Made by a program: the position numbers and the translations under genes. A stretch of DNA of 64,000 nucleotides from Adineta vaga (lineage: Eukaryota > Animalia > Rotifera): positions 11,780,001-11,844,000 of the forward strand of contig CP075496.1 of NCBI GenBank assembly GCA_021613535.1, written 5' to 3'. The notes beneath the pieces were generated by a model, which searched no databases, was not told where the DNA came from, and saw nothing but the letters and a program-made list of their open reading frames with translations. Shown here one piece after another: positions 1 to 64,000 of the stretch (positions are counted from its first letter, which is position 1; every line of letters begins with the position of its first letter).

Positions 1-705
1 CAGCCGCTCCTAATCGACCAGAACAATTACCACTTCGATTTTTCTCTAATGGATTTACTATCGGTGACGGTGAATTACGTAAATTCGAAGAAAATAAAGA
101 TTTCATGGATCATATTAAGCGTGGTGAAGTACCACCTGAATTAAAAAATTTATCTGCCGGTGGACGACAAGTTGAAGTAATTAATATAAATTCTTCATTT
201 AATTTCATCCATCAAAATATTTTATTAATAGGTACGTCTTGAAGATCATCGTAGTGAAGAATATAAACCCATGGCACCACAATTCAAACCATTTGGTGGT
301 GCAGGCCATATGCTCGGTTCACCAGCTCCAAATGTCGCTCAATCAACAACTTCAGGACAAGTTCCACCGAAATCATCAATGACATCAACTAGTAATACAA
401 CGGCTTCTGATTCGGATCGCCTAGAAAAACTTGCTGAACAGCAACTAAAATCCTCATCCTCATCATCAACTACCATTCGTCTTCGTCTGCCAGATATTTC
501 GACACCAGTACGTATTGTTATTGGTTTAGATCGAACTTTAGCTGACGTTCGTAAGCTTCTCAGTGAAAATGTTCCTTCTCTTCAATCAAATCAATTTGAA
601 TTTATCGAACCACCATCAACAAAAATCAAACGTGAAGATGAAACTAAAACTGTTGGTGATGCTAAATTAACTAATGCAACACTGGCTGTTCGTCGAGCTC
701 TTTAG
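1..705 (+). CDS. NSFL1C: NSFL1 cofactor p47 (SEP domain, SHP box, UBX domain), 3' part; 5' end lies outside the window
   Basis: Exon 1-176 reads LRFFSNGFTIGDGELRKFEENKDFMDHIKRGEVPPEL (SEP domain). GT-AG intron at 177-231. Then VRLEDHRSEEY..FKPFGGAGHMLGS (SHP box) and a C-terminal UBX-like TTIRLRLPD..AKLTNATL, ending at the stop at 705. Confidence 0.85.
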
Positions 706-1091
706 TTTTATTGAACATTTCTTCTTATCTGTGTATTCCAGAGACAAAAACCAATTACATTACGATCGATTAGTCTTTTGTTCACACCAAACACTCGGTT
801 TTTTATTTCTTTCTTTCATTCTTTCTTTTCTTCAAATAAAAAACAAGCTACAAGCAAGAATAAATAAATGTCTATTACAATAATGAATCATTCTTACGAA
901 ATGCTTTCAGATTCATTGTGACGTAATGCATAGATGTGGTTTCGCAATATATTACTCAGATTATTCTCATCGCAATCATCAAATCATCTGAATAACTATT
1001 CGAAATTATTTCGAATGATAAAAAAGTTTCGATATAATTTATAGCGAAAAAGAATGATCTAATCGAAAATTAATATTTTAGATTAACAAAG

Positions 1092-2711
1092 ATGGCTCAA
1101 CAAAATGATGTACAGTCGAATCTCATTACAATAGATGGATCATATTTAGAAGGCGTATGTTGATCTTTTGAGGAGCGAAAATAGAATCATAGAAAAATGA
1201 AAATCAACTATAGATTATTTAAATCTTTTCATATTTTTAAAGGGTGGTCAAATTCTTCGAAATTCAACAGCATTAAGTGTTCTACTTGATATTCCTCTTC
1301 GTGTCGAGAAGATTCGTGCTGGTCGATCACAAGGTGGATTAAGACCTCAACATCTTACTGGTATCCAATTATTAGCACAATTATCCGAAGCTAAACTTCA
1401 TAATGGAAATATTGGTGCAACTGAAATATATTTTACACCAAAAACGATCAAAGGTGGAAATTATCTAGCTGATACAAAAACTGCTGGGTATATTTTCTAT
1501 GCTTATTCATACGAACAAAAAATCCAAGAGAAATGTTGTCTTTCTTTTATTAGGAGTGTATGTCTTATGATGCAAACTGCAATTCCATGTTTATTATTTG
1601 CTGATACTTCATCTCAGTTAAGATTACGTGGAGGAACAAATGCAGAATTTGCGCCGGAAATTGATTACTATTCTATGGTATAGTTTTAACAATAACATAA
1701 TCAACGATCATAGTCTTCTTTTGACATTAGGTTTTTCAACCTATTGCCAGACGATTTAATTTTAATTTCGATATGACTTTAGTTCGTCGGTTAGTAAGAA
1801 TAATGTTTCTTTAGTGCAATATGTTTTGATTAAAATGTTTCTAGAGGTTATTATCCACGAGGTGGTGGTGAAGTTCGAATTACTGTAAATTCAGTGGATC
1901 AATTAATAGCTGCTGACTTAACAGATTTTGGAAGCATCAAACGATTTTTTGGTCGATCTTTCGTTGCTGGTACTCTACCGAAAAAAGTATAACTAACTTT
2001 TCATCTCAAGAACAATCATATATCACTCTATATCTCATTAGATTGCGCATGAAATGGCTGAAACTGCTGAAAAATTAATACATAAACAATATTCTAAAGA
2101 TATTCCAATAGAAATCGAAGTTGTAAAAGAACCTGATAATATGGCTATGGGAACAGGAACTGGTATTATGTAATATAATAAACATAAATATATATATAAT
2201 TAAACAGATAGAATCGATAATTATTTTCATCTGTATAGAATTGGAGCTGAAACAACAACTGGTTGTATACTTGCAGCAAGTGCATTAGGTAAACGAGGTG
2301 TGCCAGCCCATGAAGTTGGTACTCAAGCAACGCAAGATTTATTAGAAGATTTATCATATCAAGCATGTGTAGATCAACATTTACAAGATCAAGTTTGTTC
2401 ATAAAGATTTTGATTGCAAAATGAAATTTGAATGATTAATATTATAGTTAATTATTGTTATGGCTTTAGCGAAAGGTCACTCAAAAATACGTTGTGGTCC
2501 ATTGTCAGATCATACGAAAACAGCAATTTATGTAGCTGAATTAATGACTAAAGTTAGTTTTCGGATTGATCTATTTCAATGTTAATTATTTATTCATTTT
2601 TTAAAGGCTAAATTTACAGTTACCGAAATATCAAATTCTACTGCATCAAATACAACAAAATCTGCATTCATTATTGAATGTGAAGGAATCGGACATAAAC
2701 GACAAGTTTAA
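1092..2711 (+). CDS. RTCA: RNA 3'-terminal phosphate cyclase (multi-exon)
   Basis: Spliced reading gives [56 protein letters not shown] and the catalytic-His motif VDQHLQDQ. Ends [11 protein letters not shown]-stop. Confidence 0.93.
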
Positions 2712-2815
2712 ACTAATATTGTTTCTTTTACTAATGATATCATTATTTGCTTTATTGTTTTTAATCGGTGAATAATGATTTTATATTTTCTAGATAAAGA
2801 TTTATACAGATACAA

Positions 2816-3673
2816 ATGCCTGTTAAAGAAGTCCGTGATGGTGGTTTGAAAAAAGAATTAGAACGTGCGGAAAATAAATTGGTACTCATCGATTTCTTTG
2901 CAACATGGTAAATCAATAATTTCTTGTTCATTTTCGTTTTTTTATAAAACATTCAAAAACAAAATGTCCGTCATCCGTTTTATAGGTGTGGCCCATGCGT
3001 GAAAGCTGCACCAGCCATTGAAAAATTGAGTGAATCCTATCCGAATGCTATTTTTCTTAAAATAGATGTTGATCAATGTGAAGTGTGTAAACAATTTCTT
3101 TGTCTTTCTCATCATAGAAATTTATTGTGATTATAATAGACTGAAGCTCGTCAATATGAGATCTCAGCAATGCCAACATTCGTATTTATTCGTCAGTCAA
3201 AAGAATTAGAACGTATACGTGGTGCTGATATTGATGCTATTGAAAAAGCACTTGTAAAATATTATAAAGAAGTATCATTGTTTGGTGGTGAAGGTCATTC
3301 AATGTTAGAACAAAGTACAGGAGCAGGTGCATCATCAACAACAAAAGCAAAATCGACGACTGAAACCGATCGTGAACGTTTGGAGAAAGAAGCACAAGAA
3401 CGTTTTGGTAAATGTACCGAAGGGCAAACAATGACAGCACTTCGTCTTCGTTTACCTGATCTGTCAACTCCAATCAATATTCGATTAAGTACTGATCGAA
3501 CTTTAAATGAAGTTCGTCATTTACTTTGCGATACAATAACTGCATTTGAAACAACTCCATTTGAATTTATGGAACCACCAGCAACAAAAATTAAAGTAGA
3601 GGATGAAAAAAAAACAATCACAGAAGCCAAGTTAACGAATGCCGTTTTAACAATTAAAAAAATTTCAATTTAA
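2816..3673 (+). CDS. Thioredoxin (WCGPC) - SHP box - UBX-like fusion protein
   Basis: Reads [18 protein letters not shown] (intron 2908-2985 splits the Trp codon), [10 protein letters not shown]/..ISAMPTFVF, then FGGEGHS and a UBX-like tail clearly similar to 271-705. Confidence 0.85.
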
Positions 3674-6407
3674 TTCTCTCTTATTTTTATTCTAATAAAT
3701 CAGAAAAAGAAAGAAAAATCTGTTTCTTCGTATGTTTATTTACATTAAACAATCTTCTACACGTTAAAGCATTACGAAGAAAAACCATATAATTTTTTCT
3801 CTTTCTTCAATGTTCATCAGCTTTATTCAATCATCCATTGAATGTAACATAGCCTCGTTATTCCGATTTCTTTGCTTCTATAGAATAGAGAAGAAAGAGA
3901 GGAAATATTTCCTCTTCTTTTTCCTCGACACGCACGCATGAAGATTTTTCTTGGCAAGAAAAATACATCAGAATACACATATAGATTCTTTTCTCACATT
4001 GGTTTTTGTTCTCATGAAAAGCAAAAGAGAAAAAAAGAACGAACAAGTAATGTAATTTTTGCTTTTTTCACAAGTGGATCATTGATATGTGCGAAGTAAA
4101 AAAAACGAAAAAAAAGGGCGGCTATCCTATCATTGTAATATGTATCGTTTTTACGATCATGCGCACATTGTAGTAAGAGAAATCAATAAAAAACAAGAAG
4201 TGAGAAAGAGGAGAGGACGAAGGAGAATGATCGAAAGATATTTAATATTCGTATTGTTTCATGTACTTATTCCATCGTTTTCGTTATTTTTCTCTAGGTA
4301 ACTTTGATTTATGAGAGAATATCAAAGTGACATAGAAAGATGCCCTCAAGAGTTTTAGAGCATTTGTTTCTTTTCATCAGAGTTTCGATTGAGAAATGAA
4401 ACGTATCTTTCGTTTTATTTATAATTAATAGAATTATACAGTTAACTATTGAATGTTTAAAATGACTGGAGGAAAAGAAAAGAAAAAGAACAAATAAGTC
4501 ATTTAAAATCACTTCGTCTACATATGTGTCTGCTTGTTTTTCAAATTTAGAAAAATGAATTTGTGGTAAAAAGAAAGAACAGAGCAGAGCAGAGCAGAAG
4601 AAGAAGAAAAACGAGAAAAAAGAAGGGATTTTATTCGATAACCAATCGAAATGATTCTCGAACAGGTAGAGACAGAAGCAAAGAAAATGAAACGTTATTT
4701 TGCTTTTTTTTTGTACATTGAATCAATGAAACTTTGTTTTCAATTCAAATACACTGTAAACAGGTACCTTGTTTCAAAACCTTTTCTAACAAATAGTTTT
4801 GTCCATTGAAAAGAGCAATTTGATTATCAAATTTCCTTCTCTTTTTTCCATAGACCATAACTCATGATAAAAATTTTCTCTTTCTCCTTCTTTTTTTTTT
4901 ATTGTTTTTGATCTATAGCACGCGTTTCGAGATTGATTTCTTCGGGTTTTTTTTTCATCTGCATTTTACACTTCACTGAGGAAATCAAATTAGTTGATAA
5001 CATATGTGCTTATTTTAATAAGAAAAAGATAGATTCGTAAATGATCATAAAGTTCGATATCACTAACAAGTTGTATGTATAACTTTGTCCGATTAGTTTG
5101 CTTAATAGGAAAAAGTTGCTTACATTTTGTGCTTCAATAATTACCATTAACCTTTTGTTAAGTATAAATTTGATGTTGTCTATCATTTGTGAATGATCAT
5201 CTTGATATATCACCTGGAGCGATGTAGATCTTTTTCTTGTTTATTGTTGTCGGAATGATTGAGAATGGGAAAAGAAAAAATAGCAACGAACTACTGTGAG
5301 CGAATACATCACCACCTGGTGATAATGTTGTTGAAGCAAGAGGAAATGTCTGAAGCTACACGATAATCAATATTTGATCGTCGGATAGACATTATTTAGA
5401 CAACGTTTGAACTTCTGAATTCAATGTCTGATTGTTAACCAATTGTATAAACAGATACTTTCCATCAATAATCTAGTTCGATGGATGTCACTTGAAAAAA
5501 GAGAGACATAGACATCATCATCATTTAGTTTATCTAATATCTTCTCCTTAGCGGGCATTTTTTTTGTATATGATTACGTAATGACAACAAACGATTTATT
5601 CTCTCTTATTGTTATCTATCTTTTTCTCTCGTTTTTTTTTCAATTTTATATCTTTATGTGTGCGCATGTATATATATATACAACCATTTTCATATCGATT
5701 ATTCCTTCGATAAGTAAAGCAACTAGTATAGTAAATCAATGGAACTAAAGCAGCTGATTTTCTTGACGTCAATAGACGTATTCGACATCCTACTTTTGCC
5801 GATCCTATCGGAGATCTTATTGACTCAACGTCATTTGTGATAAATCTTGTCTCGGTAATACACAAAAGAAGCGACAAAATCTAATGGAAGAAGAAAAGAA
5901 AAGAGAAATAGACGAACTTTCGACTCTCTTTATTTTCTTTCTGATGAAGTCGTTGTTTACTTCTATCGAAAGATTGGCACATTGCTTTCTCTTGCGCTCT
6001 TCGTATGTTTCTTTCTCTCTCTCTCTCTCTTCCTCTCTTTTTCGCTCTTCTGTGTCGTTCTTATAGTACACCGTACTCTTGCTTCTACACCATTACATCA
6101 CCCCAACGTTATGTTTTTGTCTCCCTGCGTCGTTTTTTCTCGTCCATGATGTCCTTACTTGTTGTTTTGTCTTTTCTGCCTATAAAAACACATACACATA
6201 CATAACGCTATCTAAGGTTTACAATTCTTGATTGCTGGTAATGCTACTATTACAAGTAAAAGATTATCGTGGACCACACCCCTTCTTTCTCGATCGAAAG
6301 ACTTGTTGAATAAAAAACGCTTTTAAATTTATATTTTAGTATTCTTTTTCTTTTCGTATTTCGTGTGTGTGTGTACGTACCTATTTAAACGAATATAAGA
6401 ATAGAAC

Positions 6408-9400
6408 ATGAAACAAACAAATGAAAATGTATCGATTCCAACGTCGGATTTTTCTCCATGCAATGGTCATGAAGATGATTCAATCAAAACCCGCAAAGAT
6501 TCTGATAATGATGATTTAGGAACAACAACGAGTTCATCATCATCAACAACTCTAAATAATAGTGGATCGATTTCATCTCCATCAATGACAACTGGAAATG
6601 AACTTATTGTTCTACCGGATTCATCATTTAATATTCGTATTCATGCTCCTGGTCTCGAAACATTTGAATTACCTGTAACAACAAGTGAACTTGTTCAAGA
6701 AATTCATCAAGTATTAATGGATAAAGAAGAAACATGTCATCGAACATGTTTCTCATTACAACTCGATGGAAATATCTTAGATAATTTTACTGAATTGAAA
6801 AATATCGAAAATTTAAAAGAAGGAAGTCTATTAAAAGTTATTGAAGGTTTGTATCGACAAATTTATGACTATATAATTCTTTTCATTGTTATTCAGAACA
6901 ATATACCGTACGTGAAGTACGAATTCACGTTCGACATGTTAATGAATTAATACATTCATGTGATCCAATTGATGCATATAACGGTACTAATGGATACTCA
7001 TTATGTATTGTTAATGATATAACTAATACAGATATTCCATTGAATAGTGGTAAGAATAAAATTGATTTATTATTAAGTATTTCTTTTTGTATTCGATTTA
7101 TTTAGATCGTAAAAAAGGAATAGAAACAAATGGAACTGATTTTAATGTACCAGAATATCTTCTACCAAATCAAAAAGATGTTCAACTTACACCATTGTTT
7201 ACAACGAATAATAAAATTCGAGTAAGAAAAAGAAATTCGTTTTCGATTCTTTTAGTTGATTTCATTCATAAAATTTAGCCATTACAATGTTTAAAAGTTT
7301 TATCTTACAGTGGTTGGAATCCACCGAATGGTTCAAGAAAATTACATGGTAAATTCTCATAAAAGACATCGTGTTCTTGTTCATTTTAATTCATTTATTT
7401 TACAGGTGATCTTATGTATTTACAAGTAACAACATGTGAAGAAAAGTCATTTCATATTACTGCATGTACGAAAGGGTTCTATGTTAGTCAGTAAGTAAAC
7501 TTATCTTTAATATCATTGTGTGAATTAATTTTATTTGTATTATTCAGAACAACGGATGAAAAATTCACTCCTAAACCGGTGCAACCCAAAGCTATTTTTC
7601 ATTCACTTGTTGATCTATTAAATAATGTATGATCAATATTTTATTCTTTGTCAATACATTTTCTTGTGTTTAGATTAGTCCAATATTTAAAAAAACATTT
7701 GCTATGATACAACGTAAACGTTGTACAAAACATCCTTTTGAACGAATACAAATTCCAAGTCAAATTCATCCATGGTTATCGCCACGTTTCGATCATACAA
7801 TAGATTTCTTTCGAGCTGAAGATGGTAAGGAGAGTTTTCGAAAATACGATTTAGTTATTCAATAGAAATGTTCTCTTCTTTTCATAGCAAATATCAATAA
7901 ACTTGGACATGAAGATCATATACCTGGTCAAGTACGTGATTGGAATGAAGAATTACAAATAACTAAAGAATTATCAAAGAAATCGTTACCTGAAAGATTA
8001 ATTCGAGAACGTGCTATGTTTAAAGTAATGAAATACAAAAGAATTTCTTTCAATTAATACATCAACAACTTATTTATTAGGTTCATAGTGATTTTGTTTC
8101 GGCTGCTATTCGTGGTTGTCAAGCAGTTGTCGATGGAAATATAATGGCTATCAATCCTGGTGAAGAATCAAAGTAATTAGTATTCAAATATAGGAAGAAT
8201 AGTCTAAATTATTGATAATACTAAGAAGAGGTCTTGTCGAATATCCATTGAGATTGAGATACCTTTCTATTTAGTAATAAGAAGTTCAATTCAGTTTTAC
8301 TTATATCTGGTTGTTTTTCAATAGAGTTCATATGTACATATGGAATAATATGTTCTTCAGTTTGGGTTTTGATGTTAAAGAACATTATAAAGATTTTGGT
8401 GGTGATGCTGCTGCTCATACTGCACCAACAAACGATTTACAAGGTGTTCGTGCTATTAATAATATAGATATGGATGGTTTACATACATTAGGAACTGTCG
8501 TTGTCGATTATCGTGGCATGCGTGTAACTGCTCAAACTATTGTACCTGGTAAACATAATCATATCTTTAATCTTCAATGAAATTTTACTAGACAAAGATT
8601 TTGTTTGACTATTACTTTTCATAGGTATCTTGGAAAAAGAACAAGAACAAAGTGTAGTTTATGGTTCGACTGATTTCGGTAAAACTTGCGCTACCAATGA
8701 GAAATACAAAGAATTGGTAAGAAGAAGTTTTATACAATACTTTAAGGATAGAACATTTTTCATTTTATTAGTTGGAAAAAGTTTCTGCCATGCTTAAAAT
8801 AAAACCACATTCAATTAAGACAGAAAAAGGTGATATTATTGAATTATTAACTGCAATTGAATGTAAAGGTATTATTGGTAATGATGGACGACATTATCTA
8901 CTAGATTTATTACGTATGATGCCACCAGATTTAAATTATTTACCAGGTTTGTAAAGATGTTCTATTTCTTCACAATGAAAGATCCATGAGACGATAGATC
9001 AACTCAATTAATTGTTGTTTATTTTCTAGTTGATGTTGAACATATTTCGCCATTGATGAAACAATACGATTATCCTCAAACATATAAACATCGTTTATGT
9101 TGTTTACGACAAGAACTAATTGATACTTTTGTTGAGTAAGAAAAACGTTTTTTATTATGAAAAAGTGTTTGTTCATAATACATGATGATTTCTAGACAAA
9201 AATACGTTGATTTCTATCGTTCAATCGCACTTAATTTATCTAAATTACGATCAACCGAAGTATGCACAAAGGTTTTCTTTCAAAAAAAGAAAGTGAATAA
9301 TGTTTTCAATTTAGACTGCAGCAAATGATTCTACAGAACAAACGAATGTTGAAGAAGTTAAACGTATTGTCAATGACATTGCTGGTATAGTCAATGTACA

Positions 9401-11984
9401 GATGATTATCTATCAATAATTATATTGTACTTTCTTTCTAGTTGAAGATAATAGTCGTGAAATAATTCAATCGGCATGCCGTTCAATAGGATCAATGAAA
9501 GATAATGAATTCGATGTTCGATTCAATCCTGATCTATTTCAACCTCATGTTACACTTCATCAAACGGTAGTTGAAAACTAAATGATCCGTTCTGCTTTAA
9601 TAAGATTAGAATTGTTTTATTTGTTTGTAGCCAACAGAAACTGCAGCTGATATTAAACTATTGAAAGAAGCATCAGAATATTTAGTATTAAAACAAATTC
9701 CACTGATGATTCAAGATTTTCAAGACCATACAACTGTACCAGTCGATGGAGAAAGTCTTTCAGAATCTATGCATTCAAGGTAAATATTGAACTTAAACAA
9801 TTACAAATGATCCCTTTTTTCTTTTCTTTTAGAGGAATTAATATTCGATATCTTGGTCGAGTTGCTCAACTTCTTTCTCAACAATCCTCTCTTATCTATC
9901 TTTATGTAAATAATCTTCATTTTAATTCTATGTTTTTATCATTCTTCTTTTCTTTTCCATAGGATATTGTCGTCACAGAAATACTTTGTCGTAGTGCTAA
10001 ACATCTTTTTCGTAATTATATCCAATCCGTACCTCTTCATTTATTATCATTTTCAATCAGCCATTTTCTTAATTGCTTTCTAACGATTATATCTTCATCT
10101 TCATCTGATTGTCTATCCGATGAATTATCACCATCAATCTCAACGAATTCAACTCATAATGGAACGACAAATACAAATTTCTCTCCAACTAACTCAACGA
10201 ATTCTTCATCTCAAAAATCGAACAATAAGAAGAAAAATAAAAAACAACAACAACAACGTAAACAAAATCCATTGATGAGAAATGGTATGCCGAACTCAAA
10301 ATGATCATCAAAAGATTTATTCTTCATGTTATTTTAGAATCCCTTGATTTTCTTTCTGTAACATCGAAAACATTCTGGTCACAATTATCGAATGAAGCTA
10401 AAGCACGATATAATTTTGATTTAAACTGGTAAACTAATCATTTCTTCTTCTTCTTCTTCTACTACAATAATCCATTGATTCTTTATTTAGTGATGATATT
10501 GAAAATTTTCAGGAAAAATTTAATGTTCGTCGTACATGTATTCTACGTTCATTTTGTTTAAAAACTGGTTTACAATTATCAATGCGTGAATATCAATTCG
10601 ATGGAACAAATAAATCCACACGTACAGCTCATGAATGTTTTAACGAAGATGATATTATTAATATTTATCCAAAAATTAAACAAACTCCTCCAAAAGTAAA
10701 TAGGATCATATTCTTTAAATTTAATTTCAACGTTTGTTTTTAAGCCAAGTGATGCATATCAATTCTTTACAACTGGACAACAAAAGATTCAACAAGGTTT
10801 ACTTCGTGAAGGTTTCGAATTAATATCCGAAGCACATAATTTATTAAATAATGTTTATGGTCCAATGCATCCAGAAATTAGCATGTGTTTGAGATTATTA
10901 GCACGATTAAATTATATTATGGGTGATTATCAAGAAGCATTTTATACTCAACATAAAGCTGTAATGATGTCGGAACGTGTATTAGGTATTGATCATCCTC
11001 AAACAGCAACTGAATATGTAAGTTTAGAGATAAAAGAGAATGAAAGAAATAGAGAATTTCGTGAGATAATTTAGATTCATATGGCACTGTATTCGTTTGC
11101 AAATGGACATTCAACAAATGCCGCGAAATTATTATGTCGTGCACGATATATTATTTTAACTTGTTGTGGAGAAAATCATCCACAAATTAGTTTAATTGAT
11201 GTGAGTGAAGGAGATTTTTCTTCTTGTATTTTATGAATTATTTGATTTTTGTTTTCTAGAGTAATCTTGGATTGATTTTACAATCTTATGGTGACTATGA
11301 AAATGCTTTGAAATTCATGGAAAATTCATTAGAATTGAATAAAAAGTATGTTAATAAATTCCGATTAGGATTTTCTCTCATTTTACAATTTTCATATAGA
11401 TTCTATGGATCAAAAAGTCTCAAAGTTGCTCTTTCTCATCATCTTTGTGCACGTATTCAATCGTGTCGAGGAGATTTTCGATCAGCATTAGTTAGTGAAC
11501 GTGAAGCTTATCAAATATATAAACAACAAGTAGAATATTTATATTCTTTCCATATTTTTTTCTGAAATTTTGAATTGATCCATTTAGCTTGGCGATGAAC
11601 ATGAACGAACACGTGAAAGTGCTCAAGTATTGAAACATCTAACTGAACAAGCTGTTGTATTACAAAAACGAATGAATGATGTTGTTAAAGGTCAATTATT
11701 GATGATTCCAAGTATAACTGTACGTTAATTTCGAGAAGAAAATATAGTTTAAATTGATGATCGATTTTTAGATTCAACAACCAAGTTTTCAGAATGTATT
11801 AGAAATGCTAAATGTTGTCAATGGAATTTTATTCATTCAAATTCGTGAAAAAGATCTTGAATTAATTCGTGAAGAATTGAATAAACAACCGAATGATGAT
11901 CAACAACCAACGACACCTCTCGTCAAATCTATATCTGAAGCAGCCGAACAAGCAGCAGTCTTGATGAATAATGAAGTTGATTGA
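6408..11984 (+). CDS. CLUH: Clustered mitochondria protein (clueless/CLUH), ~25 exons
   Basis: Motifs [78 protein letters not shown] and [20 protein letters not shown]-terminal TPRs include [11 protein letters not shown]. Confidence 0.95.
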
Positions 11985-12443
11985 GTGAGGAGAAAAAACA
12001 TTTTAGACGCGTAGTTTAATCGTCTGATAGTCTGATACGTTTCTTTCTTCTTCTTTTTGTGTAGTTTATAGGCTAATTTTTGTTTTTTTGTTGTCTAGTC
12101 TGTTCTTTGTTTTTTAGTAGACTCTCAGTTTCTTAGTTTAACATATTTACCTATTGAAATGCGTGATCATGTATGTTGTTATTATGCTCTCTTTTCATTG
12201 AGTCCTACTAGGTAAATATGCAAAAGACGAATTGGAAATTTCACAACCGACTTCCTTTTTTGACTCAACTTACTTGTTTATCGATCGATTTTGTTTAGAT
12301 CTATAAGAAGTTTGTTTTGTTTTATTTTTTCCTCAGTAAAATATATAAATATATACAAAAAAACTATATACTCTAGTTTATATTTCATTTAAATATGTTA
12401 CACGATAATTTTCTTATTTATAGAAAGATATTTGGTAGAATAG

Positions 12444-13118
12444 ATGGCTTTAAGTGCATCATTTGCAATAGTTTGGCTCGATTCTCATATTGGTTTACCT
12501 ACTGAATGTAGACAATTAAAATCTTTATTTCAAACTGATCTTGCTCCTGTAGTAGCAGGAACTCCTGTCGATCCAATTGATGAATTGATCTGTTGTATAC
12601 AAACATATTGTGCACCAATTTCATTTGCAGCAAACATCGATGATGTATTACAACTTATTCGAGAGCTTTCATTCGATCTAAAACAGATTATCTTGATTTC
12701 TTCTGGTTCATTGGGACAACTTATTCTTCCAAAACTTCGAGAACATGGACTGATTTTACATTCATGCTATATATTCTGTGGTAATATGGCAGGTAATGTG
12801 GCGTGGGCAGTAGAATATCTTGAAGATGATTTGGAAATACAAATGTTTGATTTTGAAACGAGTCTTTTAGTACGTTTATCAAGAGATTTAAGTAAGGAAT
12901 TAATTAAACAAGGAGAAGGATTATTAAACAATAATCCAAAATCAGCTTTAAAATATTTTGAATGTGCTCGTTCATTAGCTGAAACTGCTGTCGCACGTGA
13001 TATGCCAAACGATAGAAACGATCCTCATCGACCGTCAACGACACATCGACAAATTTTAGATGGTGATAATGGACTCATTGCACGAGCTAGACGAGCCTGT
13101 AATGGTACTCCTTCCTAA
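12444..13118 (+). CDS. Uncharacterised intronless 224-aa protein with an alpha/beta (receiver-like) N-terminal part and a TPR-like C-terminal helix pair
   Basis: Long ORF with natural composition. The IVWLD...IILISSGSLG...YIFCGN pattern is one I recall from expanded bdelloid families. Function not assignable. Confidence 0.6.
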   Translation: MALSASFAIVWLDSHIGLPTECRQLKSLFQTDLAPVVAGTPVDPIDELICCIQTYCAPISFAANIDDVLQLIRELSFDLKQIILISSGSLGQLILPKLREHGLILHSCYIFCGNMAGNVAWAVEYLEDDLEIQMFDFETSLLVRLSRDLSKELIKQGEGLLNNNPKSALKYFECARSLAETAVARDMPNDRNDPHRPSTTHRQILDGDNGLIARARRACNGTPS

Positions 13119-13565
13119 ATGTATCGATCATATAAACATGTCTGTTTGATTTTTATGCAATTTGTTTTTCAAACAGAGAACATTATATCAAAAGATTTGA
13201 ATCTATTTTGACTCGATCAAACAAATTTTGCAAAAGTCAGTGAATTAATACTTTTTGGCTGTTTTCAAGGATCTTTTTCTAATATTCTCCAATATATTGT
13301 AACTGCTTTACAACATATTTGCTTGTTTTTCTTCTTACCCTTTCAGCTAGTTTGTAAAAAGCATCAACACTTAAATATATTAGTAGATAATTCTTGCTTC
13401 TTGAAGCATGTCAAGCAGAGCAACATACAGCTACATTTAATTAAACCGTAGTAAACAACTTGAAAATCGATGAATTAGAGTTCTTTGATCAAAAGATATT
13501 GCTCATTTAGCGATATTGTTATATCTCAAACAAAGAATAAATAATGGGTAAGGATAATATATGTA

Positions 13566-14118
13566 CAGGTTGATTCATCTATTTTCGCTCATTTTTCTTC
13601 AGTTAATTCTATTTGATTAAAATCGCACTGTGATAAAAAAAAGAGATGAAAGATCTTAAGATACAATCAAAAAGGATTTTTTTTCTTGGAAATTCCAAGA
13701 CGCTGTTTCAAATAAATTTTAATAATTATGCTTTACTAAGTAAATGGATATTTTTCGCTTTTATGTATCCTGATGGATCATTGAATCCTCTTTTAAAGAA
13801 TATATCTTTAATTCAACTTATTTTTTAGTTGACTGAAAAATTCGAAAATTTTGTCAATTATCATCTTTTCAAGTAGATTATAGTTCCTAACTTCTTTAAC
13901 TCATTTTCCAATTAAATATGAGCTTGTAAAATTAGTTCTTCATTGGTTTTAGAATTTGTGAGTTCTTTGGCCTAAAGACGCGGTAAATCTAATCAAAACT
14001 AGATTATCTGATACAGCAGTCAATGCACTGTCCAACCATATAAAAATAAAAAACTACTAAAGCTTTGTCGAACTATAGACAACTGAAGAAAATGAGCAAA
14101 AATAGATGAATCAACCTG
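13566..14118. mobile_element. Non-autonomous Tc1/mariner-type MITE (553 bp) with ~40-bp terminal inverted repeats and TA target-site duplication
   Basis: Left end TA|caggttgattcatctattttcgctcatttttcttcagtt. Right end aactgaagaaaatgagcaaaaatagatgaatcaacctg|TA. The reverse complement differs by one substitution and one indel. No transposase ORF inside. Confidence 0.88.
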
Positions 14119-14672
14119 TATATCAGGACGAAAAGAACAGAAAATTATTTATGTAAGATACGAAACAATAAGCATATTTGTTTGTGCTCTTCCTACGTAC
14201 ATCATACCACCTCTCCTACTCAGAATGCCACTTATGAGAGCAAGTAAACGTACGAAGATGTGAGAGAATGAGTTATCATTACTAATGCTTATGATTCACA
14301 TCGATATTATTGTGAAAGATGCATGATATTAATAATATTCTAAGCCAATACTGGTATAATCATATGAAGTTATTCAAGAAAAAGAAATTCAAAGAATTTT
14401 TTCTATATCAAACATCACGTCATTGATGTTGAAGAGCATTGTTAGATTGAAAATATTATTTTTTCTGTTTGTGATTAATCATTGACATCCAACAATAATT
14501 CCTTTTTCTTCAAATTTAATTGTCGGTTTTTTAATCCTACACTCGATAAGTGTATTTTGATCATAATTCGAAAGAAGAAGAAAACTTCCAACATACGATC
14601 GGATGGTATAAATATAGTTGATCGTCGTCAAAAGCTAACATACAGGTGACAAAGCAGAGAAAAGGTCTTCCA

Positions 14673-16391
14673 ATGGGTTGTAAACTGAGTAAAGTTGATC
14701 AACCATCGACATTTATTGGCATCTGTGGTTCAATTGATCTTTCACCTGCAGATAATCAAGCATTCACTTTAACTGTTCGTAAACAACGACAGTCATCTAT
14801 CGATAATACTTCTTATCGTAAAGCTATCGATAAATGGCGACCATCATCGATCGAAGAATTAGTTAGATCGATTAAGAAACTCGCTCGTCGTGGCAATCAA
14901 ATCGATCGAGCTTGGATTATTTTCTATTGGATTAGTCAAAATATTTCTTATGATATAACTACTCTTAACAATCGAAATGGATCACAAAATGCCAATGCTG
15001 TATTTGAAAGTAAACGAGCAGTTTGTGAAGGTTATGCATTAATTTATGCTGATTTATGTCAACAAACAGGAATTCAATGTCGAAAAGTCAGTGGTTACTC
15101 AAAAGGATCGGGATTTGTTTTACGTCAAACGAAATTTGAGAAAACTGATCATGCGTGGAATATTATCACGCTTGACAATGGTCATTCGTATTTCATTGAG
15201 TCAACATGGGGATCAGGTCATTCTGAACAAAAAACAAATCAATTTAAAGCAGAGTTAGTTTCCCATTATTTTATGTGTCCACCAGAACATATGATTTATC
15301 AACATTTACCTGAAGATCCTAGTTGTCAATTATTAGCAAATCCAATTACGATGAATGAATTTCTTATGTTACCTCGTGTATATTCAACATTTTTTACATC
15401 AAATCTACAGATTATTTCACCTGTTGATTCGAATAGAATCGCTCTAATTGAAAACCAATCGTATGGAGAAGTACTTATTCGTACATCGAATAATAATACC
15501 ATATTATGTGGTTCATTAGTAGATGGTAAAAATATACAGATAGAAGGTGCATCTTTCTTGTATTCGGATAAGAATGATTCAACGTTGTGGCGATGTCAAT
15601 TTGCTCCACCAGAAGCAGGAAAATACACGGTTGAAATTTATGCTGGTAAAAAACAAGGAAACACACGGTCATACTCTATTGCTGTTGAATTTGTATTTGA
15701 TGTTACTTGTCGTCTTCAATCGCCAATATCATTCCCATTTACTTGGTCAGAATTTTTTGAGTATAACCTAGAAATCATTAAACCAAAAAACACCCGTTTT
15801 ATTGATTGGCCATCACATGCTAGAAATGGTTATGGTGAGATTCTAATCCGTTCACCACCAAACGTTTATCTTTCTGCACACATGGTAGATACATCTACTG
15901 ATACAGAGGTACAACACGCTACTTTAATGAGCTTTAATCACGAATTAAATCTTTGGCAATGTTTTTTTGTACCCCCTCAATATGAAACTCCATATGATAT
16001 AATATTGTTTGCCAGTTATTTAAATGAAGTCCGATCACATAGTACGGCAAAATTAAGTTTATTACCGGTAACAAAAAGTAACCTGAAACATTCGATGGTA
16101 TTTCCGGAAGTATATTACGGATTCACTGAAAATAAAGTCCAACTGATCGAACCCTTAAATGGTGTCCTTCGGAAAGGTTCTATTGTACACTTTCGCTGTC
16201 GTATACCAGGTGCTCAAGCAATTGGTATGATTGTGGATGGCAATTGGAGTACGCAGGATGAAATAAAACCAGATGAAAATGATGTTTTCGATACCAATAT
16301 CCAAGTTGGACGAAATCATGTCAGTATATGTATAAAAATGAATGTAACAGATCGTTTATTCCACAAATTTTTGAATTACACTGTGAGTTAA
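14673..16391 (+). CDS. Kyphoscoliosis-peptidase/hillarin-like transglutaminase-fold protein, intronless
   Basis: RAWIIFYWISQNISYD, AVCEGYA (Cys), DHAWN (His), FIESTWGSG and YFMCPPEHMIYQHLP, followed by repeated beta-sandwich-like segments. The likely start MGCKLSK is a myristoylation-type N-terminus. Confidence 0.85.
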   Translation: MGCKLSKVDQPSTFIGICGSIDLSPADNQAFTLTVRKQRQSSIDNTSYRKAIDKWRPSSIEELVRSIKKLARRGNQIDRAWIIFYWISQNISYDITTLNNRNGSQNANAVFESKRAVCEGYALIYADLCQQTGIQCRKVSGYSKGSGFVLRQTKFEKTDHAWNIITLDNGHSYFIESTWGSGHSEQKTNQFKAELVSHYFMCPPEHMIYQHLPEDPSCQLLANPITMNEFLMLPRVYSTFFTSNLQIISPVDSNRIALIENQSYGEVLIRTSNNNTILCGSLVDGKNIQIEGASFLYSDKNDSTLWRCQFAPPEAGKYTVEIYAGKKQGNTRSYSIAVEFVFDVTCRLQSPISFPFTWSEFFEYNLEIIKPKNTRFIDWPSHARNGYGEILIRSPPNVYLSAHMVDTSTDTEVQHATLMSFNHELNLWQCFFVPPQYETPYDIILFASYLNEVRSHSTAKLSLLPVTKSNLKHSMVFPEVYYGFTENKVQLIEPLNGVLRKGSIVHFRCRIPGAQAIGMIVDGNWSTQDEIKPDENDVFDTNIQVGRNHVSICIKMNVTDRLFHKFLNYTVS

Positions 16392-16999
16392 TATTGTAAG
16401 TTATATTAGAAAATAAACATGATGCAGCAAATCGAGAAAAAAGTGTTTTTATGGGTGTCAAATGACGATGTATCGAGCGTCATAATCACAATTCGACTTT
16501 TTATAACACTTTCAAAGCAATTTCCATAGAGTTTAATCGAACAAATAGTCAAAAGAAAAAATCTTACAAAAATCTTTATTGTCTTGAGAATAAATAAAAG
16601 AAAAACATCTGATATTCGATCTCTCATACTCAAATTAAGGTATTATACAATTCTAAAACACGAATGAATTCATTTGTATCCCAGATTAATAAAGTTCTTT
16701 TAATTTGTCATGTGTTATGTATGATATCGACTGACAACCTTTCCTAAGCATGATCTGCCATTTACAATGACTTCCGAGATAAATTTATTTCAGACTTAAA
16801 TGTAAAGTATTCGACATATTCTTTTGCTTTCCTTCTTATTTGTTGATAAGATAAAAAGTTAACGTGGTCGAATAATTGGTGATATACTGCAATAAAAGAA
16901 TTCATGAAAAAGTAAAAGTAAAAATCTTTTGACAGTTTTATCAACATATTATTGAGTTTTCGTTAGTTATATTTTTATTAAAACAAAGCTTACATTATT

Positions 17000-17824
17000 A
17001 TGGGTTGTGACTTTAGCAAGACTGCAACAGTTGTTCCAGTAGGTATTATTTCAGATGAAAAACATCTTTTGGCTAGTATCAACCAAACTGAAGTGAAAGA
17101 GGATGGTTCGACCGATATTCCATCAGAATCCATTCAATCAAAAGTTGTAAGTAGAGTATTATCATCAAAGTCAAACAAGGCAACACAGAATGCTGATTCA
17201 TTAGTATCAAATCATACAAATGAAATCAATTCTAATCAAAGTTTAAGTATGTCAAATCAACCAGATTACCGATCATTATCATCACATTCAAAAGAAGTGA
17301 TGATTCGACCAACAACTGCTCAAACTTGTGTTGTCAAATCATTTCCATCAGAATCTTCAGAAAATGATTCCGATAATGAAACACTCGACGAAGCACATCG
17401 GATGGACTTTCGCTATGATGATATTGTTAGTTCATCATCATCTGCTGACATGGAAAAAACCTTGCAACGTCGATTTATTATTTCAAAATTCAATAATGAT
17501 CAAAATACAATGGTCAATAGTTTTTTCAGTGATTCCGATGAATCATATCCACTGCATCAAAGTATTGTTACATCATCATCATCATCATCATCATTGTCTG
17601 CAGATATATCATCGAAACAGAACATAAAACGAAATATAAATATTGATGAAATTGAATCGAATACTGAACTACGTAGTAGTCTATCAAGTGATTCAGAGTA
17701 TATGATAATACATCAAAATGCAAGGAATAAATTGAAATCTCCCAGTTTAATGACGTCAGATAATCATCAAAAACCAATTGTTTATGAAACATCATACGAA
17801 TCCGAGATTGATTTAGAATCATAA
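17000..17824 (+). CDS. Ser-rich, probably disordered protein with an MGCxxSK lipidation-type N-terminus
   Basis: 274-codon single ORF starting MGCDFSK; low complexity; no recognisable domain. Confidence 0.55.
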   Translation: MGCDFSKTATVVPVGIISDEKHLLASINQTEVKEDGSTDIPSESIQSKVVSRVLSSKSNKATQNADSLVSNHTNEINSNQSLSMSNQPDYRSLSSHSKEVMIRPTTAQTCVVKSFPSESSENDSDNETLDEAHRMDFRYDDIVSSSSSADMEKTLQRRFIISKFNNDQNTMVNSFFSDSDESYPLHQSIVTSSSSSSSLSADISSKQNIKRNINIDEIESNTELRSSLSSDSEYMIIHQNARNKLKSPSLMTSDNHQKPIVYETSYESEIDLES

Positions 17825-18215
17825 TCAATCAAACAGATGAATACTTATTATTTACCTAATGCATCACTGACATTTTATTACATTTATTTCATTGTTAAAC
17901 ATTTGTTAATAAAACACTCGATAGAAAAAAATACAAACTTGTTTTTCAACGAAGTAAAGTATTTTTCTGATCTAATAATATCAATCGTGTAATGTTCTTA
18001 ATTTCTGTAGAAATGGTTTTGTAATGATTAATTTTCTGTCTGATAATATCGTGTACCATAGATAACATATCATTCTCAATGACATAACGATGAAAAATTG
18101 AAAAATTGAAAAATATAGATAGGTGAATAGGTATACTGATTGTTTTCTTTTTCTATCAATTCTACCAACAATTTCATTGGAAACAATAGGAACAAAAACA
18201 AAATCAATAAAAGAA

Positions 18216-21200
18216 TTATTTTTTCTCATTAAAAAATGGTGGTAATAATTCGATTAGTTTTCCAACTGCTAATCTTTCTTCATCAGTTAATGATGTTGAT
18301 GAATTGCTTTGAAATTCAAATCTTAATGTTACAAAATGATAAATAATACTTGATTTTAGTTGTGCAATAATATGTGCAAATAGAAGTGACCAATTGAGAT
18401 CTATACGAGTGACTAATGTCTGCAAAGAATTGATGAATGATTAATTTCTATTTTTGACAAAAAAAGAAAACGTACGTAATCAATTTTTAATGTTGGAATG
18501 TTTGAATGAATACTACGTTTTGACATACGAAGATTTAAGTCAGTAAAAGCACGATTACTATTGTTTGAATTAATATTTAAATTTTCAGTTGATTGCATAA
18601 AATGTCGTTGATATTGAGTGTACAATTGTGAATCTGATTGAGACATATTGTAATATTCATCTACAGTTTTAACATCTAGACGTAAACGAATTCGATCAAA
18701 ATTTTCTGTAAGAATTTCACAGATACGATCCGAGTTTTTGCCATCTATGAATCATCGAATGAAAAACAATAGAAAGGAAAGATAAAAGAAGGTGTAACAA
18801 ACTTATTTGTTTGTTGTTTGATTGATTATGTGGTAAACGAAATAATGGTGATCTACAGTAAAACAATTTATTTATATAAGATAGTTATACAAGTATAGAA
18901 GAATAACTTACTTTCGATCAAGTAATAATTCAATAGTACGATAAATGTCCTTCGCATGATCTATGACAAAAAAAGTATCAAAAAACAAAGTACATGATAA
19001 GAGAACAAAACTTAAATCTTTCTAGTATTATTATTATTATTTTAACATGATATTTAGGTAAATAAACATGGTAAAACTGATAAAAATTTATCTCTATAAA
19101 CTGCGCACATCTTATGTGTCATTTCTCTCACAAGATTTTTTGTCTAAAACATGCCATTATTAAACGCTTTTATTGACTCTGTCGCTTGTGTTGGTTTTAC
19201 ATCAGAACGTGGTGTTTCACTTGATTCGGAATCGAAGAGTAATGGATCTCTTTTTACATCTTCCCTACAACCATCTGTATTGGCTATTGTTAATAACAAT
19301 CATGCTATGTATCCGCAATCACGAAGTAGTGAATTTATTGATCCATTGTATCCACCAGTAGGTCGTATAAGTTCTCATTCAATGCCAACCATCAGGTACG
19401 TCAGGGCGTTCGACACCTATATCACCAATGGGTTCAAGTACGAGAACGTCTAAGCAACAGATAATACCAACTATCTATCATAATTTACCACTTTTTTGTT
19501 TTCCTGATGGTGCTCATGCATCGTGGGAACGAGAAAATGAACGTATACATCATATTGTATTTACGCGAGAAGATGGCAAACGTACTTATGCTCTTATCTT
19601 CACATTTCAACAATCTTTTACGTTAAAAGCAGATAAACCAGATGATGATGGTATCTATCAAATTAATGATGTTCAACGACCAACAGCATATACAAGACGA
19701 ATAAGTGTGTCGAAAATACCTATTGCTATCGATAAACTTAAAACTACATCATCATTACCGACAACAACTACACCTCCGACTGTATCGCTTGCACCTTCTT
19801 CTACCCCAATAACTCCTGTAAAATCACGTTCAAGAAAAATGCCTTCATCATTTCACTTTCCTGAACAACCTTCTGGTAGTCGAGTCCGTTCATCAAGCAC
19901 TGAGAATTTAAATAAACAACCTCATTATGTAACACCAACATTTAGTAGTTATATGAAAAAGTTTGTGATCAAACTGTTTTCTTTCCGTAAGATTTTTATC
20001 TTTATATTATTCTAGTATATCGCCTTCAGCTACACCACCACCAGCACGTTTATCACGTACAAATAGTCAAACTAATTTAGCACCTTTGAATGATGATATA
20101 CCAAATGTGACCACAACTGTTTCACGACCACGGTCTAGTTCAAATGCACTTCAGAAAATACCTACGAGTACAGCACACGCAACTGTAACTAAGGCTCCAA
20201 GTTCAACACCAGTATCAACTCCCATTTCAATTCCAACTTCGAAGAAAACAGTCACTTCAATTCCAACTGTAACACCAGTCTCAACTACAACAAGACCTTC
20301 ACTTGATACAACAAAGCCATTCTATTTACCTCATTGTATTGTTCTGATCCTTCTAATCCGTATTGGACAGAAATGCAAGAAACATTAACAATTATTCATG
20401 ATGAATTGATTCAATCAAAAGTTGAACCAAGTTCAAATGCTTATAAATTTCTAATACAAAAATATGCTTTTCTCGTCTGCAATACACCAGTACCACCAAT
20501 ACCATGGGAACGGTTTTCTCTTTCATTCAGTTTAACACATAATCAATCCGTATTATTATTCGATCCACCCATTAGTACAAATCGTACAGTTATTGATCTC
20601 GATCTATCTATTATTCTTTTAACACTCAATATTGGCAAATTACTTGATGTCTTAGCAGCAATACTAACTGAACAACCAATCATTTTTTTCAGTTCAAATT
20701 ATTCGAAATTAGTAACAACACTCGAATGTCTTCTCTATTTAATCTATCCTTTGAAATGGATTCATATTTATGTTCCATTGGTACCATATGGTTTACTTGA
20801 TCATTATCTTGCAGGTCCACCAGGTGCATATATTATGGGTACACATTCACGTCATCAAGAAATTGTCGAAAAACTTGATAATAGTTTAACATGTAATTTA
20901 GATAATGATAAAAATATTCACATACCAAAGAATATTAATTTTCATAATATTCCTTTTAAAAAACTTCAACGATTTAGCGGTCCAATTACACAATTTCTTG
21001 AAGAGATTAAAAAATCTCGTTCATTACAAAATGTTCATACACCAATTCGTTTACGCGTAGATCAACAACGTGAATTTGAACGTCAACAACGTATTGAAAT
21101 TAATCAAAAAATCACAAAAATCTTTCTCGATCTAATGGTTGATCTATGTGGTGATGCATTACAACCAATCTATTGGACTGTCAATCATCAAAATAGTCCA

Positions 21201-24200
21201 ACAAATACATTAACAAGAACATCAACTAGTGAAGGAAAAACGACAAATCATTCTCAAATAGAAACATTTAGTAAAGACAAATATCTTCTTTCGAAAACTG
21301 AAGGTGATGAATTAGAATTCTATCAAGATTTTGTTGCTACAACTGCATTTCAACATCTCATGGAAGAAGAACGAATATCAACATTACCAAGTATATTTCG
21401 ACAAATTTGTCAAATACATTTATTATCAAATGAAGGTCACTTGTATGATCTTAATCATACATTAGAAAATCATACAAATAATCATGTAAATAAATTTCGA
21501 ATATTCTATCTAACTTGTTGTTATTTCTTGTCCGATATAGGATGAATCAACAACAATATTATGTGAATCGATATCTTCACAAATGATTTTACCATTACCA
21601 AATTGGCCGAGTAATGTATCTGCACATTATTTAGATAGTTGTATTGATCTATTTACTGATGAATTAAAAAATGCTGAAAAAGAACGTTCACCAGCTGTAA
21701 TTGCTGTCTATGCTTATCTTCTCGGATGTGCATTATTAGCACGTGGTAATCTTATTGATGGTTTACGTTATCTTTATTTAATTGAAAATCAAAATTTATT
21801 TCCACGAGAATTTATTGAAACAAAAATTATTCCTCGTCTTTTGGATGAACATCTCTTGGATATATTCATTCATGAACCATTTTATATGAATGCACCAGAA
21901 TGGAAGAAAGTTCAAACACGTCCTTCTCTACATTTGTCAAAAATTGATCTTGTTGAAAGTGGAAATTCATTTGATGAATCGATATCGACGAAATCATCGA
22001 ATGAATTCGATACTAATAATGATATGATTTTTATTGAAAATACTCTTACTTATGACCAATTTAGTGAACATATTCATCGTTTGAATATTGTTGTTGATAA
22101 TGAAACAACGGCAGCATTATTTAATGCTTTATTATATTGGACAGATAGTAATTTAGTAAAAACGTTGAAAAAAGATAAAACATTAACAAATAAATCATCT
22201 GATCGACGTCAATCCATATCGAACAGTACTTCATTGAAAGATACATTAACTATGTTAAATGATCATCAACGAGGAAATCAAAATATTTCTTCAATACCAA
22301 ATTTATCTGTCGAAGGAAATGCAACATTACCAACTACATTATTCGAATCATTTGTTAACATTTGGCAACAAACGAATGCTGAAAAAGTTCGTATGACTCG
22401 TTGTTTACCCGATGATCGACAAATGCAAGAATCAATTTTAAAAGTAAATCTTTTCTTCATACTCAGAAATATATTATAAGTACATTGTTTTCCTTTGTAT
22501 TCATGATTAGATTTCATCAACTGGTGTCGTATCAAAAAAAGATGGTCCTGGTCAAATAATTCTTACACAAAAACGTCTTTATTTCTTACCCGAAGCACGT
22601 TCATCAGTTCGTCTTCTAACTGAACTGATACATATTATCTCTGTAGACAAATATCAGCATCAAACGGTATTTTCTTCATCAAAACCTGGTATTAAAATTC
22701 ATACCTCTACAAATTCAAAACAAGCATCATTACCTCGTGATACAAATTCAACATTGAAATCCAAATCATTATCATTAGAAAAAGATGCCAAAACATCAAT
22801 TAGTTTATTTTTTAAAAGTAATCATGAACAAGAATTATGGTATACATTAATCATGGAATTATGGTCAGGTTTAACGATTGCACATGAACGATGTGATACA
22901 ACTCTACTGAATATAGCATCAAGACATATTGCACTTATGGATACATTAGCTAATATCGATTATGATGAAGATAATTCATCACCGTTCGATCGACAATCAA
23001 CAAGTTCACGTGCAAAATTAAAACAACGTCATAATGAGGTAAAACGATCGATTTTTCTTTTAAACTATTACGAAGATATTTATTTGAATTATAGGCAAGC
23101 CGTGAATTTGCTTTGAATGATTTATCGAAATTTACTCGAATGCTACAAGATGGTACACACAAACCATTATCAGCCGAAACTCGTAATGTTCTTACACGTC
23201 GTTTATCGCCATCGATCAATGAAACTGAACGTCGTGCTGTACGTTGTTTGGTATATGTTGAACATGCTGATAATGGTCGTTCATCGCTTTGGTGTTCATA
23301 TGGTGCTAAACTTAAAATTTTTAGTGTTTCAACATGGATTTGTGAGCCAACAAATCTCATATTTCCATCAGAGATTACATGTTTATGTCTTGATGGACGT
23401 TATAAATTATGGGTCGGTTGTATTCATGGTGAATTATTTGTTGTTGATACAATTACACGAATTTCTGGTTCACAACTAGCGTCGATTGAAGGTGAAGGTG
23501 GATGTCAAACTGCTGTATTTGATCCAGTACATAATCAAATTCTAACAGCTAATAAAACTAGTACAGTTACTCTATGGAATGCATCCAATTGGGAACGCAT
23601 AACTACTATAAATCTATGTGAAGTATATGAAACAACTCGCGATACTCAACAAAAAACATTCAAAAGCGAAGCAGTTGTTACATTTCGTAATTCTCTAGGA
23701 GGAACAACTAATGGTAAAAATCCAACACAACAACCATCTTCTATTAAATCGAATCAATCAACTGTCCTACCTGACATACCAAGTAAGACTAATTCAATGA
23801 CTTAACTATCTTTTCTTTTAATCGTTTCAATTTAGTTATTCCATCAGCTGGTGGACCAGCCCAAGTCATTCCATCATCAACAGATAAACTTGAACGTATA
23901 CAAATCTATGAAGATCTTCTATTTGCTTGTTATTGTAATGATTATATCTTAGTTTTACGTAGTACTGAGTCGAATACTTATACTTATGAACATGTCATAT
24001 CTATCAAATACAAAACAGGTGATTCAACACCAATCGAATCATTTCTTGCCTACAACAATCAATTATGGGTATCTACTGGTTGTATTATTCATATATTTGA
24101 TATTAATAATTCCAATAATGAAGATTGTTATAGTTTACGAATGAAAAAACCTGTTGATGAAGATCATTTAATTACTATGTTAGGTTTTTCTGGTTATATA

Positions 24201-27200
24201 TGGGCAGGATCATTACGTGGAAATGTTTATGTATTTCGTATGGATAATTATGAATTATATAAAACATATGCTGGACATCGTGATAGTGTTTGTTGTCTAT
24301 GTTCAATGTTAGATACATATGTTGTTAGTGGTTCTGCACAAAATGATACATCAATTGCAATTTGGGACAATGTACAAACAACAAATGGTGGAACAGCATC
24401 AGCGATCGGTTCTGCTGCTCGACGAGCATTAGCTAATGCACATTGAAGTACAATGCATGTTTAGATTTCGAAGAAAAGAATGAAAATGCTTCGTTATTAT
24501 TTAGTTATTTCTTAATTGAAAAACAAAAAAAACAATAAATTATTTTTACCTGTTAAGAATGAATAATAAATTGAAGCACGATCTACTTTATAATCCAGCA
24601 TATATTGATAAAGTAAACGAGCGAAGATCTAAAACGATTATTCCATAAAGAAAATAAAATTCATATTGACAAGAAAAAAATATATAAAACTAACGAATCG
24701 TTTGGTTAATTGAGATTGATATTGATTGATCATAGTAAGTAAATAATAAAGAGATAAAGGAATATTCGCTAAATATTGTTGAAGTGATTTCAAATAAATC
24801 GTTTTTTCATCGACAGAATCTTAAATTAAAAGACGATACTACTTGTTGAAGATAATAATTTATCAACTATTATCTCACCTTTCAAATGCATAGCTTGTTG
24901 TAATTTTAATTGCCATTCGATTTCTTTCTCAGTTGCACAAAGATAACAACATCTAGAATCACAATTAAATTCATCGAGCAAGAAATAATAAACAATCAAT
25001 TTCTACTTAGCAAAGAATTCCATCCAATATTTCATCATTAGAAATAACCATTCTGGAAACTATAAATAAATCGATAAAAATCAAAGTGAAATTTTAAAAA
25101 AATGTTTTACTTTTATAGTTAAATTATTCATAAATGACCAATCACGTTGATGTTTAACAAAAAGATTCATCAATTCCCATTGTTCATTTTTCATTATCAA
25201 TCGAATAAGTATTGATTGAAATGCATCTAATTCCGAATATTCAATCAATAAAGTTAGAATTTGATTATTTGAAAAATGATTTTGTCTTGTTTCAATGATA
25301 TTTTTCATTAGAAAATATGTTTGTACTTGTATACGTAAATCATTATTTAGATCAAACCAATCAGGTCGAATTACATTTAACCAAGATATTTTCTTGAGTA
25401 ATTTGGTTGTTCGATGATGAACAATGATATCTAATTGATCATATAAAAGATCACATGGACAAGTAACAAGAACAATTGCTGCTAAAATTTCATTTCCATA
25501 TTCGAAAAATTTTGATCTAAAACAAAGAAAAAATGATAAAGAATCAACAAATTTTCCAAGCATACTCAATATTTGCATTTTGAAAGAACATAAATTGTTT
25601 GTCTGAATGATTTTGATTAATAAAATAATGACTAAATTCACTTGCATGTACTAATAAAGCAAGAAGATCAGTTTTATATTGATTTTGTCTTGCATAGGAG
25701 ATTTGAACTGATGCATAACGATGATAAATCAAATCCATAAAGTTTAATAATACAGATGGAATTACTATTGAAAGTAAACTTGAACAATATTGTTTGAAAT
25801 AATGATGAAAACGAATGAAATGATGAAATAATGCATCGATATAAACCGAATAACGTTGATTTTCAAAATAAGATTTTGTATTTAACCAATCACTTGCATC
25901 ACAATCATGTAAAAGATTAATTTTCCAATAAGTTAAAATAAATTGACAAAAATTATATAAAAAATATTGAAATTGTTCATGCTGATATAAAATTTGCATA
26001 CTAGATAATGATGAAATTAAACAAATACAATGTTCAAGAGATATAGATGATGGATAAGAATGGCAAAGCTAGAAATAAAAAAAACAGAAGATATTTAGAA
26101 AAGGAAAACTATATTGAAAAATATTTACATTCGATGCTTTATCAATTAGTTGACTAAGTTTTTCATTGCATTTTTGTTTGAGTTTTACAGAACTCTTTGA
26201 TATGTTTGTATCATCGAAGAATAAAAGTAATTTACTGATATCCTATTAAATCAAAATGATTTCGAATGAGAAGAAATTAAAATCTTTACCGGATAGATGA
26301 AGAAAACTGTTTGTCGAATAGGACATTTATATCCTTCTAATTTTTCAAAAGAATCAAATTGATCAAAGATTTTTTTATTTAAAATGAAATCTATATAAAG
26401 AGTAAAAAGAACAAATCAAAATGATATTCTATTAAAAATAGACAAATTCATCGAATCATACCAATTCGTTGTTGAAGATTAGCAAGAACAATATTAGAAA
26501 AGTATTCATCAATAATCATACAATCCTATAGAAATCAAATCCTTTTTTCAAACGCATTTTTTGCATTATTACTTACTTTTTTCTCATCAATTTTATTCAA
26601 TTGTTCACATAATTGACTTAATGGTTTTATTAAATGATTTAATGATAAAAGTTGTTGTTGTTGTTGTTTATCCATTTTATTCTTTAAATATTCATTTAAT
26701 TCATCGATTAATGATTCAAATTGATTTAAAACACTTGAATACCAAATATGAATTGTATTCTTAAGAAGTTCATCATTTGTATAATAAAGATTCAAGGAGC
26801 GTTCAAGTGCATTTGCTAACAGATGAATCTTTTCACCATTGCCACCCCATTTCTGTTTTTGAGTATCTTTACGAAATTGATTGATGATTGATTCTACAAT
26901 TACTTGTCGAATTGAATTGAATGAAAGAATTAATTCAGATTGAGGAACAAATTGTTTAAGAAGTTCGAAAAGAGATGGAATAAATGAAGAATTTAAACGT
27001 TGAATAAGATTCAATTGATATTCAATAAAATCATTCGAATATTCTTGTTGATTAATCGGATTTGTTCGATGAAGAAATGCTCGAAGAATAAGAATACTAT
27101 CTGATGAATTCGATTCTTGAAAATTAGACTAACGATAAAAAGAGATAAGAGATTTATTTTTAAAAAACAAAGTTCTTACTAAAATTTTTAAAATAGTATT

Positions 27201-27251
27201 GTCCGATTTTGAATCAAATGAAGTTTCATGTTCGTTGATAATATTATTCAT
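18216..27251 (-). CDS. KIAA0825 (DUF4495)-like helical protein; multi-exon host gene with a 5.6-kb intron (18961-24549)
   Basis: ATG at 27251, then phase-compatible exons through 24550 and exons from 18960 down to the stop at 18216. LLHDCDASDWLNTKSYFENQRYSVYI..HRYASVQISYARQNQYKTDL resembles the KIAA0825 core as I recall it. Confidence 0.62.
19151..24446 (+). CDS. DENND3: DENN-domain Rab GEF with GRAM/PH-like and C-terminal WD40 region (DENND3-like); two apparent frameshifts
   Basis: uDENN LPLFCFPDG..HHIVFTREDGKRTYA. DENN ILTEQPIIFFSS..LIYPLKWIHIYVPLVP..AYIMG. dDENN FYQDFVATTAF. GRAM-like GPGQIILTQKRLYF. WD40 LWVGC..GHRDSVCCL..VSGS..IAIWD. Confidence 0.8.
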
Positions 27252-27728
27252 TTTGTAATCTATTTTTTTTTCTTAAGTCTTAATCAAAATTGTCAATCAG
27301 CCATAATCAAGAACGTTGGCAAGTAAATATATTAGTAAGTTCTTTATTATTTCTCATCTTATTCTATAGGTGTCGTTAAATGACGACATTGAAGTTTACC
27401 TTTAACTCTTCTGCCTTGTATAAATCTTATATATGAAATCTGAAGTTTAATAACTAGTTAGGAAATAACGATATCCGCATAAGTTGCATATTATTTGACA
27501 TGAATTTTTCATAAATGAGAGAGAAATCTTACACTTTCGATATTATTTTCTTATTTTTGTAGTTTATACTTCCCTTTCTATTTGTTCCGTATGAATACGC
27601 GCACTAGATGAGGGCAATCATCTGTAACATGTTATTTCCAACATATTGATACTGTATTTCATACAAAAATTGACTGTATGTTGTTTGTGTCATCCATTTA
27701 GTTTGGTCAACTAGAATAGAACACGAAC

Positions 27729-28303
27729 ATGTATTCATATAACAATCAACAAAATAGTCCCCTCGCATATCCATATGTTAACCAACAAAATAGTCCAATT
27801 GCAAATCTGAACGGTAAACAACAGAATAGTCCCGTTGGATACGCATACGTTAATCAAGCAAATAATGCTATCGCATATCCATATGGTAACCGACAGAATC
27901 GCTTCGCTGCACATCCGTATGGTAACAGACAGAATCGTCTCGTTGCAAATGCGAATGGAAATCGACAAAATCGCCCAGTTGTACGCCCACGGCGACTTCA
28001 AAGTCTACATACTATACCAACACAAACAGGAACACCAAGATCTACTTTTCCTGAATTAGTTGGTCATCCTCCTCGAGTAGCTGCTACTTATATTTCTGCA
28101 CGAGGTTTGATTGTTCTTTTTTCAAAATGATACGTATTCGAAATGAACTTTTCTATATTATTTTCGCTTTATTTTTTAAGGCTATCATCCTTTCGTTATG
28201 ACAGCTGACGAACCAATAACTGCAGATATACGTATGGATCGTGTTCGCATTATTGTGGATCCGACACGGCAATTCGTCATCAAACCACCAAGCTGTCGGT
28301 TAG
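27729..28303 (+). CDS. Potato inhibitor I (I13, eglin/CI-2-like) protease inhibitor, copy 1, with an N-terminal 12-aa repeat extension
   Basis: TFPELVG..ARG/(intron 28105-28180)YHPFV..PITADIRMDRVRIIVD. The family-type PxVG-stop ending at 28303 needs one base removed; otherwise the frame reads to 28404. Confidence 0.85.
27738..27985 (+). repeat. Degenerate 36-bp (12-aa) coding tandem repeat, about 7 units
   Basis: Units YNNQQNSPLAYP / YVNQQNSPIANL / NGKQQNSPVGYA / YVNQANNAIAYP / YGNRQNRFAAHP / YGNRQNRLVANA / NGNRQNRPVVRP. Confidence 0.85.
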
Positions 28304-28712
28304 ATGAACCGATTATAGGATTTTTTCTTAAATCTGTCAGTTTCATACATTTGTCAATCATTCACGAAGGCAATATGTGTTCGACTGCATATGAATTAAT
28401 ATGACATCGATTTTTTATAAGAAACATTTTTTCTTACATAAAACTGTTATTTTCCAATAAACTAAGGAAAGGAACATATTGAAGTATTCTGAGAAAAGAT
28501 TGCCATATGAAAATCTATATCTAATCCGATGAAATGCATAATAATTGATATGAGTGAAGAAATATCTGTGACGTTTAGACACGTCATTCGAGCAGAAAAG
28601 AAATATTGTATGACATTGACGTCAGAGTACATCAACCAATCAACCATGCTATAACATCTGCTATATATTTCATTTATTTTCATTCAAGCAAATATTTCGA
28701 CAACAAAACACT

Positions 28713-29051
28713 ATGTATTCACGACGTAGATATCCAATGAATCAAATTTCTCATCCCAATCGAACACTAAATTTGATGACATCGTTTCCTACACAATCTT
28801 TAAATCAGCAAACATCTTTTCCTGAATTAGTCGGTCGTAGTTCTAGAGAAGCAGTAGCTTATCTATCTGCTCGAGGTATGACGTCTTTTTTCTTTCTAAT
28901 TCAATACTAGGAAAATAATTTTGTTTTAGGTTTGACACCAGTTCTAGTGAAACCAAATCAACCAATGACAATGGACTATAGAACTGATCGTGTTCGAGTC
29001 GTAACTGACCCATCAAGACGTGTAGTCATTGAAGTACCACACGTTGGTTAG
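28713..29051 (+). CDS. Potato inhibitor I family, copy 2
   Basis: TSFPELVGRSSREAVAYLSARG/LTPVLVKPNQPMTMDYRTDRVRVVTD..EVPHVG-stop. Confidence 0.9.
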
Positions 29052-29419
29052 AAGAAGATGATGTTTGTTTTTCTCAATATTCCATAAAACTTCTACGCTA
29101 CTATCCATAAATTGTTTCCCATATGGAAATTGTGAAAACGAACTTTTGAAGTACATTTTTATAGTCTGGATATGATTTTGAATAAGAACAAGTATTTAAT
29201 ATAAAGAATCACTGATGTCTAAATTTAATAAATTCTAATAGCTGAATAGTTAGATAATGTACGATTTTAATTATCGATTAAACAAGTAGACAAAAATTGA
29301 ATCAACTGAAAAAAGAATCTATACTGCTGCATATGAAAACTTTGTTTTCGTGGCCAAATTTCAGCAGTCATGACTTTCAAAATGTGTTGTTTCAATTTGT
29401 TTTCTTTCTTCATATTTTC

Positions 29420-29455
<36 letters not shown>

Positions 29456-29539
29456 CGCAAAATTCATCATTTGGAACATTTTGTTTCGTATTCATCAGTA
29501 GATTGTTAATTTCATTGAATAAAAGACAAAAAAAGTACC

Positions 29540-29877
29540 ATGTGTTTTTTAAGTCAAAAGACTCATCAAACAACTTCAATCTTAACTCACATTCCAACCT
29601 CACACACTACTATTCCCGCACGCACTGGAACACGTAAAACTGCCTTCCCTGAATTAGTTGGGCGTAGTCCGAGAGAAGCAATGACATATCTGGCTGCTCG
29701 AGGTATGAATTCTTTTTTTTTATACATCTTTTTCATCATGATGATGCCATTCAAGGTTTGAGACCAGTTCTTGTCTTACCTAATCAGCCAGTGTCAATGG
29801 ACTATAGAACTGATCGTGTCCGAGTTGTAACTGATCCGTCAAGACGTATGGTTATCGAAATACCTCGTATTGGTTAA
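29540..29877 (+). CDS. Potato inhibitor I family, copy 3
   Basis: KTAFPELVGRSPREAMTYLAARG/LRPVLVLPNQPVSMDYRTDRVRVVTD..EIPRIG-stop. Confidence 0.9.
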
Positions 29878-30546
29878 CTGAAAATATTTTACATCGCTAT
29901 TCGTCAATTATTTGTTTAACTATAATTTGTTTTCATAACATTTCTTCGTAAGCAAAAGTTAGAGATAAACATGCAAACTGATCTTAGATGTTTTCTTTTT
30001 TACTTAACAAATAAAATTAATTAGAAGGATTCCGATTAGGTCAACTAATATTGCATACATAACATGACGACGATGACGTCAATAATTTGTGTTTTGATTG
30101 TTTTTTTTCAATAATTGCAAAATTATGACATATCGCCTATAATTAACAATTTCAGAAATGACGAAGTGACTACTTCATTGAGGTACACTAGAGACAAACA
30201 ATGTTTTCGATTGCAAAAAGTTATATATAATAGCTTCCAACATCTGTTCAACTATAAAGAATTACTAAAGAGATTTTAAAACATACATTCAAAAATGTAC
30301 TACGCAATGCTTTTAAACAGTTAGAATTATTTGTGAAATATTTGTAGTAATGATTTCTTAATCATTATTTTATCCACCCACTTAAATATGATTATTTTTG
30401 TGATACTTTCTTTTCCGTTTTTCGTATTTCACATAGAGAAAGGCGTTAAATACGATAATCAACTGTAACATGTTATTTCGTATTCATTGACATACCTTTG
30501 ACTATAAAAACTGATTACCTTTGACTTAATTTATTCATTTTGTTGA

Positions 30547-30929
30547 ATGAAGCACGAATACAGTAATATGTCGCATACAACTTATCTATTTACACACGCA
30601 ACAGGATTACTTCCAAATCAAGCACCGATCGAACAAGTCAGCAGTAATGCACTTCCTCGATCAGTCAAAACTGAATTTCCTGAATTGGTTGGTGAAAGTG
30701 TTAAAAATGTCGTTGCTTATTTTACTGCTCGAGGTATGCGTGATAAATCGTTATTTGATAGATAATTCGTTAATCTAGGTTTGTCTTTTTATTATCTGCA
30801 GGATTGAAACCAGTACTAGTACAACGTAATCAGCACATGATTAAAGATTATAGACCTAATTATGTTCGTATTGTCACTGATCCATCAGGACGTGTCGTGA
30901 TTGATACACCAAGAATTGGATGGCTTTAA
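30547..30929 (+). CDS. Potato inhibitor I family, copy 4 (start may be the ATG at 30568)
   Basis: KTEFPELVGESVKNVVAYFTARG/LKPVLVQRNQHMIKDYRPNYVRIVTD..DTPRIGWL-stop. Confidence 0.88.
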
Positions 30930-31897
30930 AATTAATTTTTGAATTATATTCATATTTTTTTCATTCAAATAAACGTGAAATACTCAATATCCATGTAAAT
31001 GTTGATTATATAGAAGTAATTTATTCCGTGCGAGAATTTTGAATTAAAAGTAATTGATTAATACATTAAATATATAGTGGTATCTATATCTCTAGTAAGA
31101 TATATATTTCATGCAAATTATCTTTTATTTCTTTATTTTCTGATATAATATTTCAAAGAAAATAAAGATATGAGTAAATAGTGGAGAAAATACAAATACT
31201 TATTCACAACAATATATAGTTTTGTTCTTTTCTAATTCATTTCATTTCATCATCCATATTACGATCGCTATGGACAGAAGTGCTGAAGAAGCAGCTACAT
31301 TTATGATTTATCGTCATTTTAGTTGTATACTAATATTTAAATTCTTTGGTACAGGGTTTGGCTTTTGTCATTTTAAAACCGAACGATGCAGTGACTTTTA
31401 CTTATCAATCAAATCATGCAATGTTCATAGTGAATGCTACTGAAAATGTCGTAAATGAAACAACTTTCATATTTTCGGATTGAATTCTTCCTTTTCTAAT
31501 GAAACTAATTTGCATATATTATATACTCTTTTGATCTGAATTAAATTTTGTAATTCTATATTTAATATGCGCCTATTATAATCTGCTATTATACATGAAA
31601 ACACGTGACATCGCGAAGAATAACTGATCGTTTTTCTTACACAATGTGGAATACATTTGGAACGATACTTTTTTCAGAATAGATAATAGACACGCCGAAG
31701 ATTCTTTGACATTTATATGGAAACATGTCTACAAGTTGAAATTGAGTAGGATTTATGTTATAATTGAGTCAGACGGTTGATTTCTCACGATAAAATAGAT
31801 AACACATGTTTGCAACGAAAATAAAATAATAGCAATTTTTCGATATAAATATGGAATAAAATAATCAATTTAGACCGTCAACTAAATATATTTTAAA

Positions 31898-32983
31898 ATG
31901 TCCGTATGTACTTTTATCACTTGTGCTGTCCTTATTGGATCTATTTTCGGTAATCCCATCTCTGTATCAAACGACGATGGAATTAATTACGAATTATATG
32001 GTAAATCTAAATAGATATCATTCAATTGCATGAATTCAATTTCTTGTAGGTGGTGGATTCGAAGGTGATATGATTTTTCCTGAGGGATATGATCCAACAA
32101 CAGACCACGATGGTAGAGGTGTAGCTGCTTTTGGACCTCGTCAATGGCCAAACAATATCGTTCCTTATGATTTAACTTTAATTACAAGTACGATTGTTTT
32201 GCGAAAGATTTATCTAAAATAGAATTTATATTAAATCAATAGATGCTGCACATCGTACACTCATTGAACAAGCCATGGCCACCTTAATGAGTGTAACAAG
32301 TAGTACAGTTACTGGAACAGCAATACGCAAAGATTGTGTTACGTTTCGACCCAAAGCGGCAGGTGATGGAGTTTTTCTTAAAGTTCAATATGGAACTGGA
32401 TGTAGTGCATCGGTAAAATCATTAATGAAAGGAATTCATTTTATTATCAAATCAATCTTTTCGTCTTTTTGTTATAGGTTGGTTACGGTACGGGCGAACG
32501 AAGAATGACATTACAAGATCCTGGTTGTTTCCGATTGGGTACCATTCAACATGAACTTATACATGTTCTTGGTAAGTATAATTTGTAGTTAGTACAATAA
32601 ATTGGAATGATCTCTTGTCATGAATGAACAGGCTTTCATCATGAACAATCACGTCCTGATCGTGATTTATCTATTACTGTCAATTATGGTAATATTGAAT
32701 TGGGCAAAGTAAGTTTTCATTTGAAAGAGAAAACCCTTTCCTATATCAAACTTTTAAATTACTTAAGGAACATAACTTCAATAAATATACTTGGGGAAGC
32801 ACTGTTTTTAACCAAAATACACCTTACGATTATGTTAGTATTATGCACTATGGTCCAAATTCATTCTCAAAGAATGGTCAACCTACAATTGTACCCAAAG
32901 ATTCAAATGCAAAAATCGGTCAACGAGATAAACTTAGTGCAGTCGATATTGCAGAAATCCGTGCTTTCTATAAATGTTCGTAG
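31898..32983 (+). CDS. Secreted astacin (M12A) zinc metalloprotease
   Basis: Signal peptide, pro-peptide FEGDM, WPNNIVPY, zinc motif HELIHVLG/FHHEQSRPDRD and Met-turn SIMHYG. Confidence 0.93.
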
Positions 32984-33271
32984 GCTATGTTGAAATAAAA
33001 ACATGAAACTACTCATATGTCATACATTTCATATGAAATCTTTTCGTTTTTTTTCTTTTACTATTGACCATTATTTTCTATCGATAATTTTGTAACTGAA
33101 TCGATTGGATAATCTAAAACAATCAGTTATGGAGTACATCTCTCAAATTACATAACTTAATGGTATCTTTTCTTATTTTCACAACAATAATCAACTCATT
33201 TACCCTAGCAAAAATATAAATATTACAAGAAGAAGTATTCAACCATATCGTGTACACAATAGAATATAAAA

Positions 33272-33871
33272 ATGCACATGTACATGGGCAGAGCAATTGC
33301 TCCAATATTATCATGTAATGAAGAGAGTGCAGCATGGTTATCTCGACAAGAACGTTGGTTCGAAGAACAACCACAACTTCTTCTCGATGCTCTATCTATA
33401 CGACAAGGTATGACAATAGCTGATATTGGAGCAGGAACTGGATTTATGACAATACAATTAGCACATCGTGTTGGTCGTCGAGGATCAGTTTTTGCTTCGG
33501 ATTTACAACCTCAAATGCTTGATGTATTATCTAATCAACCAGATCTTCCTGCTAATGTAATTCCGATTCTATCAACACCTTATGATACTCGTCTACCAGT
33601 GAATACATTTGATCTAATCTTACTAGTCGATGTATATCATGAAACTCCAAGACCCGATCTTCTACTGAAAGGATTACGACGAGCTTTGAAACCTAATGGA
33701 CGATTAGCTCTTGTCGAATATCGAAAAGAAGATTCACGAATACCTATCAATTCATATCATAAAATGAGTGCTAGACAAGCCACTCTAGAACTTCAAACAA
33801 ATCGTTTTAGGTTGATACAGCGATATGAACATCTACCATGGCAACATCGACTTATTTTTATGAAACGATAA
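33272..33871 (+). CDS. Class I SAM-dependent methyltransferase of bacterial type, intronless
   Basis: YMGRAIA..AAWL.R.ER..EE.P N-terminus, SAM motif IADIGAGTG, DLQPQML, VDVYHE, LKPNGRLALVEYR and a terminal LPWQH. Confidence 0.85.
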   Translation: MHMYMGRAIAPILSCNEESAAWLSRQERWFEEQPQLLLDALSIRQGMTIADIGAGTGFMTIQLAHRVGRRGSVFASDLQPQMLDVLSNQPDLPANVIPILSTPYDTRLPVNTFDLILLVDVYHETPRPDLLLKGLRRALKPNGRLALVEYRKEDSRIPINSYHKMSARQATLELQTNRFRLIQRYEHLPWQHRLIFMKR

Positions 33872-34196
33872 TTGATCTTTCAAGAATATCTGTTTTGATA
33901 CTTTTTTCTATCTTCGAAATATAGCAGCTGGTCAAATATAACGATTGAAACAATTTTTTCAAAAAATAACATAGAAAGATTTAAACTCTCCAGAAATTCT
34001 TCTTAGTATACATTGACATACAGACTGCAATGACTAAACTCATAGAATAAAAACTAAAGTATTCTAGTAAAAATTGAAAACGCATTATCATCATTATAAA
34101 TCATGTGAATATATTCAGCTGTTTATCATCATCCATCGATTTTACCTTTATATTTCTCGAATCAAACTCATATTCACTATCTACAATAGTTAAAAT

Positions 34197-35918
34197 ATGC
34201 TTTTTATATTGTTAATAACTTTAACGATTGTTTCTGCTCATCAGAACAATCCATTTATGTGTCCTGATGGTTATTCAAATTATCTTCCTGTAAAATTACC
34301 TTCAAGTTGGATAAATGGATCAGCAAATTGTTTCGAAAAAGATGCCACAAGACCAGATTTAGATATATTTGCTGTTAATAATGATACATATATTTTACGT
34401 GAAAATAAATGTATTAATTATGAAGCACCATTTATGTATTTACTTTTTGGTAATGATACTGTCCTATTAATTGATAGTGGAGCAACAGTTTCATTTGTTT
34501 CCTTACCAATTCAACAACATGTCGAAACGCTAATACTTCATTGGTGTGTTGCTCATAAAAAAGCTCGTGAAGATGTTGAATTAGTTGTTGCTCATACACA
34601 TAATCATGATGATCATACAGCTGGTGATGCACAATTTCAATATAAACTTTTCACTACTGTTGTTGGAACAAATGTAACAGAAGTAAGTCGATTTTTTCAA
34701 TTAGACGATTGGCCAAATACGATTGGTTCATATCCACTTGATAGTCAACGTCAATTAGCCATTATACCAATACCTGGTCATGAAAATGCTTCTATTGCTT
34801 TCTATGATTGTGCAACAGGTTTATTAATCACAGGCGATTCATTATTACCTGGACGTCTATACATAGGAAATTTTTCTGCTAATGTAGATTCTATTTCACG
34901 TCTAGTCAATTTTATTGAATCAAATCGTATCAATGTAACATCAATACTTGGTGCACATATTGAAATGACTCAACAAAATACAACTGATTATCCAAAAGGT
35001 GCAACATATCAACCGAAAGAACGTTTATTGAATATGTCCTTAGAACAATTACATCAATTGAATAATGAATTACAACAACAATGGAAAGATGGTTTTAATC
35101 ATCGACATAAAGTTTATTATGATACATTTATATTTGATCCTAAACCATCAGAATTACCACCATTAACACCTGGTGAACGTGTTTCAGTTCATGGTTTTAT
35201 TATATTACCATTAGATCAATTAGGTTATGTTTGGATATCACATAAACCAATGTTTCGTGCACCACATGATTTTCAACTTGCTTTTCTTGGATTAGTTACT
35301 AATTCAACAGTTAATCCATTACCATTACCAACGAATATAACTCAATTAAGTAATCAATTTACCATTGAACCATTACAACAATGGTCATTAAATGATTTAA
35401 TTAATGGTAATATAACAAACTTTCGAACGAAATTATATACAGGCAATTTCGAACAAGGTGGTCGATATTTATGTGATGTAACAATTAATATTATTCGACC
35501 ATTATTAACTGTTGTTCAATTGAATGAAACAGAAGTTGAATCTTATCAACCAGTAAGTTATTCAAGTTATCTTCTATCCAATTCGACACTTACAACAGAT
35601 AATCGTATTCATGTTTATTTACTTCATCAAATTCGTGTTCAACCTGATTTTGATTCGATTGTTCACGCTACTATTAATCCAGCTGATTGTACAACGGACA
35701 TTGATCGAAATCAATTAAGTAATTTATTACAACAAAATGGTAATCAATGGGCATTTCCTGGTATTGAAAATGATATTGGTGATCGTCTTACACGAGCATC
35801 AGGATCAGTACGTGCACAATTACTTGGTGATATTTATAATACAATATGTAAGATAAATGTTGTCGCAGAAATTCAATGCACAATTGGACCTGATTTTTAT
35901 GAAGATTGTAACGTTTAA
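34197..35918 (+). CDS. Secreted metallo-beta-lactamase-fold hydrolase with an additional C-terminal domain, intronless
   Basis: Signal peptide; LLIDSG, HTHNHDDHTAGD (HxHxDH), IPGH, ITGDSL and LGAH metal ligands. The second domain begins VHGFII..SHKPMF.APHDFQ. Confidence 0.85.
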   Translation: MLFILLITLTIVSAHQNNPFMCPDGYSNYLPVKLPSSWINGSANCFEKDATRPDLDIFAVNNDTYILRENKCINYEAPFMYLLFGNDTVLLIDSGATVSFVSLPIQQHVETLILHWCVAHKKAREDVELVVAHTHNHDDHTAGDAQFQYKLFTTVVGTNVTEVSRFFQLDDWPNTIGSYPLDSQRQLAIIPIPGHENASIAFYDCATGLLITGDSLLPGRLYIGNFSANVDSISRLVNFIESNRINVTSILGAHIEMTQQNTTDYPKGATYQPKERLLNMSLEQLHQLNNELQQQWKDGFNHRHKVYYDTFIFDPKPSELPPLTPGERVSVHGFIILPLDQLGYVWISHKPMFRAPHDFQLAFLGLVTNSTVNPLPLPTNITQLSNQFTIEPLQQWSLNDLINGNITNFRTKLYTGNFEQGGRYLCDVTINIIRPLLTVVQLNETEVESYQPVSYSSYLLSNSTLTTDNRIHVYLLHQIRVQPDFDSIVHATINPADCTTDIDRNQLSNLLQQNGNQWAFPGIENDIGDRLTRASGSVRAQLLGDIYNTICKINVVAEIQCTIGPDFYEDCNV

Positions 35919-36129
35919 CAATAGAAGAGAAAAAAAACTCGTCGATTTCGATCTTTTTCAACAATTAGTATATATTTCTATTTGATAATAAAAAAATAAA
36001 CTCTACAAGATTTGTTATCGTAAAAACTTATCTTTTCATCTTGACTAGATAAATACAGTAGTTAAAAAAAATAAAGAAGAGGAAGGCCTATCGGACAAAA
36101 CTAGTATCTGATTAAAACAAAAACAAGAT

Positions 36130-37471
36130 CTATTTTTTAAATCGTTTTCCAGATGATGTTGTGTCTTTCAACATATAATCTTCGATGGAACTTTGGCCAC
36201 GTTTTCCAGGTGATTTTTTTGTCTTTTTCAAAATAGGTTCAGAAAGATATTGACTGGAAGATTCTTGTCTAATGACAAATGAATCAAGTGTAGTGCGATT
36301 TGATGATATTATTTTACTAAAAGTTGAGAACATACATAAATCAATTCAGATATAGTAATAATACCTATTCTGATCAATTGTCAATGGTCGAATATTGTTT
36401 ATTTCATTCGTTTTTGTTGACCCAATACTTGCTGATACACGATACATTTGAATATCATCACGTGGTTCAAGTAATGGAAGAACCTAGTAGAGACTAATCA
36501 ATTATTGTCATCGAAGAAGTTTTAATTATACTTTTTCTGTATCATATCGACCAAAATCAAGCCATTGATCAATTTCTTGTTGTGTGATTAATATAGCCTA
36601 GAAATAATCAAGTTCTAATTGTTAATAATACTGTTCCTTTTCATTACCGGCATTCGAATATGTACATTTAGCATTGTTTCACTAGCATCAACAGTACAAA
36701 TTGTACATGAATACAATGGATCAGTCTAAATAGTATATACATACCAATAGTTTGGATAAGACTGATAGATTGAAAATTTACTTCACAATATCGATTGATA
36801 TCAAAAATACCAGCCATAGCTAAGAATGGTAATTTATCTGGATTTTCTTGTTTGATTTTCTCCAAAACATTCTCAGCATCTATATTTGGATAATGTTTTT
36901 CATGAATAAACGGTTCTGTTTCATAGATGAAATACGGTGTTTTAGCTACATTCTTTTTCCATTCGAAAAAACTAAATTTAATCAAATAAATTACAATCTT
37001 ACATCGTGAACAAGCAGAAGAATTATTCACCCTTCAGCAAGAATAACACATCGTTTCCCATTTTGAAATGGTACTTTAAATGTTGGCTTTTCTTCGATCG
37101 TTTCTACTCGACAATTATTTAAAATAGGTTTATATTCAGCTAAATTTCCTCTATGATAATGTGGTACTAATGACCAACGCATTGAACAAAGAACACGTGT
37201 TGCTGAATCTTCAGTTTCATCCAAATGTTTTGCTGAAATTAAACAAAGACTAGAATCAAAAACATCAATCTCCGAAATTTTCGTTTTCGAAAATGATTTC
37301 AATCTACCATGTGGATGTTGGTGACAGATTCCAACTTGCTCGGAAAGGTTGTGTTGAAGACATGAGATCAATAAATGGTGGTAAAGTTGTTTCTTGTGTT
37401 TGTGAATTCATATAAGTCGACAGACGACGAACAACATCTGGCGCTAGTCCACAAGCAAAACGTCCACACAT
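36130..37471 (-). CDS. HMCES: Abasic-site processing protein (SRAP domain)
   Basis: N-terminal MCGRF (catalytic Cys2), MRWSLVP, NNCRVE, RCVILAEG/FFEWK, LAMAGIFD and IHIRMP/AIL. Confidence 0.93.
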
Positions 37472-37730
37472 ACTTTTCTGAAAAGAAAATCTTTCACAGG
37501 AATGAAACGCGTATTGCTTTATTTATTATTTCGATAAAAAACAAAACAAAAAAGAGAGATTTTTCCGCACGTATGTTCTTGATTAATAGAAATACAATTG
37601 TTTAATTAGTTTTTTATTGCAAAATGAAAAAGAGAACGATGTGTTTTTTATCTTTCTAAATACATATATAATAGACAGACATGATGAACGTATAGAATAG
37701 ATTGATAAATAAAAACCATAACGAATATTA

Positions 37731-38180
37731 TTAAATAGATAAACCAAAGACGGAAACAATTGCGTATAGATGTTTGTTTTCCCAACTAAATCAAAACAAA
37801 ACTAGAATCATTTAACATGATTTCATCCCTAAGATTTCTTACCGAACTGTGCAACTACCATCAGTTGTATTATCCCAATAACATGAACTAGCTGTATGTA
37901 AACCTGCTCCATTCTTTTGCATGATCACCTAGAAATAAATAGAAGAAAAAAAGAACATTTTAATCGAAACGAAACGAAAAGGATGTCATACCGCTTGTAC
38001 AATATATTTAAATGGTTTGCCCAATTTTGTCAATTCAGTTAAAACATGATCAACAATATCTGCTGTCCATCGATTGACTTTATTATGTTGATAAGAATTT
38101 CCTCCAATAATTCTTTCAATTGTATCTTTGATTATATTTGAAACTTCATCTATAACGAATGATGTATCTTCGCCACTCAT
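37731..38180 (-). CDS. DYNLT1: Dynein light chain Tctex-type 1
   Basis: LTKLGKPFKYIVQA/VIMQKNGAGLHTASSCYWDNTTDGSCTVR/WENKHLYAIVSVFGLSI-stop. Confidence 0.93.
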
Positions 38181-39452
38181 TACTTCAGTTAATCTAAAAT
38201 ACAAAATAAGGAAAAAGAAGCTAAAAAACTACAAAACGTTCTTGTGTCTTCTTTTCATATGGAGAGAGAGAGAGAGAGAAAGAAGAAGAACAAGAACACA
38301 TTGCATAACAAGGACATTCTTATCCTTTTTTTTTATAGATTTTTTTCTCCCTCTTGCTTTTTTTACCACCTACTTCTTCATCCATTTCTTTTTTGCTATT
38401 GACATAACAAAATAAAGAGACAGGGACTATAAAAAAATAATGTCTACAATAGTTTGCCTTGAGAAAAGATGAGTATACGCGAAAATGAAGAGATACGTAT
38501 AAATTGTAGTTCAACATATCATTGAAAAAGAATGAAAAATGGTAATAAAACATTCATCATGGACATAAATCCTTATTAAAATAAAAGTTACAAAAAGAGA
38601 AAGAGGCAAAATATCTGTCTTGGATGTTTATTACATATATCGAATATCTATCGACATCGATTTTATAATATAATTGAGAAGTATCAATACTTCTTCTTCT
38701 TCCTCTGCTCGTCAGTATCCTAATCCTTTCGCCCTTTTTCTTTGTCGACAGAGAAAATTTCCAACAACGGACCCCTAGGGATTGAACAACAACAAAATGT
38801 TGAAATCGATATGTGACCGCTCGTCACTTCATTATTGTTCCTTACATTCTTCTCTACTCTCGTTATACTCTCTCTCCTTAGTTGACCTCTTCCTTACCTC
38901 CTCAGTAACATCGGATCACGAGGTAATAAGGCACGCTAGTCTATAGTCATTGTCCTATTGTTCAATAGATTCTTTTTTTCTTTTCTTTGTCATTCGATTT
39001 CTTTTTTTTTTAACGTGTCTGTCATTTCTCTCATAACCTTTGTTCAATGAACAAACGAAATAATGTTCTCTTCTAATTTACTACTCTATATCTTTGCAAC
39101 AATCTATCATTATTAATTACCATACAATACATGTACACTTTAGTATAAAAAGAAAAAAGAGCGATGCATGAAACACGTGTGCATATGTGAAATAACAATG
39201 GATTATATTATAAATCGTTACAAACTCTTTTTGCTTTCATTTGATTGGTAAATAAACAACCTAAGCGCGACTATCAATGTCGAAAAAAGTCTTCTCATAA
39301 AGGTTAAAGACAAGATAAAAAATAGTCCAATAAAAATCAATAGTGAATATAGCATAGCATTGCATTGCGTTTGCAAACTTTTTCATTTCATCGTCCTAAC
39401 CTTGACCAGTACTTTTGTTTTCTAGAAACTTTTCCTTTCTTCAAAACAAAAC

Positions 39453-41703
39453 ATGTCATCAACAGAGAAAAAACCACGTTTAGTATCAGTTAATTCGATC
39501 CTATCTGATAATGAATTGATTGAACGTTTCCGAAGAGCGTATATCAATCGAGTGTCGATAGAAGAAAAAGTTCGTGTTGAAAAACAAATTGTATTTGAAA
39601 TCGTTTTTTTTTTCGAAATGTTTTTCTTCAAGTTATAAAATTAGAACATGAACCATTTTCCTATTGTATTATCGATGATTTTCTTCAAGAGAAACAATAC
39701 AATCAATTCTCTAATCAATTAATCAATGAATTGAAAAATATCAAATTGAATCCGAAGAATAATGATTTATATAAATTTCAACAGGTTTGAATGAGACAAA
39801 GAGATTGGAAATAAGTCTTTTTTTTCTAATATAATTTAGTCGGATGATTTGGCTCATATAACATTACCAGCTATTGAACAGATCAAGTGGGTTTGTTCGA
39901 TATATGGAGTAATACTAACTTTCTCTTCAAATCCAGGCAATTTCTCTATGTTGATCTCAAAGATTGGCTTGTTCAAGCGACTGATATTCGTTTAAGTGAT
40001 AAAATTGATATGACATCATCGAAATATGAATATACAGGTATTATTATCAATTGGATTTGTTCATAGAAATGTTGATTTATTTCTTGAAGATTATCTTTTA
40101 TGTCATGACGATGATATTCATGGAACAATTGAAGGTCGTCGAATTGCTTTTATTTATTATCTTGTATCCGATGATTGGCAAGAAACTGATGGAGGAACAT
40201 TGGATCTCTTTGAAACTGATAGTAAATAGAATAAAAAGCATGAAAATTTTGTCTATATAGTTTGAATGTTTAGATGATAATCAACCATGCCGTATTGTGA
40301 CATCATTGGTACCAAAACGAAATCGATTAACTTTCTTTGAAGTTACTGATAAATCGTATCATCAGGTAGTTTGAAATTGAAAATCTAAAATAGATTTTAC
40401 TTTTCTTATTTATAGGTTGCTGAAGTTTTGAATGAAAAACAACGAGCTCGTTTATCAATCAATGGTTGGTTTCATGGTCCTGTTAATTTTCGGCCAGCAC
40501 CTGTTTTTGAATCATTACCAACAACGATACCAGCAACAAAATTTCAAACGAATGATGTAAAATTGATTTTGATTTTCTTCGAAATGATTTCAATCAAATT
40601 TATTATAGTTAGATCGTGTTAATCAAACAATTACACCAATGTATTTGAAAGTTGAAACACAATATGATGTTCAAATGGCATTTCAGGAAAATTCCGAAAC
40701 GAAATTATCAGATTTTTTCCAAGTAATTTCAAATAGATACAAGACTTTTCTATTGTTTTGTTTATCTTTTTAAGAAAGATTTTTTTCAAGCAATGGTAAA
40801 TGAATTGAAGAGTGATACGATCAAATGGATACGACGAGGTCCATATAATAAACGGTAAAGAAAAAAACCTGTTTGATCATGAAAAAACTATCATTCTATA
40901 TTCATAGAAATTATGATATCGCTGATGTTAATTCTCTGCCATCAGCATTGAAAAATCTCGTCGAATTATTTGGTTCTGAACCAATGTTTACTATTCTTGG
41001 ATCTTTAACTGGTTTAACATCAGAAAATGATGAAGATGAAGAAACAGAATCTTATGAACCATCACCTAAAAAACGAAAATCAACTTCAACAGGTAGAATA
41101 TTATTTTGAAGATCTTTTAAAACTATTTTCTTTCAATTTAGCAGAAGTTACGTCAACATCAACTGCTTGTTCGTCGTCTTCACGATGGTATTTTGAATTA
41201 CGACGATGGAAACATACGTATTATAGTTTATCATATGATACTGATAATCATACTAACAATGATGATGATGATGATGAAGATGATGAGAATGAAGAAGAAG
41301 ACAAAGATGGAACACTTGATGTCATGATTTTCTTCAATTATCAATCTGGTATTTCTTTTGTTTTTCAACAAGAATCGTTTTTTTTATAAGAAAAAAATGT
41401 TTTTTTTATTCAGATGGAAGTGAAGAAACAACTGGTGGTGGTGATGTTGTATACACAATCAAAAATGAAGATGAAACTGTAAAAATTCCATTCTTCATTG
41501 AAAACATTCATGAAACTTTTTATCTTTTATTTCATTAGTTGTTACGTGTCATTCCTGATGATAATAGTCTCAATTTGATCTATCGTGAAGATAACAAGGT
41601 GCTAAAGTTTAATAAATATGTCAATCATCGACAAGCAAATAATACATTCTATGAGTTTTGTGCATGTTATCTTGATTTAGATAAACTTAAAATTGATGAA
41701 TAA
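39453..41703 (+). CDS. OGFOD1: 2OG-Fe(II) prolyl 3-hydroxylase OGFOD1/Tpa1
   Basis: [20 protein letters not shown] (HxD), [25 protein letters not shown] and [11 protein letters not shown], plus a C-terminal second DSBH domain. Confidence 0.93.
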
Positions 41704-41784
41704 AAAAATAAAATAAAAATTGAAAACAAGAGAATAAAACCGAAAAAAAAGAAGTCTCGTCTTGTAGATTTTTTATTTAATCGA

Positions 41785-44061
41785 ATGGCAACTGGTGATA
41801 ATAGTTATTTTACTGAAGATGAAGATGATCATCATACATCATCATCATCATTAAAACGGCTGATTACAATTTCGTCTGATGATGAAGATAAAGAATTTAA
41901 TCAACAAAATGTGAAACGTCAACGTTCATCTTCACTACCGAAAACCAAACCCTTACAAATAATGAACAAACAACCAGTTATACGAAATACTCGGCAAACA
42001 TCCTTGTCAATTATACGAACCAATAGTAATGAGAGCGATAATAATGAAAGTAAATGGAACTTAAAAATGATTACGACATCATCAACATCAGATCAAAGTT
42101 CAAATAAACAACTGAAGAAGAAAACAACACAAACGGTAAATAGATTAAATTTCAAGAGCACTTTGGTTTCTATTTTGTATTTTTAGAAATTATCATCGTT
42201 TTTCAATTCGAAATCGTCTAGACCACTTGTACGAACAGTTTCGTCACCAGCTATTCATCAAGAGGAACTAGTCAATAATGTAACACGAACAGTTTCACTC
42301 GATGGATTTGATATGGATGCAAATGAAATCTTTTCTCAATGGAGTGATGAAGTGACTAATACATCAACAATTGATCAAACTTCTACTCAAACAAAAACCA
42401 CAATCAATAGTAAATCAATTTGGAAACAAATTTTTAATAAACCAGTCAAATCGAAAGTAGATGACAATGAATTAAAAGAGCAATGGTCTGAATTAGATAA
42501 AAATCAATCAACAAATCATCAACATCGATACTATGGATCGACAAGTGAAACTAAAAGAACTTGTCCATTCTATAAAAAAATACCTGGTAATCTATTTATT
42601 TTTATGTGTATAAAAATAAAACAACGTTTTTTGTACTTGATTGAGTCATATAACCTTGAATATGCATGTGATTGTATTCGAGTATATATTTAGGTACAAC
42701 ATTTTGCGTTGATGCATTTAATTTTGGTAATATCGATGGTATTCAAGCTTACTTTCTTTCACATTTTCATTCGGATCATTATGGTGGATTGAATAAAAAA
42801 TTTTCGAATATGCTCTATTCAAATCAAGTGAGAATTACTAAAATGATTTGGTCATCAAATAATTTATCTTATTTATAGATAACTTGTAATCTATGTAAAA
42901 GTCAGTTAGGTGTTCGACCGGAAAATATGACGATTCTTCCTATGGACACATTTACAAATGTTCACGGAATTGATGTTGCTCTTATCGATGCCAATCAGTA
43001 AGAATAAGACGAATTGATTGATAAGTTCATGTTATCTCGTTTGTTTTTAGTTGTCCAGGTTCAAATATGTTCTTATTTCGATTTCCAAATGGAAAATTAA
43101 TTTTACATACGGGAGATTTTCGAGCTGCATCACATCTTATGACGCATCCATTACTTCAACCAAATCAAATTGATACAGTTTACCTTGATACAACGTAAAT
43201 ATCTTCATCTAGATATTGTAGATTTTCATTCTATTTTCTTTCTATTTAGTTATTGTGATTCACATTATCGTTTTCCATCACAAGATGAAGTGATTGAGAG
43301 TGCAGTTGAATTAGTTTTAGAACAACTACAAGAAAATCCAAGAATTTTAATAGCCATTGGAGCGTATCTTGTTGGAAAAGAACGAGTATTTCATGGTAAA
43401 AATGGATTCATTTCTAATATTTCGAAACGATTTCATCATTTAGCTATTGCAAAAGCACTTGATTGCAAAATATTTGTTGAAGCACGAAAATTTCGTATAC
43501 TAAATCAATTAGATAATGACGATTTATCAAAACGTTTAACAACAAAACCTAATGAAACGAATGTTCATGTTGTTGGTATGGGTTCCGTAACATCACCGGT
43601 AAAAATTTTCCGTATTAAAACTATTGTCTTTCGAGTTTTTAAATGATCATTAAAGATGTTACAAACACATATGGATAAATATTCATTAAATTATACAAAA
43701 GTCATAGGAATAAAACCAACTGGTTGGACAACTCCTCGGGCAACAGGTGGATCAAAACATTATTCTATTGAATCTAAATCATCAAATATTACTGTTTATG
43801 GTTCTGTATTCCTTTTATTTAATATTAAGTTATATTTCTTCTTATCTTTTTTAGGTTTTCCTTATAGTGAACATAGTTCTTTTAATGAATTAAAAACTTT
43901 TATCGAATATCTTAAACCCAAACGAATTATTCCAACGTAAGCAAAATCAAATTATCCTTCTTCTTTGAATAATTTATTCTCTATTCCATAGTGTCAATGT
44001 TGGTCGTGCAAATGTACGTGAAAAAATGAATGGTTATTTCAAGCAATGGTTATCAGTTTAA
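41785..44061 (+). CDS. DCLRE1A: DNA cross-link repair 1A (SNM1A/Pso2; MBL-beta-CASP nuclease)
   Basis: [60 protein letters not shown] and PYSEHSSF. Confidence 0.93.
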
Positions 44062-44153
44062 TGTTTTTACTTTTTTTTTTATATAAATAATCTTTTCCCC
44101 TAACATGTCAGATTAAAAATGAATGAGTAATCTTGCATTTTCTCTTTTTTCAG

Positions 44154-44699
44154 ATGCCTATCGTTATTATCGGAGGTGTTACAGCTACAGGCAAAACATG
44201 TACAGCTAAGAAATTAGCAAATCTTTATCATTGGGATTATATTGAAGCTGATGAATATCATTCGCAAGCAAATATTGATAAAATGCAGGCTGGCGTTGCT
44301 TTAACAGATGAAGATCGTCTTCCTTGGTTGCGAAAGTTACATGAACAATTAGAGAAATATTCATCATTAGATCAAAGTTGTATTATAACATGTTCGGCGT
44401 TGAAAAAAACGTATCGACAAATTCTATTAAGTGGTACTGCTGATCCAGATAGGAACGCAAAATTGCCAACGGAAGATTTTTATTTAATTATGTTAACATT
44501 ATCACGAGATGTTTTGCATAGTCGTTTATTGGCAAGACAATCGGAACATTTTATGAATCCCAATCTATTAGATTCTCAACTTGAGACACTTGAATTACCG
44601 AAAAATCAAGAAGATGAACCACATGCCTATGTTATTAATTGTGATGGTCTTTCACTTGATGATGTTATAGAACAAATTCAAAAGATTGTGCACCAATAA
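44154..44699 (+). CDS. IDNK: Gluconokinase (GntK/IdnK type)
   Basis: P-loop GVTATGKT, EADEYHSQANIDKMQAGVALTDEDRLPWL, CSALKKTYR and HFMNPNLLDSQLETLE. Confidence 0.9.
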   Translation: MPIVIIGGVTATGKTCTAKKLANLYHWDYIEADEYHSQANIDKMQAGVALTDEDRLPWLRKLHEQLEKYSSLDQSCIITCSALKKTYRQILLSGTADPDRNAKLPTEDFYLIMLTLSRDVLHSRLLARQSEHFMNPNLLDSQLETLELPKNQEDEPHAYVINCDGLSLDDVIEQIQKIVHQ

Positions 44700-44991
44700 A
44701 CTTTCAGTTTTGATTTGAATCATTCTTTCTTATAATTCTTTGATTTAAATTTTTAATCAATTTAGTAGATATTAAGTTTTTTAAAGAACTAAACCAACAG
44801 GCATGGTTATAATGTGATAAATATTGTCTTTAAGAACGATATTAATAAAATAAATACGATAGAAATAACACATAATTTTCTACGAAAATGTGATGTATTT
44901 TATGTTTATCGATCATTTTGAATAATCTAGTTTAAATACGAACGAAAGAGTACAAATCTATTAGTACTATGCATACTTAAAGCATGTCTTT

Positions 44992-45350
44992 TTATCTGTT
45001 ATTCTCATTCGCACTTTCGCAGTAGGCCCATGTTTTTTCTTCAAAATTTTTACATCCATTCTGATTTGTAATACTTAAACATTGTAGATCATAAAATTTT
45101 TTATTCCTTCGTATTGCTTCTGTCTTATTCCATTGATATGTTTTCGTTATATTATCATATGGAATAGATTCAGCGGCGAGATATGCTATGAAATGATTAT
45201 TAATTTGTTCCAATGTACAAAGAAAATAATGATTAGATATATGAAAACGTATTTCAATGAGTAATGTTCTATATATGTGTGAATCAATAGATTCTGAAAT
45301 ATGTCGATAAGTAAATGAACCACCGAGAAAATGAGAAGCGATCGTATATG
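44992..45350 (-). pseudogene. Fragment resembling the N-terminus of a secreted invertebrate protein family (SHFxGG motif); apparently truncated
   Basis: ASHFLGGSFTYR..LLIEIRFHISN..C. The ORF stops at 44992 without a clear GT donor or continuing exon. Confidence 0.35.
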
Positions 45351-45859
45351 AAAAAAAGAAAGAAAAATTTAGAAAAAAATATTGAAAGTTCATTTTTGTT
45401 CAAACAGAAAAACAATTCTTCTCGTTGATTGTCAATAAACGCGCTTGAAAGATATATTCTGAACAATTTACAAGTCGTGTATTCTATATATGGTATACAG
45501 TATGCCAAAGAACTCACATTTTTTCAGTAATACTAATAGTTCTCAGCATTTTATCAAGAATATAATGTAATGTTCAAAAAATAAAATTGAAGTATATACT
45601 CTTACCTCATCTTTCACTCTTCAATTCTTTCTAAAACTGATGTTCCAAGTACAGAAGTGTCACTGAGTTTTCTATGCTTTTTCTACTGTCTTAGTCTGCA
45701 CGTGGTGTATTATTTCGCAACTAAACACAAAAAATTATTAGACTTTTCTATCGGAAAATTATGTATAAGATATAAAGATTTATTTTTGAAATTTATCAAA
45801 TATTCACGAAAATAAAACAACAAACTGTTTCAAAAACAGATATATACGGTTATACTTTA

Positions 45860-46287
45860 TCAACTTGTTGTCATAACTTTACTTGCTAAATCATTTGATG
45901 AACTCGGTTTTAATCCAGAAGAAATCATTGGACTTCTCATCGGGACTACCGTTGATACATAAGGACGTCCCTTAGTAGTTGTTGCTGTTGTTATTGTATG
46001 TCGTTGATTTTTCACAGGAATCTGCCGTGTAGTAATGTGATCATTTTCCTTATCACACCATCTACATATTAAATTCAATAGACAATCACACATATGATAG
46101 TACGCAATTTCACTTACGATCCACACACAATTTGCCAACAAATACAAAAAGCGATTAACTAAATTACAGAAAAACAATGACTAATTCATATTCTTTATTC
46201 TCAAGGAAATTATTCACATACCAATCCAACGAATCCACCTATGCCAATACTAAGCCCCATAACAATTGCTTTTGTGTCTTCATCCAT
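45860..46287 (-). CDS. Small single-pass membrane protein (~102 aa, 3 coding exons)
   Basis: MDEDTKAIVMGLSIGIGGFVGL/LIAFCICWQIVCGS/WCDKEND.., joined by two phase-compatible GT-AG introns. Confidence 0.65.
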
Positions 46288-48487
46288 AATTGTTATTATG
46301 AAAAATCAAGAAGAACTTTCAGTTGTTTTGTTTCTATATTAAATAACACATTAACTTGTGAATAAGAAAGAAAAAAAGATTGACTCTTATTTCCGATTTT
46401 TCAACTAAGAATACATCCTCTTACTAGCAACTCACACTTTAAAATTTGCATTTCTCTCTCTCTCTCTTCTATATAAATGCACTAAAATTTTCTATATAAT
46501 AAGCATCTATACAAGTAAGTGTCAACTAGAATAAAAGAAAAAAGCATTCTAAAGAAGAAAACTAGGTAACTAATTTGAAAAAAACTATTCAACTAATGAT
46601 CAGATAGCATGATTTCCATAGAAATGAAAAGTCAATGTCCTAACACTGACTTGACTATTTGGTTACCAGGAAATAAATAAAAGGAACTTGTCGAAAGAAC
46701 ATAAAGAATGAAATTATTGACCTTTATTCTTAAAATATCAGAAAAAGAGAGGAGTATAGAAGTTCAATTCTATAGATAGTTGTTTTTATTGATTATACCG
46801 AGTTGCTCAGTCATATTTCAATGTGATATCGAACAAAGGAAAGAAACAATTGATTTCCCCAATGATATTGATACTTATTCTTACTGATTGCCTTTATCAA
46901 ATATAAATGACAAATATGTTCGTAATAAACTCAATTCTGATTGAACAGATCAACTGTTTTTTGAAAAAATTTAGATTACAGGCTCGTAAATAGAACATTA
47001 TCATCTGAACATTTGGAAAATGTTTGAATATTTATTTGAAAAAGAAATTATCGATATGTGAATGATTGGGATAGTATATAGAAATGAACAAGTTCAGGCA
47101 TCTTGATAGAGAACAATTAATGAAATAATCTCTATGAATATGTATGATGAAAAAAGTCGGTTGGACAATTTGAAGCATAAACATGAGCAGAATAAGAGAT
47201 TGGAAAATCTTATCGGGGTATTAAAGAAAAAGCTGTTAAGAGTTCCATATACCACAGAGGGCGGGAAAGAAATGTGGATGGGTATGTGCTTTATGCTTAT
47301 ATGAATTGTACGATCCGCTCAAAAAATCTTCTGTTGTTTCTCTTCCTTTGATGTTAACTGCTATTTTATGTAACTTCTTATTTTCCTTTGTAATAGGAGG
47401 TTAGACAAATAGACTCTTTATGATCGATACGTTCAAATATTATATAGTTCGTTAATAAAAAACAAAGAATCATTGATACAGACATCTTCGAAATATTGGT
47501 TCATGATTTGTATGACAACTATGTTCATATACGCAGCGGGATACACAGGAAGAAAAATGATCTATGATAGACATAATCTAAACATAGGAAGAGATGATAA
47601 ATGATACTGAATTAGCTGCATCGATTTCGAAAAAGAATTCCTGGTAATTAGAAAATGCCGGTGAAATATAATTATAAACAATCTTTGATAGTTAAAAGAA
47701 AAGAAAGAAAGAAATGGTGTTTCATATCAATCAGATAGGGTTCGTTAATGATGGTCAATCATCATCATCATCAGTCGACTGCAAACAAGCGTGGTTTACA
47801 GGCGATAACGATGGTCAATAAGAAAGGTTAAATCAATGATTATAATGAAGGTCTTTCGTTGTCTGATTGAATCATTGAAAATTTAGAGAAATTAAAAAAA
47901 TGGGCAATTTAGCAAGATTTTCTTCCCATGACAATTTTTCGTTCAGTTTAAAACTATACGATCAATTTAGAATATATATCTTCAGTTTTCCATAAATAAA
48001 ATTGTTTTTCTAATTAAGTATTCATTTATGCAGTGTAAGAAACTGAAAGTAGATTAATATTCAATTAGTACAGTCATTCATTTATCTGAACTAAACTTCA
48101 TCAACCATTGAATCTGATGATAGTTGATGTTTACATATTCTCCTTACCAGCTCGAATACGTGACATGCTCACATCGTTTTTCTTTCCTTTCTCTCTGTCC
48201 ATTCTCTCGTTATAGTACAACTGGAAGAATCGTCGTGCACATTGCTTGTATATATTTTTCATTTCTCTTTTCTTTATTTCGTTGTTTCAATTGTTGTATG
48301 TGCTAAACGTCTTCGCGTCCATCATTAGAATTCATTCAGGCAAGTATATTTTCGAGGATACTATATACGAAGTTCTCAAACTATATGATTTCTAAAAAAT
48401 CTGTTTAGATACAATCAGCAAGATTGTTATTCATTTATTAGTACTTGTCTTTGATTAATATCTATTGATTGTACAGTATTTTTCAGT

Positions 48488-50852
48488 ATGAAAAAGTCAA
48501 ATAAGAAAATTGAAGTTATCGATTTAACCAAAGATGAAAATGATGAAGAAAAATGTGCAACGAATCAACAGTGTAACGGCCCAACATGTCGATATACATG
48601 TAGAATTGTAATTGAAAATGCGGTTAGTTGATTCTATTCCTTTATTATTATGATATCTATACATATTTACACGAAGTTAAAAGTCGTTGAGTTCGACTAA
48701 TCGGAATGTTCAAAAAAGTTGAACCGTTAATATCGAGGGACACAGAATACACGAACCAACATGATAAATAAATATATTTCATGATTAGTTACTACATGAA
48801 ACTATAAGAAATATAAGGAAAGAAGAAAAACACGTGGTAGATATCGGAGATTTTTACTTGTATATATGTGATTGATTGATATTTATCCAAGATTTTCTCT
48901 GCTATTTGAAATATAACGAATGTATTTTCTCGTAGGTTTCATCAGCAACTGTTCAACAACCAATTCGTCCGCCAAATGTTCATCGTGAATCGTCATTATC
49001 GAATAGTGATAGTTTTCAAAAGAAAAAACTAAAAGTAATTGTATATATTTAATACGATGCGCTTAGTAGCGTATTTTTGAATTTCTTCGCGTTTATTTAT
49101 TTATTTTTTTTCAACAGACCATTTGACCATCGTAGTTTTTGATATGATGATGTAGAGAACATAGAGTGTCGATTGACTGTCCGAGTAAATAACATTTTTT
49201 CGATAAATTGAGGCAATTTTTTCTTATATGATAGAGATAATTAAAACGAAAGTAGGCGCAAAAAAGCAATTACTAAATCTCTAACGATTAGCTGAAAAAA
49301 TAATTAATTGATGCAGCGACACTATTTATTTCGTCGAAATTTAAAAGTATTCGCAGAAGTTCCTAAAGCTTCACGCTCCGTATTTCGCAATTCAAGCTAA
49401 ACTCGAATGTCTCTCTACTTCTTTCTCTACATATGATCGAAATAAACTATTGATATTACTGAAGAAATCTTTTTGAATATGATTTTGAATCTATTTGTTT
49501 TTCTTTTAGTCATTTACTAACAAATATGTCGTTCTTGATTCTCTCGAAGGTTTAAGAAGTTTACCAGACAATTCCGTTCAATGTGTTGTTACATCTCCAC
49601 CATACAATAAACTTGGTCTTCGTGAAGGTCGTCCATATCTTGGTCAAATTATTTATGATACATACGATGATAATATGAATGAAGATGACTATCAAAAATG
49701 GCAATTACAAATTCTCAATGAAATTAATCGTATTCTTAAACCTGGTGGTTCAGCATTTTACAATCATAAAGATCGACGTTTTTGTAAACGAGATCATCCA
49801 CCAGAAAAATTTCTGTCTGACAGTGATTTAGAACTATATCAGACAATCATATGGGATCGCGGTTCGACAGTCAATCAAAATGCCCGTTATTTTCGTCCAT
49901 ATGTCGAAAAAATCTTTTGGTTTACAAAATCTATATCAGGCGAATCAACAACACCAAAATTTCATCGTGATCGTTTACCAGAATATTTTAAAGGTGTAAT
50001 TTGGAGAATTCCTCCAGATAAACGGAATAAACATCCAGCACCATTTCCAGCAATTCTAGCAGAAATTTGTATTCTAACCACAACAGAGGAAGGTAGAGTA
50101 TCTTGATTTATGGTAATTTTTCTACGAACTCTAATCTATGAATTGTTTCAGGTGATTTGGTTTTAGATCCATTTGCTGGTTCAGGAACAACCTTAGTCGC
50201 AGCAGCTAGTTTGAAACGGTCATATCTTGGTTTTGATATTAGCAGTAAATATCAAAAAATGTTTCATCAAAGATTGGCTACATCGAAGTCAAAAGTACAT
50301 TTGTGGGAAGAAATGTATACTGTTGAAAATATAGTAGATCATCGAGTTCGAAATGGACGTATGGAATATCTTCTTAAATGGAAAGGATATGATGCAAAAC
50401 AAAATACGGTAGGAACGATGAACTTTTACGAAGGAATAAGTTCAATTTGTGATTTTTTTAATTAAGTGGGAATATGAAGAGAATTTGAATTGTCCAAATT
50501 TACTTGAAGAATTCAAAGCATCATTAAAAAAACGAACGAAACAAAAACGAAGTTCATTCAAAAAGAAACCAGTGATTTTCGTTTCTTCAGATCAAGTGAG
50601 TCGCTTAGATTTTTTAACACACAAATCTTGATCGAATGTTCTATTCATACTATTTTTATTTAGTCACGAGATCGTAAGAGAACAATTTCATCCATCGATT
50701 CTACAGAAACTGAAGAAACTGATGAAAATTCAACAAAACGACATTGCCAAAGTGCGCCTATTTTTCGGCAAAGAGCAGTCTTATGTGAATCATTAAATTG
50801 TGACAATAACCATGTTATTTATGGTGGTTATCGATTACGTCTCAGACAATAA
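48488..50852 (+). CDS. N4CMT: N4-cytosine DNA methyltransferase (beta-class N6_N4_MTase) fused to a chromodomain
   Basis: Exons 48488-48622, 48936-49034, 49510-50092, 50152-50408, 50467-50595 and 50664-50852 give an open frame of about 463 aa. Motifs: [63 protein letters not shown]. Chromodomain [47 protein letters not shown]. The first two exons are less certain. Confidence 0.93.
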
Positions 50853-51559
50853 AAATCTCCGTTTGTTTTAGTCAATCTCATTGATATGAGAAGCATTTGT
50901 TTTTGATCTTTTCATGTTGTGTGCATCATTTTTTTCCTTTCGTTGTTCAGATATCAACGTTTTTTTTGCTTTAACTAGAAACTTTCATTGAAATAGAACA
51001 TACGTTTCCATGCTCGACACTTATCAGTTTTATCATCTACTATGCATTATCTTTTTGGGTTATTGAGTTCAAACAGTAAATCTCTTGATTGAATATTTTC
51101 AAAAAGATTTCCACAGACATTTGAATCCATGCAAATCTGTAATACAATGAAGAATATTCGTGAACATTTGCTTTGGATCGACTAGGGAAAAAGAAGATTA
51201 TCGATCTTATTCGCGAGGCAAAATTGTCGCCAGAATACAGTTGTCAATCAGAGAAAAAAATTTATAAATACAATAAGATAATATTATACCTATTGGTTCA
51301 TACAAACCAATTTCTACTCTGCTATACTTATTACATTTTGAATATGTCGATAACAGAAATGAAGAGGCTTGTTTCTGTTTGTCGAATCAATTTTTTTAAC
51401 TCGTTCTTTTGCTTTTTTTCTACGTTACTACTTTATAGACGCAGTCACCTTTTTCTTTCAGCTTGCACATTATCTTTCCTCTCGTATTACGCACATCAAT
51501 TAATTTTTACATTTTTTTTGAAAGAAAGAAAAAAGGGCAATTTCATATTGTTATATCAA

Positions 51560-52468
51560 ATGGCAACTACACCAGTAACGAGCCCGGCGACACATGGCTT
51601 TTTTGAACCTGCACAATACGAACGTTGCATTAATCGCTATGAATTCGGTAGTGATTTACTTGGTCATTTATCAACAATGTTCGAAGAACGATCGAATTTA
51701 GAACATAGTTATGTCAATGCTCTTCGTTCCTGGTCAAGAAAATGGCATGGTGAATTAACAAAATTAAATGAATATCCATCTAATAAACGAGTTTGGGATC
51801 AAATTGTTTCTACGGGTGAACAAATGGCCGATATCCATCAGACAATTGCATCGAATTTACATGATAATATTCAACCGAAATTAAAACAATGGAGAAAAGA
51901 TAATTATGAAAAATCAATTATAAATTATAAGAAATCGAAAGAATTCGAAAAAGAATTTGAAAACGTACAGAAACCATGGAATAAATTACTTGAATCAATT
52001 TATGAAGCCAAACAAAATTATCATAAATTAATGAAAATATCAAAGCAATGTGAACACCAAAAATTATCAATGCCAATTGAAACACCGAGTGAAACTCAAA
52101 AACAAATTGTTGATCATTATATTCAAGTGAGTCTCGACGTTGATACAGCCCGAACAAGATATCAACAATTATTACGTGATGTAGCACCGAATGCTGAACC
52201 AAGACAACGTTACGAAGCAAATATGATTGAAGTCTTTCAACATACACAAGCATTTGAAAGTAAACGTCTCGATTTTGTCAAAGATATCTTTACAGATTAT
52301 ATCAAAACTTTACAACAACAAGCTGTTGCTAATAAAATGCTTGATGATTATGTACGAGTTTTACAAACACATAATACTCCAGGTGATCTGGAAATTTGGT
52401 ACAAGAATCATGGGCCAGGTACACAATCACATTATCCAGTTTTTGAAGAATATCAAGATACTTTATGA
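51560..52468 (+). CDS. PACSIN/syndapin-like F-BAR protein lacking the SH3 domain, intronless
   Basis: GFFEPAQYERCINR, FEERSNLEHSY, FENVQKPW, FESKRLDFVK and WYKNHGPG..YPVFEEY, followed almost immediately by the stop. Confidence 0.8.
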   Translation: MATTPVTSPATHGFFEPAQYERCINRYEFGSDLLGHLSTMFEERSNLEHSYVNALRSWSRKWHGELTKLNEYPSNKRVWDQIVSTGEQMADIHQTIASNLHDNIQPKLKQWRKDNYEKSIINYKKSKEFEKEFENVQKPWNKLLESIYEAKQNYHKLMKISKQCEHQKLSMPIETPSETQKQIVDHYIQVSLDVDTARTRYQQLLRDVAPNAEPRQRYEANMIEVFQHTQAFESKRLDFVKDIFTDYIKTLQQQAVANKMLDDYVRVLQTHNTPGDLEIWYKNHGPGTQSHYPVFEEYQDTL

Positions 52469-52670
52469 ATGATTACGTTTTTACTTTCAAAGGATATGTA
52501 ATAAAAAAAGAAGAGAGAGAGAAAAAAAGAATGTTCGATGATTAAACTGAAAGGTATGAATCAATGTCAATAATTATTTTGTCAAAGAAAAAACACTATG
52601 ATTATATCGAAAATTAATAGAAAGTCGAAAGAAGAATTTATTGAAAAATCAAAATCTGTTTTTCTCCTCT

Positions 52671-54090
52671 CTATTGTAGAGATGTTCGCGTTGTTAATGA
52701 TGATGACCGTCCAAGTTCACTTGTGCCTGATGTAGCTGTTTGTGAACTTGAATATGTTGCTAATACAATAAAATCTCTAGCCGTTCTTGGCGGAGTAGTT
52801 AAATGTGAAGAATTTGAAACTAACATTGCTGATCGATTATTGTTTGTTCCATCACATTGCTCTCGTCGTTGTTCAAGTCGTCGTCGATTAATCAATGGTG
52901 AATTATTTGTGTAAACACTCACGCGTATATCTATACTCTCATTATTATGATTATTTAATTGATTTGATGATTTATATCGAGAACATGCTAATAATTTCAA
53001 AAATTCTCGTCGAAAATCTTGTCCACTTAATGTATATAAGATAAAATTCAATGCATGTTTCGTATACCATAATGATTCAAGTAAATCTATTACAAGCAAT
53101 TTCGTATTTGAAACTGTTCTTGATGATTTTAAACGATTTATACATATATAAATCACAGATGGACATGTTAATAACATAAATGCTAACGTAACAGATAGTA
53201 GCATGATTGTTAAACGATTATTTCGTTGTTGCTTTTTTGATGTTGTAAATAACATATTCGAACGCATTGTCGTACGAATAATTCCAATATTGGTAAATAT
53301 CATTAAACAAAATGGAATGATAGCAACAAATAATAAATCAAAGAAAGGTACATATAGACGAAAAAATCCGTCATATCTTGGTTGAGCCATACAAACAAAA
53401 TGAAGTGTATAATTGAAAGTTTCAGTTACATTTTCATGATCAAATTGATCAACTGGTATTCGTAATGGTATATTTGTTCCTATTGAAATAGAAGTTAAAA
53501 AAATATCTATGAAAAAGAATTAAACATGTTTTCCTTACCTACGATATGAAAATAATGTAAATTAGCTATACATACAATAAGAATAAGTATACATGAAGAT
53601 TTTCTTACACGTAAACTAGCATGACGACTTACAAAGAGATGTTTAATAATAAAATATCGATCGAAACTAACAATAACTAATATCCAAGATGCTAAATGCG
53701 AAAGTGTTGAAGAAAAAAATGTAAATGATCGACAAATCCATAAGGACGTATTTCGTACATCGACATTATATACATAACGATAAACATAACGTGTCGATCT
53801 CAAATAAATGAAGAGAATATCAATAACAGCTAGTATACATAAATATTGACATGTTGATTGACGACGAAAACGTTTTCGTAAAAGAATTTTCAAACATAAA
53901 ATATTGCCAATTGTACCAAATATCATTAAACATGGATAAAAGATTCGAAGAAGACCATAACGAATAAAAGGATGCCACATAATTTCATCAATAGAAGTGT
54001 TTAACAAAATATTTCTATATTCTACGACGCATATCTGTTAAGAGAGTAATAAACAAAAGGAAAAGAAACTTGTCGTAATTTATTAATCAT
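52671..54090 (-). CDS. Rhodopsin-class (peptide-receptor-like) GPCR
   Basis: GTIGN (TM1), LAVID (TM2), VSFDRY (TM3), IIPF (TM5), LTCP (TM6) and ALNFILY..FRREF (TM7/H8). Start exon MINKLRQ is inferred. Confidence 0.88.
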
Positions 54091-54947
54091 TTTTCTAGAA
54101 GTCATGAGAAAAAGTTTTCTACGTTTTACAAACTATATATTTACAACAATGTCGATTTTTGTAAAGAAATTTACTTACTGATCTTTTGATAAAAAGTCAA
54201 AGTATTTTCTTCATTCTATCTGTTAATCAGAAACGTTCAAATGAATATATGTTGATCATTTGTACTTTTCTTTTTAACTATATGATTAGAAATGACAAGT
54301 CACACATTCAGACATACGAATATCCGTATGTCATCATTACATTATGGTTTTAACTCAATAAGATTAGAGAGAATATGTCGGGTTTTCTTTTTGCCTTTGG
54401 GCGTGTCTTCATATAGACATCAAACACTGCCTACCTATTGTTTAATGTCGGACAATTCTAAAATTGTTTGTATAGTATAGAATCATTATTTTTTTTCCCC
54501 GTATACATCATTGATTGAATCTATTCTTAACTGAATGAACCTGTAATAGATTTGATATATTTGAATACTTATCAATCGACAAATGATGATCTGTAGGCAA
54601 TAATATGATTGACATTAACTTACATGAGAAGATAAAAAGCATCCAATATCGTAATGAAGTAGATTATATGAATAATCAGTGTCGAACACTCAAGATATAA
54701 AAGATTTTTTAATATACTGGAGAAAAAGTGCGATCGTCTTGGTTAAACTCGTAGAAAATTACTGAATAGATATAATGAACATTGTATTATGGCTTATACT
54801 TCGTAAACTTCAAAATACGCAGAATGTTGATAAAATTTAGAGGAATAATGGCAGTATGCTAGATTTGATTTAAAAAATGAATGAAATAATGCTCCTTTTA
54901 TCAGAAGATAAATTGAATAGAACAAAAGAATATTTTATTTTCTATTT

Positions 54948-56393
54948 CTAAGTACATAAATCGTTTAGATAGTAGATAAAGGAAGGTTGAGTGTTATGTT
55001 TGGGATTATGTTGATAAATGACGAGTTCTAATGTATGAAAATTAAAATGTGCCGTACAAAGTGTAACTGAATTCGAGTCAGTTTGACTTGAAATACGAAA
55101 AATTGGAAATGATTCATTTTCATTATCACCTAATAAACGGAGAGCATCATCAACAGTAAAGATTTCACCGAATTCTTGACCACGTTTCCAACGATTATAA
55201 GTTGAATCAAGAGATTTTTGTTGAAGAATAAGTTTATGTAAACGTTCATAATGATTATAATGTACAAGATAATTCGATACCATTTCACATTGATCTAAAG
55301 AAAATATCGTAATGAAAAACAAAATTCATAAGAGTTTTCTTTACCATTTCCTTTATTTTCTTTTTGACCATCGTTTATTATGCGACATTTACTGATAAAA
55401 TTCTCATTGGAATTTTTTAAATTTGGTCCTATTTCATAATTTAATAGAGAATTTTCTTCACGAAAAAAAGCTCCATTGATACAAAAACCAAATGCCACTG
55501 GAGATATACGAAGTAAATTATCTAAATCTTCTTCATTTCGTACCGATAAAAGTGCACGATTAACAATTTGTCGTGGTAAACGACCATGCGCTACAAAATT
55601 TGGATAGAGACCATTCAAAGCAAATGCAAAACCATGTTTATTAGCACCAAAACCATTTCCTAAAAGACAAATAGAACGAATTCATATTTGACATTAATAT
55701 TTACATTTGGATTAAACGAAACTTTTATATTTTTGTATTCTCTATACTTTCAATAACTCTATTTCTTTGTAGAATAATACGATGCATCTTATTCATATCA
55801 TACTCGATCAATAAAGTATATGAAAGTTTACCTGGAATAGCACCAGCATAACAATAAGCAATAAATTTCTCTTCCGGACTATGACGTTGTCCATCATTAT
55901 ATTCAATTGAATGAATATCTGCTTCTACAAGATATCCAGTCATATATAAAGCTGTTGCATGATCCTCATTATGTAATAAAGAAAATGTATTTGTATCTTG
56001 TCGATTAAGTAAAACAGTTGTACAACCTTTTTCACCAGTTTCATCTTTAATTTCATGAGATTTATCTTTTTCTTTCGATAGATTATAAGCTGTCTGAGTT
56101 TCATTTAAAAAATTTAAGACAAGAATTTGTTCTAATGGTACTTCTGATCCATCAGATAAACCATTGATTTCATCCCAATACCATGGATATAATAAACGAA
56201 TTGTTTTAATAAAATCTCGATATAAATTAAAACCCTCTTCTGTTTGAATAAATGCAAATAATGGTGATAATACGGCAAGATCGTCAGCTATACGATGACG
56301 AATTGCTTCACGTGTTGATTTACCAATAACGTATGCACATTCATAGTGTGTACCCTTGACACGATACAACGGTATTCGAGTTGTTGAGGTCAT
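54948..56393 (-). CDS. Peptidase C45 Ntn-hydrolase (Tan/beta-alanyl-amine hydrolase or isopenicillin-N acyltransferase-like)
   Basis: GTHYE..G, EINGLSDGS, autocleavage site KG|CTT, LHNED, YCYAGAIPG/NGFGANKHG, HYNHY and VTLCTAHF. Confidence 0.85.
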
Positions 56394-59300
56394 TAATTAC
56401 CTCTTTAAAAAACGATTTGTTAATTGATGAATGAATTGCTCATCATTCAATTTTATATACGATGAAATGATTGACAATTTTTTGATACAATAATATTTTT
56501 TTGGAATGAAAAACCAAAAAACATGTTATTACTATTATTATTGGTTAAAAAATAACCAATACTTAGAATTCAGTCTTTCAGATGGTGATATCGAATGGAG
56601 GAATTGATATAGAGAACAAACTGAAGATGTCTAGTTAGTTCCAAGGTTATTTATTTATAAAGTAGAAGAATGAATTATTTCCTTTGATCAGATTCTGAAT
56701 TGAACATATTGACATGCTTGATAATATCAAAACAAATGTAGACGTTCTTTTCATAATTAGGTAGATGTTAATGAGATTGTCTACGCATGTTAATGTACTC
56801 GCAGCGAATTATTTTGTCATCTTTTTTTTCTTGTGTCTTAAAGGAGAAAAGATGCATTAATTCTAGAAATGAAAAATGATTAGATATGTGTTACTTTTGC
56901 ATTAATAAAATACGCAATTCAGACTACTAAAATAGCAAATAATATGAAGAGAGAAAACACCTGTAAATCCTAATTTAACTTTCATCAAAGAAAAGTTAAT
57001 ATAATTGATAAAAAGAAACGTGCCGTCTGAAAACATGTTATAATCATATTGTTATACGTCAACACTCGATTTTAGTTTTTTAGTGTTAAGACTATATTAA
57101 TCGGTTAAAACATCAGTAAGATTTCATTCCGAAACGCAGAATTCTATTATCCGAGACGAAAATAGAATGTTCATTCGAAAGTCGACAGGAAATTAGTCAA
57201 ATTTGCATTCTAATAGAAAAAAAATCGAATCATAAAAAATAGTTCTTTTATTGCTTTATTAGATTACGATATGAATTTCGATAACACATCTTTCATATAT
57301 CAAAGCAATAATAATAAGAAGAAGAGTTTCTAATCATGTGTTTTTGTACTTTGTGATTATTTACTCGTCAACTGGAATTGAGATATCTTTATCCAATAAA
57401 TACAAAGAAAAGAAAGAAGAAGAAGAAGAAGAAAACTAATGATTTATTATTTTGTAAACAATTCTCTAGTGAATCAATCGAAGTATCTCTTTCGGAAATT
57501 GGCATTGTTTTTCATAAACATTTGATATTTTCTATATATTATTACAGAACAGAAAAGAATCTATCATGTTGAGTTAGTTTATGATCATCTACCTACGCTG
57601 TACGTCATTTACCACCGGAACTTTTCAGAATATTGATGTTTTTTTTATTGAAATGCGTAGTAAACTTCCGCAAAACATCCGTTTTTAAATGACTTAACTG
57701 AATATTTCCAAGCATTTCATTATCAAATGTTTAACGGTTACAATCTGTTCATTCCTCTTCTATTTCTTTAATATATATCTCTTTCAAACTCGACAGAATT
57801 TCTGTAAATAGGTAAGAAATCTGTTAAAATGAGTTCATCGTATTCATTTATTTTGCTCCATTTTTCAAATCATCAAAGTCACCAAGTAAATTGCATGTTC
57901 TATTTTGATTCATTTGAAAATCTAAATGCACTTTAGACAATTTTTCATCGCATGCTTATAAAATGCAAGTGTAAACTTGTTTTCGACATGTAACTGCGAA
58001 AGAAAAATTTTCAACAACAGAAACATTGTTTTTGTCATTTCTTCTTAACAATGCATCTAGACATAAAACAGAATCGCTATATATACAAGTATTTGATAAA
58101 AGACAGTGTGAAAAGGAAGCAAAAAGTTCTTAGTACGAAATTTTGAAATAGAACATGTTCTTCTTGTTATTTTGTTATCAGATTTGTTTTTATCTGTACT
58201 TTTATTGATAGTCTGGTTAGTAGATTAATATACACGAAAGAAATCTCTTCTATCAATCTCAATTACATATTGTCTCTATTCTTTTGTCACTGCATACCAG
58301 ATGGCAATTACATGCATCTAGTTGTGTATTTAGTAAATATATGTATGGTATGGATAAATTTGATTGAGATTTGTTTATATTATGCACTATAGCACGCATA
58401 GAACGTATGGGATGTATGATGGACAAAAATGTTGTTAGTTTCAAATTGATCAAAATACAAATTTGTTGGTACTGTCGAAAAGAAAACAGACAGATGATGA
58501 AATTAGAGGAGAAAAGAAATTTTGTATTCAGTGACGACCTTTTCAATCAAGTGCGATGTTGAAAGTTTGTAATGGTATGTTCTTCCTTTCTTCTTCTTCT
58601 TCTTTTTGAAAACAGTCCATATTAATGCCTTAGCTACTTTTTGTTTTTCTTCTTTTTCTTCTTCTTTTGGTTTTTTTTCTGTCTTCTGTTGATGAGTGTC
58701 GAAAGAATGTAAGAGAGAGGGAGACAGAGAGAAAAAAAAACCAAGAAAGAGAATCTAACAATCTTCTCTTAGTTCGTTTACACACGCACACACGCATCGA
58801 CTCGCTCTCACTCTCTTCCCTCTTCTGCTATTCTTCCAACCGTTTTCCTGAATCGCGTTTTTGTATATATAGTTTTCACTGTCGACTAAGAGCGGACGAC
58901 TGACTGACTGACTAACTTTCACACTTCAATATTTATTTTAACGATCATAACAATATGCTTCTTTCGAATTCAAGTAAGTTGAACAAACCCATTTACAGTT
59001 AAGTTTACCTCAAACAACAGTTATTGAATGCTTAATTCCCTGCACGAAGGAAAAAGAATTATGTAAATGAAGAATATTCTTTGCTTGAGTAATTTAAATG
59101 AATTTTTTAGACAAAATTTTATTGACATGAAACAAAGTTTCTACACAAATGAACAGTACATCTTAGATTGACTTGATATTTGAGATAATTTCAATAAAAA
59201 GAAATTGATCAACAATAGAAGAATAGAGTAAATGCTATTTTAATCCTATTTATACTTATGACTTGTCAATAGAAATTCCCTAATGACATGATCATAGAAA

Positions 59301-61107
59301 TGAACCGTAACTGAAATTATCGTCTTTTTATTTTATATATCTCGTCCATCATCAGTTTCGACACTTAGTATTGTTGAATAGGAGCGATTCCGATCGTGAA
59401 AGAATAGAATTGATTAAAGAAGAAAACAGATTACAATTGATCGTCATCAGTGCAAAGGATGCAATGATCGATGTACGATTTGTATTTCTCTTCAGTTGTT
59501 TTTCGCCTCGAGATATCATATCATCCGTAAAATACTGCCAACATTGCGTTTCTTTTTTTGTGTTATTTAGGTCGGAATGAAGAAAGCGAGATGACTGATG
59601 TGATGAGGATGGAAATAAGAATGAATAGATTTGCTATCTGTCAGTTTGTCTAACTCTGCTGGTTTCCTTCGTTGATTAAGGAAAGGGATGGAGGTTTTAT
59701 TTTTAGTGAAAAGAAGGGCACAGTTACTTAATTATTGAAAAAATTAAAACGAAAGAAGACTTAGAATTGAAAAGAAAAGTTTTGTCGATGTGACATTCAT
59801 ATGAAATATTTCCATTTCGTCATCTTCTTAGTCTTTTCCTTTCTGATATCGGACAGTTATTAATCTTTAAGAAAACTATATCAATGATACAAGTATCTTC
59901 TTGTTTTCGCTCTGTCATTAGATATTTGTATATTTATTTGGCATCTGATCGGGTTAAAGGGAGGGAAAGAAGAAGAAGATCGCGTGTTGGGCTTGTTTCT
60001 TTTGATTGTGTCGATTATTTATGGCCTTGGTAAGCAGAAAATAAAAGAGTAGAAAGAGAAAAAGAGACGAGAAAAGAAAACGTCGATAAAATGCACTAGT
60101 CGATTCTAGATACAAACAAATAACAATGATAATAAGAGCAATAATCGCTTTTATCATATATAGAACGATTCCGTGAAGAGAGATAGGAAATTTGTTAACT
60201 ATAAGCTTAAACTGATTGCTAGGTATTCAGTCATAATTAAATTCTAATAGAAAACATGACTAAGTGTTTTATTGTTTAACCTTCGTCCTATCTATTAATA
60301 GGCTTTACATTAGGCAATTTGTTTATTGTCATTATTTTTCGGTCATATTAAATATTTTCTCGTAGAACGAGTATTATTCTAAAGAATGTCTGTTTACTTT
60401 TGTTGCTGGTCTATTGAGAATAATTATCAAAGAAAATCATTGCCTGTCATTCGTTGTTTTTTGACAACTCGAAAAACAGCTGGAAATCAAGGTGTACAAT
60501 GTCATGTTTTTCAGTTAATCAAATCGCTTTTTCATTTTCTTCTAAAAATTTCCTGGGTCGATAAGTTGAGGTTTGACATAATTTTTTTCGCTTTTTCTCC
60601 TCTTTCAATAGATGTGCATACTGCTTATTTACTTGACAGGAAGTCATGTTTCGTACTTCGAATTGACATTCGGTCAAAGATAATTAGTGTCAGTCGTATG
60701 ATCACATTAGATTCATTGCATAGAAATCTTTCACGAAGTTCTCGAACGACAAAAAAACAATAAAAATTATTGTTGTTTTTTGCTTACGCATAAAAATAAC
60801 ATTAATTGAATAGAATAAAAATAAGCAACTGAATAACCTTTTATCGATTTTATGTTTTTTTTTCGCTCTTTCTTCTTGCATTATTTAAAATTGTGTGGAT
60901 TGTAAGAAGATCAACAGTCACATTCCTCTAAATAGACATCAACTTTTCTTTTTCGATTAAATTCTTCATTTATTTTTCTCGATTTCTTTCCTGTAATAGG
61001 ATTCAGTGCATAGATACTTCCATTTCTAAAACCAATGCGTTGACTATTGCTTCAAGCTCATACTGAGTAGCTTCTTGATAATTAGAATATTTTTGGATTT
61101 TGCCTAT

Positions 61108-62160
61108 ATGATCTCACTAAATCTGTATATAGGTAAGGTAGTCATTCATATAAATAGAAAAAGAACAAAAAGCCTTAGATGTGTGTTTCTATAAATAGAA
61201 GAAAAAGAATTGTTTAATGATTTCTATTCTTTCTTCTTATTTGTAGAAATTGATTATTCAACAGTTCGTCGTATGCCAACCGTTAAATTAAGTGGACAAA
61301 CACAAGGAACAACAATGCCAACATCAACATCATTACAAGATATTAATTCTCATACACAAAAATTCGCCTGGAATGAAAACGAAGATCGATTAGCTCATTT
61401 CTCTGGGTATAAATAAATATTTAGTTGAAAATTAATAATTTATGTGATTGTTGTTTTCTTCTTTCTTTTTCAAGACAATTATTAGCTGCAAATACCGGTC
61501 GACAAATAAGTACATCGCAAAGTGATGAACGAATCTTTGAACATCCTGAAGTAACAATCAAACCATCGGCACTTGATGATGAACTTCATCGACGTTTATT
61601 AACAATGAAAACATCGAATACAAATGAAAATCTTCTCGAACATGCTGAAGGAAGAAGTGCACCGAATATTCTTGAACATCCCGATATGCGTGCACCTGTC
61701 GTTATGCTATCACAACAATTGTCATCATCATCAACATCATCATTAACTTGTAATGAACTAAAACGAGTTACACGAACACATTCAGGTAAATAAATGAGAA
61801 GATTTCAAATTGAACTAGAAGAAAACTTTCCGTTTTCTTCTTTTTAAGCTGAACCTGATACAAAAACAAATTATGCGTCATCAGCTTCATGTCATTGTGT
61901 CGATTTTTTCTTAGACAATCGTGAATATTCCAAACCATCTACATCATCTCCTCTATCTTTCAGTGATATGAATGAAAATCTCGGTCAAGAAAAAGTAAAC
62001 ATTTCGATGATATTACTGCTCTTTGATAAAGAACTTCTCTTTCTATTTTTAGAAAGTTGATTCATCATCAACGACAAAATTTTCTCTTTGTGAACCTGCA
62101 AAAGCAAGCTCAAAATCGGATGGTAGTTTATTAAAAACAAGAAAGAATGAATCTTGGTGA
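61108..62160 (+). CDS. Uncharacterised Ser/Thr-rich multi-exon protein
   Basis: Short exons joined by GT-AG introns (EIDYSTVRRMPTVKL.., QLLAANTGRQISTSQSDER.., ..KTRKNESW-stop). No recognised domain; start uncertain. Confidence 0.5.
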
Positions 62161-62307
62161 TTTTTATCGTTCATGTATTTGATTTTCTTGCTGTTGTTGT
62201 TTATTTTTTCCTAATTGATGTGTACATAGTACTAAAGAAAAAAGAAAACGACGAGAGAAAAAACAACTATATGTTTATATGTTTTAAGAACAAAGCAATG
62301 AAAACTA

Positions 62308-64000
62308 TCAATCAAAATCTCGTTCAATTGTAAATGTTTTCAATATTCGTTCGGGATGATATTCTTGATTAGTAAAAAAAAGTGGATTACTGACACCTAA
62401 ACGATACGGTTGATAATGATCAATAGGACGTTCACCATATGGTATATCAGAATGAAAATAAGATTGAGGACGATTTGTTAAACCATACCATAAAAACCAG
62501 ATAATAATAAAAACTAACATTAAAGAAAATACATAACCAAATACAATAGCTAATGGCCAAAAATCAGTTGGACTAGTTTCATCCTGATTCAATGTACTAT
62601 CACGTGATGGAGCAGTGATCGAATCGGCATTGAGATCAAATTCACATCGTTCGCCAGTATATTGTTCATGACATGAACAGGTATAATTTGTTGTAAAGAT
62701 TATTGAATGGCATGTACCATTGAATAAACATGGATTCGATAAACATGGGTCAATATGACATGAAGAATCTAAGCAAATACAAAACTCTTAATTAATACGA
62801 ATATAACAGCGATAGACAATCTCGCATAGACTTATAGTTTTCTTCTAATAATTCTATCAAAATAAATAGACATATTTTATATGTTTATAGTCTCTCTTTC
62901 GGATAGGAAACAATTCAAAGATAAAATCCAGTTCATCACACGAGTACGTTTGACCTGAGAATTATATACTTACCATTACAATTATTTTTAATTAATTCAC
63001 AAAAGGAACCCGTATAAGATGTTTTACATATACATTGTTCATTATGAAATTCATCAAACTAAATCGAAAGAAAAAAGTGAAAATAGTTCTATGATTTCTT
63101 TTTCAGTCAATGAATCTCACCGAACAGATACCATCATTTTGACATAAGCGAGTACATTTTTCTTTTGATGAGGATGATTCTGAAAAAAAAATAGTTAACT
63201 GATTTTCTATTTGCAAACTAATTAATACAAAAACAATACATACGAGAAATTTCACAATATTTGCCTGTATAATGTGCACGACAGATACATTGTACATCAT
63301 GATTAGATTTTGTAATACATATACTTCTATGTTGACAAGGTGAACTTTCACATGGATTGGTTTCTTAATGAAAACAAAAAAATAAATCAATGTGATTGTT
63401 CTGTCAATTTTTCAAATCATCGGACTATTTCTGCGACATGCTTTACTATTTTCTTTTTCTTTCTACATTCAAACTAAACTTACGAAGATAGACGATATTT
63501 AGTATTTCTGGATAGATTAGAAAATTCTATGATATATTTTTGTTTTTCATACTTTTATTCAATACTTACCAATTTCACAATAGATTCCAATGAATGCAGA
63601 TGAACAAATACATTGAAAACTATCTTCAGATTGAATTACACATGTTGAATTATGTAGACATGGTGTACTTAAACATGGTGAATATTCTAGCAAGAAAAAT
63701 TAATATGAATGTTTGTAAAGAAAAAAATAATCAAATTAAAAGTTAATTGTTACTTGTTTTTTGAGAAATAGAAGATACAGTTGTTGATTGAGAAGTATTT
63801 GCATTATTTTGACGTATTCCATAAGTTTCATTTAACCAACGAAAATAGGCGCTCAAATCAGTCGCCAAAGGTGTTTGTGATAAATCTTTTGTTGGTTTTA
63901 TCAATGGTATTTGTATTGATGAGATGGTTGTCGTCGGATCAGATTGTTTATTAGTTCGTCTTGATTGAGTCGTCATTGTTGATGCTAAAGAAATAGTTAC
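62308..64000 (-). CDS. EGF-repeat single-pass membrane protein, 3' part
   Basis: Several EGF modules (PCLSTPCLHNSTC..FQCIC..GIYCE; DPCLSNPCLFNGTC..CSC..YTGERCE), a Thr-rich spacer and the TM helix WPLAIVFGYVFSLMLVFIIIWFLWY. Confidence 0.85.

Follow-up and report, generated by a model that had tools for sequence, protein, structure and literature searches.

Does a spliced gene of the bdelloid rotifer Adineta vaga encode a bacterial-type DNA N4-cytosine methyltransferase fused to a chromodomain, as a first-pass annotation made from the letters alone had proposed, and if so, which gene is it? The gene lies on the plus strand at positions 48488-50852 of the window, by which we mean the whole 64,000-nucleotide stretch of DNA that was analysed, on chromosome-scale contig 4 of the 100.8-Mb, six-contig assembly. 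We conclude that the locus is allele A of N4CMT (probability about 0.97), a gene that is already known, published and crystallised, and that the interpretation offered by the first-pass annotation is supported. N4CMT is the first 4mC writer known from animals: a bacterial enzyme, acquired horizontally, that has become tied into chromatin silencing. Its discovery dates from 2022; it has been dissected biochemically and was crystallised in 2023 (PMC8885841, PMC10406627). The experiments that the annotation proposed had already been published: an HMM search with a REBASE tree, cDNA, an SPPY-to-APPA mutant, anti-4mC blots and SMRT mapping (PMC8885841). What is added here is a base-accurate, transcript-verified model on a chromosome-level assembly, including a GC-AG intron with two acceptors in the 5' UTR. 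The sole new lead, and a small one, is a SUMO-interacting-like motif (SIM-like motif) in coding exon 1.

Gene structure and transcripts

Six coding exons make up 463 codons plus a stop (1392 nt), with no internal stop. The reading frame runs from the ATG at 48488 to a TAA stop whose last base is 50852. The coding introns, of 313, 475, 59, 58 and 68 nt, are all GT..AG. The features are as follows.

48303-48339, plus strand: 5' UTR exon; transcript contig X15 begins at 48303, the furthest upstream transcript-covered point, and is joined onward from 48339.
48340-48486, plus strand: 5' UTR intron; its donor is of the GC type (GCAAGT), and it closes at one of two AG acceptors, the intron ending at 48408 or 48486.
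48488-48622, plus strand: coding exon 1, residues 1-45, part of the eukaryote-specific N-terminal extension; open reading frame, donor GTTAGT, joint present in three runs.
48936-49034, plus strand: coding exon 2, residues 46-78, a linker that closes with the basic patch KKKLK (49020-49034).
49510-50092, plus strand: coding exon 3, residues 79-272 plus one base; the catalytic portion of the beta-class N6_N4_Mtase domain, in which motif IV SPPY lies.
50152-50408, plus strand: coding exon 4, residues 273-358; motif I DPFAGSGT, end of the methyltransferase and first half of the chromodomain; identical to the PDB sequence up to W324.
50467-50595, plus strand: coding exon 5, residues 359-401; the chromodomain's second half ([16 protein letters not shown]) followed by a basic stretch, [14 protein letters not shown]; joint confirmed.
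50664-50852, plus strand: coding exon 6, residues 402-463 plus TAA; a poorly conserved tail, rich in serine, threonine and acidic residues and containing cysteine.

Three studies supplied transcript contigs (1441, 1353 and 1651 nt) that each cover all six exons with exactly the modelled joints, while a DNA run spans the introns unspliced. The annotation had asked that its exon joins be confirmed in RNA; methyltransferase and chromodomain do stand together in single transcript contigs from all three studies. Upstream of the coding region, joints were reported at 48334>48482 (contigs X1 and X14) and 48337>48407 (X15). Shifting these by their stated ambiguity, 5 and 2 bases, makes both of them GC..AG. 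At the other end, an AATAAA at 50848 overlaps the stop codon, and transcript contigs extend to at least 50996. The first reading recovered the gene exactly from raw sequence: its ATG, stop, SPPY and DPFAGSGT all lie where it had placed them. The observed combination of gene structure and domains is far beyond chance. A smaller feature is the basic patch that closes exon 2, a possible nuclear localisation signal; at this place the orthologues align with KKKLKS as their consensus.

Identity with N4CMT

All searches were run exon by exon, and the exons were concatenated solely to count codons and stops, place motifs and assign SNP codons. The exon 3 product is identical to PDB 8S9M, 8S9N and 8S9O at 194/194 residues, and so are the first 51 residues of the exon 4 product (51/51). 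Identity to the crystallised protein, which is entered as "DNA cytosine-N4 methyltransferase", is therefore 100% over 245 residues. Our numbering, in which residue 79 is the first of exon 3 and W324 falls in exon 4, coincides with that of the published construct N4CMT79-324. Allele A is recorded as GenBank UJR33503.1, GSADVT00006927001 and PDB 8S9M/8S9N/8S9O (PMC8885841, PMC10406627). No difference between the locus and published N4CMT was found in a sequence comparison that covered residues 79-324. The two also share residue numbering, five coding introns, [12 protein letters not shown] and an HP1-type chromodomain at the C-terminus. Past residue 324, the evidence for identity comes from the exon model and from the transcripts. 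An allelic pair and five conserved introns have been published for the gene (PMC8885841), and the A form was used in the JBC study (PMC10406627).

N4CMT is single-copy in the six-contig assembly. The assembly search returned one match and no second copy or paralogue, as expected of a haploid-collapsed assembly. The other allele is present in a public DNA run, with the changes Y209N, S221A, I260L, V397A and I434L; the published description, with three substitutions in the methyltransferase domain and three in the C-terminal part, is compatible with this set. We found nothing that contradicts the identification. The first-pass annotation had pointed to N4CMT of bdelloid rotifers and judged the gene "probably not undescribed". 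It was right on both counts, given the identity to the crystallised A. vaga enzyme and the full description in print (PMC8885841, PMC10406627).

Methyltransferase, chromodomain and the proposed mechanism

Motif IV, SPPY, is encoded at 49594-49605 (residues 107-110) and precedes the SAM-binding motif I, DPFAGSGT, at 50166-50189 (residues 278-285), which is the beta-class order. Pfam N6_N4_Mtase (PF01555) is matched by exon 3 over profile positions 1-180 (E 1.1e-20) and by exon 4 over 183-219 (E 2e-12). Chromo is matched by exon 4 over positions 1-32 (E 3e-10) and by exon 5 over 33-52 (E 0.11 for that exon alone). Since successive exons carry consecutive profile positions, both profiles abut across introns. 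The HMM search that the annotation had suggested finds both domains, and motif positions together with PF01555 coverage agree with the permuted SPPY enzyme that it had described.

The chromodomain is of the HP1/chromobox type, its best solved relatives being CBX5, HP1 and CBX1. Its residues Y328 (50316-50318), W349 (50379-50381) and Y352 (50388-50390) correspond in the alignment to Y, W and F of human CBX5, which we take to form the aromatic cage of that protein. The Chromo profile and this alignment bear out the caged chromodomain that had been read downstream of the methyltransferase.

What might the fusion do? Recombinant N4CMT gives 4mC in E. coli and in vitro, as seen by anti-4mC signal and McrBC sensitivity, and the SPPY-to-APPA mutation abolishes activity (PMC8885841). 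Kinetics on CpG substrates and a structure are reported for this exact catalytic domain (PMC10406627), and the preferred target is CpG in (a/c)CG(t/c/a) contexts (PMC8885841, PMC10406627). SMRT and DIP mapping place 4mC at transposons and tandem repeats, and 4mC overlaps H3K9me3/H3K27me3 in ChIP-seq/DIP-seq (PMC8885841). In the main text of the original paper, direct chromodomain binding to methylated H3 is "expected", and its support is the ChIP/DIP overlap rather than a peptide-binding assay (PMC8885841). The methyltransferase core (residues 79-324) binds SAM and methylates the exocyclic N4 of cytosine, as the literature shows. In the mechanism that we infer, the chromodomain (residues ~326-378) would dock the enzyme on H3K9me3/H3K27me3 nucleosomes, and 4mC would as a result be written at silenced transposons and tandem repeats.

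Origin and specificity of the methylase

Could the methylase stem from bacterial or phage contamination, or be a recent, unexpressed insertion mis-assembled into an animal contig? Its closest non-bdelloid relatives, at 45-51% identity, are indeed 240-260 aa methylases on phage-like metagenomic contigs. However, five GT-AG introns and the UTR intron are removed in transcripts of three studies, which refutes this reading; one of the introns splits the methylase domain and another the chromodomain. The setting is also that of an animal chromosome. GC content is uniform at 0.26-0.34 and is ~0.31 in N4CMT, the same as in its flanks, and the genes on both sides include FCH/F-BAR, rhodopsin-type GPCR, AAA_33, DENND3-like and KY-like members. 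Transcripts and neighbour families thus confirm the spliced gene in an animal-type neighbourhood of the first-pass annotation. Moreover, the same fusion occurs in two bdelloid genera: chromodomain-bearing orthologues are present in Adineta ricciae, A. steineri and five Rotaria species. We regard contamination as having practically no chance of being correct. In the tree, the bdelloid sequences group in a single clade of their own (SH-aLRT 100), surrounded by short SPPY methylases without a chromodomain. The tree was a quick one, midpoint-rooted, with SH-aLRT support only and metagenomic outgroups, so it establishes monophyly and not the donor. On our reading, the bdelloid ancestor captured a bacterial or phage-type SPPY methylase gene, which gained introns, eukaryote-specific N- and C-terminal extensions and the fusion to an HP1-type chromodomain.

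A different doubt concerns the product: the enzyme could be an N6-adenine DNA or RNA methyltransferase, and its assignment to 4mC wrong. The original authors state that the N6_N4_Mtase domain has switched repeatedly between 6mA and 4mC specificity (PMC8885841), so domain content alone does not decide the matter. Against an adenine or RNA enzyme, the motif is SPPY rather than DPPY, NPPY or DPPW, and SPPY is common to 131 of the 150 nearest cluster representatives. A Pfam profile search of the N4CMT exons gave no match to the MT-A70 or MTS families. The published anti-4mC, McrBC, APPA-mutant and CpG kinetic results likewise oppose it (PMC8885841, PMC10406627). We consider a misassigned product very improbable, and an N4-cytosine methyltransferase remains our reading of the enzyme.

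A SUMO-interacting-like motif in exon 1

Is the chromodomain the only, or even the main, means by which N4CMT is targeted in vivo? Exon 1 encodes a SIM-like motif, IEVIDLT followed by KDENDEE (48509-48550, residues 8-21), which might recruit the enzyme to SUMOylated heterochromatin factors. Such recruitment could operate alongside a replication-coupled mode of action, which the CcrM-like dimer suggests. Its core, VIDLT, is identical to that of the PIAS1 and PIAS2 SIMs and, as there, has an acidic run after it. In PIAS1, VIDLT is the SIM that has been mutated experimentally; in PIAS2, the peptide VDVIDLTIESS binds SUMO2. The motif alone is shared, the proteins not being homologous. It is kept in 4 of the 8 full-length bdelloid sequences compared; at the matching alignment position, A. 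steineri has IEIIDLT, Rotaria sp. Silwood1 has IEFIDLT and R. sordida has VEIIDLS. The sequence around it is poorly conserved. The pattern [VI][VI]DLT has a chance expectation of ~0.0014 in a protein of this size and occurs in none of 248 non-bdelloid homologues. V10I, an allelic or strain variant, retains the hydrophobic core. The word SUMO has no occurrence in the main text of either N4CMT paper (PMC8885841, PMC10406627), and the original recombinants left out exon 1 (PMC8885841).

Several points weigh against a functional SIM. It is a short linear motif; it is partial in A. ricciae (TIDLT) and degenerate in R. socialis (AESINST), R. magnacalcarata (AELINPS) and one further orthologue; and the original authors call the first exon variable (PMC8885841). 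Structure prediction gives weak support. A complex of exon 1 with Adineta SUMO (P0288) scored 0.37, against 0.01 for the best of three controls; runs agreed in at least 84% of contacts, and partner pLDDT was ~50. Of the solved complexes, 51 of 78 attain the mark for this score, as against 2 of 108 mismatched pairs, while scores of 0.60 or less comprise only 5 of those 78 complexes and all 4 mismatches that passed. A value of 0.37 lies in the band where predictions are wrong more frequently than correct, unless the pairing was already probable in advance. SIM-SUMO complexes have already been solved, so the pass may reflect memory of their likeness. The SUMO used was also that of A. ricciae, not A. 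vaga. It is annotated as SUMO and nearly identical to the A. vaga protein over the exons seen, and was chosen because the true A. vaga SUMO genes are interrupted by introns, with three or more exons; a Rad60-SLD search of the A. vaga assembly returned mostly ubiquitin repeats and divergent ubiquitin-like ORFs. On balance, we put recruitment through exon 1 forward tentatively, with the odds somewhat against it, and the same guarded standing applies to its structural counterpart, a second chromatin-targeting module in the form of an ancestral bdelloid SIM (VIDLT plus acidic run) predicted in the N-terminal exon. If true, this would link the deposition of 4mC with SUMO-dependent assembly of heterochromatin of the SETDB1/MCAF1/PIAS type, beside the reading of H3K9/K27 methylation.

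Comparison with known systems

N4CMT shares its permuted motif order, SPPY, FxGxG and a core of ~245 aa with the beta-class N4-cytosine methyltransferases (PF01555) of prokaryotic Type II restriction-modification systems and phages, and its nearest relatives of this kind are 45-51% identical to it. Unlike them, it has spliceosomal introns, N- and C-terminal extensions and a chromodomain, has no nuclease partner among the scanned ORFs and resides on an animal chromosome. The first-pass annotation had seen no restriction nuclease nearby, and no nuclease family appears among the Pfam-scanned ORFs of the window (at least 110 aa at 36-64 kb, at least 150 aa elsewhere). We conclude that N4CMT descends from the prokaryotic Type II family and is not a member of a restriction-modification system.

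The closest structural relative of the catalytic domain is Caulobacter CcrM, a dimeric beta-class N6-adenine methyltransferase (PMC10406627). CcrM carries DPPY and makes 6mA at GANTC, whereas N4CMT carries SPPY and makes 4mC at CpG. In its proposed mode of action, N4CMT resembles the plant chromomethylases CMT3 and ZMET2, which also couple a chromodomain that reads H3K9me to a DNA cytosine methyltransferase; the original authors drew this "histone-read, DNA-write" analogy (PMC8885841). The two are nonetheless unrelated: chromomethylases are C5-methyltransferases with the chromodomain inside the catalytic domain, whereas N4CMT is an N4 amino-methyltransferase that bears its chromodomain as a C-terminal appendage.

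N4CMT is a six-exon gene encoding methylase and chromodomain on one mRNA

The first-pass annotation had read 48488-50852 (forward strand) as a spliced gene joining a DNA methylase to a chromodomain. Reading of the sequence and scripted location of the junction strings resolved six coding exons. Concatenated by script, solely for counting codons and stops and for reading variant codons, these give 463 open codons and a TAA stop; database searches with the gene used single exons. The five coding introns (313, 475, 59, 58 and 68 nt; phases 0, 0, 1, 0 and 0, in order) are all of the GT..AG type.

Table. Coding exons of N4CMT (sequence and transcript contigs)
48488-48622, +, coding exon 1
48936-49034, +, coding exon 2
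49510-50092, +, coding exon 3
50152-50408, +, coding exon 4
50467-50595, +, coding exon 5
50664-50852, +, coding exon 6

In each of three public transcript runs from different studies, one contig holds all six exons (X1, 1441 nt; X14, 1353 nt; X15, 1651 nt) and omits exactly 48623-48935, 49035-49509, 50093-50151, 50409-50466 and 50596-50663. These are assembled contigs, not reads, and report presence and structure rather than expression level, ends or strand. The contig of the public DNA run X11 (48300-50432) retains the first four introns and reaches into the fifth, with no joints anywhere in that run. Since single contigs span the six exons, we conclude that methylase and chromodomain are carried on one mRNA, as the first-pass annotation had proposed.

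The transcript contigs also define a 5' UTR intron (48340-48486) with a GC donor, cag/GCAAGT at 48339/48340, and two alternative AG acceptors: the intron ends at 48408 in X15 and at 48486 in X1 and X14, the latter one base upstream of the start codon. The GCAAGT donor is non-canonical.

The gene matches the crystallised A form of N4CMT

Scripted placement put SPPY at 49594-49605 and DPFAGSGT at 50166-50189, precisely where the first pass had placed them. When Pfam was scanned exon by exon, N6_N4_Mtase (PF01555) matched exon 3 (profile 1-180, E = 1.1e-20) and picked up again in exon 4 (183-219, E = 2e-12), while Chromo (PF00385) matched the end of exon 4 (1-32, E = 3e-10) and resumed in exon 5 (33-52). 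The profile search that had been suggested as a check was thus positive for both domains, and because both profiles continue seamlessly over an intron, the exon model is strongly supported.

The exon 3 translation is identical at 194/194 residues to PDB chains 8S9M_A and 8S9N_A (also 8S9O; E about 1e-136), deposited as 'DNA cytosine-N4 methyltransferase'. The first 51 residues of exon 4 equal the same chains up to a tryptophan, after which the construct tag starts. Exon 3 begins at residue 79 of our model, in which this tryptophan has number 324, and the fragment crystallised from the Adineta vaga 'A' form is N4CMT79-324 (PMC10406627). Judged by this match over residues 79-324, the window gene is allele A of N4CMT. 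The window corresponds to C4:11780001-11844000 of a six-contig, 100.8-Mb assembly, in which N4CMT was found once.

Published N4CMT allozymes are distinguished by three substitutions in the methylase domain and a further three in the C-terminal part (PMC8885841). The X11 variant contig, with Y209N, S221A, I260L, V397A and I434L relative to the window, fits that description. Across 48505-50843, coding differences between public-run contigs and the window are K6N, V10I, R35Q, V338I, V397A, I434L and L461R, with Y209N, S221A and I260L in the DNA run. These look like a second allele, strain differences or both, and the contigs may mix alleles.

Among solved structures, the C-terminal part of exon 4 best matches human CBX5, Drosophila HP1 and CBX1, with CBX7, CBX4, CBX8 and CDY next. 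Y328, W349 and Y352 line up with the CBX5 residues Y, W and F, which we take to be the cage residues of HP1 proteins, and exon 5 carries the domain on with a 16-residue stretch that is the usual HP1 continuation. The Y/W/Y aromatic cage described in the first pass is, in this alignment, intact. The eukaryote-specific extensions also hold a conserved basic patch, KKKLK, immediately N-terminal to the methylase core, and a second basic stretch beyond the chromodomain; both are plausible candidate nuclear localisation signals.

The allelic pair with five conserved introns, the beta-class permutation, SPPY and the HP1-type chromodomain were described in 2022 (PMC8885841, Nat Commun). The same study used dot blots, DIP-seq and SMRT-seq to detect 4mC in rotifer DNA, where it is concentrated at transposons and tandem repeats and overlaps H3K9me3 and H3K27me3; showed that the recombinant enzyme deposits 4mC in E. 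coli and in vitro and that the SPPY-to-APPA mutant loses activity; and found that SETDB1 paralogues prefer 4mC DNA (PMC8885841). Kinetics, crystal structures and a preference for (a/c)CG(t/c/a) followed (PMC10406627, JBC 2023). Given the content of these two papers, all the checks proposed in the first pass except a direct histone-peptide pull-down had already been done; chromodomain binding is 'expected', not assayed, in the 2022 main text (PMC8885841). The observation is confirmed and its earlier interpretation supported, including the view that this architecture, reported from bdelloid rotifers as N4CMT, was probably not undescribed. As a known, structurally characterised enzyme it is of low interest as a discovery, despite the gene's intrinsic interest.

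Relatives and neighbourhood

Exon 3 was the query in an exhaustive search without profiles, which returned 1640 cluster representatives with E values of 0.001 or less. The three best were bdelloid fragments (60-70% identity); the remainder were mostly proteins of 240-290 aa with 35-50% identity. Of the 150 best representatives among the 1640, 131 contained SPPY and only one had a chromodomain signature, the top-scoring protein P0001, which shares 66% identity with exon 3. With P0001 in turn as the query, a second search recovered full-length proteins combining PF01555 and PF00385 from Adineta ricciae, A. steineri, Rotaria sordida, R. socialis, R. magnacalcarata, and Rotaria sp. Silwood1 and Silwood2, some bearing the UniRef name cytosine-N4-specific methyltransferase. 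In a quick maximum-likelihood tree of 63 sequences, which shows bdelloid grouping only, the 12 bdelloid rows formed one group (SH-aLRT 100), which lies within a set of short methylases lacking a chromodomain. The tree is midpoint-rooted with unnamed outgroups, so we claim no donor.

Two of the nearest non-bdelloid genes lie on metagenomic contigs of 105 kb and 240 kb amid many small unannotated genes, and Pfam detected no nuclease next to either. These SPPY methylases, P0181 and P0176, are about 50% identical to P0001; their contigs (JGI Ga0451520_0000243, 105.7 kb, and Ga0509788_08731, 240.6 kb), whose many small genes lack Pfam families and, on the 105-kb contig, all run in one direction, resemble the genomes of large phages or of other mobile elements. 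Another SPPY methylase, the 425-aa P0004 from a Logan assembly, shares 40% identity with exon 3 and has an Asn/Lys-rich C-terminal extension of roughly 190 residues without a chromodomain, a composition that suggests an AT-rich genome.

GC content is flat over the window (0.26-0.34), and N4CMT is not distinct from its flanks. Its neighbours as read by Pfam are of animal type, and no restriction nuclease family matched among the window ORFs scanned; both agree with the first reading.

Table. Neighbouring features (Pfam)
14646-16391, +, KY-like transglutaminase
19428-23805, +, DENND3-like gene, in pieces
33272-33871, +, class I methyltransferase
34197-35918, +, metallo-beta-lactamase-fold ORF
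44133-44696, +, AAA_33/kinase-like exon
51173-52468, +, FCH/F-BAR gene
52671-54007, -, rhodopsin-type GPCR, two exons

The ORF at 33272-33871, a class I SAM methyltransferase (Methyltransf_11/25, E = 2.4e-13), adjoins the long intron-free metallo-beta-lactamase-fold ORF (573 aa); long uninterrupted enzyme-family ORFs in a bdelloid genome may be further genes of foreign origin. The kinase-like ORF (188 aa; AAA_33/shikimate-kinase-like P-loop domain) lies ~3.8 kb upstream of N4CMT, and the same-strand ORFs preceding it at 41027-43646 had no Pfam match.

A candidate SUMO-interacting motif in exon 1

Perhaps exon 1 contributes a SUMO-interacting motif (SIM)? It encodes a 21-residue stretch containing VIDLT; given the protein's length and composition, the number of [VI][VI]DLT matches expected by chance is about 0.0014. 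We compared eight full-length bdelloid sequences (window exon 1 and seven orthologues). The position reads IEIIDLT in A. steineri, IEFIDLT in Rotaria sp. Silwood1, VEIIDLS in R. sordida and TIDLT in A. ricciae. R. socialis, R. magnacalcarata and one unnamed sequence have a degenerate form, and the residues on either side are poorly conserved among the eight. The pattern occurs in 0/248 non-bdelloid homologues. The transcript variant V10I keeps the hydrophobic core.

As introns interrupt the SUMO genes of A. vaga, complex prediction paired exon 1 with the annotated SUMO of A. ricciae (P0288). This pair scored 0.37 against 0.01 for the best of three controls ('weak support'), a value that may reflect remembered likeness because SIM-SUMO complexes have already been solved. 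Runs agreed in at least 84% of contacts, with a partner pLDDT of about 50. The scoring mark was reached by 51/78 solved complexes and 2/108 mismatched pairs; with scores no higher than 0.60, only 5 of the 78 solved complexes reached it, as did all 4 passing mismatches.

The A. vaga SUMO genes, at C3:8004700-8005700 and C6:2804000-2804900, have at least three short exons each; the first intron of the latter is in frame and stop-free, with a read-through ORF of 86 aa. C-terminal SUMO exons matched at four genomic places (C3:8005307, C3:12329391, C6:8409259 and C6:2804560). Loci L008-L013 (contigs C3 and C5) include several single-exon ORFs whose products are divergent, ubiquitin-like and about 75-95 aa long, with a common N-terminal pattern (MKV/MRV..TLDD..I..EVEPSD), no C-terminal GG and 28-42 bits against Rad60-SLD.

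SUMO is not mentioned in the main text of either N4CMT paper (PMC8885841, PMC10406627). The first exon was absent from the constructs of 2022 (PMC8885841), and the full-length protein of the 2023 study was poorly soluble (PMC10406627). We regard the motif as a small new lead: it may be a functional SIM, a prediction to which we give roughly one chance in three. The comparison is with PIAS proteins. The PIAS1 SIM is VIDLT, inactivated by change to AADLT, and the PIAS2 peptide VDVIDLTIESS has been used for mapping SUMO2 binding; the core VIDLT is common to PIAS and N4CMT exon 1.
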